A stretch of 64,000 nt of DNA from Takakia lepidozioides (GCA_030704615.1 CM060731.1:36642001-36706000), one strand, 5' to 3'; shown: positions 1-64,000, numbered from the stretch's first letter. Notes: generated from the sequence alone by a model not told the origin. A program made the numbers and translations.

Positions 1-40
1 CAAGAGATTACCCATAGCTTTCTGCGGCAACCATACGTTT

Positions 41-3000
41 ATGCTTTGTGCACTACAGGCATTCCTGCAGTTGTTACAGCCAAAGCAGTTCTGTGAGTCT
101 AAGATGAAGAGAGTGAGAGGAATGGAGGAAATCAGGGTGAAGAGCACCACAATTCTGCAGAAACAAACGATGGCTACCCCACAGGCGATAAAGATACTGA
201 AGGAGCTGAGATTGGAAGGATTGCAAAGCATGGATTGGACACTACACCATAGACAGTACATGTTACAATTTTTGCAGAACTTTGAGCCAAAGACAGGAAC
301 AACAACGGTGAAGGGAGTTGAATTAATGATTACTCCCCTATACCTCCAGCAATTGTTTCGATTGCCAGCAGGTCATGTGTATGTGGAGGAACACAGGGAA
401 AGACTGCAAATAGGGGATTTATTCCAAGAAGGGAGTTTCTTTAAAACTCAGGGTTATGCTTGTACCAAAGCTGTGTACCCAGGGTTAAAAGACATAGGCC
501 AAGTATTGAACGTTCTGATTGCCCTGAAACAGAACCAACAATATTTGAGCAGATCCTTCACAGAGGAAATCCTCAAAGGCTTGAAGGGACAAGAGGTACA
601 ATGGGCGGACATAATGTACAACGCACTGGTAGAGGAGATGAAAAGATTACAAGGTACTACCGCAAAATCTCCTATCATAGTGTCTGGCCCAATCATTGCT
701 CAAATAATCCTTAATTCTGGCATACTTAATGCACAAGAAAGGAAGGAAATGGGAGTGTTTGAGCCAGAAACAACTGCAATGGAAGAGCAAGGCTCTTCAC
801 ACAGTGAGGGTGGACTAGCAGCACAACCCGAGACTAAGAGGCAGAGAAGGGGAAAGACTGTAGTGGCGGATCCACTGGCTTCACGGATTCCGCATGATAA
901 TGTTTCCCAAGCTCATGACCAGGAAGGGGCACAGCAGCACAAAAAATGTTATTACTGGAAGCAGGACCTTCAGAGAGGGAGGAAGAAGTTACTTCTGCAT
1001 CACAACCAACACAGCCACTTGAACGACTTGTCACAAGGTCACAAGTTATCCATGCAGCTCAACCCGAAATAATTGATTTGGAAAGTGAAGGGATAGATAT
1101 TCCAACTACAGAACAGATAGTGGCAGAAATAGAGAAAGGGGACCTTCTCTATGAATATTCTGGTCTGGTCAAGGAGACAGAAATCCCAGAGGTGCAACAG
1201 TTGCCCAAGAGAAATCCTGAGGTACATATAATGCACACACCTGTGTCGGAGGTACCACAGGCGGAAGGCCATGACACTGTAGCACCGGTCATAAATGAAG
1301 TAGTTCAGGAAGAAAATCCGGTGGGACAATGGTCTGAATGGTTAGTGAGACATCATACTGTTGAAGATCAGGAGGAACAGCAGCAACCTCACCATGATGA
1401 CCCTCAACAGGCAATGCTGATGAGTTCCATAGGCAGGACACTTAATTTGTTGGGGACTTATGTCAAAACCCATGTTCCAATTACCCAATTGACAGCCTTG
1501 AAAGAAGAACTCAGGAAGGAGTTTGAGGCTCGACTTGCCACTGAGTGTGCAAACAAGGTCGATGAAGAGGTCACTCTCAAGATGAAGCAGGACTTGGCCA
1601 ATACAGAAATGGCTTTGCAATTGGCCAAGCAACAATTGATTGAGGCAGGCCTCGCGCAAGACCAGTTGCACGAAGCACATAAGCAACAGCTATACCAAAT
1701 GCAGGTGCAGCATGAAAGCAAGTTGCAAGAACTGAATGCACTACATACGGAGTTGCAGACAGTGCATAACAGGATGGCGATACAATGCGCTACATTTACA
1801 ACTATGCTTGACCAATCAACAAAAGAAATAAACAGTCAAGCGGAAAAATGTACGAAGGCAGAAGAAGAGAATGTGGAGCACATGAAGCTCATTGTCGATA
1901 TGAAGAATACAATCTGTCGCAATGAAGATACTTTCAAGCAATACAGGCAGATGGAAGCTGAGCAAGAGAAATACATCGTGGAGTTGCAACAAACCATCGT
2001 GGCCAATAGAAATGAAATCGCGGTCAGTAACAAGGCTTCGAAGGAAGCCAATAATCTACTTGCTGCCTATGCGCAATTGGTTGAGCCACAGGCGAAGCGC
2101 ATGGAGGCTTTACAACAGCAGTTGGAATTGTACAAGCTAAGAGAGGAGCAAACTCTCAGGGGAACCACAAGCAGCTTGGTGGATAACAGCCTTATGCAGG
2201 TCTGGTTAGCACAAGGGCCAGTAGAGGGCAAAAGCCCACGGAAGCTCACCCAAAGCGAGATGAATGAGCTCAGACTGCAGGTGCAGAACATTGCCACAAC
2301 TACTATAGACAATGTCTATAGTAGGATAGCAGAGTTACAAGAGGATGTAGACGGACTCCAGACTCAAGTGGAAGACCTCACTTCAAACATCGACCAAAGA
2401 GTCTATATCCCTCAGGAACAGCTAATGGCTTCTTATTTGCAAGCCAGAACTCTGGCTTTTCAGTCTTCACAGGAGGTGCAGGAGATGCCAATGGTACAGG
2501 AACCAGTACCACCACCACCACAACAGGTCAGTGTACCAGTAGCTGAACCTGTGGTTACTACAACCACACCACAGCCACCACAGCCGGAGGTATGGGGCAA
2601 TGCAGCTTTTAACCCACCTAAAACTCCAGCTGCCAGGGAGTACAGTAGGGCTATGATTATGCCCTTCAACCAAATTCCCATCATGTTGGATTTGGCTTGG
2701 AAAGAATTTAGTCCTCCGCAGTCATTCGCACATTACTACCAAATCATGCGTATTTGGCTGCCAGTGGCAACCAGGACTAAAGTTCTTCCAAACAATCGAC
2801 ATATTGAAGATCATCACTTTGCACAATACTGGCACGAGGCAGGTACCATGTTGAGGGAATTGGTTGCTTTCCAGGTTGTACATGGACTCATTTATACCAA
2901 GACCAAGGAGATAGCAAGTATTGTCATGGGGTGCGGGCTATACTACGCTGCTTGTTTTCTGATACGTTACCACATTGAGCAACAAAAGATGCAAGCACGC

Positions 3001-3654
3001 TTTCAAAGTTACTCCAGTGGAGATCATTGGGTATTACCTTCGGTGCCACCTCATATGTACCTATATGACCCAAAAGTTATGATACAGAAGGATTCTCAAA
3101 TTCGTTCATGGTTTCAAGCAGCCTGCAACAATTTGTCAACACAGAAATTCGGACTTGATGACATTTTCTATAAGGGACATATCGCATGGAAATACTTGCA
3201 CGCTGCACCAGTAATTGGTACCCCACTCATCTGGACAGACAAGGAGCTCAGTGTCTACACCAATTTTGCTGTTCAACGGTTACACCAGGTTGTAAAATGC
3301 AAACTTCCAGACATGGTAGGACAGCATTGTATGCCCCAGATGATTCCACAAAAAGTTCGAAAATTAAAACACCTGAGAGGCGATGAGGATTCTGATACAA
3401 CTGTTTCTTCACAGAATTCTTTTGACATGGGAGAAGACTATGCAATTCAGATGGAAGAGAAGAAACAAAGGGGATCTCCTATGCCGGAAAGATTACCTCG
3501 ATATCAGCCTCCAGAAGGCCTCACTTATCCAGGTAGTGATCAACCATCTCCGTCAACCAGAGACAGACCTCGGGCTCGTACACACAGCCCGCCACGAAAC
3601 TCTCAACGTCAACAAGGTGCTCACTCACAAAGGGTTGCTACTCAGAAACAGTAA
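41..3654 (+). CDS. Retrotransposon extra ORF (~1,200 aa, one frameshift near 920-1000): N-terminal plant-transposon-protein-like domain, long coiled coil, unknown C-terminal globular domain
   Basis: ORFs 41..1072 and 946..3654 overlap in adjacent frames, and the frame is open back to position 2. The segment LQFLQNFEP..TVKGVELMITPLYLQQLFRLP resembles Athila/Tat-type extra-ORF domains. A Q/E/K/L-rich heptad region follows. No gag/pol motifs. Confidence 0.6.
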
Positions 3655-3691
3655 ACCGTGAGGACACGGCTTTTTGAGGGGAAGGGGTAAA

Positions 3692-4715
3692 TGTTAGAGG
3701 ACTGTAGGGGACTTAGACACTTATACGGGATCTGTAGGGTACCCTTAATTTTTGCACAGACTGAGACAAACAGGAACCTTAGGGGTGACAGCAGCGCACT
3801 GTAGAGGGGGGTTACATAGCCCACACAGCCGACACAGCAGTCACAGCCCACACAGCCAACACAGCCCGTCACAGTCGTCACAGCCCACACAGCCCACACA
3901 GCCGACACAGCCGACACAGCCCGTCACAGTCGTCACAGCCCACACAGCCCACACAGCCGTCACAGCCCACACAGCCCGTCACAGTCGTCACAGCAGACAC
4001 AGCCCACACAGCCAGTCACAGCCCGGCACAGCCACACAGCCAGTCACAGCCCGACACAGCCAAACACAGCCAGTCACCGCTTGACACAGCTGTCACGATA
4101 ATAGGGAACGAAGAGTAGGACAGGGAACGACTGTGGGGAACAACACCTGTGAAGGGAACATGTTAATTCACATACGACGGTTAGAGAGGGAAACGGTTAG
4201 AACCGCGGATAGGAGGATAAAGGGAGAAACGGGGAATGAAGAAGGGATTATGATTCGGGGGAGGAGGATTTCGGAGTGAGACGGGAGCGGAAGTCGGTGA
4301 GCACGATGAAGGAGGAAAGAGGATTAGTAGATGCTTGTTATATGCAAAGCTGTAGGGATATTGTAGAGGAGAATAGAGACACAATGGCTTCGGCCTGATA
4401 CCTGATAAATCATAATCTGATACTTATACGATACAATCACACTGTGTAGAGAGATCTGAGTGAAGCTGTGGATTGAATGGAGGAGTGAAGGAAACCGATA
4501 AATTGATGAAGCAAACTGATACTTAATTATCAATGGTAAGGTAGCTAAGATGAATGCGGAAAAGGAAACAAATAGGAAACACCCCCATGATACACTAGCT
4601 GTAGGTCATGACTGATTGTTCTGCGCGGGCTGAGTACTTAGAGATTTCCAACTCTTCTATCTTGGAGTTTCTGCCTCGGATAGCGAAGGGATGGGTGAGT
4701 AAAAGCCGCGCGACA
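3692..4715 (+). repeat. 3' LTR of element A (~1.02 kb)
   Basis: Starts TGT right after the PPT and ends ACA. An internal TGTCACG at 4091 is a near-inverted match to the terminal CGCGACA, so 4091-4715 could alternatively be a separate solo LTR. Confidence 0.6.
3818..4090 (+). repeat. Degenerate 9-10 bp minisatellite (CACAGCCCA / CACAGCCGA / CACAGTCGT) inside the LTR
   Basis: Directly visible tandem CACAGC units. Confidence 0.95.
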
Positions 4716-5520
4716 GTACCCTGACTTGTTGCTTGTGTCTGCAGTTCGTGGATACCAACAAGCCTTGCCAGCAGACATTTCCTTGTTGAAGGCGCAGGAT
4801 TTGGAGCAGGTTGGCTCCATTGATCTGATAGAGGCAGGTTGGCCCTGCCAAGGGCATTCATCAGCCGGGCATGGCAATGGATTGCGAGACTCGAGGACGG
4901 GTCTGTTTTGGGAGATGGTGCGGGTTTTGCGCCACTTGCAGCTTCATCAAGCTGTATCTCCAGGTAACATCTTGGAGAATGTGCCACTGATGGGTGATTC
5001 TCGGGCCAGGGTGATGGCCAGTGTGCATCAAGTCCAGTCGTGGCTTGGGTCAGCAGTGTTGCTGGATGCAGCTGCAGTGGGGTCACGAGCTCATCGTCCA
5101 CGGCTTTGGTGGACTAACTTGATGCCACCCGCACTGCTCAAACGTGCATTTGATGGGGTGCAGTGGCCAGCACACCTAACCGTGGATGGCATTTTGGACA
5201 CAGGGAGGCAGTCTCAACGTGTGAGACATGATGACTGTTCGTCTTTGGCAGTGGTCAACAGGGTGGGTCAACCACGAGCAGCATTACCTACACTGCTCAG
5301 CTTCCCAGGATCCCATGCTTTTCGGGATGGTGGACTTGGCCTCCTGTGGGATGCTCAGTTGCAGCAGTTAGTGGAGCCTAATGCCGACGAGCGAGAGCGG
5401 GCTATGGGGTTTTCCACTGGGACCACGGTGGTGCCTTCTCTTTCTAAGGCATCACGTCGTCAGGTGTTGGGGCAAGCAATGGATCTCAATTGCTTGACCT
5501 GGATTATCAGCTTGGCTATG
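4716..5520 (+). pseudogene. C5-cytosine DNA methyltransferase domain (DNMT3/DRM-like motif spacing) within pol; N-terminal motif I removed by the element A insertion
   Basis: Motif IV AGWPCQGHS (catalytic Cys), VI ILENV, VIII AHRPRLWWTN, IX ERERAMGF, X RRQVLGQAMD. Same reading frame as the downstream RT. Confidence 0.9.
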
Positions 5521-5814
5521 GCTGAGCAACGTAGAGTGCGGAGTGCACTTCCCTTGACGGTCTCTCTGCCTACCAAGACGGTACAGGCAGCGAGTGGGGG
5601 CGAGCCGGTGAGGACCACGGGGTGTAGACATCCATGGCACACGTGGGAGGTGCTCGAGGTTCAGAGGGAGTTGGCAGCCAAGGCAGCTGTGATGGATGAG
5701 GTTGGGGATTCTTCTCGGGATGAGGAGGTTCTCAATGATGAGATGATGGGGCAGGATGAGGCCTTGTCATTGACTGAGCAGGAAGGGAGTACTGCTCAAG
5801 AGGTTGCAGCATAG

Positions 5815-6969
5815 CAACCACGGGACGCGTCCTCTACCTCTAAGCCCACTGGACTTAAGGTTGCAGTTACGGAGGACAATTGGGAGCCTGACATTGGACC
5901 CATTGTCACCGGAGGAGAGAGACGACGTATACGGTGGTTCCTGAGGGCTTACAGGAATTGCTTTGCCTTCAGTTTGAAGGACTTGGGAGCACTGAAGGGT
6001 CAAGAGATCCATATTGAGTTGGCCACTGACACGCCAATTTTTCGGAGACCCTATCGATACAGTGACATGGAGAGGTCTTTGATTCAGATGAGGACTCAAG
6101 ATCTCTGGGAGGCAGGTTTGGTGGAGCTCTCTGGTGGAGAGTATGCTTCAGCCACAGTGATGCCAGCCAAGAAGGATGTCTATGGCAATTGGACGGAGAG
6201 ACGTATGTGCGGTGATTACCGGCCTGTAAATCGTCAGACCAAGTCCGATAGGTATGCCATGCCAACACCATAGGAGATCTTTGATGCCATTGGGCATTCC
6301 AAGGTCTTTAGCACGTTGGATTTACGATCCGGATATCACCAGTTGCCGATCAAGGAGGCGGATAAGCAAAAGACGACATTTTGGGGGATCAATGAGCACG
6401 GGAAGGATTGCCTATACCAGTGGCGGTTCTTACCATTTGGGCTTAAAAACGCTCCCGCTGAGTTTCAAAGAGTCATGGACAGGATTCTAGCAGGGGTGGA
6501 GTTTGCTCGGTGCTACATAGATGACATCATCATCTTTAGTGCTACGGTGGAGGAGCATGAGAGACACCTTCAGGGGGTATTTGAGCGCTTGAGGACGCAC
6601 GGATTGAACTTACATCTGGGCAAGTGCAAGTTTTTCCACAACCAGATTGAGTATCTGGGTCACATGATATATCCTGGAGGATTGGGGGTACAACAGACTA
6701 AGGTAGAGTCCATTGCACAGGTTCTACGCCCCACGGATGTGAGCCGAGTTCGAGCTTTCATGGGGTTAGCAAACTATTACAGACGGTTTGTTAAGGGATT
6801 TAGTGCCATTTGCAAAGGCTCTAACCAAGCTGACCAAGGTGGACCAGGAGTGGCAGTGGGAAGATGAGCAAGAACAAGCTTTTCAAGAGCTCAAGGCGAG
6901 GTTGACCTCGGCGCCCATCTTGAGACGACCTATCAGGGGGCGTCTTTTTCAGCTGCATACAGATTGGAG
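5815..6969 (+). pseudogene. Gypsy reverse transcriptase and start of RNase H (TAG at 6271, frameshift near 6812)
   Basis: PIFRRPYR, RMCGDYRPVN, DLRSGYHQ, PFGLKNAPAEFQ, YIDDI, FMGLANYYRRF, FQLHTDW. Confidence 0.95.
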
Positions 6970-7209
6970 AGGTTAGCTATTTCATGAGCATGAGCGGCAT
7001 GAGCGGCATGAGCGGAGTAGTAAGACAATCGGTTTTCATGAGCAGAAGTACAAATTTCGAAAATAATAAATAATAAAAAATAGTAATTTAATGCAATGTG
7101 TCAGGAAAAACAAATATATTATTCGGCACCTTGAAGGGAAAATTGTAGTTTTGACAGTTGTGCTCATGATACTTCGTCTTCCGCTCATGCCAATTCCCAG
7201 CGACATGTG

Positions 7210-7545
7210 CAAATATGGCGCCGAATTTCGCGGTAATAGGGTCCGTAACCTGAAAAAACGGCGACGTATTTCGCGGTAATAGGTCTCTCTGGCGAAAAAT
7301 GGTGCCGAATTCCGCGGCTATAGGTCCCCTCATGACAGGTAATTCGGCGCCATTTTTCCAGTGCATGTTCGGATTTAGTCAGTTTTCGGCGCAAAATAGG
7401 GAAATTCGGCGCCATTTTTCCAGACACTATACCAGTGCATGTTGGGACTTAGCCAGTTTTCGGCCCAAAAAAAAGAAATTCAGCTCCATTTTTCCAGACA
7501 CGGTACCAGTGCATGTTGGGACTTAGCCAGTTTTCGGCCCAAAAA
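7210..7545. repeat. Subterminal repeats (GGCGCCGAATTTC, CCAGTGCATGTTGGGACTTAGCCAGTTTTCGGCCC)
   Basis: Visible repeats of about 70 bp sharing motifs with the 9.7-12.1 kb arrays. Confidence 0.8.
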
Positions 7546-7549
7546 AGAG

Positions 7550-9589
7550 AAACGGTGCTCCTCTCTGAAATCTGGCGCCACGAGCCTGGTTGTGTACTGC
7601 GAAAGGCTCTGCAGAAAATGGAACCCACAAGATCTCTCCTTGCCTTCCATGGGAACATTGGGGTCTTGCCCGTACACCTTTTGGATGGCAGCCCAATTTG
7701 CTTGTGCGTTGTCTGCCATGAAACCACGGAAATTGGGAGGGGGCAATCCCGCCTTGGCCATCTGTTCGTTTATTCCCTGCCAAAGAAGCATCTCCGATTG
7801 TGTGTCCTCTCCTTTCATCTCACAAATAGCAATTGTCATTAGCATCCTGCAGTGGGTGTCGTAGACATGTGCACCCATTGTCATCCACTGGTGATTTGTA
7901 ATTCGCTTGATATGGTCGAACATGACCCAACTGTTTGACAAGTCCCCACTCGTCATTCTGTCGACTAGTTCGACGCCGCTGCCAGGTCCACACGTGGACA
8001 TTTTGAATACGAAACAACGATCTGCCTCAGTCCCTTGTCCTGGAAACCTACTTCCATGAATGTAGTCATATCCACATCGTGCTTCACCTCCAGAATGGAG
8101 TGCATATCCGAGCCACGCCCAATTTTCTGTTTGCATGAGACAATGTGGTTTTGGACATTCGGTGAACATACGTGGGACACCGACTCCAGCAATGCCTCCA
8201 TTTCCTTCTCATCGAGAGGAACTCTATCGGAGCCGTCTTCCGACATAATTCTAGCCAATGCCATCTTATGGGCGGCTTGGAGCTGTATCTGTTTGGGTTT
8301 GGCACCCGGTTTCAACTTAACCTCCTCCAGAACGAGCTGCTCTGCCTCGTGGGCAGCCTCCCGCGAGTTCCCCTCGCCAATTTGTGACAATGGGAACCAA
8401 CGTGTATGCAAGCTCGGGTGAGGTCAGGGAAACGGTGCAACACATAGAACTGCTTGGCATTACAAACAGACATGCAGTGTGGTGGTTCTTTGCAATGCGC
8501 ACACTTAAATGTGGAGTTCGGAACCTTCTCATGAGCTCGAAATGGTTGATGAGCTGTGCCTGTCCAATCGGTCTCGTTCCTGTGACCTCTGGATTTAAAG
8601 TGGAAGCAAGTTGGGGAGAAACACCGCAACGCGCCCGCACAAACAACGTAGCGCACCCGCACACCATCGAGCATCTTCATGCTGGTGGTTTTGGTAACGC
8701 ACCAAGGATGACCGTCATGTTTTCTATCCATATCTGTCAACATTCCGGACGCCCTCGAGTAGTCCGCCCGAGGAGGGAACTCAAAGAAGATATTATCGTC
8801 GACGTCGGCGGGAAGGCATGTAACCGATTTAATTGCGAACTTGCTGTAGTCTAGCCCGGCTAGCTCCGACCGGTGTCCCTCCAGGTGAAGCCCTCGCATA
8901 ATTTCAAGAATAGATCGAACTGCGGTGCTCGTGCTGGGAATATGACTCCCTCCTCCACTGACGTCCATTGAGGACTTGCCTGATCTCCAGGACAACCTCG
9001 GAACTTCTATGACCTCGTCTGAGTCGGACAGGTTGTGAACAACCCGGTTCTCGCTCGTCTTCATGGATGGGTTCGGCTCTGGATTTACTTCGTTGCGGAC
9101 TTCTCTATTTGAGGTAGCCTCTCTCTGATTCGCGGATTGTTTCGTGGAAGGCGCCAGGATAGAAGGTGCATTTGGCGGGCAAATGAAGTCCCCAACAGCC
9201 CTGTATATGACGCTGTCCGATGGTGGAACTCGCCATTCCCTGCCATCGTCGAAATCATCGTGGAGCACAACAATACTCTCGACAACAAGGCCGTTTGAGT
9301 CCTTCCTTTCCTCCTCCAAAAAAACCGACCCCGGTTTCAGGTGGTATCGAACGCACAGATATTTCTCCATCACCCGGCAGATGTCCCCTCTGCACGGAAA
9401 TGAAGCTCTATGCTCGTGAGGAGGGCAGTACACTGTAGCGCTCGGGTTTTCCGCCATGGGAGATGTGCACACAAGACTGCCAGGATGGCGTGCGGGCAAG
9501 CTCCCTGGTAGAAGGGGGATGCAGCGATGGGAAGGAATGCGGTGCCGATTTGTCCGAGCGACGAAGCCTGATCCAAATAAAAAATCCAC
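7550..9589 (-). pseudogene. MULE-type DDE transposase with N-terminal GCM/WRKY-like zinc finger; two frameshifts, C-terminus deleted
   Basis: Joined ORFs 8312..9589, 7965..8411 and 7480..8169. Zinc-finger segment DGHPW..RYVVCAGALRCFSPTC...CAHC..C..HVGSHCH. Catalytic-like WVMFDH and FMADNAQANW, plus the MULE CxxH motif CGFH. The third acidic residue is missing. Confidence 0.75.
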
Positions 9590-9719
9590 AGTCAGAGTGT
9601 TAATGAACCTTGTCTCCGGAATGCAGCCCCTGGTCTTTGCGCAATAACTGCCAACGGTATGCAGTCAGAAAGTGGGGGGCCGTCCGGATGATGTCGGCTG
9701 AAGGGTAGAAGCCGGCACC

Positions 9720-10760
9720 GTGCCGTCACATTACTACCCCCGAATGGAAATTCGGCACCCAATATCCAACAGGGGCCGCACGGATGAAGTCGTCTGGGGC
9801 AGAGATGCCGGCACCTGTCCGACAGAGAAGATCCCTCGGATGGAAATTCAGCGCCGAATTTCCATTCGGATCCCCCCAAATGAAGTTCTATCGGGGGGTC
9901 ACGCCGAAAACTGGCCGACATAAAAACCTCCGCGGATGGAAAAACGGCGCCGAATTTCCATCCGAGGCCTTTTCGGATGCAGTCGGCTCGGGGGAAAGGC
10001 CGCCATCTGGCCCTCACATTACAACCCCCGGACGGAAATTCGGCACCGAATATACAACAGGGGAAGCCCGGATGAAGTCGCCTCGGGCGCAGAGGCCGGC
10101 GCGTGTGCGACAGAGAATATCCCCTGGATGGAGATTCGGTGCCGAATTTACATCCGGGCCCCCCCAAAGGAAGTCGTGTCGGGGGGTCAGACCGAAAACT
10201 GGCCGCAATAAAAACATCCCCAGATGGAAAAACGGCGCCGAATTTCCATCCGGGGCGGTTCGGATGCAGTCGGGGAGGGGGGAGAGGCCGTCACATTTCA
10301 ACCCCCGGACGGAAATTCGGCACCGAATATCCAACAGGGGACGCCCGGATGACGTCGCCTCGGACGTAGAGGTCGGCACGTGTTCGACAGAGAGCATCCC
10401 CTGGATGGAGATTCGGCGCCGAATTTCCATCCGGGCCCCCCCAAAGGAAGTCGTGTCGAGGGGTCAGGCCGAAAACTGGCCGACATAAAAACCTCCCCAG
10501 ATGGAAAAACGGCGCCGAATTTCCATCCGGGGCCGTTCCAATGCAGTCGGGGAGGGGGGAGAGGTCGGCACCTGGCCATCATATTTCAAACCCCGGACGG
10601 AAATTCGGCACCGAATATCCAACAGAGCGGCGGAGAGGCCGGCACCTCTCCGACAGAGACCATCCCCCGGATGGAAATTCGGCGCCGAATTTCCATCGGG
10701 GCCCCCTTAAAGAAAGTCGCAGAAACCTCCCAGAATGGAAAAACGGTGCCGAATTTCCGT
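9720..10760. repeat. GC-rich ~280-bp tandem repeat (about 3.5 copies) with palindromic GGAAATTCGGCGCCGAATTTCC cores
   Basis: CCGACATAAAAACCTCC-like anchors near 9915, 10203 and 10480. A perfect 28-bp palindrome lies at 10670-10697. Confidence 0.9.
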
Positions 10761-10809
10761 CCGAGGCTGTTCCGATTTGCCTCTAGCAGTGAAGGATTCC
10801 AAGAAAAAT

Positions 10810-10835
10810 CCGAAACTGGAAAAATGGCGCCGACC

Positions 10836-10875
<40 letters not shown>

Positions 10876-11209
10876 CATTTTTCCAGTTCGGGGATGAAAA
10901 CGGCTAAGTCCCAGATCTGACTGGCACCCAAAATCGGAAATTCGGCGCCATTTTTCCAGTTCTGGGCCCAGTCAGATCTGGGACTTAGCCATTTTCGGCC
11001 CCAAACTGGAAAAATGGCGCGGAAAAAAAAAGAAAAAGAAAAAAGAAAAAAGAAAAAAACGCCATTTTTCCAGTTCGGGGCCGAAAACGGCTAAGTCCCA
11101 GATCTGACTGGCACCCAAAATCGGAAATTCGGCGCCGTTTTTCCAGTTCTGCGCCCAGTCAGATCTGGGACTTAGCCATTTTCGGCCCCGAACTGGAAAA
11201 ATGGCGCCG

Positions 11210-11240
<31 letters not shown>

Positions 11241-11862
11241 GCCATTTCTCCTGTTTGGGGCCGAAAACGGCTAAGTCCCAGATCTGACTGGCACCCAAAA
11301 TCGGAAATTCGGCGCCATTTTTCCAGTTTTGGGCCGAGTCAGATCTGGGACTTAGCCATTTTCGGCCCCGAACTGGAAAAATGGAGCCGAAAAAGAAAAA
11401 AAGAAAAAAAGAAAAAAAAAAACGCCATTTTTCTTGTTCGGGGCCGAAAACGGCTAAGTCCCAGATCTGACTGGCACCCAAAATCGGAAATTCGGCGCCA
11501 TTTTTCCAGTTCGGGGCCCAGTCAGATCTGGGACTGAGCCATTTTCGGCCCCGAAATGGAAAAATGGCGCCATTTTTCCAGTTCAGGGCCCCGAAAATGG
11601 CTAAGTCCCTACGATGGCTGGAACCGCAACTGGAAATTCGGCACCATTTTTCCTGTTCCGCGCCCTATCAGATCTGGGACTTAGCCATTTTCGGCCCCGA
11701 ACTGAAAAAATGGTGCCATTTTTCCAGTTCGGGGCCGAAAATGGCTAAGTCCCTAGGGTGGCGGGCACCAAAATCGGAAATTTGGCGCCATTTTTCCAGT
11801 TCCGGGCCCAGTCAGATCTGGGACTTAGCCATTTTCGGCCCCGAACTGGAAAAATGGCACCG

Positions 11863-11904
<42 letters not shown>

Positions 11905-12127
11905 GTCTTTTTTTCAGTTCGGGGCCGAAAATGGCTAAGTCCCAGATCTGACTGGCACCAAAATCGGAAATTTGGCGCCATTTTCCAGTTCCGGGCCTAG
12001 TCAGATATGGGACTTAGCCATTTTTAGCCCCAAAATGGAAAAATGGCGCCATTTTTCCAGTTCAGGGCCCCAAAAATGGCTAAGTCCGTAGGGTGGCTGG
12101 AACCGCAACCGGAAATTCGGCGCCATT
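10810..12127. repeat. ~180-bp tandem repeat with poly(A) tracts and internal inverted arms
   Basis: CGGCTAAGTCCCAGATCTGACTGGCACCC recurs at about 10901, 11088, 11268 and 11451 (period 180-187). Confidence 0.92.
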
Positions 12128-13784
12128 GGGTTGAGTCGCAATCCATGCACGAGCCAGTAGGATGACACTGGAGCTCGGTGGCATGGTGAGATAGACGAGG
12201 AGATGGTGCCCGGATGACATGCATCTGCATTTCTGTGTATCTTGGCAGTGGGAGGCCAGGTTGGACCTGCAACAGGGATGATTGTAGATCAAAGTGTTTG
12301 AGGACCCTGAGGCCAGCAATGAGCAAGGTGGCGCCAAAGATATACATGAGGATTCAGTTGTTTTGGACTACCTCCGCACTGGAGACACTGCAGCCACTGT
12401 GACTGTCAAGGAGAGGGATCCGATCCTATAACGAGCCAAGAAGTTCAAGTGGGAGGGGACACACCTGCTCCGAGTGTGGGAGGATGGTCGAGTGAGGATT
12501 GTGCCTCACCCAACACAGCGGGCACGATTAGTGCGGCATGCCCACGAGGAGTTGGGGCATTTTGGGGTGCGACGCACCCATAGCCTACTGCAGGGGCAGT
12601 ATTGGTGGCGTGGTATGCACACAGAGGTGCAACAATTTGTGGCTAGGTGCATGGTGTGTGACAGGGTGCGTGCTTCATTCAACGCCCCTACTCCACAATT
12701 GCACCCTCTTCCGATCATGGGATTGGGCTACAGGTGGAGTCTTGACTTCGCAGGGCCGTTGCCACTGACCATGCGTCACAACAAGTACGTGTTGGTGATG
12801 GTGGAGCACTTCTCCAAGTGGATTGAGTTGGTTCCATTGCCTGATAAGGCTAGTGAGGGAGCTGCGTATGTATTCTTGGATTGTGTGCTTAGCCAATTCG
12901 GTGCTCCAGCTGAGGTACTCACGGACCAAGGGAAAGAGTTCTTGGGGGAGTTTCAGGCTTTGTGTGACAAGGCCTTGATAGACCACCGCACCACTTCTCG
13001 GGATCATCCTGAGGCCGATGGCTTGGCAGAGAGAGTTGTTCAGACAGTAAAGAGGGGTTTGCGCAAGTATGGCTTGCAGAAGGGACACCTAGGAGATTGG
13101 GACCTTCAGTTACCCTGGTTAGCCATGGGCTACAGGTTCAGCAAGCAAGCATCACTTGCCTCCTTCTCACCATACTTTCTTCTCTTTGGCTGAGAGCCGG
13201 ATTTACCTGCATCCATTCGCAGAGAAGCTGCTGCAGTTCTTAACCTTGACGATCCGGACGTGTGGGCACGTGCATGTGAGCAGCGTGCAGAGTTGTTCAA
13301 GAAAGTCATGCCCATGGCTTTCGAAAACCTTGCCATCGCACAACACCGTGATACGCTGAGGTATGCTACCATACGTGGTGGGGGCTATCGTCCTGGGGTT
13401 CGGAGATTCAACCCTGGTCACTATGTTTACCTGCAGCAGACTGCTCCTACGACCTTGGATGTGACTGCAGGACGTGTTATTTTGAGGGTTCGAGAGGTCT
13501 TGCCCTCAGGCGTCTTGGTCTTGGAGGGTCGGGATGGCATAACTTGGAAGAACCATGTGCGTAATTGTGCACCATGTCACCTTCCGAATGTCGATGGCAG
13601 GATTGACCCAAACTTGGCAGTGGTATCTGCAGGTTTGAGATGCATGTTGTGTGGGTCTGCTAGAGGGGCAGCCACCATGCTGGTGTGTGATCGATGCTCT
13701 AGAGGTTGGCATTTGGGATGCTTGACACCACCTCTTGAGATGGTTCCGAATGGGGATTGATTATGTCCACATTGCATTGGATAG
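12128..13784 (+). pseudogene. End of RNase H, integrase (HHCC + DDE core) and C-terminal PHD finger; several premature stops
   Basis: HAHEELGHFG...CMVC; SLDFAGP, LTDQGKEF, DGLAERV; PHD CMLC..MLVCDRC..GWHLGCLTPPL..VPNGD*LCPHC (13641-13775). Confidence 0.92.
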
Positions 13785-14044
13785 TGGGAGTGGATACAAC
13801 CATGGAAGGCTAACAAGAAATGCAAGGCCAAGCTACTAGGAGACCTTGAACACACGAGATCTTGGCTCAAGTTCACAGATTGCAAGACGGCGACTAATGA
13901 TGGGGCTACTCTTGTACCCGGCCTCTTGGTCTATAGAGTTTGAGTACAATAGGGACAGTGATAGAGGACTCAGTACGGCTGTGGCTATTACATCTTGTAG
14001 CTATCTGGAGGTAGAGGGACCTATCCACCAGCTAGGGGGGCGAT

Positions 14045-14573
14045 TGTGGTAGACTACTTTATTGTGCATATATGTGTGGTGTGGTTTGGACAACGATGTA
14101 GTTGTGTAGCGATATGTATGCGCACGACAGCTGTCAAGTTAAATAAACACAGTGTGAAACTAACTAGAATAAAACTAGTTATTTGTATTTAACACTTGGA
14201 TTTAATTCAAGTGTTAAGTCAGGTGTCAAGTTTGAGCTTGACACCTGAACTATCTTATCTTCACGAGAGCGTCAGTCGCGCAGCTCATCTCTCTCGAGTT
14301 GAGCCTGCGCGACCGAGCTCCTTCATGCTTTAGAATCTGAGTGTGCTTATGTAGGGGTATAGGTTGTTGTGGGGTGGAGTCCCCATAGCTTGGGGTGCCC
14401 CTTGCTCGACTTCTGTTTTAAAGAGTGATGTTGATGGATTCATGTTGTTTTCTTGTGTGAACAGTGTGTTTCTAGTTTTTCTTATCATTGTGGCAGACTA
14501 CTTTATTGTGCATATATGTGTGGTGTGGTTTGGACAGCGATGTAGTTGTGTAGCGATATGTATGCGCACGACA
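14045..14573 (+). repeat. 3' LTR of element B (529 bp) bounded by 85-bp direct repeats
   Basis: 14045-14129 and 14489-14573 differ at only 2 positions. Each begins TGTGG and ends GCACGACA. Confidence 0.85.
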
Positions 14574-15590
14574 AAGTAGAAACCTTCTCTCAGAACTGCT
14601 CCAGTTGCAGAGCATTTTGTAAATAACAAATATTTCATGATGGATCTGTAAGTTGAATCAATTGAGCAAGGGAATCCCTCCACTTGAGATTTGTCCTTCA
14701 CTTCCATCTTCAAGATGAACACCATAATGACCTGGAAACGATCATCCACAATAAGTTCTTGTCTATACTCTTTTTTGGAGGTCTCATCTTCCATACTCTT
14801 GAGAACTTGGAAAGCATGAACATGGTTGGGAAAACGTTCCTTCATGTCTCTTTCATACAACAACAACGTCTCCTGATTTACTCTTGTATTCCAATTTGGA
14901 ATATCTCCGGTTGCATGGGCCAATGTAGAAATTGTGAAGCTCATTGGAACTTGTTGTCCATAAGCCACCATCATGAACATCAAAAAGCCTATAAATAAGA
15001 TGTCTGCTCTTACTCGTTTGCTCAAGACCTCATTGTCTTTCAAATGATCGACGGCACGGCGTATTCGGAGACTGCCAAAGATTGAGTAAATGCACTGCAC
15101 ATGACAAACGATACATTATAAATTGGATCTGTACCATTAAACAACTACAACAATAAAATAATATAATATACACACACCCTATAGTGATATATGATAGATT
15201 GAAAATAGCTTTTTGAAATGCTTACCCCTGAATTGTTGAAAAACTGCTTCTATGCGGATGTTAGGAAATTTCTAATTGGACCACCGATGTCAGTTGTGCC
15301 TTCCTCCAGAATACTGACTCCATTATGAAAGTGAGATATTGTTATGTACTTCACATATATCATTGGAATGCACACTCCATCTCGGTTTAATTGTCCATTG
15401 AAGAAAGCCTGTAATGTCTCCAACTCCATCCCTGCATTCACATATTCAGCCAACGTAAACAAATGGGTAAGAGTTATTCGAGCAGTTTATCATGATTTAA
15501 TTGCATGAAGCACCATCTATGGTATAGCATCAGGATCACCAGATTCAAGCAGTGGTCTCCAAAGCTTCCATGGATGTAAGGTTTTCATGC
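14574..15590 (-). pseudogene. Degenerate intron-containing gene of unknown function, disrupted by element B
   Basis: ORF pieces 15250..15462 and 14498..15100, with a GTAAGC donor near 15223 and an AT-rich intron. No recognisable family. Confidence 0.3.
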
Positions 15591-15894
15591 ATGCACGCGC
15601 ATTGCAATGCGCACAAATGTGACGTGATTGGCTAAGAGTAAGTGTCGAAGTAGCGTTGAAGCGGAGTAGCAATATCATATGTTAGTGTACACGGCCCCTA
15701 GTTATCATTCCTGGCGTGACGTGGCGCTGACATGTCGGCCGTCACGTCACGTCGAATCCAGACGTTTACCCATGTAATTTTTTTTACATTTGACTTTTAC
15801 GATTTACTTTTACCCTTTGTAATGACATGGCAACCACGGTGTAAAACAGAAGTGGCCAATTATTAATATTAAATTTTTTTAAATAAAAAATGCG

Positions 15895-16384
15895 TCCGCC
15901 TATATTGGCGGTCGCTAATTTTTTATTTTTTAAATGAAGCGACCGCCCATATTGGCGGGCGTTTGTATTTTATATATTTAAATAAATGACCGCCTATATT
16001 GGCGGTCGGTTGAAGTTTATTATGTTTTAAATGAAGCGACTGCCCAGATTGGCGGTCGCTCACATTTTTATTATATATATTTTTATTATTTTTTAATCTA
16101 TTTTATATAAATACAGCAACCGCCATGTGGCGATCGCTTATGTTTTTTAAAAAAAAATTTAGCGACCGTCATTTAGCAGCGGTTGCTTATTTTTATTTTA
16201 TCCTTAAATAAAGCGAGCGCCGTTAGGCGGTCGCTTCTTTAATAAATTTTTGAAAAATGCAGCGACCGTCATGTGGCGGCCGTCGCTATTTTTGTTAATA
16301 AACAATACAACGACTGCTATTTGGCGGCGGTCGCTTACTTAATATATTTCTTAAAATGAAGCGACCGCCATTTAGCGGCGGTCA
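15895..16384. repeat. Array of AGCGACCGCC/GGCGGTCGCT inverted pairs in AT-rich spacers
   Basis: More than 10 visible copies, many as short hairpins (e.g. GCGACCGCCATTTAGCGGCGGTC). Confidence 0.9.
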
Positions 16385-16595
16385 CTTATTTTTATTTTGA
16401 ATCCTGTACGACAATAACAAAAATGAGAGAGTCACATTAGCCCATGTAGTACTTCGGTTCATAGACAAGCCATTCAGTTGGCCTGAGTCGAAAGATATAT
16501 ATAAGACGGAGTAGACCATAGTCTCGTAGATATGAGATTTGTGGCGGTACAATGGTTCTTTTATCAAGACATAACTCAATTTTGATCGTGCATGT

Positions 16596-18190
16596 AATAA
16601 ATAAAGTCTCATTGTAAATACTACATTGCATATGTACGACCCTGACACCTGTTATCGCAACATAAATAGTTTGTATATTGTCTCACTGTTTATATTTGTA
16701 ATGTTCTAACGTGGCTGATAGGGTTATGAGAAAACGATGTATTAGTTCCGTACGAGTTAAACAACTAACGTCCCACATCTCATTCGGATATGCGACACTA
16801 CCATGTGAAGCATGAGTCTATAAGTAACATGTGCACATGCGACCTCCGAAGTCCGAACGTTCGATACTAGGTCCAGGAAATGTTTTCTGGAACGTCCCGA
16901 GGTCGCATGTACACCTGTTACTTATTGACTCATGCCTCACATGGTAGTGTCGCGCATGAGAATGAGATATGGAACGTAAGTTGTCTAACTCATACGGAAC
17001 CAATACATTGTTTTTTCATAACCTTGTTAGAAACGTTGGAACATTGGAACATACAAACAATGACACAGTACACGGCCGGTTTTGTTGAAATGACATCTAT
17101 GAAGTTCGAGCATATACAATTTATTATTTACAACGGAACTTTATTTACTCAGGGGACCCGTACTGCTGCAGGAGTGCAACTGATGGTGCGAATTCTCTAT
17201 TGATTAGAGCTGTCACAACCAATGTCAACAATCATATTTACGGTAAGGTGTTTCATGCTCTTGTTGTTCCTCTAGCTGAATTTTGTAGTACTCTTTTTGT
17301 TATTCTCGTGCCAACAACATCAGGTCCTCTGATACTGTCATGTTCAAACAAACGTATCAGCCACCCCGGCCAGCTTGCAGGCTGCAGCCACGGCCCACCA
17401 TAAATTGAATGAATTGGAGATTTTGTGCTCAGTTCCTGGTTTCATGTTTGTGGTGGCTGATATAGAATTCGGAATATGACAGTCCCAGTGGACCTGATGT
17501 TGTTGGCATGGGAATAGCAAAACGATTTCTAAATAAATCAGCTACATGAACATCGGCAGTATGAAACACCTTGCAATACATATGATTCTTGATATTGTTT
17601 GCACGAATTATTTGTATTTGTGCCTTCAAGTGGCGAACATTTCCGCCATGGTGTGGAAGAGGTGCATTGGCCACATTAAACGGTTGATGTGATACCATTT
17701 CACAAATGTATCACATCGCATTTGTGAAAATGTATCACATGAACCATTCCATGTGGCCTACGGCAGTCTTCGATGGGTACGAGATCAATATGGCCTACGA
17801 GATCAGCTTCCACCAACAAACATGTGATCATTTCAAAAGCGTTTGAAGCGACGATGGGCAAGGTTCTTCATTTAAATGTTCAACATGCTGAGATTTTTTG
17901 TAATGTCTCTTGCTTCGTAATGAGATGCTTCTCCAACTCTTATTTTTCCATTGTTAATATTCTCCATCTGGAACATATCCACACATGCGTATATAAATAC
18001 TTAAAAAACCAAATGACCATCAAAACTGGAAGCTGTGGATGAGGCTTATAAAAGTGGAGATGGTCATTTGCTTATTTAAGGATTTCTGCACACATGTGTG
18101 GATCTGTTCTAGGTGGAGAACATCGACATATTGGATAAGTGGACATGGAGAAGCACCGCATTACGAAACATGGGATACTACAAAAAGAGC
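16596..18190. repeat. Series of four long imperfect inverted repeats (foldbacks)
   Basis: 16596-17149 (axis 16872; inner arms 51/55 identical), 17213-17600, 17669-17758, 17895-18190. Confidence 0.85.
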
Positions 18191-18204
18191 TTCAAAAGGC
18201 ATAC

Positions 18205-19612
18205 CATGTAACAGGTCCCGGTCTAATATGAGACAAAATCCCATTCATTCAATGGGCAATTGAATGGTTGCTCATCCAAATGATTTTTGTTTGCTTTCAA
18301 TCTTTACCACTTTGTTCAACATACCATGTATCAGGTTCCGGACTAATATGAGATCAATCGAAATTCATTCGATGGCCCAATGGATGTTGCCCATCAAAAT
18401 GATTTGGTTTGCTTTGAGACTTGGCCAGTATGTTCAATGTACCATATAAGAGGTCCCAGAGTAATATGAGATCAATCGAAATTCGTTCAATGGTTGAACG
18501 GATGGTTGCCCATCCAAATTATTTTCGTTCGCTTTGAGACTTGGGCAGTGTGTTCAATGTACCATCTCACAAGTCCCAATGTAATATGAGATCAATTGAA
18601 ATTCGTTCGATGGGCCAATGAGGCATTCACATGTCATCCATTATTGTTCGTTGCGAAAAAGAAATCCTGCAATGCGTGCACGGCTATTGCATCCATTGAA
18701 CGGATGTGGTTGAAGCCCATCTTTTGCCTGGATGTGCTTGAACATGTCTGTGACACATGTGCGGAGACACAACAGATGAATAAATCATTTGCCTCCCCAT
18801 CGACGCACTCACCCCTCAAGCCATTCGAGAATTTAAATGAATTTTAAGCCAATAATTAGGTTTGCACTGCCTTTGATTGGGGGTTTCTGGCATGTATCGA
18901 TTTTGTTTTTGGCTCAATTTTGTTCTAGGGCTTCAAACATTCCACCGCTACTCCCCCGCCAAAATTTGGACCAATAAAAAAAATCAAAAAAAAAAAAATG
19001 TTCTCTTCACTCACTATTGCAAAACTCTCTATGAAGAGTGCATGAAGTAGAACACAAATCAAGTTTGGAGTGCAAAACAGGGAAGAAACTGTGGTTTTGG
19101 GTCCAAATGAATTTTTTTCGCTCCCAAATTCGGCACGCACGTTGCATATGGAGTCATTACACGCCCCATTCAAAAATGGAATGAAAAAACAATCATGAGC
19201 ACGCGAAACGCAGTCCAACAGGTCCCAAAGTAATAACAGATCCAACAGAATTCATTCAATGGGTGAACGGATGGTTGCCCATCCAAATCATTTTTGTTTG
19301 CTTCCAAATTTTTCCAGTACGTTCGGGACACCCTCTCACAGGTCCCGGACTAATATGAGATCAATCGAAATTCATTCGATGGTCAACGGATGGTTACCCA
19401 TCGAAATGATTTTGGATCGCTTTGAGACTTGGCCAGTATGTTCAATGTACCATGTAAGAGGTCCCAGAGTAATATGAGATCAATCGATATTCGTTCAATG
19501 GGCCAATGGATGGTTTCCCATCCAAATGATTTTCGTTCGCTTCGAGACTTGGCCAGTATATTCAACGTACCATGTGACAGGTCCCAGAGTAATATGAGAT
19601 CAATCGAAATTA
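18205..19612 (+). repeat. ~120-bp tandem repeat in two blocks of 4 copies (18205-18620, 19215-19612)
   Basis: AGGTCCCAGAGTAATATGAGATCAATCG anchors near 18212, 18333, 18451, 18571 and 19220, 19340, 19459, 19579. Confidence 0.9.
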
Positions 19613-20066
19613 TTTTGTGCTTCGAGAAATTTGTGGGCATGTCCGTCATATGTAGAAAGATCATAGATTTGCGAAATGATTATGAAATACACAGGGACCA
19701 GGCGAAATTTGTTTGGAAGACGACCATTCGTAACTCGTTATAACTTATTGGTTAACATCAATTTTCCTTTTTCTCCAGCTTTCGGAATTCATTGCAGATA
19801 CCCACATACACATCATGATCAAATATGACACCATTGTAAATTTGTTTACAGGGTGAACAACTTCTTCCCCATCACACGAGTATAAATGTGAAGAAAACGT
19901 TGCTCGTGCAATTGAAATTGGCAGGTGCCGCACATGTACATTGTGTATTAACAAAATTGGTGCATATACAAAATTGGCGGAATGTTATTACTGTGTTTTC
20001 CAGCAACACTCAAGGTACAACAAGAATGCACATTGTCTATGTACTACGTTGTCAGTCATTAAAAGC

Positions 20067-22442
20067 CTAGTCGTCATTGTCCGAGGACAAGAGATGTGAT
20101 GTTGTGGCCTGATTTGCACTGCCAATACGGAAAACTTGCGACCGTGATCTCGTGGTCAATGAGGGGCCCAATGGCATGTGATCAATTCTGGCCTGCATCC
20201 ACCTGCTTTGCGGCGAAAGTTGATTTTTTTCTTCACTCTCACGACGTGGCGGAGGTGGATCGACAACAAGTGCTCGGGCTGCATGTAAATCGGTAACGAG
20301 GCCGTCCACATTCGGCAATAGAGCCCCCGAAACTCGATGATAACGGTCTGCCCATAGCACCTCTATTGCTCTACAACTGCCTTGATGGTACTTTTGAAAC
20401 TTTCCAACTGCCTCTGCCCTCCCCTTTCCCTTATCATTGTGTCATTTCGACGATAACCCGCCTCGTACACCTCATTCATTCGGCGTTGACATATTATAAC
20501 ATCTTCTAGTTCGGACAACAACAAATGTTTCCCAATCTGTTCTTGGTTATACAATTTGTTCTCCTCTGGCACCCATGGAAGCTGTGGGAGCCGGATAAAC
20601 CTGGATCTCTCTGACTCCAATGCCCTCCTGAATTGCGGCAAAACTGCTCTCTCTCTCCCACCAATCGGGAATGCCTCCCGCACGTATGGTTATCTCCCAG
20701 TCAGATGTGACCCAAAAATACTGGGGATCTTTGACGTATGCTGGGTTTCCGGCATGTATGCCATGCATCTCTCTGTCTGCATCCCATACCAAGTTCTTGC
20801 CCCAATGCACACAATTCAGAAATGTAAATGGTAGCCCATCCAATGGGAGGTTGTGTCGATTGTATTCAAAACCTATGGGCATACTTTCCTCCAAGCCCAC
20901 CAGCTCATAGAAATGACGATGGATTGGTGTATGACATTCTAGGCAAGCGCTCATCCGCAAGGCTTGCGGGATAAGACATATGAGATGAAATATATGTCCA
21001 CATGATCCAAGCACATGACATCCCTCTGGGCCGTATGGATTCCTACACAACGAACAAACTGTGTCATCTGATATCCATGACGGCAAAACGTGTCGTAGTA
21101 TCTCCTCCCTCTGGGCCGGTTTGATGTGGCTGGTCATCCTTGTTGTGGTGTCCTACTCCTTTTCTATCTCCAATTCTCAGTTTATACTTTTGTTCGACCC
21201 CGAAATTCTGTGCTCACATCGATCGAACATAGAATCCACATCTGCCCAGTTGGTATACCCGTCGAACACGCTTGATGCGCTGCGGAGATCGTTATACCTT
21301 TGCATGTTGGCATAAATGTTATCTACGCTACGGTTTGACATGCGTGCGACACGTTGCAAAACTGACAGTGCCCGCTCTACTCGTGCTTCTCTGGAGGCCA
21401 AATGGGTCGCCCATTGTACCCAATTTTCTCAATCGCCATTCAATGAGACCCATGCCCGAATCTCCAATATTTTGGACAAGCGCCATGCAGTTGCCATGAC
21501 AATGTCCTGCTCCTTTGTAACGCGGTCGACATCAGATATTGCATTCATCTCGGATTGAATGGCGACCCTCGAGCATTCCCGGGTTTCTAGTACTGGTTCT
21601 TTTCCTTTCCTCCTTCTCTCATCCCCAATTCGCTGTTCCTCAACCATGGTTTCATCGGCCGCAGGGTCAAGGACGTCCGTAATTTCGTGAATGATGAGGT
21701 CAATACTGCGATCGGGCATTGCAAACTCCGCGTCCATGTCCACGACGTTTGTTCAATCCTCGTTGTGGACAACACTGTCTTCATTGTTTGGAGGCACGTC
21801 TTGCAATCTAGCTTCCAACTCGGCTATGCGCAATGTTTGTCAGTTCAGTCGGTCCTGCAGGGTCGTGATTCGCTGGTCTCTTTCTGCCAGTTGTTTATCT
21901 AACGTTGCAGCCGGTTGTATTCCAAACGTGTCCGGGATGTACTCCAAATCGTATAGCATCCTTGTGTTCCTCCTACTAGCAGTTTGCCAATTCACTGGAC
22001 GCAATAGTATGGCATCCACGTAAACATGGCTGCCAAGGTGTACGTGATTTGGCCCTTTAAGAGAGGTTGACCCCACAATGTGCAATGCACCTCATTCGCC
22101 TTATGCTGGAAATGCAAGTTCGTGCAAGACCTTGACTCTGTGTAATTGTTTCGGGTTTGCATGTCATGCCTATCCAGAGGCCACAATCGATTGATGTGGT
22201 ACCACTTCACAATTTTTTTGCATTTCCCCATCGGCCACCTGAACTCTTCCGGAACATCCTCCCAGCCCTCTTCTGCTAGTATGCTAGAGTCATCGTATAC
22301 TTCCCAATTCAAGTCTTGCCTTGACCATTTGATTTTCTTAGGGGGCGGACCATATTTATTCGGGTCTTCTTCCATGACGCTCATCGTCCTGGCCCTCTGC
22401 CATTCTACAACAATCGGAGTAACACGTAACGAGGTTTACTAA
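20067..22442 (-). pseudogene. Frameshifted ORF(s) encoding a RING-H2 zinc finger protein with coiled-coil segments (transposon cargo)
   Basis: CSLC-x15-CGHIFHLIC-x10-CLEC in ORF 20547..21137. Neighbouring minus-strand ORFs (21992..22384, 21840..22085, 21429..21743, 20363..20683) are collinear. Confidence 0.6.
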
Positions 22443-22794
22443 TAAGACGTAACTCTAAACCCTTCACCGGAAATGAGTCTGAGTAGGAGTCAGATTAGTT
22501 CCTAAAAGGTAATTTTGTAGAATGAAAGGATCCTGGAAGCTAGAGGAGGGCCTATGGGAGCATTCTGCAACGACCTCACAGAAATCGCAGCAAAAAATAC
22601 CCCCCCCCACCCAGCCAATGACCTCCTTCTCTACGTGACTACGTGTCGTGGAATAATGAAATGTCACGCACACAGAAGTTGTGTGGAGAGGAAGTGGGGG
22701 GAGAATGAGCCTCCCTTGGCTTATATGCCCCCCCCCCCCCCCTCCCCCTTCCTTGAGCCACGCGGAAGGCAAACCTTCTAGAAGTGATCGCCAG

Positions 22795-23665
22795 AACTGG
22801 CGGTCGCTTCATTTTCCGAAAATAAAATAAATAAGTGACCACCAGCATTTACAGTGACATTAAAAATTAAAGCGACCACCAGTAATGGCAGTCGCTCCAT
22901 TTCCCAAAAAATAAAAATAAAAACGATTGCAAGTAATGGCGGTCGCTGCATTTCCAAACAAATTGAAATTAAATCGTCATTTATAAAACTAAAAAATAAT
23001 TACAGCGACCGCTAATAATGGTTGCTCCATTTCCAACAAAATTGAAATTTAAGCGACCGCCACTACTGGCAGTCGCTGCATTTACAAAAAAAACAATTGC
23101 GGCAACCGCCATTACTGGCGGTCGCTCCATTTTCCTCCAAAAAACAAAAAAACGACCGCCAGTAATGGCGGTCGCTGCATTTATAAAAAATATATTCCCC
23201 CCCCCCCCCGCCTCATTCCTCGCTCCACGCACAGGCAGACCTCGTAGAAGTGACCGCCACCTTGGCGGTCGCTCCATTTAAAAAACAAAAAAACACGACC
23301 GCCTCTAATGGCGGTCGCTCTATTTCGCGAAAAAAAAAAAACGACCGCCAGTAATGGAAATGAGGGGAGAATGACGCGGAGCTTATATGCAAACCCCCCC
23401 CCCCCCCCCCCCCCCCACGTGCAAGGCACACCTCGTAGAAGCGACCGCCACCTTGGCGGTCGCTCCATTTACAAAATCCCAAAAAACAACCGCAAAAAAT
23501 GGCGGTCGATCCATTTTTTAAAATTAAAAATGACGGTCGCTCCATTTACATAAAATATATTACGAGCAATTTAAGAAAAAACAAAAGACGACCGCTATTA
23601 CATCGTGTTCGCTGCATTTACAAAGAATAAAAAACAAAAACGACCGCCAGTGATGCCGGTCGCTG
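22795..23665. repeat. Second AGCGACCGCC motif array with poly(C)/poly(A) tracts
   Basis: Same motif as 15895-16384, e.g. GCGACCGCCACCTTGGCGGTCGC. Confidence 0.9.
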
Positions 23666-24822
23666 CATTAAAATAAAATGAATGCAGAGTAGGAAGCATT
23701 GGTACAATTGTTCTTCATTACACAAGCAAATCACCGAACACAAACATGAGCAAGTGCCGGTGCCTTTGGCCGACATTTTGGGTGGTATACACATGAGCAA
23801 CATATTTTATTTCCCAACACATACACAACAACAATACAAATACTCATAGTGACAATGATCACACTGATATTACTTCACTACAGAAAATGTAAACATGTCT
23901 ACTAAAATGTGCTGATGCATGCTTAGAGCTATTTTGCTTCAATTTCTTCTACTGCTTTGACGGCGGGACGAAGAAGATCATAATTTTGATGCTCCGATGG
24001 GCTGAAAATCCGAGTCACCCTCGACTTCACAACCATTGTCATGATCAGTGCTGGAATCGTCCTCCCTATCCAACCTCCCATGTCGAGGCATTTGAATCTG
24101 CAAGCGACCTCAAACCATATTTAGTTCTCTCTGAGGTCAACTCCTACTCCGGTCTCGAATACCATCCACAGTATCTGGCTTGTTTGTGGGCCGATCGTCT
24201 ACAAAAGGTTGGATTGTTCTCTGTCGTTTATGGGTTTGGGACGCAATCGAAAGTGCTCTCGAAGGAGGTAGCGGATGGGGGTCTACCCGAGATGGACCGG
24301 CATTAGATGGTCCGACATGTGAGGAACCATGGGCCTGCTGCGCAACACGTTGGTTAAGGTGAAATTGTAGTGGTAGGTTGTCATCATCCGAGGCTTCAAC
24401 TTTCGTCCGGTCCAATGTAGCAGAATGATGTATGCGTGTGGAAAACAGATCAACTCTGTTGCTCCTTAATGCCTGTTGTGTTGATGGGGAGCTGAATCGG
24501 TTTTGGCATTGTGGTGGAGCTGGTCATATCGGTGAGACATGTTCCCGTCCCGTCGACTGTACAATGGGTTCGGCACCATCATTTGTATGAACATGATTGC
24601 GTTAACAGAGGATGACACAATTGCAGCTTCACCTTCATCTACGATACGTACTTCCTCAAGAAGGTCATCAAAGGTCGGCTGGATATAAGCATCCTCCTCT
24701 GTGAACGTAAACGGATCATACGCATTTTTGAGAGCATCATCGGATCCATCTTCACTATTGGAGGCAGATGACTCCCTCTGAGATGATTCCCTTTGAGACT
24801 CAATATCGTCACTCATCGAATT

Positions 24823-25454
24823 TGTCAAGGACGAGAACATGACTGAACACAAACAAGAAATAAGACTAGAGGTACAAGGCTAGACAAGAAGTCAAGGTCG
24901 GCGTGGCCGAATGTACGATGAGTAAATAGGAATTAAGACGATATTTATAACAATGAACAAGAGTACAAGATATTGGAACACGACTTGAATACTGGAATGC
25001 TGGAAACTGGACTGGAGTACCAGATACTGGAAACTGGGCTAGAGTATTGGGAACTGGACTGGAGTACTGGGAACTGGAAACAAGAGTAGCTTGAACTGGT
25101 GTTGGCGAGACTGAAGAGTGTCCAGTCTCGCCTCCTATATATACTGGCTACTATGAAGCTTCCCTAATAAGCTTCCCCTATGGAGGTTTCTTGCTGGAGA
25201 AGTTTCCAAGATTAAACAAAGGTTTCTTGATGGAGAAGCTTCCTTAAACAAAGGAGGTATGTTGATGGAGGAGTTTCCTCTAAATGAAGCTTCCTGAGTA
25301 GTTTCCCAAGTTACTCTTAGTAATTTGGTAAACTCCCGGTAACTTGGTAAGTAATGGTAAATCATAGTAAGTCATGGTAACTTCCGGTAACATGGTAACT
25401 TGGTAACTTCTGGTATTTAGTCCTGGTAAGTTCCTATGGGCTATGTCCGTGACA
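24823..25454 (-). mobile_element. 3' LTR (632 bp) of a truncated LTR retroelement, PPT at 25455-25468
   Basis: Termini TGTCAAGG...CCGTGACA are inverted (7/8). On the minus strand AGAGGAGGGGGTGA directly precedes TGTCACGG. Internal CTGGA/GGTAA short repeats. Confidence 0.75.
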
Positions 25455-27109
25455 TCACCCCCTCCTCTAGCGCCGAGTTCCTCGAGGAGCGGTAAAATCT
25501 TGGACTTGCTTAGAGTTGGAGAAAATCCAAAATCCGGTGAATGGTACTTGTCAAGTATTCGGCTCTTCGTTCTTGACTCAAATGATTTATAGGTCCCTGC
25601 AACCCGAGCTACACGTCAGTAAGACGTCATAACGATGATGTCAGCCAAGTTAGCTTCAAGGTGAAGACTTCACATTCAATGTACCTGATGCACGCTAAGG
25701 AGGGAGGAGCACCACACATCAGTATATATAGTTTTTGCAGACCGCCAAGAGCATAGTAGAGACCTGACTTTCAGTCTGTCACGAGCCAACATACCGACTG
25801 AAAAACAAACAGAGAGGAGAGAGGCACAAACCCTCTTGCTAGTGCCTTTGCGATCAGGTTCAACACACAAAACGTCCAGTACACATATTGGAGTCATCCA
25901 CGTTCATAGTCATGGAAAAGAGGTCCACCCAGCTGCCTTCCCAGCCCACAATCAAAGCTGCTCCAATTTTATTGACTGCACATTCAAGCTAATAGCTATG
26001 TAAATACTGCCGAAGCATCAGTATCCACTGCCACTTTGACCACTTGCCGAAGAAGTTTGAGCTCAAACTTCTTATAGCTTGTTGTGAACTGATGAACAAT
26101 GTTTTGCGATTTTCAGACTAAATTTACATGTGAGAAATTATTTTGATCATACTTTTTTGTTTTAGTCATGAATGACTCAATACTCGTGGTCAGATGTCAG
26201 ATCCATGATAAGGCCTCTTTGGCAATGAATCTGAAATATCGCATTTGTAGATTAATGTCATAACCCTGCTCATCAAATATGTGCCTTCTTGGCTCACATG
26301 TGTAGCACCACGACACCGTCAGCAGTAGCACAACGGTACCTAAACAGGTCGTTTCTTATGATGCTGATGCACTGAGCTAGTTCTGAATATAAATACACCA
26401 GATATACCTATAATTTGAGTGATATACTCGATAAGTGCAGGCGTGCAATACATGGTTGTTCATTATTATAAATTATATACTAAACTAAGACTTTGGCTGT
26501 ACACTGAGCGAAAGAGAACAAGATTAGAATGGCACAAACACCTAAAGTCTAGACGTCAAAGAGACATCAATAGTTTGAAAGCTTTCTTGATGAATACAAG
26601 TGGAAGATTCATGGAACCTTTGCTACCTAGCAAATGCGACGCCAATGTCATGCACTTGAGAACATTAATTTAAATTACAATCACATTGTTCAATTTGTTG
26701 AATGTAGATATTAGTTCAAATGAGTACCTTCTAATCAAGGGGCCAATAAAATACATATATCAACGAACATATCCAAATGTGCCCCATGCATGTTTTTCAT
26801 CGTGCAAGCTTACCAACTTTTAGAGCACCGTGCTTGCCAATCCATATAGGATCTATCTCCAATATCACACATTGTGTGCAAGATAATTCGTTTCTTAGCC
26901 TGGAGTTAGAAGACTCTCGCCGAAACAACCAACTTACATATAAGAACCTCATAAGAACTAGTGAACTCGGTTCTTATCACTTGCGTTGCTAGTCGGTAGT
27001 AGCCATTCCCCCTGGGAATAGCCATAATTATATCCATGTAATCAAACATCATCGAGGCATTCTGTTGAACACACGTCGAGCATCCATAATGCTCCGGCCC
27101 TTAAGATAT

Positions 27110-27403
27110 GTGTTGACAAGGGTGTTGTGCAGAAAAACACTGCCCGCCCGTCTTCCCCACGTCTATGATGGACGGAGCTCCCACGAGCTGCTTCACTCCA
27201 CGACTGCGAAACCTGTAGGGAAGAGGGAGTTGTGTAGGGGGCCTTGCTTGGTGTATGTAGAGTTGACAACAATTTGAAGCTAGCAAAGCGTGTAGCAAAA
27301 GGCCTTCTTTAGTCGGAGCTACACCACCCTGCAACCTACATGCTGCTCTCAAACATCTATGCTGCAGTTGGCAGGTGGGATGATAAAGCAAAGGTGGGCA
27401 TAA
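27110..27403 (+). pseudogene. PLS-class PPR protein fragment (last repeat + E domain), with stops
   Basis: Translates to [53 protein letters not shown], matching the E-domain consensus WGALLGAC...[16 protein letters not shown]. Confidence 0.8.
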
Positions 27404-29999
27404 GTGTGGACCTTCCTCTTTTTGGTGAAATAGTCAATATTTCTAATATGCCTTGTGGCCTCCTCGAGGTTTGTTTTTTCCTCTTTTTGTAAACTGAAGT
27501 GGGTTATGTCTTTCAAATATGCTGCGATTACAAGTATGTTGTGATTGTATGCTGTGATCTTTTTCAAATAAGGGAATAAATGGACTCGATGTGACACTTA
27601 TTCTCTTTGGCAATAACATACTAGTTATGGGATTCGAACCGAACAGTGGATAAAGTTAGTTTTGAGTTGTATGTTTGCAGTAGCCATGAGGCGAAGTGAC
27701 TCTTAGTTACGCCGGCTTTGGGCAGAGTCTTTTCTCTCTCTCAGCGCTGCATCACGTGTTGATGTGATAGGATGAATGTGTCATCCAAATTCGCTGCTTA
27801 AGTTGTTTCCAACATGGGCATCACGTGGACGACTAGCTCCCTACAGTGTAATAAAAGAGCTGCAGAGATGCCAACCTCGCAACCTCGTAACCAGAAAACA
27901 AATTGGTGAATGGAGCTCTTCATTATTTTATTCGCATTAAGCTCCAGTAGCTTGAAGGACACAATGAAAAAGAGAAGAGGCTGCTCTTCAGGTTGAAATG
28001 TTTTAGGGCAGTACTTGAAATCGTATTTTTCAATTTTTTATGTGCTTTGGGCCTTTGGCTGTCCCAAAAAGAAGTTCCCCTTTCTTGGCTGGTTTAATAA
28101 AGGAAAATATTGATTTTTATTATACAAGTATGGCTTCCTTGTTCCTACAAAAGCATTATTCTCGGGAGAGGTTTTGAGGTCAACCCCATGTCACCCATAC
28201 CTACCTGCTTTCAATGCTATCTTGCTAATCATGTATAAGATGGATTTTACGTATATCTATATAAAAACTCTATAATTATATATATATATATCTGACACAC
28301 ATTGTTTTATTTCAATTAATTACATAATTGTTATCATTATTATATTATTTTAGTAAGTTTTTTTCAATTATATATGTTTCCTCTTCAGAGTATGCCTTGG
28401 TAATATGTTAAATCGCTTATTTACTTAAAATCATATAATGCATTCTATTCAAGAGATAGTGTTAAAACTTATTTCACTGTATGTACATTCATAACATATG
28501 CCATATTTGGCATTGTGATGTTAAGGCATAGCATGTGATGGTACATAGATACATCCACCTTAGGTATGGCATTGGCATTGCCCATGTGCATGGGATAAGC
28601 ACGACTCACATCGCGCATAGTGGCATCATGCCATGGCACATCGGCAAAATGAAGCAATGAAATAATTGAGGTGCAAATGGGCCACTGGCCTCAACAAGCG
28701 TCCCATTTGATCTATGTTTTAGGAATATTTCTTCATATTCTTGACATGTGGTGCAGATTGGCTGTTCATGGCATAGGTGCAAGTGGGACACTATAACTAA
28801 CACTACATGGGTTACCCACATCCTAGCCATTGAAGCATGAAGGGTCAGGATGAAGCTGTCTTCACCAAGGTTAGTTGTATGCAGAGTGTCATAGGCCAAA
28901 TATAAGGGGACTCGGCCGTCGACTACTAAATGGATAGGATGATACTGACATAATGCTAAAGCAAATTTTAAGGCCAAAGAATTATGGGGCATCACATATG
29001 TGAAGACGTCCACCCCTTTAAAAACATCTTATGTAAAAACCGAGTGGGACAAAACCCATGAGGAGGAAAACCTTACGCAATGAACAAGGTGGAACACCAT
29101 GCTACACATGAAACACCATGCTACACATGAAACACCAATATTTTGGATAAAGATCTAGGACTGGAGGGATAACTATACAATCAGAGATCCAACTAAACTA
29201 CACGGAAAACTTCAATAAGAGCCCGAAAACCAGTTCATCTATTCTAAGTCTTAGATATTATGAATGACTGAAAATGTGAACTTTGTTTTTTGGTTTTTTT
29301 GGGGCAACAGGGGACACTTTGTTGACTCACAAGTGGAAGAATAATCCCTCACTTTTCAAGTAAATATTTCATACTTTATTTTCTGAAAAATCCTGACATA
29401 TTATTTCAAAATTTTGACAAATTCTCAAAATTTATTATTTTCTTAGACTTTTTCACTGGAATGTCAAATCATTTCGACAAATTTATTAAATTCTATTATA
29501 ACTTGTAATATTCATATACATCTCTATGCATGATGTATACATTTCTATTTTCTCTGAATATTTCTGTGAACTATAATTAGGTTCAATATCATAAAAGAAT
29601 TAAACCATAATACTTTGATGCTATTTTATATTAAACATTTTGAATATAAATAATTCTACTATCCATGAATAGAAAATATAAAATTATTTCTATAAAATAT
29701 AGTTAACCATTCTATTATTTTCTTCAGCAATCAATTATCATCATCTCCAACAAATATCCACCTTGAATCTTATGGACTGAATTTTTGTTGATGAGCATTT
29801 AACTTTTTTACATACATATCGAGTTTATTCGATATTTTTTACACACCAAAAGGTCAATTGGACATTGAATATTTCAACTTCAAAATATTCATCAAACATG
29901 CTATTCATGTAGATAAGTAAAATTTTTCTATTCATAATGAAAAAATGAACCTATTGTAATATAGAAGATATTTACTAATCAACACAATCTACATCTATA

Positions 30000-30215
30000 A
30001 TATTATGCTACAGCAACACGAAAATTTCCTCACGCGACAAAATTACGAAACTACTTCAAAATTTGTGCTCACACAAAACTATCTTTTGTATTCAGTTTTC
30101 ACTTTAGTTTAATTCAGTTTATTTATGGGTTCGTTTTGCTAAGAAACTCATTGTGCTCGCGTGAGCACAAATTTTGAATACTTTCATGTAATACTGCTGT
30201 TTATAATATTAAAAT
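30000..30215. repeat. Foldback/MITE-like inverted repeat
   Basis: TTCAAAATTTGTGCTCAC (~30055) pairs with GTGAGCACAAATTTTGAA (~30161). Confidence 0.5.
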
Positions 30216-33200
30216 AGTGTTTCGCTATTAAATATTTGTGTTTTACAGAGGGTTTCAGCTACAATATACTCATAGATCATGTAACTGACCCTAGTACCCT
30301 ATGTCCACCTAGGACTTGTATTTCCATTTGCAAACAAATTACCTCTATAACCGTGGATCGTGCTCACGCTTGTCTTTTTTCTTGTTCACGCCGTGCTCAC
30401 CGGATACCGACCAGGCTGAAACTCTTAACGCCAGGAGGGGTGGGGATTGGCATATTATCCCTCCCCGCGGCCTACGGGAGCATAACAAGTCAATCCCGGC
30501 CGGTTCTCTACATAGCATGGCGGTGTATGACAAGTCAATGGCATATTCTTCGGTCAGGTTGGTTAGAGCCATTGCATGTTTTTTTTTTCCTGGCAAAAAG
30601 TCGCCAGATTTTGACCTGGGAAATGGGTTGGGTACTTGTACAAAAGGAATTATGTGGGGTAAAAAAAAAAAAAAAGCGTGAGTATTTGAATATCAGGAGC
30701 CTGATTTTGCCTCCGTGGACCTGTTAAACTGTGCCCCCTTGTTATTCTCGCCACATGGGCACTAGGTGGCATTTACATGTGGCCCCTGTGGTGATTACAG
30801 AAAAATGATAAAAAAACACAGAGCCACTGTCGTGCGGGTAAAATGTTTTTTGCCTACCCTCCAGATAAGGATAAATAAAAATAAGATGATTATTTATCCT
30901 CCAAGCAAAGGTAAATTATTTCATAGGTGAGATTATTAATGGTGAATAAAAATTTGATGATTTATTTTGCCTCCAGGGAAAGGTATAGGCCAATATATTC
31001 ATAAAAGTAAGGGGAAATGCATTTTCTCCTCTCACTATAATTTAGTGAAAAACCTCCATCCCCCTTTCTTTCAACAAACAAACAAACGAATGATCTACCC
31101 TTTATATACCCAAAGGGGAAGAGGCTCTTATTTACACTAGCTTCGGCTGGCGTTGTATATATATATATATATATATATATCCAAAGGATAAATAAAATAA
31201 AATTGAAGGATTTATACATTTTTGTGTTTGTCACTTATTTTTCATAAGGTGGTCCTTTTGGGTGTAATAGTAAGATTGATTATAGAAGGTATGTAGGTCT
31301 AGGTCTGAAGACAAAGAAGAGACCTCCACATTTACCCTTTCCTGATTTATCCTCTAGTAATATATATATATTTCTATGCAGGTATTGGATATAATTTACC
31401 TTTCAATATAGGGGTAAGGTAAGTATAAATCAAATTATTTACCCATACATAGTAGGGTAAATGACAAATGTACATAATTTACAATTACCCTGAGAGGGCA
31501 GGTGAAGTACACTACACCAGCTTCGGCCGTAAAGAACTTTCAGCTTTCTCGACGAAACCGGTGAGCTAAACCTGAGCTCTGTGAAGTTCCCTCCGCGTTC
31601 GTCACGCACGGTAAGCCTCCGGGTGTCAGGGATTACCTACACTCGAACTGTGCGCCGCTCGGTTACCGCCTCTTGGTGGGGCTCATTTCAGTAATTCCCT
31701 TTAGAGCCAGGTTCCATGGGCAGCTGCAAGTGCCCCCCCATGAATTGCCCCGGTTTTTACGAGACACTATGGGTCGAAATAGAATAGTCCCTAAGGGACG
31801 CCCCCACGGAATCGGCCCTTGTGAAGGGGCGCAAAAGGACGTCCCTTCGCAAGGGGCAATCGAGTTTCAGGGCGCCCCTAAAGTCTTTTCCTACAGCGGG
31901 CCCGCAACCTTACATAATACTTCCATCCAAAGTAAGTTAGATTTTAGGAGAGGGAATAATTTTTGATATTTTCATCGAAAACTTATATTAATTATCATTT
32001 AGTATGTCATGGGCCCACAACAATTGGTGCCAAAGATTTCTAGAGGGGTGAATAGAAAGCTGTCCATGGAACCAACCCCTCTCATTTTTAAGGGGCGATT
32101 CCTTCCTGGGGGTGCTTGCTTGGGGGGCATTTGGGAGTGCCCATGGAACCGACTCTTAGTACCCTACAGATCAGGTTGTCATTGTCGCACATACTAATCA
32201 ATGCCACAAAAATCAAGGCGCTCAAAAAGCCGAAACACTGGTTGTTATTGGTCGCGACACAAAATCTATGATTACTAAACAGATTACTAGACAGCACTTG
32301 GAGGAATGTTGGGTATATCTTAAGGATCTTTCATGCGAACATATGCATGTAAGAAGTTTTGACGTTCCGTCGATGGAAACGAGCCACTCCGGACAAACAC
32401 ACAGTCCACCTCCAGAATTACCCACAATAGCTCTTCTGAGTCCTCGCCCATCGGATGGGTACGGATAATGTTGAACATTTGCTAGTGCGCTTCGACAACC
32501 AGCAATGTTTTCTTTGTCGTTTGCATATATCTATATATATAACCAAGAAGGGGACTGGAACTAGGAAAAAATAACCTCACCCTAGCCATAAGGCAATACA
32601 ACGGAGGGAACCTCCAAGAACACACACAAATATATATAAAGGGGACGGAGGCCCTGTTACTCAAATTAAAGAAACGAGGAAAAAATAACCTCGACAGGGC
32701 CATAAGGCAATACAATCCCGGGGAGCCTCCCAGAGCAGCCACAATGGGCAGGCAGATACACTACTGGTTCACCGATGCATCAGTCTAGCAAAGAACCAGA
32801 ATCGGAAAATAAACATGCAGAAGCTAGCCAGAGCATCTACACCTAACAAACCAAACGCTGATAAACCCAGCCAAGCACTACTTCTTCCTACGCAAAGGCT
32901 CAAAATTAAGGTGAGCCTTGATATTAGAATTCCTATTCTTGCAATGATTCCAATTGATGTCTTCATCCCCATCAATAGGGGAGGGCCAGGGAGATATTAA
33001 TGCCTTTTATTTTTGAATAATTGGGTCTTTCAGTTGTGGGACAGGGAGCAGCAAACGGACGCACAAACTGGGGTTGCCCCCGCCCCGGTCCGGGTTTGCT
33101 CGGATGGTCTACTCGTGGGTCAGGGTTTGCTCGGGACTTAGAAAATTTTCCGGGAAAACTCGCCGTAAAAAAAACCATAATTAATGCACATGCAACACCA

Positions 33201-34076
33201 TCCAAAGTTGAACTCACAACTTTACAAATATCAATCTATGCACCCAAATCTATGCACACAACCACTACTTGTTGCTTCACCATTGATTTTTTTATTTTTT
33301 AACCTAGAAAATAGCCCCAACGAGAGCCCCAATGTTAGGACGAGAGGACCCAACTTCATGTGAGCGCGTGCGGACCCTACCTTGCGACATACCCTTTCCT
33401 AGGGCAACCAACATGTAGCCCAATAGTAAGGGCACGAACCCTCTCACGAGTGGTTGTGGGTTTAATCCACCTCTTGGAAGTCATTACGGTGTCCACCTTC
33501 CCAACGGAAGGCAATAGCCCAATGGGGTCAAGTGACACCATAAGTTACGCTTGCTTCGGCAACGCGTCCATTCTCTTCTCTTCTTACATGGGACCCTTGC
33601 TAGGTCATGGGTCGCGGTGGGGCCACCCAAAATCACCCTCGTCCCTACATGGGGTCCGCTGCTTGGCCCACATGTGAGAGACCCAATCATTCGAAAATGA
33701 GAAGCCATATGAATTCCCACCATTGCCAAAGAGTCGAAAAAGTATGATGCGTTGCATTTAATCTGTTCACGTAAGTTTGCATGCCATGGTCTATCATCAT
33801 CATCATCATAATCATATTTCATGTTTTAAAAAAATAAATAAAGGGGATAAAGCTCCATCATTTTAAAGGGGATTTCATGTTTAATGTTGGCTGGAAAATT
33901 TGATCAATTACGTTAGTTCCGAGAATTTTCCTTATCGGCAAACTTTCACTCGCGACATAGGTTGCATGTATGCCAAATTTTAGGATTTGTGTAACACTTA
34001 GTTGAGGTCACCGACATTTAGTACTACATGGACAAAGTTGAGATGTAAACTGTTTGTGACTGTGAGAATGTTGCAA

Positions 34077-34084
34077 GAATATCC
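34077..34084. promoter_or_regulatory. P1BS element (GNATATNC), candidate PHR1-binding site for phosphate-starvation response
   Basis: GAATATCC about 0.8 kb upstream of the probable TATA box (TATAAA near 34865) of a PHT1 gene. The motif is short, so support is contextual. Confidence 0.4.
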
Positions 34085-34268
34085 GGTGGATCATGCCGGG
34101 GACAAAACTATGGAAAACATCAACCAGGTGGGACATCTAAGCGCCTAAAAATTACAAAAACCATCACATCATTTTTCCTTAATCACAGTGAGACTGAGGA
34201 TAAAGGATAAAAGTAGAAAACCATCACAATACTGCGGCGTAAGCTAATAACTTACCGCACACAACTAA

Positions 34269-34328
34269 GTAGCAGGATTTTGAACCCATTAATCTTAGGT
34301 GATGCTATCCAACTGAGCTACCGACTTG
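34269..34328 (-). pseudogene. tRNA-derived relic (pseudo-tRNA or SINE head)
   Basis: Minus strand reads GGTAGCTCAGTTGGATAGCA (A box) ... GGGTTCAAAATCCTG (B-box-like). The anticodon arm is degenerate. Confidence 0.5.
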
Positions 34329-35447
34329 GTAGCACATAATACTTATTGAATATTAGAAGAACATATATATTATTTATCTTCAGTTATAGGCTTTGGATGC
34401 AGATAAATTCCTTGTCGTACCCATCATTTGAACTGGACAAACATCTCAAACCTGGCAAAAAATACTTTTTTTCGTAAGGCGATTACGCACTTACATAAAA
34501 TGTAACCATCCTAATTTGAGTGTTGTTTCTCAGCCTTCATGGCTTCTATGTAAGGTTATTTTTCCTTACTTTTATTAATAAAAATGTCCAGGGCCACTGT
34601 CCCCTGGTCTCTTTAAAAAAATAAAAAATAAATGTTTGAGGGTCGGCCGCCGGCCGCCGAATAACTTAGTGTTACATATTCACGTGATGACATTTCTTTT
34701 GTGGTAGGGCAAGTTTTGATTTTTCGGCTACCTATCCGATATTGACAAAATAATCCACATCATGACCTTGATTGGATATATATTTTTAACCTTTGATTGG
34801 ATTCGTGTTGTTGACTAAAGCATGGTTTTCCATGAAATAGGTTTGTAACACATGGTAAAATTAATATAAATGACGGTGGGGGGCCCGGGTCAAGGTGGGG
34901 TGGTACAAATAAGACAGGCAGGACAGGCCTTGTTCCTCAAGTGGGTGCAAGAGCTTAGCTCCATCTCTCACTTCTGGGCCAGCTCCTGCACAGCTGCTAC
35001 CACGGAAAGTTCTCTCTTTCGTGGATTTTGAGCCTTTTGGAAAGAATCTCTTTGTTGAAATCGATCCTCTTTGAAGTCTCGCTGCAAATTTGCGAATCGT
35101 TAGTAAATCAAGGTGAGAAGCTGTCGGAGAACAGTGCATAGTTGTCTCTTGAAGTTCAAAGTGTTTTTTGTAACTGTGTTCAAGTTCATAAGGTATCAAC
35201 TTGCTCCGACAAAGATTTGTTATGAAGCATTTCGCGAGATTTCAGTTGCATACTTTGATCATCATCACCAGAGACCTTCGGTATTGCACAGTACCTCTAG
35301 AAAGAGCATTGTTGATGTATATGATCACGAGTGAATGAAACTGGGTCTACAAAACATTATGTTATATGCTAGTAACAGTCTGATGAAGAATTGGTTCTGA
35401 CAGTTGTGCTATTTTGTGGGGGTCACGCAGATTCCAAGGTTGCAGCA

Positions 35448-37358
35448 ATGCCCGTCGAGGTGCTCACAGCCTTGGATAAGGCGAAGACCCAATGGTACCA
35501 TTTCACAGCCATCATAATCGCTGGCATGGGCTTCTTCACGGATGCCTATGACCTGTTCTGCATCAGCACGGTGACGAAACTGCTGGGCAGAATCTATTAC
35601 TTCGACGCTAGCAGCAAACCCCCAGCCCCCGGGGTCTTGCCCCCCGGTATCAATGCGGCAGTCACTGGAGTGGCGTTGGTTGGGACTTTGGCTGGACAAC
35701 TGTTCTTTGGCTGGTTGGGTGACAAGCTGGGCCGCAAGTCTGTGTATGGGGTTACCCTGTTGATAATGATCGTTTTTTCAGTGTGCTCCGCACTTTCATT
35801 CGGTCACACTCCAGCGACTGTCATGTTCACCCTGTGCTTCTGTAGATTCTGGCTTGGGTTTGGAATCGGCGGGGACTACCCTCTTTCAGCCACCATCATG
35901 TCAGAATACGCCAATACAAGGACGCGAGGAGCATTTATAGCTGCTGTGTTTGCCATGCAAGGATTTGGGATCCTTACAGGTGTTGCACACTGACCTGTAT
36001 TGCACACTCATATGTTTATAGTTGTTTAGATTCGTCGAGACAAATTTGGATTACTTTGATCCAAGGAGATCAAGGTTTCTAAATTTTTTCATACTGACCA
36101 GTCCACCAGCTGAATCACACAATTGATAGGAACTGTTTCCTTACAAATCTTATATTTGGTCTGTGCAGGAGCTTCGGTTTCCCTCATCGTCTCAGCAATC
36201 TTCCGACACAAGTACCCCCGGCAGTCTTTCGCGCTGATACATCAGGAATCCACACCCCCCCAGGCTGACTACGTGTGGCGGATAGTCCTTGCGTTTGGAG
36301 CAGTGCCTGCAGCTTTAACTTTCTACTACAGGATGAGGATGCCTGAGACTGCTCGATACACAGCTTTGGTGGCCGGTAATGCAAAGCAAGCTGCTGCTGA
36401 CATGAGTAAAGTGCTGGCGGTCCAATTTAACCCTGAGGCTGCCAAATTTGAGCAGCAGTCAGGAGAGCACTACGGTTTGATTACACGTGAATTTTTCCGC
36501 AGGCATGGGATGCAGTTGATAGGAACGAGCTTGACTTGGTTTTTGCTTGATATCGCTTACTACAGTCAGAATCTGTTCTCAAAAGATATTTTCACTGCTG
36601 TCAAGTGGTTACCCAAAGGACCCACAATGAGTGCCCTGGAGGAGGTGTATAGAATTGCAAGGGCTAATGCGCTTCTTGCCCTCGGCTCAACTGTACCAGG
36701 CTACTGGTTCACAGTTTTCTTCGTCGACAGGATTGGCAGGTTCAGAATCCAGCTCATGGGCTTCTTCTTCATGACAGTTTTTATGTTCTCCGTCTCCATT
36801 CCCTACGATTATCTGAAGAGTCACGCAAGTCTGTTTGTTGGACTTTACTCCCTCACGTTTTTCTTCTCCAACTTTGGGCCCAATGCGACAACCTTCATCG
36901 TTCCTGCTGAGTTGTTCCCAGCAAGATTGCGGGCGACATGCCATGGTATATCAGCTGCAGCTGGTAAAGCCGGAGCAATTGTGGGTGCCTTTGGATTTCT
37001 GTATGCTGCTCAGGACCCCGATCCAAAGAAAGATGATAAAGGTTACAGCCCCGGAATTGGAATTAAAAAATCCCTTCTACTACTTGCAGTCACATGTGGA
37101 ATGGGATTCTTTGCCACGTTATTCCTTATCCCAGAGACAAATCAGTTGTCCCTAGAAGAGCTTTCTGGCGAAAACAAAGGGCTTAAGCTGCAGAAGGTGG
37201 GGTCAAGCACTCGTCCACTAGCGAAAAATCCTACAAACACGAGCGAAGATTATTCCATAGACTATTCTGGTCAGGAGATGCCCCAAACATTTGCAGGTCG
37301 AGCTGGAGCCGGTCATCAACATTACGCTGGCCAGCAGAAATCAGAAGAACTTTTATAG
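35448..37358 (+). CDS. PHT1: Inorganic phosphate:H+ symporter, PHT1 family (exons 35448-35979, 36169-37358; 5' UTR intron ending at 35430)
   Basis: [24 protein letters not shown], signature [39 protein letters not shown] intron joins the two ORFs in frame. Confidence 0.96.
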
Positions 37359-38334
37359 ATAGACAGCAATCAGATGCTACTCTTGAGTCACCTCTCTTGT
37401 TGTCGATATTTTGTTTCCATAAAAATTAGCCAGTATTCCAGTATTGCAGACTGTCGGTAGATCATGCCCTACAGCGAAACTAAAAATCCGATTTCGACTG
37501 GGCTCCAAGGAGTTCCAAATAGTCCCGACGAGACAATGGAATGTGATTCACTGCAGCAAACCGTATTCTGATAAATCGAGTAACATCTAGATATATTGAG
37601 CTCGATGGAAATCTCATCGAATCTAGCACTCAAGTACTTGTTTTTATTGCACTAGGCTTGGAGGTTTGAGGTGCTGACTGTTTTTCTGAGTATGATCTGA
37701 ATCAAGAACAAGATAAAAGGTCGTGTGGAGGGTTCGGAAATGAATTCATCCTTGTCTTTATGGACCAACTTTCCTCGGTCTCTGAGTGGAAATGGATAAC
37801 TGTTACTATTCATGCCAGCGGGCACTGCAAAGATAGATTCTAAGCATGTTAAGATCATGTTAACTTAGCAGTTTAATGATGCTGCTTTCCGTGGCCGTTC
37901 TTTTGGTATGAGGAAGTCCCATGGGAAGTCCTAAGCTTTTGTCTCTGCGTGGAGGTTACAAGGTTCGGTTAAAGTATGTTTCTTCCTCTCTTTGGTCTTT
38001 CATAAGTTTCCTACTTTGCCTCCTCCCTGATGTGGATATCTATCAATTCTTTGTGATGAAATCGTTCTGAAGCATACGAAGCTCAGTTTCAGTATGATAT
38101 ACGCAAACATTGCATGCCTCGAGCTCAATTATGGTTTGACGAACATGAGGAATTCGTCATTTAGGTGAAATGTCAAAAATTGAGGGGTGTTCGGGAAGGA
38201 GATTATGAATTAGGTAATGGGCAAGCACCTACCTTCACAGGCACCAGTGCCTGGGAGCCAATATGAGGATGCTTGTTGGAGGAACTACCATTTGATCATT
38301 TCTGAGCTGTGTAAGATTGTACTCATAAGACGTT

Positions 38335-39060
38335 GTTTGCCGTAGCCTTGTGGCCATTGACCCCGCGCCCAGTTTGAGCGGGAACAAAAGGGACCGAACC
38401 TACCTCTGTCAGGGGCTGACGTTGGTAGTAAGACTTACCTCCATATAAAGAATTAATCCGGGTTTTCCAGATATCCTCTAGAAATCCCTTCACACAAGCA
38501 TCAATCTGCTGTGTGTGATTTGCCCAAAAACTAGGCCTCAGGAGGGCCTGGGCTTTTGGCTCAGCCTCGAGACTTTCAAAGTTGGTAAACAGGGGTACAG
38601 GCACAATTCCCTTAATAGATTTGAAGAGAGTGGTGAGAGAACCCCGGACAGTGTATCGGAAAATGAATACTGTCTTCAGATTGCGCACACAGCGGGTAAT
38701 TGCACTCTCCCTTTCCTCACTGCTTCTGTTTGCTGTTCAAAGGTAGGCTTCCTGCCCTGAGTTTAAATTTCAGTCTAGTGCCGAGAGTGGGTAGACCCTT
38801 GAGGTCATCCAAGATGTCCTCCCCCATGTCACAGACTGGAAACAAGTTCAGGGAAGTTTTCTGCCTAACTTCATTTTCATCAGACAATCTCATGGCAACA
38901 GACATGGCTGAGGACACTACAGCCTCTAAGTCAGATTTATCCAGCAGGGTCAAGACTTGCGGATCCAGGTCCAGGTCCTTGAGGATCTCTTCTACTCTCT
39001 TCTGCCAGGACTTAGCCTGTTTGACAGGGCGGTTCTGTTTCCAAGATATAGAGTCGATTA
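38335..39060 (-). mobile_element. 5'-truncated LINE fragment (ORF2 C-terminal CCHC zinc-knuckle region + 3' tail)
   Basis: [14 protein letters not shown]..(P)LC..SED.IHF.IHC pattern across frames. Tail GGCCACAAGGCTACGGCAA is shared with the copy at 41071. Confidence 0.65.
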
Positions 39061-39555
39061 ACTTAGGATATCTGGTGAGCTGTGTAAGAAATTACTATCA
39101 CAAGAAATGGTTCTACAAAACTGTGGCGACACTATCATGCTGCTCACCAACGTTGGGGGAGCATATTTGGCCTGAGGAGCAACTCAAAATGCATATTGGA
39201 GAATCTCTTCTCAGAGCTTCACAATGTGCAAGCGCATCTACCCTGAGGCTCATGAAAGTTCCAGTAAAGAATAGCCACAAATGATGATGGTCCTGACATA
39301 AAGGGCACTGACATCTATTCTATACCAATGGTTCTCTCTCTCCTCTTTTTTCCTCCTTCCAAAAGGTTTATGACCAACACAAGCAGGTCTAACAAGAAAT
39401 AAAGAACTCAAGGGCTCCTTCAGACTGTATCTTAACTAGTAATTTCCCCCTTCCCTGTGTTTTGATCCCATACAAAGTGGGACATGGACTATGCCCCAAG
39501 GCAACTTCAATCAGTCTGACAAGTCTATTTGTTTTCTTGCTGCCCCAGCAAATAA

Positions 39556-42500
39556 TCAGAACATTTTGCCAGTACCAGCACCCTGTTGAACAGTGGACTC
39601 CGCAAGGTCAAACCGCTCCCACTTGCCCAGCAATGGTTGCAATTGAAGCACCTTGTCATACATACCCAAAAGGCCTCCTGTGTGCACAAACAACACTTTT
39701 TTACCTTCCCATTCGGATGGGTTCTTGGCCATATCCTTGAGCATCCCGTTCACAGCCTTTCCACTGCATCAAGTACACCAAATGAGTCAGTTTCTCGGCC
39801 CCTCACTACAGTTTTCTAAACGTAGTTCTATTTTAACATAGTCCACACTTTTACCAGTATTATTAGGAGGACTCTTGGTTGACAAACCATGAGAAACAAC
39901 CTGTTGGAGTATTTACTTCAACATAGACCTATACAGTAGTAGGTCCACAAGGAGTGAGAGACTTTCCATTTGACGGACAACATCAGGACGCACCTGTAGA
40001 CAGGGTCCAAAATAACCCCAGTAGATTCTGCAATGTCTTTCACAAGCTTCAGTTCTTCTGATGTGCTCATGGCATACCCCAACCCCTTCGCCTGCACATT
40101 CACGAAGTTCAACTCAACATGGGTTTGTTACCCACCAGGGGAAAAAATGCCCTCAACCTGATGCGTGCTCACAGTTCCACTATATTTTCCATTCACGTAA
40201 GGGCTGAGAATGAGATCAATTTGAGTGTTAATTTAAGGGCTGAGCGTGAGTTCATGCAAGCAAACATAGTGTTGATTCCAGCACCAGTGGAGGTCTCTTG
40301 AGAACATGGTAAGACACGTGGATGTGATGGCAATCCCACTCGGACTGCAGTAGAAGAGCGCAATCTCGGGAGAAAGCAAGCACTTCATACCATCCAAGTA
40401 TGAGAGAAAGATAGACTATGTATCCCAATTCATTCGGAAAACCAGACATGGTGGGACAGCCAATCGCGTGGGATCGCGGGGGGCTTGGAGAGAAAGGAAG
40501 TGGCTCGACTGGACGTAGACACCTATCTGCCTAGGCTAGCATAGAAGTAGGAGGGTGGGCCCTCCTTCTACTTCTAGAGCTTTCCAGAAGGAGGATGAGG
40601 CGGTGGGCCCCCTTCTAGAAGGCTCCACCACCGCCTTAAGAGAGTATATAAAGAGGGTAAGGGGTATAGATTTTACAAGGTTTCTTCCGCCTCCCTTTGG
40701 TGGACTCTACAAGCAGGGCCCCCTTAGAAAATTAAAATTTGGAACCTGAACCATCTTCAAATAAATAGAAGTGCTACTATACGGAGAGCAGGGGAATGAA
40801 CTTACAGTGACAATCCTTATGATATCCCGAGAACTAACACCTGCATTTAGGCCATCCATAAGGCCTTGAGTGTAGTCGTAGAAGTAATCTGAGTCATCAC
40901 ATACAGCATATGCATGCACCTACATGTACATGATGGTTCCACTGTTAATACGAGGAACCCTACTCCGACATAATCCTGATATGCTCTTGTGCAACAGGAC
41001 CACAGTTAATGGGTGCAAGCACAACTGTTTGCCATGTGAAGGACACCAACAGCATGTACATAAGACTTTGATTGCCGTAGCCTTGTGGCCATAGACCCTG
41101 CGCCCAATTTGGCCAATGTATCAGAAAATGGATATAGTCTTCAGGTTGCCCGCACATCGGGCAATTACAATCTCCTTTTCCTCTCTGCATCTGTTTTAGT
41201 GTTCAAAGGTAGGCTCCCCGCCCTGAGCTTAAAATTTCAGTCTAGTGCCAAGCCCATCAGATCATCCTTCAGGTGCTTGCCCATGTCACAGACAGAGAGA
41301 AAAAAGAGCAGATCATTATGTCAACGGAAGGAGAGAAAAATGATGAATGATAATGACATAAGCATTTGACTTCACTTTATGTAGCCTTGTGAAGAGAAAG
41401 CAAGAAAGAAAAATATATTACATCCAAAGGGAGGCCCAAGGGACACAAAACAACAAAGAATCACAAAGGCCAAAGAACTACAAGTGTTGCAGAAAGGTTG
41501 AATGGTCATACAGAGACAAAGAAGAGGGAAAGGGTGGGGGGGGGAGGCGAAAAAATGAACATTATAACGTAAACCGCAAGCTCAGAGAGTTCTGGGAACC
41601 ATAGAAGACAAAGTGACAGAAACACTTGGGCCCCCAACAACCAGTCTCCACCACAACCATAAAACCATTAGCCAACTCTGACATGATTCTCTAAGTTGGA
41701 AGTCTTGTAAAGATAAGTTTACTATGCCTACAGGTGGCAGAGAGGGTCCAGGGCCACAATCTACATTACTGTAGGGCCAAAGAGAGTGTTACAAAACTCC
41801 AACCTGTCAAATTCCAGGACTGATATCCAACAAACAATTTTCCAGCACTGGAACTAGAAGAGAACTCCATCTGATGTCAATAAGATTGCCTCCAAATAGT
41901 ATACAAAAACCACAACTAACTGAGATTTGAGTGTGAAGTAAAGCATGGACCTTGGTATTAAGACTGCTCAGATGTGCTGCCAATCCAAGTCCCGCTGTTG
42001 TTCCCCCACTGCATTCAGATGAGAAAAACCACAACGTTAGAGAAGTGACTCATTATCTATGAAGAAAAATTCAGGGGAGAGCAAGTTGAACCCTAGTTTA
42101 CTTCCACTTCCTCATTGAATCTGAACCCCTCTCAAGCAAGCCCTCGACAATCCCAGTCAGGTATTCATTCCCCTCCACCCTCTGCCCTCCCTGTCCCTTC
42201 ACCCAAGCTTGGCAAAGAGTTACTTAGGAAAGTCTAATAGAAAAGTTCATCTCTACATAATCACTAGAGCCAGCTAGCTAGAAGGATTAGTTCAAGGCAA
42301 TCAAGAAGCGCTCCAAGAACAGATCAAGATGCCACAAACCTTCCACACGCCATGACAATGTCATCAAAATGTGAAATGTTGGAGACCTTGCCTGCCTGCA
42401 TTTGACCCTCAAGCTCTCTGACGAACTCAATGTATCCCCTGCCATCAACTTTACTTATGTCAAGCTCCGTTAGTAAAGGGACTTCCTTTCAGAACCCCAG

Positions 42501-45169
42501 TAGATGTAAATAGTTTAGAACCACTGTTTTTCCATCGAAAGGCTTAATGGGATTCTGTGAACCAGTAACTTTTCCTTTTCCAATAGTGGTAGTATGCTTT
42601 CTGTATCCAGACTAAAATGCCTATGCAAGGGCTTCAATCACTGTGTAGGGAGGGTTAGCTGTGCCGTTAGATTGGTCAAGAAAGGATTTTTCCATTTCAA
42701 TGATTTTTACAGGTGTGACGTGACATACACACACACAGCACACAATAGCAATCTGTACAGGAGGTCAAATGTGAAAAGCATACCAAGTGCCAAGAGAGTT
42801 GGAACCTCCAACTGGCACCACATATGGCTTTCTTCCTTCCGCCTTCAGCTTTTCTGAGAGCAAATCTCCAAGAGCCTGCCATCAGCAAGATGCAATTTTG
42901 ATTGTCTAGTGGACCTGAGACCTACATGACACTGAAATACTTTCCGGGTTTCTTTGATGGCATGGCTAGGCAGACATAAGCTTCCATTGCCAATCACACT
43001 GATCAACATTTGCAGAGGCAGATGTACTTAATAGCCAACTCTTGGCTATGACCCACACAATAAATCCCCTAGCCAGTGCTGGGATTCGCAACCACCAGAG
43101 TAAGACATTCAGCCTGCAATTCGCCGTAGTGCTTGTGCAGAGCTGAAGACAATCAAGATACAAGGATTGAGTTGATCTCATGTTAAGGATGTCTATACAG
43201 CTACTTTACTGTCTCTCTGCTGTACCAGATATGATGCAGTTGCGCTGCAAGTCAAACTGGATATTTGAGACAGAATTCTCGGCAAAATGCAACAGATGCT
43301 GCCCTGAGTGAACTACCAATCCAACCATAGGAACTGGAGGAAGAGAGCAGTGAAAAGGAAGGGAAGAGAGAGGGAGAAGAGAAATCACCACACTACCAAG
43401 CTGGACATACTCTTCCTTGGAGACAAGGTGCACATGTGCCCCCACCAGGCGCTCCACGAGTAGATTGCCTGTCAGCCCTGGGTCCTCCTCTACAATTGTC
43501 TGCCATACCAAACCTTGTCACGTGATCACAACCAAAACATGTGCATAGTAACTAAAGATGATTCCACAGTGTAGATGGCAGGAAGGTGACAGAAGTGAAC
43601 CCGACTCGTGCGAAGAATGAGGTGGCAGTCAAGATTGAGGTATTTTGCTGCCACCGCAGTTGCACGGCAATGGTTGCTTTGAATGCCACCAATCGTAATC
43701 ACGCAATCGGCACCCTGCTTCTTGGCATCTGCCAATATGAATTCCAGCTTCCGTACTTTGTTGCCACTCAGCTGCATTCCTGTCAAGTCATCTCTCTGCA
43801 GTTCCCATATTCTCCACTTAGTCAAGCTGGGTGAGGGCTTCTACCCTGATACGCATTTGGGGGGGGGGGGGAGGGAGGGTGCACAGCATCCTCTCTTTCT
43901 GCTAATTACTGGCTCTCTCTGAACCCTGGAAGAAGAAACTTGCAGAGTGTGCCTACAGCAGATAGACTTTGCAAATTTGAGACATTCACATTAGCAACCT
44001 GACGAAAAGCTTACCTTGATCCACACTTCGGTGCCAGTAGGCAAACCTGGAATATGCCAGCGATGTATGGGTGTAGGGAACTGTCGACAACATGAAAAAA
44101 CCACGTTTGCAATTAGTACATATCAAAAAGCGTTCGGGAAGCCATCTTGCTCCTGCTCTTTGGTTTGCACTGCTTACGCGCATTTCAACAGAGTCAAACT
44201 TTCCATTGCATAAGGAGATCTGTTCCTCACCAACAGTAGCAATGAATCCTCCAAAATCCTTCTCTTTCCCCAAATTCAGTCCTGTTGGATGCCGGGTATT
44301 GGCGTCTGAGCAAGAATTGGAACCTAGTGGGAACTGTTTGTTAGCTGAGAATGTTAAGTACAGCTGCCCAGCTTCGCGAGACGCACTCAATTTCCGTTAC
44401 ACAAGAGGGTAATGGTATCACGAAGGAGCACATCAGAACACAGGCAGCTCGTGCATGGAATCAGGAAGAAGAAAAGGATTGACGGAAATTGTTCAGGTTG
44501 CTGTCACTCAATCTGAAATCCTTCGGGCTCGGAATCAAATGCAGCCAAAGGTGTCGACGAAGGGAAAACACAGAGGGAAAGCGATCCTACCTGGCCCAGA
44601 GAATAATAATGTGAAGGAGCCGGGTGCAATTTGGAAGCCCAGGAAGGTGGTGAATACGGGGCTTTACTCAGCATCTCAGGCCTTATTGCACTCTCTCCTT
44701 TGCCCAAATCCGCATTCGACGAATTTCCAGCCATGGATTCCGAAGCCGCGGTCGGTAACACCCCACAAACAGTCTCCCTCTCCCCCTCACAGCTTCTCGA
44801 GCTAAAGAATTGCCCCCCAAATTGCCTACTCTTAAAACCCCCGTAAATTTGAGTTCCCTCCACCGGACTGTCAATCCCACCGCGCTTTGAGAAACATAAA
44901 CTCAAACCCCTCTCCAGGTTGCTGATCCTAGTCCCCTTTGCGCTATACACCTTCAAGCACTTCCCCAATTGGACAATCCCAGAGACCTTTAGACAGGCGA
45001 CAGTGGAAGCTGCTTCCGCACCCTTCTGCCCATAATGGGTCCAGAAAGAGAGAGGGAAACAATCGCTTGAAAGTGAAGAAGATGTAGACAGAGTGCGCAG
45101 GTTTGCAATGCAGGCGGCAGCCATGACCACAATGCGACAGCCCTTTCTTGTGTAAAGAGTTGGTCTCAT
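39556..45169 (-). CDS. DCD: D-cysteine desulfhydrase / ACC deaminase family (PLP-dependent), 10 exons, N-terminal organellar targeting extension
   Basis: Approximate exons 45169(or 45124)-44591, 44080-44015, 43795-43601, 43499-43391, 42875-42784, 42437-42340, 42009-41951, 40919-40805, 40092-39994, 39764-39556. Motifs [57 protein letters not shown]. Confidence 0.94.
41071..41293 (-). mobile_element. Second, internally deleted copy of the same LINE 3' end, in a DCD intron
   Basis: [16 protein letters not shown] and AAAGGTAGGCTCCCCGCCCTGAGCTTAAAATTTCAGTCTAGTGCC match 38739-38782. Confidence 0.7.
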
Positions 45170-48100
45170 TGTCCAACCCTTTGGAGCCCAAATGAGATTG
45201 TATAAGAGTGTTTCTATATGCTATATTCTCTTTGTTTCCTCACAAAACTTATTAGATTCTCAGTGTTGTTGTCATCAACTGGCATGACAATTGCTCCATG
45301 AGCTCATAAGATGCTATAAGAGTGTTTCTGTAGTTTTCTTCATTAGCTGCTGAACAAGACCCCATACACATTTTCCTTGAATTTTTCCTTACCTTCTTGT
45401 TCTTGGGTCTCTAATTGTAGATGTCCCTCCATTGCAAGTTGCAACTGGCCAAGATGATAGCCCTAACATGAATGGAACTCATGGTGATGTCTCTCAGCTT
45501 GCCTTGACCTTTCTTCCATTTCCATTTTGAGCAATAGTTCTTATTCTTGGCTCTGGTTTTTGTTTCCTCTCTCATGTTTTCTTCCATTTTGTCCCATAAG
45601 CTCTATGAGCTTTCCACGGACGTTATAAAGCACCATTTCATTTCCTTGATGAATGGGCACTGTGGTTCCCATCAAGTTGTACAAGTAGCCCAAATTAAGA
45701 TAGGAAGCATTTGACTTCCACATAGTAATAATGCATCATGCAATCATGTCTGTAATTCCTCAAATCTGTTGATGCAAAATTCTTGTAGTGCAGGAGAGAA
45801 TGTTGGGAATAAATGTCAAGTCATTCCATCTCACTTGCTCATGGTGCAGAAGGTTGTAACATGGTTCCTTGTACAGTAAACATGCACACAAAAGTTTGGA
45901 GATTGATGCTTTCTTGGTGCCAGCACTGTCGTGGTATACAGGATGGGTGTCTATTCAATCAAGTTTGAACAATCTGAAACCTCGGGGAGACGTAACACTT
46001 ACTAAGGCAGTATAAGGTGTGAAACATTAAGCTTTGGCAAAGAACATAGCATTCTGCCATGACTGAATACAGTTACCCAGATGAGTTTGCTATCCGCTAG
46101 ACACAAGGAGTAGTCCGTGAGTTGGAAGGGAGATTGTAGACAGCTCGATCAGACCAAACCACATCCCCAACATTAGCGAAAATAATCTCTTACATCAACT
46201 TGAACCTGCTCCTAAAGAATCAATTAGTTTGCTGCCTTGCTTTCCTCAGACCACTCATAGCTGAACAGCACCAGAGTGCAACCCCAATCCCACCCAGGCA
46301 GAAACATAAGAACACACAACAACGACATGAAGATATGAAATGAAACTCAAAAATCCCAGGAGTGAGGTGGCCACTGGCAGACAAGTGTAGTCCATAACTC
46401 TGGCAATGTTATTGCCAAACAAAATGCTTATCAGCCTTCAACGTGAACACAAAGAGATGGTGTGCATGAGATATTGAACATTTCAACTCAAATCACAAAT
46501 TACTATCTTGATGTGCAGCGGCGACTAGAAGCTATCTTTTGCACTGGAGTCACCAGAGGGCATGTTAACGCGTCCAATAGACAAAGGCTCTGAGTTTGAA
46601 GAAGCGAGATGAAAGAGCTCTCCAAAAGCGTTGCAAGAACACAAAAGGCGAGCTAGTGTGGAGGGGTCATGACTAGCTTTCTACATAGATGATGCCAAAA
46701 TCTTGCTGAGGACTCCAAAAGTTAGTTGATGGACAACACTCCACACACACACATAAGCAATTTCCTTTTATCCTCAGCAAAGTACACTTATACACCAGAA
46801 ATTTAGGTTGATGACCCAGGACATCCATTAGAGATCAGGTCGAGCTTCCTGACTGCACAACTGTACCTTGTCGACCTAAAACTAGTGAGAGAAACCGGAT
46901 CATAGATGTAATGCTTGTCATACTTCTTGAAACTCTCGAATGCATTCTTTATGGACTGTGACTGGATCTGCACAAGCCCTGTTGACATGAGGCTAACGAG
47001 AGGAAACTCATAGTAGTTGCAATGCTTGTGGTGCTTGTCAAACCCACTCAATGCATGCTTACAGATTGTGACTGGAACTGCGCTGAGCTTTCATCCTTCA
47101 ATCGCGAACGAGTGTGCAGCATCCCTCCTTTTTTTACCCCCTTGATGTTTGAGGTGGGTGTGGCTAAGGTGGGAATGGGGTAGAGGGAAATGTCCATGTG
47201 AACTAACTGCAAGCATGGCAGAGTTGCTATGAGTTAAACTGCCCTGAAGCATATCTCACCATTGCACAAGTAAACATCAAAAAATAACCCTCCATAATGA
47301 CTCTATGCATTCAAGATGTGCAACCAACACTCTAATCAGGACACTACCGAGCTCCCCCTCCAATGTATCACCCAGGGAGAGACACACATTCTCGATCACC
47401 TAACACCAACCTAATGCACACGTGATGTCAGAGCATGTTACATAAACTCAGTGTCAGCACTATTGAGTGGCCAGCTCAAATTGCATCCTTAGGCTAGTTA
47501 GCTCTGGATGCCTTAACCAGAGGACTAAACTTTTAAGAGATCTGTATGATGATCATGCGACTGCATACTGGGCTGTGAGAGATTTCCCATAAGCATGCAA
47601 TTGTTCCAGCAGGTGGGCAGGAAGTGAACTCATCTGGTGACACTGCAATACAGGTTACCCAATGCTAATGGATTTAAAGTGGGGAAATTCTTAGGTCTTT
47701 TGTGCGTTGCTACAATTTACTGACTTACAGGAACAACTACATATAGAAAGAATGTGGTAGGTGTTATTTGAAGATGTGATGCAGATTTTGAAGGACACTA
47801 TTTCCAGTGATCACGACACTGGGCATATGTTTTGGTACACCTCAAGGGCTGAGAGTCATCATCCCAACACTTCCTACGTTACGGGTGGGTGGCTATACTT
47901 CAGAATGTGTTTAAGAGGACGTGGGGACTTATTGCAGTCATACAGGCACAGATTGCAGATAGATTTGGTACATTAAGGAACACATAAGAGAGGGGTAATT
48001 GTAGAAAGTACTCAGACTTCTGCCCATCAGTAAGAAGGTAAGTCAGAAGGTGCTAATTAAGACACCAACTGTGTGTAGGCTTGGTGCCTGGAGGGCACTA

Positions 48101-49257
48101 AAGGGAAAAGTGATTTGTGTGATTCTCAGGCTGATTCCCTGTGCTCCCTACCCCAGAGAAGTCGGTATAATGAAGCCCATTGGTACAAGACCTAATTCAC
48201 ACCGTTACCGAAGCTGTTGTTATGCTGTGCAGATGGCCAGTCTTGTCCAAGCTTTCCAATCGAGATCATGAAGTCTCTGAGAGTCAGTGTTGTGCAGAGG
48301 AATTACCTAAGGCGTGGGAAGATCAATAAAGCGAGTTTACATGTAAGACTTGGCAAACACCAGGGTCGTAGTTTTTCACTTCTCTCTTTCCTCAAATGCC
48401 ATTTGTTTTAAGAAATTTCTTAGTTAAACAGGAACCTGTGCTGTGCTTCTTCACAGACTGATTGAGCCAAGACATTTGATGGGGGGGGCTGTGCTTTCCT
48501 ACTGCGTACTTGTTTGGCCCTCACTTCACTTTGACCAAAAGCGAGGAGGATCTAGGTTTCGCTTCCTACAATACTCACAGGGAGGAACAGTGCTGATTGC
48601 ATTGGATGGTGTATTGCTTTAGTTGGCCATCGATAGGATAAGAGCTTGTTTCGAGTTCTAGACAGAGAATTCCCCAGTTCGAGAACCCTGGTGATAAGTC
48701 AACTCTTTCCTACTGAATTGGACTTGTGGGATGCGCTTACTATTTGTTAAGATGTTCCAGTCATGGATCAACTATGGTCACTTTCTCGATGCTTAGCTCT
48801 CCCCGGAAAGTTTGGAACAGCTTTCTAGTCTCATGGGATCAGGCACTGTTTGCTGCCAAAATGTTGCCCAATGATGTGAACCATGTTTCGGACAGGGGGA
48901 ATCTTCAGATCAAGCAGTAGTCATAAGCTATGTTTAACTGACCAGACCTCCAGCGATGGATTTACCCATGAATAGGTGCACACCAGATATTCAGTTAGTG
49001 TTAGTTGTTGATTGACGGGACTTTCTGATCTACAGTCTAGTTGATAGATTTTGACTGTTGCCCCACAACACTCAGGCGTCCGCTGAACAAGGAGTGGGTT
49101 TACGGCAAGTGAGACCCTAGCTGTTTTGACTATTTCAAAGCAGACTTATGCAAACGTGAACTTTGCGTGTGGTTAACTGTACGATGACGAAGAGTTAGAG
49201 GAAATAAGGAGAAAACATACCTGGCCACAAGCGATCCTTGAATACTTCAGCCTTGAT

Positions 49258-52200
49258 TCACCTCTGCTCAGAACCTGCCGGGGGCTTCCCTTGTTGCTGC
49301 ATTTGTTGCAACAGTGCAGCTGCTAGCTGCAATGTTGCTTGAAACCGTTTTGTCTGAGCATCTTCACCTGAACCTGAACCCTGGTTTTGACTTGCCCCTT
49401 GGGCATCTGGGCCAGTGCCATTTCCTCCCTGAGATGCCCCACCATCCCAGCCACCTCCTTGTGAGGGACCCTGATGCTGCTGCGGTTGCTGCTGTTGCAC
49501 AGCCTGGGGTGGCAGCTGTTGTGCTTGTTGCTGAGATGGGGCTTGTGACAGAGGTTGTGGTGGTAGCTGTGCAGGAGGGCCCTGCCCCCACTGAGGGTGG
49601 GAGAACTGCCCATAGTTGGGAGGTTGTGCCTGCTGAGAGAAAGCCTGAGGTGGCTGTATTGGAATTGATTGAGACTGGTGGGTAAAAGCTTGCTGGGGAT
49701 GATGCTGGGCTGAGAGAGATTGTGGGGGTTGACTAGGAGGCTGCTGTTGATAATGCTGTTGCAAAAGCTGCGCAGCTGCCTGCTGCTGAGCTGGTTGTTG
49801 CTGCCGCTGAGTTAGTAGTGCTGTCAACTGGGCCAGCTGGTCAGAAGGCAACTGTGGTGGTGCTCCCATTGGCTGCTGAGATGGCCTGGGCATCTGAGGG
49901 GGTGGTGGGAACTGTTGGCCACCAAATCCTGAAGGGCCTTGAAATCCTTGTGGTTGCATCTGCGGAGGTCCAGAGAAGCCTGTCAGGGCTGAAGGTGGCA
50001 CCCCAGAGACATGATGGGGGGGATGTGGCTGCAGTGGAGAATTTTGCTGGTGCTGTTGTGGTGGTGTTTGTTGCTGGTGCTGTTGGGGAGCAAACATAGA
50101 GCCCGGGTCTGAAGCCTGCGAATGGAAACCAGATTGTTGCTGATCTTGCTGAGTGTGCTGTGCAGGCGGCCACCCTTGGGAGGGTAGTGGTGGAGGATTG
50201 TTTTGCAGGGGAGGTCGGTACACTGGCCTCATATCATTCTGCTGTCCTGAAGCAGCTGGACCCCTTACCATGGGTGCACTCCCTGGAGCCGCACCCCCAT
50301 TCATGGAAAACATGGTCATCCCACCAGAAACCTGTGGAGGTATCGAGGTGGCATCAGTGCCAGTTGGAGCCTGGCTATGCTGCGGCAGAAGTGCTGTGAG
50401 GGATGCTATGAGCTCAGGTGTTAATACACCGGGGAGTCCAGCAATGCTTGCTAACTGAGATGGCGTAAGTGTGGAACTTAGGTTTGGGTTAGTGTTCACT
50501 CCATTTGCAGTTTGACCTGGCTGCTGCTGTCCTTGGGGCAGCTGCGAGGATCCCAGAAATGCAGTTGGTTCTTGAGTATGCGGACCATTCATCATGGGTG
50601 CACCAAGTTGCTGTGGGAATGGTGGTTGTTGTGGTGCTGTATGCTGTGCAGGCGGTTGCTGTTGTTGAGGGTAAGGGGAAGGGTGTTGAGGTTGAGGAGG
50701 AGCTTGCTGCTGCTGTGGTGGTGGGGTGTAGCCTGCGGCAGGGGCTGGCTGCGAAAACTTCAATACAACTCCAAACAGGCAATTTTGGCCAGGGACTTTG
50801 AGAACTCTCTCAGAGAACTCAGAAGGGGGAACAAGAAACAACGTCGTCCCATCTGCCAGTTTCGCAACACCAGCGCGATGCTTCTCTCCCAGATAATGCA
50901 TGAAGTCTTGGTACGGAGGGACGTCAGGATCCCCTTCAGGAACAAAGAAAACAACACCAAAATCACCTGCCTGGTATACATGCTTCGCCAACATGTCAAG
51001 GTCAGTGCGTGCAGTACAATTCACCACGTCCGGGCTGCAAAAACAAAACCCACACCATGACCATCATGATTAAGACCAACCTATGCAAGTAACCTGATTC
51101 CAGACAGTATTAACAAACTCTCCTCCACCTGCCAGACAGCTTTCCAAGAGATACATACAAAACTGCAACTACAGCTTGCAGCAAGAAAGCCAAATTAAAG
51201 CCACGGACGAAACCTCATTTCACCACTTAAGCTGCAAATCATGATTTCTAACACCCAAATGACATTCACAAAAGCAGTTGCCAAACCATTGAACATAAAA
51301 TAAGGTGTCCATGGAAATACGGGGATACGGAAAACTGATCGTGACGGACACTTACACAGTCACATCAATGCCTTTGCCAACAGGAAGGCAGCGGGCACGG
51401 CAAACAGGTGTGCCACCTTTGGCAATGGTACCATGCCACTGCCATCCCTCTCCAGTTGCACCGCTCTCCAAGCTGTACACTTCACGCTTTCCATACCCAG
51501 GGGGTACTGGACCCAGGCTAGGGGCAGGGCCCGGACCAGGACCGACAGTTGATGGCCGGGAACCATCAGATAATGGACGAGGAACATCAGTCAAAGCAGG
51601 GGTCCCACGAGGTCTTGGTCCCAATCCCTGGTTGTAGTCCGCAGTACCTGGCCCTCGAGAACTTCCATAGGCACCGACCGCTCCTGTTTCTCCAAAACCA
51701 GTACCTTCAGAGCCCCCATATTGGCGTAGCTCATACCTCGAGTCAAACCCGGGCGGTTCCATAGCTGCTCCAGGATATACCCGCAAACGCTTAGACTCCC
51801 TCGGCACAATTTCTTCCTCAGGCAGATCCCAGCCATCATCGAATGAAGATCTGCTGTCTGGTCTGCTCCCTGGTGCACCCCGTGCGAAGTCTATTTCATG
51901 CGTCCGCCCATCCCCTCGACCTATCACAGGTGCACTGTCAGAGCTCCGTGTGCTGCCACGGGGCGGCGTTCGCCCAAGACCAGCCATTAGTGCATCTGGC
52001 CGGTACTCTGGTCTCAGACCACCTATCCGACTGTTGGTAGCATTACCAGTCCTACCAGGGCTGCCAAACCGTTCACCACCTGATGAAAGACCCCCTCTTG
52101 GCCCCAGAGGACCTCCAACATTATCTGTTGGATAAACTTGTCCATCTCCTGTCCGCCGAGATGATGGAGATATGAGACCATCATTGCTGCGGTGAGTATC

Positions 52201-55200
52201 GCGCGGGTTATCCACGGGGCCAATCTCGCTCTTGGAAAACCGGATATGGACACGAGGGTCATTAAAGAGCTTGCCCTCAAGACTATCTTTTGCTCGGGTA
52301 GCATCATCCACTGATCTGAACTGAACAAATGCATATGTGCGACCCGGGAATGTTTTGACCCGTTCAATCTCCCCAAATGGCATAAAAGCCCTCCGAAGCC
52401 CCTCTTCGTCCACTTTGGAAAGCAAAGGAAACCCGACCCACAGAACCTCACTAGGACCCCCATCTTTGTCTGCCTTCCCACGTCCTTCTCCTGTGCTAGC
52501 TCCTCCACCCGCCTAAAACAACAAGGAGAACCAAGCCATCAGGGACAAGCAAGAACAACATAAATGGCGGAACGATCATGAGGCAGCTGTCTGCGGTCAC
52601 TTGCAAGATGAAGTATAGTATTTACATGTTATCAACATGCAAACCTACTTCTAGCAAATATCAAAAGGATGAAACAAGAAAACATTTCAGGTTATGCTAA
52701 AGGGACTAGCTTGAAAACCTGTGATGAATCCTGAGTTCCTCTGTAACCATCTGGGAGACTGCGATGAGTGCTTCCCCGTTCGTCCCCACGTAGTTCCTGC
52801 TTTCACAAACAGCAGACCAGGAGTGAGAGCAGGAAACCAATGACCAAAAATGAACAGCAAAGATCCTTTGCAAACGGAGGATAAGCCACAACACACCAGA
52901 AAATTTATTCGAATCCAGGACAACTACAAATGCTGCAGGGGGCTTCAAGCAGACACTGAATGATTGGAACTACATTCGAAACTGGGTAAAAGCTCCCAAC
53001 ATAAGTTTATCATTTCCACCAATTACTTATTATTTAGTAGTACTCAACATGCCCTGGTAGAATTACCTGTGATGACCTGCCAGCCACCCCCATTTCTTTA
53101 AAGCAACTTCTAAAGCTGTAGAACTTCAACATACCCTCTTTGGCGGCTGAGAACGCCCATAATCAACACGCAGTTCCTCGTCGCCAATGCGTTTACGATT
53201 GAGGGCCTCCACAGCAGCAACTGCGTCCTCCAGCTTCACAAAGTCTACAAATGCACAATTTCGATCTCGTAGCAGCTTGAAATCTTCCATAACTCCAAAC
53301 TTTTTAAACTCAGCCTCAATTTGCTCTTTCGTGATATTCTGGCCGATTCCCCCCACCCACAGATGCCGACTCTGCTTCGCCTGTATACAGAAGACAATCA
53401 AACTCGTCAATAATCTTCTTCAGACTGAAGTGGTGAAACACTACTTAATACACACAATTCGTCATTCATAAGTGTGTCAGTCAACCCTTACAAATGATGG
53501 TGCCTTGTCAGCTCCAGACTAGCAATTGGTTAAGCAAAAGAGCAGAGCCATCATCAAGAACCATGACTCAACACAATTATCTTGATTTGATCAGTCTGCC
53601 ACTCACCATATTACATCTTTGAATGCTACTCATTTCTGTGCAGGTGAGTCAAACTACAAGCTGCAATAAAACATCCACAGCACGTGCCACATATGAATGT
53701 TTCATTCCATAACTTAGTTTTGCAATTGGGACGGTTGGCACGTACAATCCTTTCGAAGTTAGAGTTCAAGTTTGTTCATAAAATAGGAAATGTTTCAGTT
53801 GCCAATTGAAGAGAGCCGTACTCTGTTCAGGACCGTGTTGTCGGCGCTCTCGTCGTATGCATAATCATTCCCGCGCCCTCTTGCTGGGGTATATTTAGTC
53901 AAGCGCTGAAAAATTGCAAGGGTTTAGGGTCTTCCCAACAAGCAGCATTGCTGTTCAGGGTTGAGGTTAAAACTAGGTCTTATTATGTCATTATGTAAGT
54001 TGCAATTAAAAGACAAGTGTTCTTCTATGTTTACCCAAGTTTATATCATTGTGGCTTGCTAATCAGGCTTTGGATAGCACCAGTTAGCTGTCATACAAAA
54101 AGCTCACTCCCAGTCTTGTCTGTCAAAACCAAGCTGAAACAGCCTAGCAAGCAAAAGAAGAGCCAGGCAAGGGGAAGAGTGGAGGGCTCAAATAACTTGC
54201 TTAACTCCACACAACAAGAACTCTCTATATGCCCCCACCCTGTTGCAACTGGTTGCAACAACGCAACAAACATCCTCAAACAACCTGCCCGCGGTGGGCC
54301 GCATATCAAGTTCGACCTCGAAAGGAGAGTTATTCCCCAATCTTTCACAAAACCAAAGTGCAGTTCAAATACATACATTTCTACAAACTGTCAGAGAATA
54401 AGTATTTACTACTCACCAACGTTTGAATACCCATCTTTCCGTAATGATGGGCTAAACTATTGTATGCTCTCAAGTGAGGAGACAGCAGAATACTTACCCC
54501 TTTTGCATACTCGATCCGCATAGCAAGACCACCAAGAATTATCCCCTGCAGACGATTCTTGGCCTCCACGGCATCTTCCTGATTTTTGAAGTTGACGAAA
54601 GCGTAATTTCTGGACGAATATACTGTGACACTGTCGATCTCACCGAATTGTGCAAACCTTTCTGTGAGAACTGCTTCTGAAATGTCTTGCGACACATTCC
54701 CCACCCACAGGTGCCTGGAAGGAGGCGATTCCTCCTGCTCCTCTCCTTTGCTGTTGTTGTAGGAAGGTTTCGAAACCGCGGGTGGCAACGGCTGCCGCCG
54801 GTCATCAACGCGTGGGCCATAGTCTACTGGAAAACCTCCTCTTAACGGTGGAGCACCCTGCACCCAAATCTAGCGCAACGTCAGGCATCTCCATGCATGT
54901 GAGGAAAAGCACAAACTAAAAGCGTGCATCTGTGCATGCAAAGTTCCAAGCAGACTGAGCGAGCTTCAGGATTCCAGGGACATCGTGCAAAGGTGTGAAG
55001 ACCCAGACAAGTTTGGCTAAAGTTACTGTCACCATCAGAAAAGCCTGGAACTTTGAACTAGGCCTCTTCAGCCTTCAAACTTCCCATACATAAATCCACG
55101 TCAACATGCAAAAACCACACCTACTAAAAGACCTCCAGACACTCGCACACACTCATTAAGATTTGCGAAACAACCAAGCATCTGCACCGGAAAAGAAGAA

Positions 55201-55265
55201 CCGGGCCCAAGCCTACGCACCCCAAATCCTGGAGCACTTGCGACGTCAGGCCTGAACTGCTGCAT
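49258..55265 (-). CDS. FPA: FPA-like SPEN-family RNA-binding protein (3 RRMs + SPOC + Q/P-rich tail)
   Basis: Approximate exons 55265-55221, 54857-54496, 53381-53134, 52512-51354, 51035-49258. PSRHLWVGN..SSRNYAFVNF, SRHLWVGG, FPGRTYAFVQF; SPOC WHGTIAKGGTPVCRARC, VNCTARTDLDML, TLFLVPPSEF. Confidence 0.93.
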
Positions 55266-55727
55266 CCTTCCACTCGTATCTCCTTTGAAACCTCCACTTC
55301 CAAAAAACCAACTACGAGACAAGCTATCTGAAAACTTCCAAGGTCCTAGGATTCGGAGTCAGTGAACAGAAAAATGGAGATTGTAAACCGATATTGCGTT
55401 GTGAAATATGTGAAAACAGTCTCCGCTCCTACCTAAACCAACACCTGCTCCTCCCGAGAAATATGCCAAGCATTGGCCTAACCCTAGAGCTAGAGAAGGA
55501 GGCGCTGCAAAGTAGAGACGCGCTTAGGAAAGAACAAACGGCCGCAGTCCTAGGCCACACAGCAATCCCGCACACAAAGCGATCGCCCCACCGAAAAGCA
55601 AACAACGTTGTGTGATGCAGCACAACCAGAGCTGAGGAAGAATGTAGGATGGCACATGGCAGCCATGCATGTCACATGGCCCCTAGGGGTACCTATACGC
55701 CTGGTACCTACACACTCCGTAAGTTAA

Positions 55728-56551
55728 CCCTTAAGTTCCCAAGCCCTTTTTTGACTTTTTACCAATTTTGGGTACCCAGCTGCAGTAAATTGCCCCTAGA
55801 AACCTACCAAAAATCATCCCGAGATTCCAGCCTTATAGCAATGGCCCAGCTCATTGATGCATGACATACCAAAAAAGGAGCCAAGTCCACCGTGGAAATT
55901 GTGAGATTATAGCGTAGGCCCGAACCTCAAATATGAGGTCCCAAAGAAAAAGTGAGAAAGAAATTGGTTTGACCAAATCAAAAAGTAGCTTTATCCAATT
56001 TTACTTGCCCCAAGACCCACCATTTCCAAATCAATAGTGGAGTGGCCATGACCCCACTAAATTGCAGGTCCAACTGATTTTTTCACCTATGGTTGCTTTA
56101 CATGCAATTACAGAAGGGTTGAAATCTCAAAATTGACAAGAGAAAATGTGCCTCCAAATGAAGTACTTTTTCTTCTACAAATTTTTTAAAAGCCAACGGT
56201 GGATGTGTGTATGTAATGCTCACACACCACAAGGTGAAGTGCTTTTCCCAAAATTGCTAATTTTCTGCCAAAAATGGCCTTCAGAGTGCAAACATGTTTT
56301 GGGCTTGTTTACCTGCCACATCAGCGTCAACAAGCCCTTTTCAGGCCCAAAACGTAAATGAGAGATCTAAGATATTTTTTGTAGGTCCAAGCTTTTGTTT
56401 TTTTTTTATTTTGTTTTTTTTTGCATCATACCCGAGACAAATCCCTTGTCATTAAACTTCAGGAGTGGACCCCATCAGATTAGATCTGCAAAAATTAGGT
56501 CGAACTGCAAATTCAAAGTGACCCGATTCAGGTCGCTTGGGAACTTAAGGG
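55728..56551. mobile_element. Non-autonomous piggyBac-like element (824 bp)
   Basis: Perfect 17-bp TIRs CCCTTAAGTTCCCAAGC / GCTTGGGAACTTAAGGG, flanked on both sides by TTAA (55724-55727 and 56552-56555). Confidence 0.8.
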
Positions 56552-57559
56552 TTAAGTACCTCCTCAAGCTGTACATACATCTCCTTTGTATGGGGGATTG
56601 TACCCCATCTCCTTTGGCTTTTTTTTCCAATTGAAAAGTCCAAAGCCCTAGTAAGAAGTTACACTACGAAGTTAACAATAACTTCTTCTTCTTTTTAAAT
56701 TAACAAACGGCTAGTCCCGTAGTGGCTCCACCGTAAAATTTAAAAAAAAAAAAAATTCTAGAGAACAAGGGGATTGTAGCCCTGGAAAACTTTATTGATA
56801 AAAGGTAAGGAAAAAATAACCTTACAGAAGCTATAAGCCATAGGAATGTGGTACCACTCCGAGCCATAAGTCCCGTAATTACAAAACTAGAAGGCTGGGG
56901 CTGGCGGTCCTGATTTTATTGAAATTTTTAAAATATATAAAATATAAAATTGTCATCAGAGTCTTGGAGGATACTAATAATTAAAAATAAATATAAACTT
57001 TAAAATCGAAATATTTTGTATTTTCATCTAGATGGAAAATAATGATAAAAATAAATAAATGCAAGGAACAAATACGAAAAGACAAAATTTGACTTTGATG
57101 GAATTGGAGGGATCAATGTATGAGACAAGGTTGTTTGTTTGTTTGTTTTTGTTTGTTTTGTTTTGTAGTGTTGAGATCTCCCAAACCGCGGGCCAGCCCT
57201 GGTGCTTGATACGGTTGGAAAGCCTCCCATGAGGAGGGGTGCACTCAGTTGGTCTCATAATTTTTGGACTCATGTGTGGAAGATATGGAATTTCAAGTAC
57301 TTTTGATCATCGGAAATTTGTGAAAAATAGCAAAGTGGGCTTTCCTGGAACAATGATGGGATACATTACTACTCAATAAAGTCATGGGAAAAAACCCCTC
57401 GCATACAAAGATGGATATCTAAGACCTCGACTTGGATACATATGGGATTGCACTTGGACTTAGATGACACTTGGGCCAACGGCACAAGCTACCCTAGTAA
57501 ATCTGAAAGAGAATTGCATATTAATACCAGAGCTCTAAAAATACAATAGCGCAAAGCAC

Positions 57560-57801
57560 TAAAGATTAAGGAGTTGATCAAAGATTTTGATCCAGTGGAT
57601 GTTTTTAACATGGACGAGACAGGATTGTTTTCTCGTTTGGAGCCAAATCGGTCCTTGGCTACTCATCGTTTGAGTGGGACCAAGCTACATAAAGAGAGAT
57701 TGGCTGTTGCTTTAACAAACAACATGGATGGTAGTATTAAACTACCTTCATATCAACAAGTACCTTTGGCCTATGGAGTACACAAACCTTACAGAAGATG
57801 A
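57560..57801 (+). pseudogene. pogo/Tigger-type (DDE_1) transposase fragment
   Basis: VFNMDETGLF..LEPNRSLA...SGTKLHKERLAVAL..NMDGS.KLP. Confidence 0.85.
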
Positions 57802-58199
57802 GCAGATAAGATCATTGGTAAAGATCTCCACTATCACCTAAATGGATGAGCTGCAATTGTATAAGGTTTCTGGATTGGTTTTTGAGCCGCTTTTGAATCA
57901 CTCTCTGATTCGGTAAATGCAACAAAAATATGACGGCGATGATTTTCCTAAGCAGGAACGTGGGATAAGGTAAGACTTAAAAAGGTCTAGAGAAGTTAAA
58001 AAAACCCCTATAAACTCCCTACATTGTTTGCACTTTAGCAGAATTTATACACCTCTTCATTAGGGTTGTTGATTCTTCTATCGATTCTTTCGCATTTGAA
58101 AACGACTTGATGCAGTTGTTTTACAGATTGTGAACGTTTGTTTCCAAGATGATTAAAATGTTGAAGTAAATTGTGAGGTTGTTAAGGTGCAACATCTGC

Positions 58200-58990
58200 A
58201 AGATGGCGCTATACCATGGCGGGGAGAATGACGTCGAGTTTGTGTTATACCGTCCAACTTCGAGGGATTCAGACTTGAAAGAAGTGCTCACGAGATATCC
58301 TAATATTTGCCCACTCCGTTTCACTGACTTGGTTGCTTTCCAAGAGATTTGCATGACGTACTAGAGGAGTTTGATTGAGGGGATACGGACATCTCAATAC
58401 TTGGCTTTTAGAGATGTAAAAAAAAAGACTATTGATGAGATTGACAGATGCACTAGGAGGGACATGGATGGCTACCACGCATGACGATTCTGTATGACGG
58501 AAGAGGTCGGGGTAAGAGAGTTTGCGAGGATGTTCAAAGGTAAGTTTGTTCATCTAGGTCTTCCCCGAAATGTGATTGTGAATCTTGGATCGGCCAGATT
58601 TGGAGATCCTTCACGTAGATCGAAGGAAAGAATGTAGCTTACAAATCTAGGTTTCATGGCATGGAAGGGGATTGGCCAACTTTTGTGATTGAATTTGGTG
58701 TATTAGAGTCACTTGTTGAGTTGCGTGCTGATGTAGTATTTTGGCTCACCAAAAGTGGTGGACAAACCCACATAGTCATCGTATTGATGATCAACAAAAT
58801 GACACGAGCTGAAATTCTTATCAAGCGGAGGGAGAATGTTCCTAGGACAGGACGGGTTTGTTTCACTTCTTGTCCCAACATAGGACTTATGCAGTCTATC
58901 ACTTTGCAAGCCAATGTTCAATGTAATGGTCATCCGCTTGTGATTCCTGCTGATAGAGTCTTTGATTTCTTCATGAAGACCATTGTGTAG
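58200..58990 (+). pseudogene. Degenerate Uma2/Crinkler-type restriction-endonuclease-fold protein
   Basis: LGSARFGDPSRRSKE..AYK followed (after a frameshift) by WPTFVIEFGVLESLVELRADVVFWLTKSGGQTHIVIVLMI. Confidence 0.5.
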
Positions 58991-61429
58991 TTAGTTTATT
59001 TTAGTTGTTCCTTGCTACACCATCTAATAACCAATAAAATCTTTGGTTTTTTGTTTTAAATATGGACTATGTATAGTTCATTTTTTATATACACCATAAT
59101 ACTAGACAATCAACCAAATAACACAAGTTAGATGTAAGTCCATGTTATAAGTTCCCTAGATAAAACTTGTAGTGAATACACATCCTTGGTAAACCCTGTA
59201 TTAAATTCTTTCAATTATTTTTATTGTATTATTATAAATTTTTATTATTTGATTATATATTATGTATTTATTGTAATAATACTCAATTTAAAGCTGAAAT
59301 TTGATTTTATATTTTCATATTGTCTTCTGTTGGTTACCTTTAATATTTTAGTCTATTATTTTGGGGAGTCGATCCCAAGATCGGTGTCTTTGCTCACCAA
59401 AGCATTAATATGTATTGGTGCTTCCTCCCCCATGATCCAAGGTTGATGTCCCCATCAACGTCTCTTCTGTTTTTGAGGTCGCCCTTCGAAAGCTGCAATC
59501 GCCTCGGGTGCGTTTCCCATTTCTGAGGCCCGTACCCAAGTTGTCTCCACTTGATGATAGCCCTTCCATTTCACAAACTCTGTTTCTCGAGTACGTGAAC
59601 AGAAGCACGTAGCTTCCGCGTTAGCCCGCATTACAAGACAACCCCCTCGGTAGCGCAATTATAGTACGCGCACGCGCCAGGTACGCACTAGTACATGAAC
59701 TCCCAAAGAATGCGCAAGTTTCTTTGCCCCTTAGATGGGAGTCGCCCGATTTCGGCACTACGCAAACACACGACTTGTCCAATTTACCTCTTCCTGCTTT
59801 TGTAAGCTAGCATGCATTCTACATACTAGCCAACCACGCCATGCATCACCATTCCAGACAAATTATGAAACAACACATTTGGAAATGATTTCTTTACAAA
59901 CAAGATTTGTACAACACAAGTCTTTGCAATTAGATTCATGAGCTAGATAAACCGGACTAAGCATGTCCACGTTTTCTCCACTTTTCCCCAACCTCAAGTT
60001 TTTTTAAGATCTTAGGTCACTTCAGATCAATCAAGTTATATATCATTTTCTATTGTTTTATATCCATTAAAGTTAAGATTGTAGATTTGGAAGTCTCGAT
60101 GTATAGATGAGTTTTTGGGATCCCTTTAGAGCTTCAAATTTGTGCCCTTCAAAAAATTTGTAGATATATTGTTGACTGAGGAGTACAAGGCTTTTGAGCT
60201 CTTGTGGAGAAAGTTGTTTATATATGTTTGGAAAAAATGACACAACATTCTTGCGGAATTTGACTTCATATTGGCCAAGGATGACATCATCTCCATTAGA
60301 TTCCAACACAAGAGTTTTCCGAGAGTTTTCCGACATGACAAATTTTCCAAACAATGAGAACTCCCACCTCGAAAGTGATCATCATGAGGATAATTGGTGA
60401 CAGATGAAGAAATTGCAAAAATCAAGGGATACCTAGATTTTGGTCCTTTTAGATAGTACACTCTTTCATCTCTTCCGTTTCTTGGTAAGAGGGCATTTTT
60501 GCTTTTTATCTTTGCATGTTTGCCTCTTTATCTTTTAATGTCTGCTCAAACTTTTTATAATGTCACCCACTATAGTGCTCCTTGAGGTGTTTTGAGACTT
60601 TCAGCTTGTGATGGTCTTGAATCTGTCTGATGTTGAGTTACATGTTAGTGGTTGTTTGCCAGTATTATAATTAGGTATGGTCTTATGCATGTGACATATA
60701 CTCTTGTGTGTATGTTGATGTTGTCGTGTATTGTGTGCAGGCATGTCAGAGTTGTTGAGTTTACAAGGGACCAGACTAACCAGCACAAATATATGCTGCA
60801 GGAAGGTGGAGTGCAAGGAGCAACAATTCTTTGGCAGCGATGGTATTTAGATTGATCGTAAAGCATTGCTCCAAAATTCTCTTTGTAAATATAGTGCCGT
60901 CCCCAAGCAAAATTTCCTTGTTACAAGATTTTGCGCTGGCCCAAGCAATTCGGGATTATAGCCCTCAACCGGGGGCGTTCTCGTAATCTGGGCATGGACA
61001 AGGGGTAATTGTCAAGCAGTTCACGAGAGGTAAAGTTCTTAATTCCTACCCTCGAACTTTCCTGGATTTTCGAATATGCCTTGGGCTCCGTCCTCCTCTT
61101 AAATCCAGGTGGGGTAAGAACTTCAGCTTTTACAAAGGGAGTGACCATGTAGTGATGCAGTGACCAAATATGATGGCGTTTGTGGGCATGTACAATATAC
61201 TTGAACTCAACGTTGAATGTGTAGAGTGCCGTGGAAATGTAATGGCTCTTATGTATGCGGCCAAAGAACTTATGAGTATACAATTGAGGTTCATAATGCA
61301 AGTCCATTCGTATATATTCTCTTTTCTGCAACATAAATATTTTTCCTTCCACTTTTCCTATGGCAAGTTTGGATGTGTGCTTTTGGTTCCTTGTTTGTTT
61401 CCCTTTATATTAATCCAGTCCCCTAGACC

Positions 61430-61890
61430 ATAAATTCCCTCTTTATTTCCCTATGCATTTAGGATATAATTTCCCTCTTGAAGTCCCCTGGAAATATCTT
61501 AACTTCTCTATTATTTCCCTTCGCATTAAAGTTCATATGGTATGAACTTCCCTCCTTGAAATTCCTACAATATAATTTTTCTCTTTATTTCCCTATGCAT
61601 TTCAGAATATAATTTCCCTCTTTGAAGTCCCTTGGAAATGTATGAACTGCCCTAGTTATTCCCTTTGCATTCAAGTCCCTAGGATATGAATTTCCCTCCT
61701 AAAATTCATAGAACCAAATTCCCTCTTTATTTCCCTATGCATCTTAGGATATAGTTTCCCTCCCTCAAATACATTAACTTCCCCCTTTGCATTCAAGTCC
61801 ATTTCCCTCCTAAAATTCATAGAACAAAATTCCCTCTTTATTTCCCTATACATTTTTGGATATAATTTCCCTCCCTCAAATACATTAACA
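61430..61890. repeat. Diverged tandem repeat (TTCCCTCTTTATTTCCCTATGCATT...GGATATAATTTCCCTC)
   Basis: Four visible copies near 61435, 61579, 61719 and 61830. Confidence 0.8.
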
Positions 61891-62500
61891 AGGCCAGTGT
61901 GTCGCCAACAATGGCTGATGGTGATGAAACATTTATGCGCCATGTCTTCTCGACATTTTTACAGCGTCGTAAACATCAACCTCCGGATCTGCACTCGATA
62001 TCAACATATCAATCTTTCGTGAAATAAGATCCTTGCGATAATACGTCTTGAATGTTTTTATGATTCCAGCATCCATATGTTGATAGTGGCTGGTGCAGTT
62101 AGGTGGCAGAAACTCGAGTCTGGTGACACGAATTTGTTCAACAATATATTCACCACCCAACCACTCAATGCCCTTCCTAGCTAGTGAGCAAGGGAACAAC
62201 CGGATCTTCTCCTGATCTGTTGCTTCATTGTAAATGGTGCACATTTTCTCAAATTGATTGAGATGAATATTTGGATCAGATTTCCCATCGTACAGGGGAA
62301 ATGGTGGTCGGGTTTTACTTGTTGCCAAAGCCATTGGTGTTGTTGGTGCAACTGGTGCTCCTAGTGCAACGGTTACTGCTGGTTGTCCAAACTGAAATGG
62401 TCTTGTGACCAGAGAAATTATCTAGAAGAAGTAGAACTTTCTTTTTCCCTGCAAGTCTCATTCTTCGCTCAAAGTCTAATAAAAATTTCTCAAACATTGA
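61885..62500 (-). pseudogene. pogo-type transposase fragment interrupted by a retrotransposon gag fragment (~62146-62395)
   Basis: KVLLLLDNFSGH | PPFPLYDGKSDPNIHLNQFE...KIRLFPCSL..KGIEWL | LEFLPPNCTSHYQHMDAGIIKTFKTYYR...TISHCWRHTG. Confidence 0.8.
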
Positions 62501-64000
62501 GATGCTGATTTCCAGCCATGGCAACACCTCACAATTTTCTCCTTTTCTCTTCATCGTCCTCTTGGATCTCACCAGTCTCTTAATCCTCCACTTTCTTATC
62601 TACAATAAAAAAAAACTTTTGCTATAAACGCTCTTGTGGTGTCAGGGACAGCTGGCGTAGTCTCCTCTTCTCTTTTGCTCTCCGCCTCTCTATTGTAGAT
62701 GTGAAGTACACTAGAAGCATTCGTGTCATTTACCACTGGGGTAACGACTCATTTTGAGTCGTAAAAGTAAAAAAACTGGGATCGACTGGAAGTTACAACA
62801 GACGTGGTAGTTGGGTTGGACATCCAATGATTGGAGTGGTAAAGGACGCTGACGCGCGAACAACTGCTCAACGATTAATGCGATTAATGCTGAAGAACCA
62901 CGTGGCGTAACCAGGCGGGCCGCCCGTGTGTCTGACCTTTTGGGCTGACTTTGACTTTTCCCTCCGGATGAGTGGACCGACTCACTGAAGCGCGGTGACA
63001 CATGGACGCGGGCGTGGACGACGATGTGGATGCCGACGTGGCGGCGCCACGACGAGCACCACTGCTGCCACGTGGCCACGGGCACGGGGCGCCACGTGGT
63101 AGTAGACCACATAACTTGCAGTGCTACATGCCTAGTGGCAATTGCGACTGCGGAAGTTGGCGCAACCACTGCTTTACTACTTTACATGAAGTGCTCGAAC
63201 TTACTTGAACAATCATTCATAGTGATTCATGCTTTGGAGTTTTGGTGTTTGTAGTGAGTCGCCTAGTAATGCCATACAAGAGAACTAATCATGCATTAGA
63301 AATGCACAAACGATGAAAGACATGCCATAAAACAAAATAAAATGAAAATGAATGAAATGAAACAAAATGGTACTTTATTACATCTGTGGAAAGCTCAAAG
63401 AGCTTATGGGACAAAATGAAAAACACAAAGTAAAAAAGCAGCCCAAAAGCTACTGCTGCTCTGGGGATTGCCTAAGGGTCAAGGCCTCGTGCAAGTCAAG
63501 CAGTTTTGATCCTCATAATGCAAGACTTCAGTGAGTTCCACGAAATAGACCATCTACCCATGGAGGTTTCTTGTAGTTATTGATCCACAGGGAATCATAG
63601 GTAAATCTTTTGCTTGAAATTTGGCCCTCTACGATGAATCTGGACCACACTCTATCCCTGCTCCTTCAGCTATCCATGCCCCTCCACAAATCATGCATTC
63701 ATCCTTGCCTTGCTGCTAGTAGCTGACAATGACAACCTACATTTGTTCTAGGAAACACCCAACTCAGCTTATCACACTAGTTCTTATGCTCAATTGCGTC
63801 TGCTACTCTCTGAAATGTAGCAGGCATTCACCTTTTTGCCTCGGTTGTCCCATGATTGACTGGGGGCAGAAAAGTATTCATTCCACAGCTTCTCCTCATG
63901 TCTGTTACTTGTTTTTTGATAGCAGTATCATGTCAAAGTCACTCCAAACTAGATTCACTCAACCAGTTAACTTGCATAATTCAACATGGAAATTTTGGAC

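Follow-up and report, generated by a model that had tools for sequence, protein, structure and literature searches.

A DNMT3-like methyltransferase ahead of a conserved, probably leaky stop codon in gypsy-type retrotransposons of mosses and liverworts

A gypsy-type element with a methyltransferase domain in a moss

Positions 4716–14573 of the window (the whole 64,000-nucleotide stretch of Takakia lepidozioides DNA analyzed here) hold a decayed copy of a gypsy-type retrotransposon in moss DNA, in which a DNMT3-like C5 DNA methyltransferase (DNMT) lies upstream of RT-RNase H-integrase-PHD. The DNMT belongs to the element itself and is maintained by selection in a gypsy-type family of mosses and liverworts, and comparison of relatives indicates that it closes the Gag-protease ORF at a conserved in-frame stop. 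The host was identified as a land plant, and specifically a moss, from an FPA-like gene at 49258–54869 that groups in the moss clade (support 100/99); the original prediction had named a land-plant genome. Bacterial origin or contamination was ruled out by the moss genes in the flanks and by the DNMT3-like character of the enzyme.

Pfam analysis of the element confirmed the predicted DNA_methylase domain (PF00145, E 7e-12, 45.8 bits at a cut-off of 22) and identified RVT_1 (E 2e-30), Integrase_H2C2, rve and PHD matches. On the plus strand, the 3' part of ORF1 (4716..5811; Pfam, translation and relatives) comprises the portion of the DNMT3-like domain that begins ahead of motif IV and reaches motif X (about 4716–5530, by translation), followed by some 95 codons of C-terminal tail. 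ORF2 starts with RT and the first RNase H residues (5815..6969; Pfam and translation) and resumes with the end of RNase H, the integrase (H2C2 and core) and a C-terminal PHD finger (12127..13784, plus strand; Pfam), a segment with several stops and one frameshift. RT, RNase H and integrase in the window, together with gag, CCHC and protease upstream in relatives, give the canonical Ty3/gypsy order gag-protease-RT-RNase H-integrase; in relatives, CCHC, protease and DNMT lie within one ORF.

The window copy is dead and heavily damaged. The LTR of another retrotransposon cuts it at 4715/4716, so that gag, protease and DNMT motif I lie outside the window. This 3' LTR (3692..4715, plus strand) belongs to a different, nested LTR retrotransposon and not to the DNMT element; loose ends of the primer-binding-site type occur behind 4715 in all four sequencing runs, and its left end was placed at 3692 from a purine tract and TG. 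A 5157-bp insert of another repeated element (6970..12126, minus strand) takes the place of about 324 nt of RNase H, and one record (record 28) joins 6969 to 12127 via 324 other letters. The insert contains decayed minus-strand ORFs (7483–9664) and repeat arrays; neither its ORFs nor those upstream gave a Pfam match above cut-off. Frameshifts are present near 6809 and near 12250–12300, and stops, besides that at 5812, at 6271, about 12158, about 12215, 12429, 13191 and 13758. The LTR cut, the insert, two frameshifts and several stops contradict the earlier description of few lesions; the intact relatives that it anticipated do exist, as elements with unbroken ORFs.

The methyltransferase is DNMT3-like

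A single-frame translation of 4699–7000, used to read motifs and stops, gave motifs IV (GWPCQ), VI (ENV), VIII (HRPRLWW), IX (ERERAMGF) and X (LGQAM) and then RT in the same frame, as first reported. In relatives, motifs I, IV (PC), VI (ENV), VIII, IX and X follow in linear order, and since this order is unpermuted a DRM-type enzyme was excluded. The best PDB sequence match is DNMT3A (E 4e-11), followed by DRM (1e-6) and M.HaeIII (5e-5), and a structure prediction (pLDDT 91.9) returned DNMT3A as the top Foldseek match (E 1e-19); the predicted fold is DNMT3-like. The catalytic PC, ENV and SAM-binding motif I are retained across 35–70% identity. Pfam found neither an ADD nor a PWWP domain, nor any comparable targeting domain, adjoining the DNMT.

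Sequence comparison indicates that the DNMT is under purifying selection: comparing the window with its nearest subfamily gives a pN of 0.20–0.28 at a saturated pS of 0.69–0.76 (synonymous sites are saturated between the window and relatives generally, with pS 0.69–0.81). Among close copies, dN/dS is 0.50–0.77 for DNMT versus 0.31–0.69 for RT, values that we read as decay after insertion with a slightly weaker constraint on DNMT. CpG o/e is 0.46 in DNMT versus 0.38 in the host FPA gene, the depletion in DNMT not being the stronger and hence uninformative. In the ESM Atlas, one DNMT cluster of Streptophyta ties in score with phage clusters, which is equally uninformative. The sole match in viral contigs was a phage-type methylase unrelated to the element (L081, 35%), with nothing in a further search. 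A quick DNMT tree (SH-aLRT support only, with neither host DNMT3 nor DRM as outgroup and so uninformative on origin) separates the two liverwort genera, a placement that may reflect paralogy or transfer.

Family range and architectures

The search for relatives gave 69 longer homologs, the best in Calypogeia (71%), Marchantia (59–71%) and Sphagnum, and 148 matching stretches in metagenome contigs, of which 80 were retained. Two of the retrieved sequences, L082 and P0232, are catalogued as bacterial yet bear retrotransposon sequence. The DNMT-bearing relatives in Marchantia, Calypogeia and Sphagnum rule out a one-off capture, and a nearby host gene, already rejected in the original prediction, is ruled out by the integration of DNMT in the element family; consistent with this, DNMT and RT stretches have about equal coverage in host sequencing runs (by summed contig depth, a rough measure). 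Read depth also indicates a high copy number of the family in the host. In Marchantia polymorpha, Gag-protease-DNMT ORFs without breaks are present under hypothetical-gene annotations; Mp_4g09160 (P0003) is an unbroken Marchantia ORF.

Other arrangements occur: DNMT lies between RNase H and integrase in 12 of 42 long homologous proteins, and more distant relatives (P0032, P0034, P0042 and P0044) have DNMT and RT in one ORF. DNMT is thus not dependent on Gag-level dosage for its retention, since distant relatives use other architectures; in all three it sits within a protease-cleavable polyprotein. Loci were retrieved via DNMT, and RT copies without it are therefore uncountable from the locus set. 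Three RT matches without an upstream DNMT (L026, L054, L058) are neighbors from other families, 43–54% identical, and in L063–L068 the RT lies 3.0–3.6 kb behind DNMT.

A conserved stop codon separates DNMT from RT

The original prediction placed DNMT inside pol and regarded two TAGs, at 5812 and 6271, as the only breaks in their shared frame. Both were found, with no other stop before RT ends, and comparison of the linkers identifies the first as a conserved family feature and not a lesion. It reads TAG-CAA-CCA (5812..5820, plus strand), matching the plant readthrough consensus stop-CARYYA (PMC5397192, PMC3159437). Of 60 distinct linkers between DNMT and RT, 46 have a stop followed by CAR-YY, versus 9.7% of shuffles (motif anywhere in 330 nt). 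These 46 contexts are not independent, most coming from one subfamily; a 47th match (L028) was dropped, being situated in RT. The context is common to four lineages with 36–66% DNMT identity to the window. Exact CARYYA is found in seven of the 46 (the window, L082 and five others) and CAR-YY with another last base in the other 39. The commonest, a large Sphagnum-like subfamily, has CAA-CCC after the stop and then an in-frame ATG 6 nt past it. The motif is missing from 14 of the 60 linkers (deleted, decayed or of other subfamilies), and two (L044, L061) have a sense codon at the site. Linker length varies from 268 to 331 nt with the frame conserved.

The clearest case is L082, in which TAG-CAA-TCA is the sole break between ORF1 and a 1047-codon ORF2. 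With the stop conserved across linkers and in L082, DNMT would therefore close the Gag-protease ORF. Consistent with such a product, 27 of 42 long homologs end 241–374 residues past motif IV without RT (326 in the window). Where gene models of Marchantia and Sphagnum fuse DNMT with RT, the linkers measure 121–186 residues versus 224–245 in the DNA frames (38–124 shorter), as expected from predicted introns skipping the stop. The integral nature of DNMT thus stands family-wide; its location in pol, and the unbroken gag-PR-DNMT-RT-RH-INT-PHD frame sought in relatives, are unsupported because the clade keeps a single stop between DNMT and RT.

Readthrough is likely the route to Pol. As a lead only, an extended RNA stem is predicted 3' of the stop (5825..5928, plus strand; folding z-scores), with z of −2.6 in the window, −4.0 to −5.0 in L082 and mostly weak values in decayed copies; it is conspicuous only in L082 and L016, the window stem being equalled by other stretches.

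Split repeats at the element ends

The classification as a Ty3/gypsy LTR element was borne out by the domains but not by the ends: the family is gypsy by domains and non-canonical by its ends. Instead of a standard LTR, the 3' end of the window copy shows B-A-B split repeats (all plus strand). Repeat B1 (14043..14129) lies behind a G-rich tract and ends CGACA; a GC spacer and repeat A2, starting TGTCA (14130..14486), were assigned in the window from A1/A2 pairs in relatives (L003, L050, L054 and L058); and repeat B2 (14487..14573), 98% identical to B1, forms the element's 3' end, past which read depth drops to unique-sequence level. The partner of A2, A1, would mark the 5' end of the element, outside the window. 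A separate small TRIM at 14043–14573 was rejected, A2 being partnered at the 5' end in relatives. An A-ORF-B-A-B arrangement is present in L050, L054 and L058; none of the three has a canonical flanking direct LTR pair with a primer-binding site, and inspection by eye found no TGG-type primer-binding site behind A1 in them. Both independent complete insertions (L050; L054 = L058) are flanked by 4-bp target duplications. The ends are TG...CA in L054/L058, and L050 begins TA.

Comparison with known systems

DNMT-bearing gypsy elements were described in 2018 in one charophyte alga, Klebsormidium nitens (de Mendoza et al. 2018, PMC5890265), and KnitGypsy-Dnmt3, the Klebsormidium precedent already cited in the original prediction, is the nearest known case. 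It shares with the moss family gypsy domains, DIRS-like A-ORF-B-A-B repeats and a Dnmt3-like domain that lacks introns, is unpermuted and evolves under purifying selection (PMC5890265). It differs in host (a charophyte, as against a moss with liverwort relatives) and in that, according to its authors, DNMT, RT and RNase H are encoded in one ORF, whereas a stop sets DNMT apart from the other two in the moss family, which we therefore place beside the KnitGypsy-Dnmt3 type and not inside it. The moss element has a C-terminal PHD finger; the word PHD is absent from the main text of PMC5890265. A shared capture with the Klebsormidium elements is likely; no Klebsormidium-named sequence occurs in the 69 homologs or among the matches listed (120 of 236).

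In Symbiodinium, SymbioDIRS-Dnmt3 and SymbioLINE-Dnmt are likewise retrotransposons bearing a C5 methyltransferase, and the former has split direct repeats of DIRS type and enzymes with demonstrated de novo CG methylation (PMC5890265); both differ in using tyrosine recombinase or LINE machinery without a DDE integrase and represent an independent capture. EpiLTRs of Cymbomonas and Euglena (bioRxiv 10.64898/2026.05.21.726589) also combine an LTR element, a DNMT and a chromatin-reader domain, but their DNMT is sister to DNMT4 and accompanied by DAM and a chromodomain, in place of the DNMT3-like enzyme and PHD finger of the moss element. Bryophyte host DNMT3 (Yaari et al. 2019, PMC6453930) falls in the same class of enzyme, judged by top matches in sequence and fold to animal DNMT3; the host genes have several exons and an additional plant-specific domain (PMC12344493), while the element DNMT is intron-less mobile cargo.

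The TMV replicase/plant eRF1-1, SIRE1 and MuLV readthrough systems resemble the moss family in having an in-frame UAG/UAA, CAR-YY and a predicted stem ~10–13 nt downstream (PMC5397192, PMC3159437, PMC2194720). The putative readthrough site of the moss family differs in following protease and DNMT instead of gag and in the CAA-CCC of its commonest subfamily.

The kind of element is thus already known; its land-plant range and the probably leaky stop are absent from the literature searched (most subscription journals lie outside it), in which we found nothing on land-plant copies or on a DNMT-RT stop. An opinion paper (PMC6338049) calls transposon-borne methylases absent from land plants "such as tracheophytes", and the main text of PMC6317226 contains no occurrence of "methyltransferase". 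Two later papers say only "streptophytes", and their trees might include land-plant sequences.

Proposed mechanism and alternatives

We lean, by a modest degree, toward a bryophyte gypsy-type family with A-ORF-B-A-B ends whose ORF1 encodes a Gag-protease-DNMT3-like methyltransferase and closes at a conserved, likely leaky stop, with Pol beyond it; the DNMT, which would be made at Gag level, likely methylates new cDNA before integration. Occasional, low-rate readthrough would yield RT-RNase H-integrase-PHD, leaving methyltransferase output at Gag level, far above RT. The element protease would then release DNMT for packaging together with Gag, which we regard as fairly probable. By analogy with SymbioDIRS-Dnmt3, there is good reason to expect DNMT to be catalytically active on DNA, probably at CG. 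The chances seem evenly balanced that cDNA is the target, so that a new insertion would resemble old, methylated host DNA on arrival. It is about an even bet, too, that the internal B|GC|A junction templates both ends and that the DDE integrase inserts the product, the PHD finger steering it to marked chromatin. More tentatively, we can picture an old streptophyte lineage, unbroken in some hosts, in which each particle would carry many DNMTs and few RT-integrase molecules, insert pre-methylated cDNA and rebuild its ends from an internal CA-GC-TG junction, not from two LTRs.

The same anatomy and readthrough could serve a DNMT whose substrate is chromosomal DNA, reached in trans or once the element has integrated, and which silences the element's own copies or rival elements, so limiting copy number and sparing host fitness. 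This option was raised in PMC5890265; Gag-level dosage would leave excess enzyme outside particles, and the host DNMT3 of Physcomitrium performs de novo and CHH methylation (PMC10952607, citing Yaari 2019). Confinement of DNMT to a cleavable polyprotein in every architecture, the lack of an ADD, PWWP or similar Pfam domain beside it and the high copy number in the host make such a target unlikely. Alternatively, the stop may be conserved while Pol is made by splicing, reinitiation or an internal promoter, DNMT and RT never forming one polyprotein. The ATG of the Sphagnum-like subfamily would suit reinitiation, and the in-frame stop context of Candida Tca2 gag-pol gave no readthrough in yeast (PMC2194720); we consider these routes distinctly unlikely, as the ATG is missing from the window, L082 and L076, all of which retain the frame and CAR-YY, and a frame kept over linkers of variable length is a need of readthrough alone.

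The Klebsormidium enzyme showed no methylation when expressed in yeast, a result its authors deem inconclusive, and an RNA activity has been suggested for SymbioLINE-Dnmt (both PMC5890265). Along with the position of DNMT at the end of a Gag-like ORF, these observations would fit a fold retained for RNA methylation or for nucleic-acid binding in the particle; retention of the catalytic and SAM-binding motifs, a predicted fold nearest to DNMT3A, a DNA enzyme, and CG methylation by the convergent SymbioDIRS-Dnmt3 enzymes render that improbable. One unbroken polyprotein with DNMT inside pol and TAG 5812 as mere damage, although true of P0032, P0034, P0042 and P0044 and, per its authors (peer-review file), of Klebsormidium, is scarcely credible here, with the same stop and context in four lineages, including L082 with its single break, and ORF1 products terminating at the site.

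If a Gag-level DNMT does methylate cDNA, then moss and liverwort genomes, that of Marchantia among them, would carry a mobile source of de novo methylation able to sidestep host targeting. The role of the retrotransposon DNMT was left open by the 2018 paper (PMC5890265), and the leaky stop offers a clue, in that the enzyme would reach the level of a structural protein. As unbroken ORFs occur in Marchantia polymorpha, a laboratory model for which methylomes and gene editing are available, this role is testable in a plant. DNMT-bearing gypsy elements are common in mosses and liverworts; LTR finders probably miss their split ends, and their ORFs can raise the number of DNMT genes counted in bryophyte genomes.

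Domain anatomy and enzyme type

The DNMT-bearing element at 4716-14573 of the window is a real feature. Translation from 4699 yielded a single frame that passes through DNMT motifs IV, VI, VIII, IX and X to a TAG at 5812 and the start of RT, and then through a TAG at 6271 into the RT core, bearing out the original prediction that these motifs share one frame with RT. The proposed Pfam check gave a DNA_methylase match (PF00145, E 7e-12) that exceeds the cut-off; RVT_1, two integrase domains and a PHD finger were also matched in the element, and no match to gag, protease or DNMT motif I was found anywhere in the window. Based on the unpermuted motif order, DNMT3A as the top PDB match by sequence, and a domain model from the related metagenome locus L003 (pLDDT 91.9) that has DNMT3A/B/C in all structural matches listed, the methyltransferase domain is DNMT3-like.

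A recurrent stop codon between DNMT and RT

The TAG at 5812, originally taken as a lesion, belongs instead to the element's design. Comparison of 60 distinct DNMT-RT linkers (76 before removal of near-duplicates) revealed a stop followed by CAR-YY in 47, or 46 once L028, which lies in RT after a deletion, was dropped, compared with 9.7% of shuffles. Most belong to one large subfamily (TAG/TAA-CAA-CCC), and the motif is present in four lineages, the others being that of the window (TAG-CAA-CCA), a group at 36-45% DNMT identity (TAA-CAA-TCA/TTA), and L082 (51% DNMT identity), in which ORF1 of about 1346 codons and ORF2 of 1047 codons are in frame with TAG-CAA-TCA as the sole break. Among 42 homologs of at least 1100 residues, 27 end 241-374 residues past motif IV without RT (326 in the window), 12 carry the DNMT after RNase H, two continue from DNMT into RT, and one, a spliced model, terminates in integrase. 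Gene models that fuse DNMT and RT lack part of the linker; those from Marchantia are shorter across it, as though predicted introns bypass the stop. A further subfamily (L063-L068, L078) has an early stop in the DNMT frame and RT 3.0-3.6 kb downstream.

For the window, L082 and Sphagnum-like copies, a stem is predicted that begins about 10-13 nt 3′ of the stop and pairs with the initial codons of RT. It differs in sequence in L082, is strong only there (z -5.0, the overlapping window being the lowest among 39 control windows), and serves as a lead.

Family, selection and element ends

A protein search identified 69 longer homologs of the window DNMT, the named ones from Calypogeia, Marchantia and Sphagnum, and a profile search added 236 shorter matches, with the same three as the only named plants among the 120 listed. 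Metagenome contigs gave 148 DNMT matches, 80 of them retained, and the nearest copies cluster with a Sphagnum protein in a quick DNMT tree. Complete relatives span about 9.2 kb and are ordered gag-CCHC-protease-DNMT-RT-RNase H-integrase(-PHD). Comparison of the window with 41 distinct relatives shows saturation at synonymous sites (pS 0.69-0.81), whereas pN is 0.20-0.38 in the DNMT, mostly 0.14-0.24 in RT and mostly 0.11-0.16 in integrase; selection has thus maintained the DNMT; dN/dS between close copies is 0.50-0.77, like that of dead insertions.

Several Marchantia models (Mp_4g09160, Mp_8g17980, Mp_6g11220, MARPO_0091s0058 and others) are retrotransposon ORFs annotated as host genes. L082:1-9285 is a family element, unbroken save for TAG-CAA-TCA; its contig, whose ends overlap, was placed in a cyanobacterial MAG, and the protein P0232 likewise carries a bacterial annotation; both filings probably reflect eukaryotic contamination of MAGs.

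At the 3′ side of the coding part, the window has two 87-nt repeats flanking 357 nt, and complete relatives repeat the middle piece at the 5′ end, giving A-ORF-B-A-B in L050, L054 and L058 (A and B, terminal repeat pieces), the arrangement given for KnitGypsy-Dnmt3 of Klebsormidium nitens in a passage of PMC5890265. A starts with TGTCA and B finishes with GACA; the internal junction shared by the window, L003 and L082 is CA-GC-TG, and 4-bp target duplications flank both independent complete insertions.

Proposed working

From this anatomy, the stop, the repeats, selection and the predicted fold we infer a working scheme that we hold, as a whole, to be somewhat the better bet. Translation would mostly terminate after Gag-protease-DNMT, a minority of ribosomes continuing past the stop into RT-RNase H-integrase-PHD, and the protease would release the domains. 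The particle would contain DNMT in amounts matching Gag, and this enzyme would methylate the cDNA, such that a new copy enters the genome pre-marked; the internal B/A junction would act as template for the ends, and integrase would insert the product, steered by its PHD finger. That the DNMT instead acts on chromosomal DNA is unlikely though worth considering. Production of Pol by another route seems improbable. Stop-CARYYA is the plant readthrough consensus in passages of PMC5397192, PMC2194720 and PMC3159437; points against readthrough are that exact CARYYA occurs in only 7 of the 46 stop contexts, that one subfamily has an in-frame ATG after the stop, and that distant relatives lack such a stop. 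A non-DNA role for the DNMT is slightly more doubtful still. The unbroken polyprotein originally envisaged, which distant relatives without such a stop would fit, is very hard to reconcile with the in-frame L082, broken by the stop alone.

Comparison with known elements

De Mendoza et al. (2018) described DNMT-bearing gypsy elements in Klebsormidium, with DNMT and RT in the same ORF according to the authors, and an enzyme that was negative in yeast in a test they call inconclusive; a table in that paper lists 9 DNMT genes for Physcomitrella and 10 for Selaginella, and Marchantia is unmentioned in its main text (PMC5890265). In a passage of PMC6338049, land plants "such as tracheophytes" are said to lack DNMT-bearing transposons, and passages of two later papers say "streptophytes", referring back to the earlier report. 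Term searches of PMC6453930, PMC10952607, PMC6317226, PMC11982613, PMC12513842 and bioRxiv 10.1101/827881 returned no passage on DNMT-bearing elements. We take the working of the present family to be the same as that of KnitGypsy-Dnmt3; the differences lie in the host range and in where the DNMT sits relative to a conserved, probably leaky stop.

Twelve homologous proteins (P0040, P0047, P0049, P0051-P0053, P0056, P0061-P0063, P0207 and P0226) have RT-RNase H-DNMT-integrase-PHD in one ORF, an order based on Pfam for P0052 and not met in the literature passages on DNMT-bearing elements. Their DNMTs form their own clade (support 99, quick tree), and the same DNMT appears to have been relocated within the element.

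Damage, host and other repeats

The window copy is dead, and far more damaged than the few lesions originally noted; its frame is shifted twice and interrupted by six or more additional stops. Past 4715, contigs in four of four sequencing runs continue into primer-binding-site-like sequence, and 3692-4715 is therefore the LTR of another element, inserted into the DNMT. Window 2-4715 is the 3′ part of this high-copy nested LTR element; its frame is open from base 2, and a coiled-coil-like 911-codon ORF (919-3654, no Pfam match) is followed by the roughly 1-kb LTR, which contains 9-nt repeats. One contig links 6969 to 12127 via 324 other nucleotides; residues 1006-1114 of a homolog from Marchantia, which make up most of RNase H, have no counterpart in the window copy, and a 5157-bp insert occupies their place. 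This high-copy insert (6970-12126) holds arrays of 74-, 96- and 190-nt repeats, many inverted pairs, and decayed, Cys/His-rich minus-strand ORFs that have no Pfam match and presumably resemble MULE transposases. The host holds the family in abundance, and summed depth, a rough measure that gives no copy number, is similar over its DNMT and RT stretches and greatly exceeds that of the unique flank.

The host is a moss, because the FPA-like RRM-SPOC host gene at 49258-54869, nearest to Sphagnum (62%) and Physcomitrium (57-59%), nests in the moss clade with support 100/99, outside the Sphagnum and Physcomitrium groups (one-gene tree, 19 rows). We take 35376-37358 (PHT1-like phosphate transporter) and 44504-45220 (D-cysteine desulfhydrase-like exon) to be host genes as well. 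Short palindromic repeat arrays with a period of about 50 nt and two long hairpins, MITE-like, lie at 15870-16400, 16700-17601 and 22770-23680.
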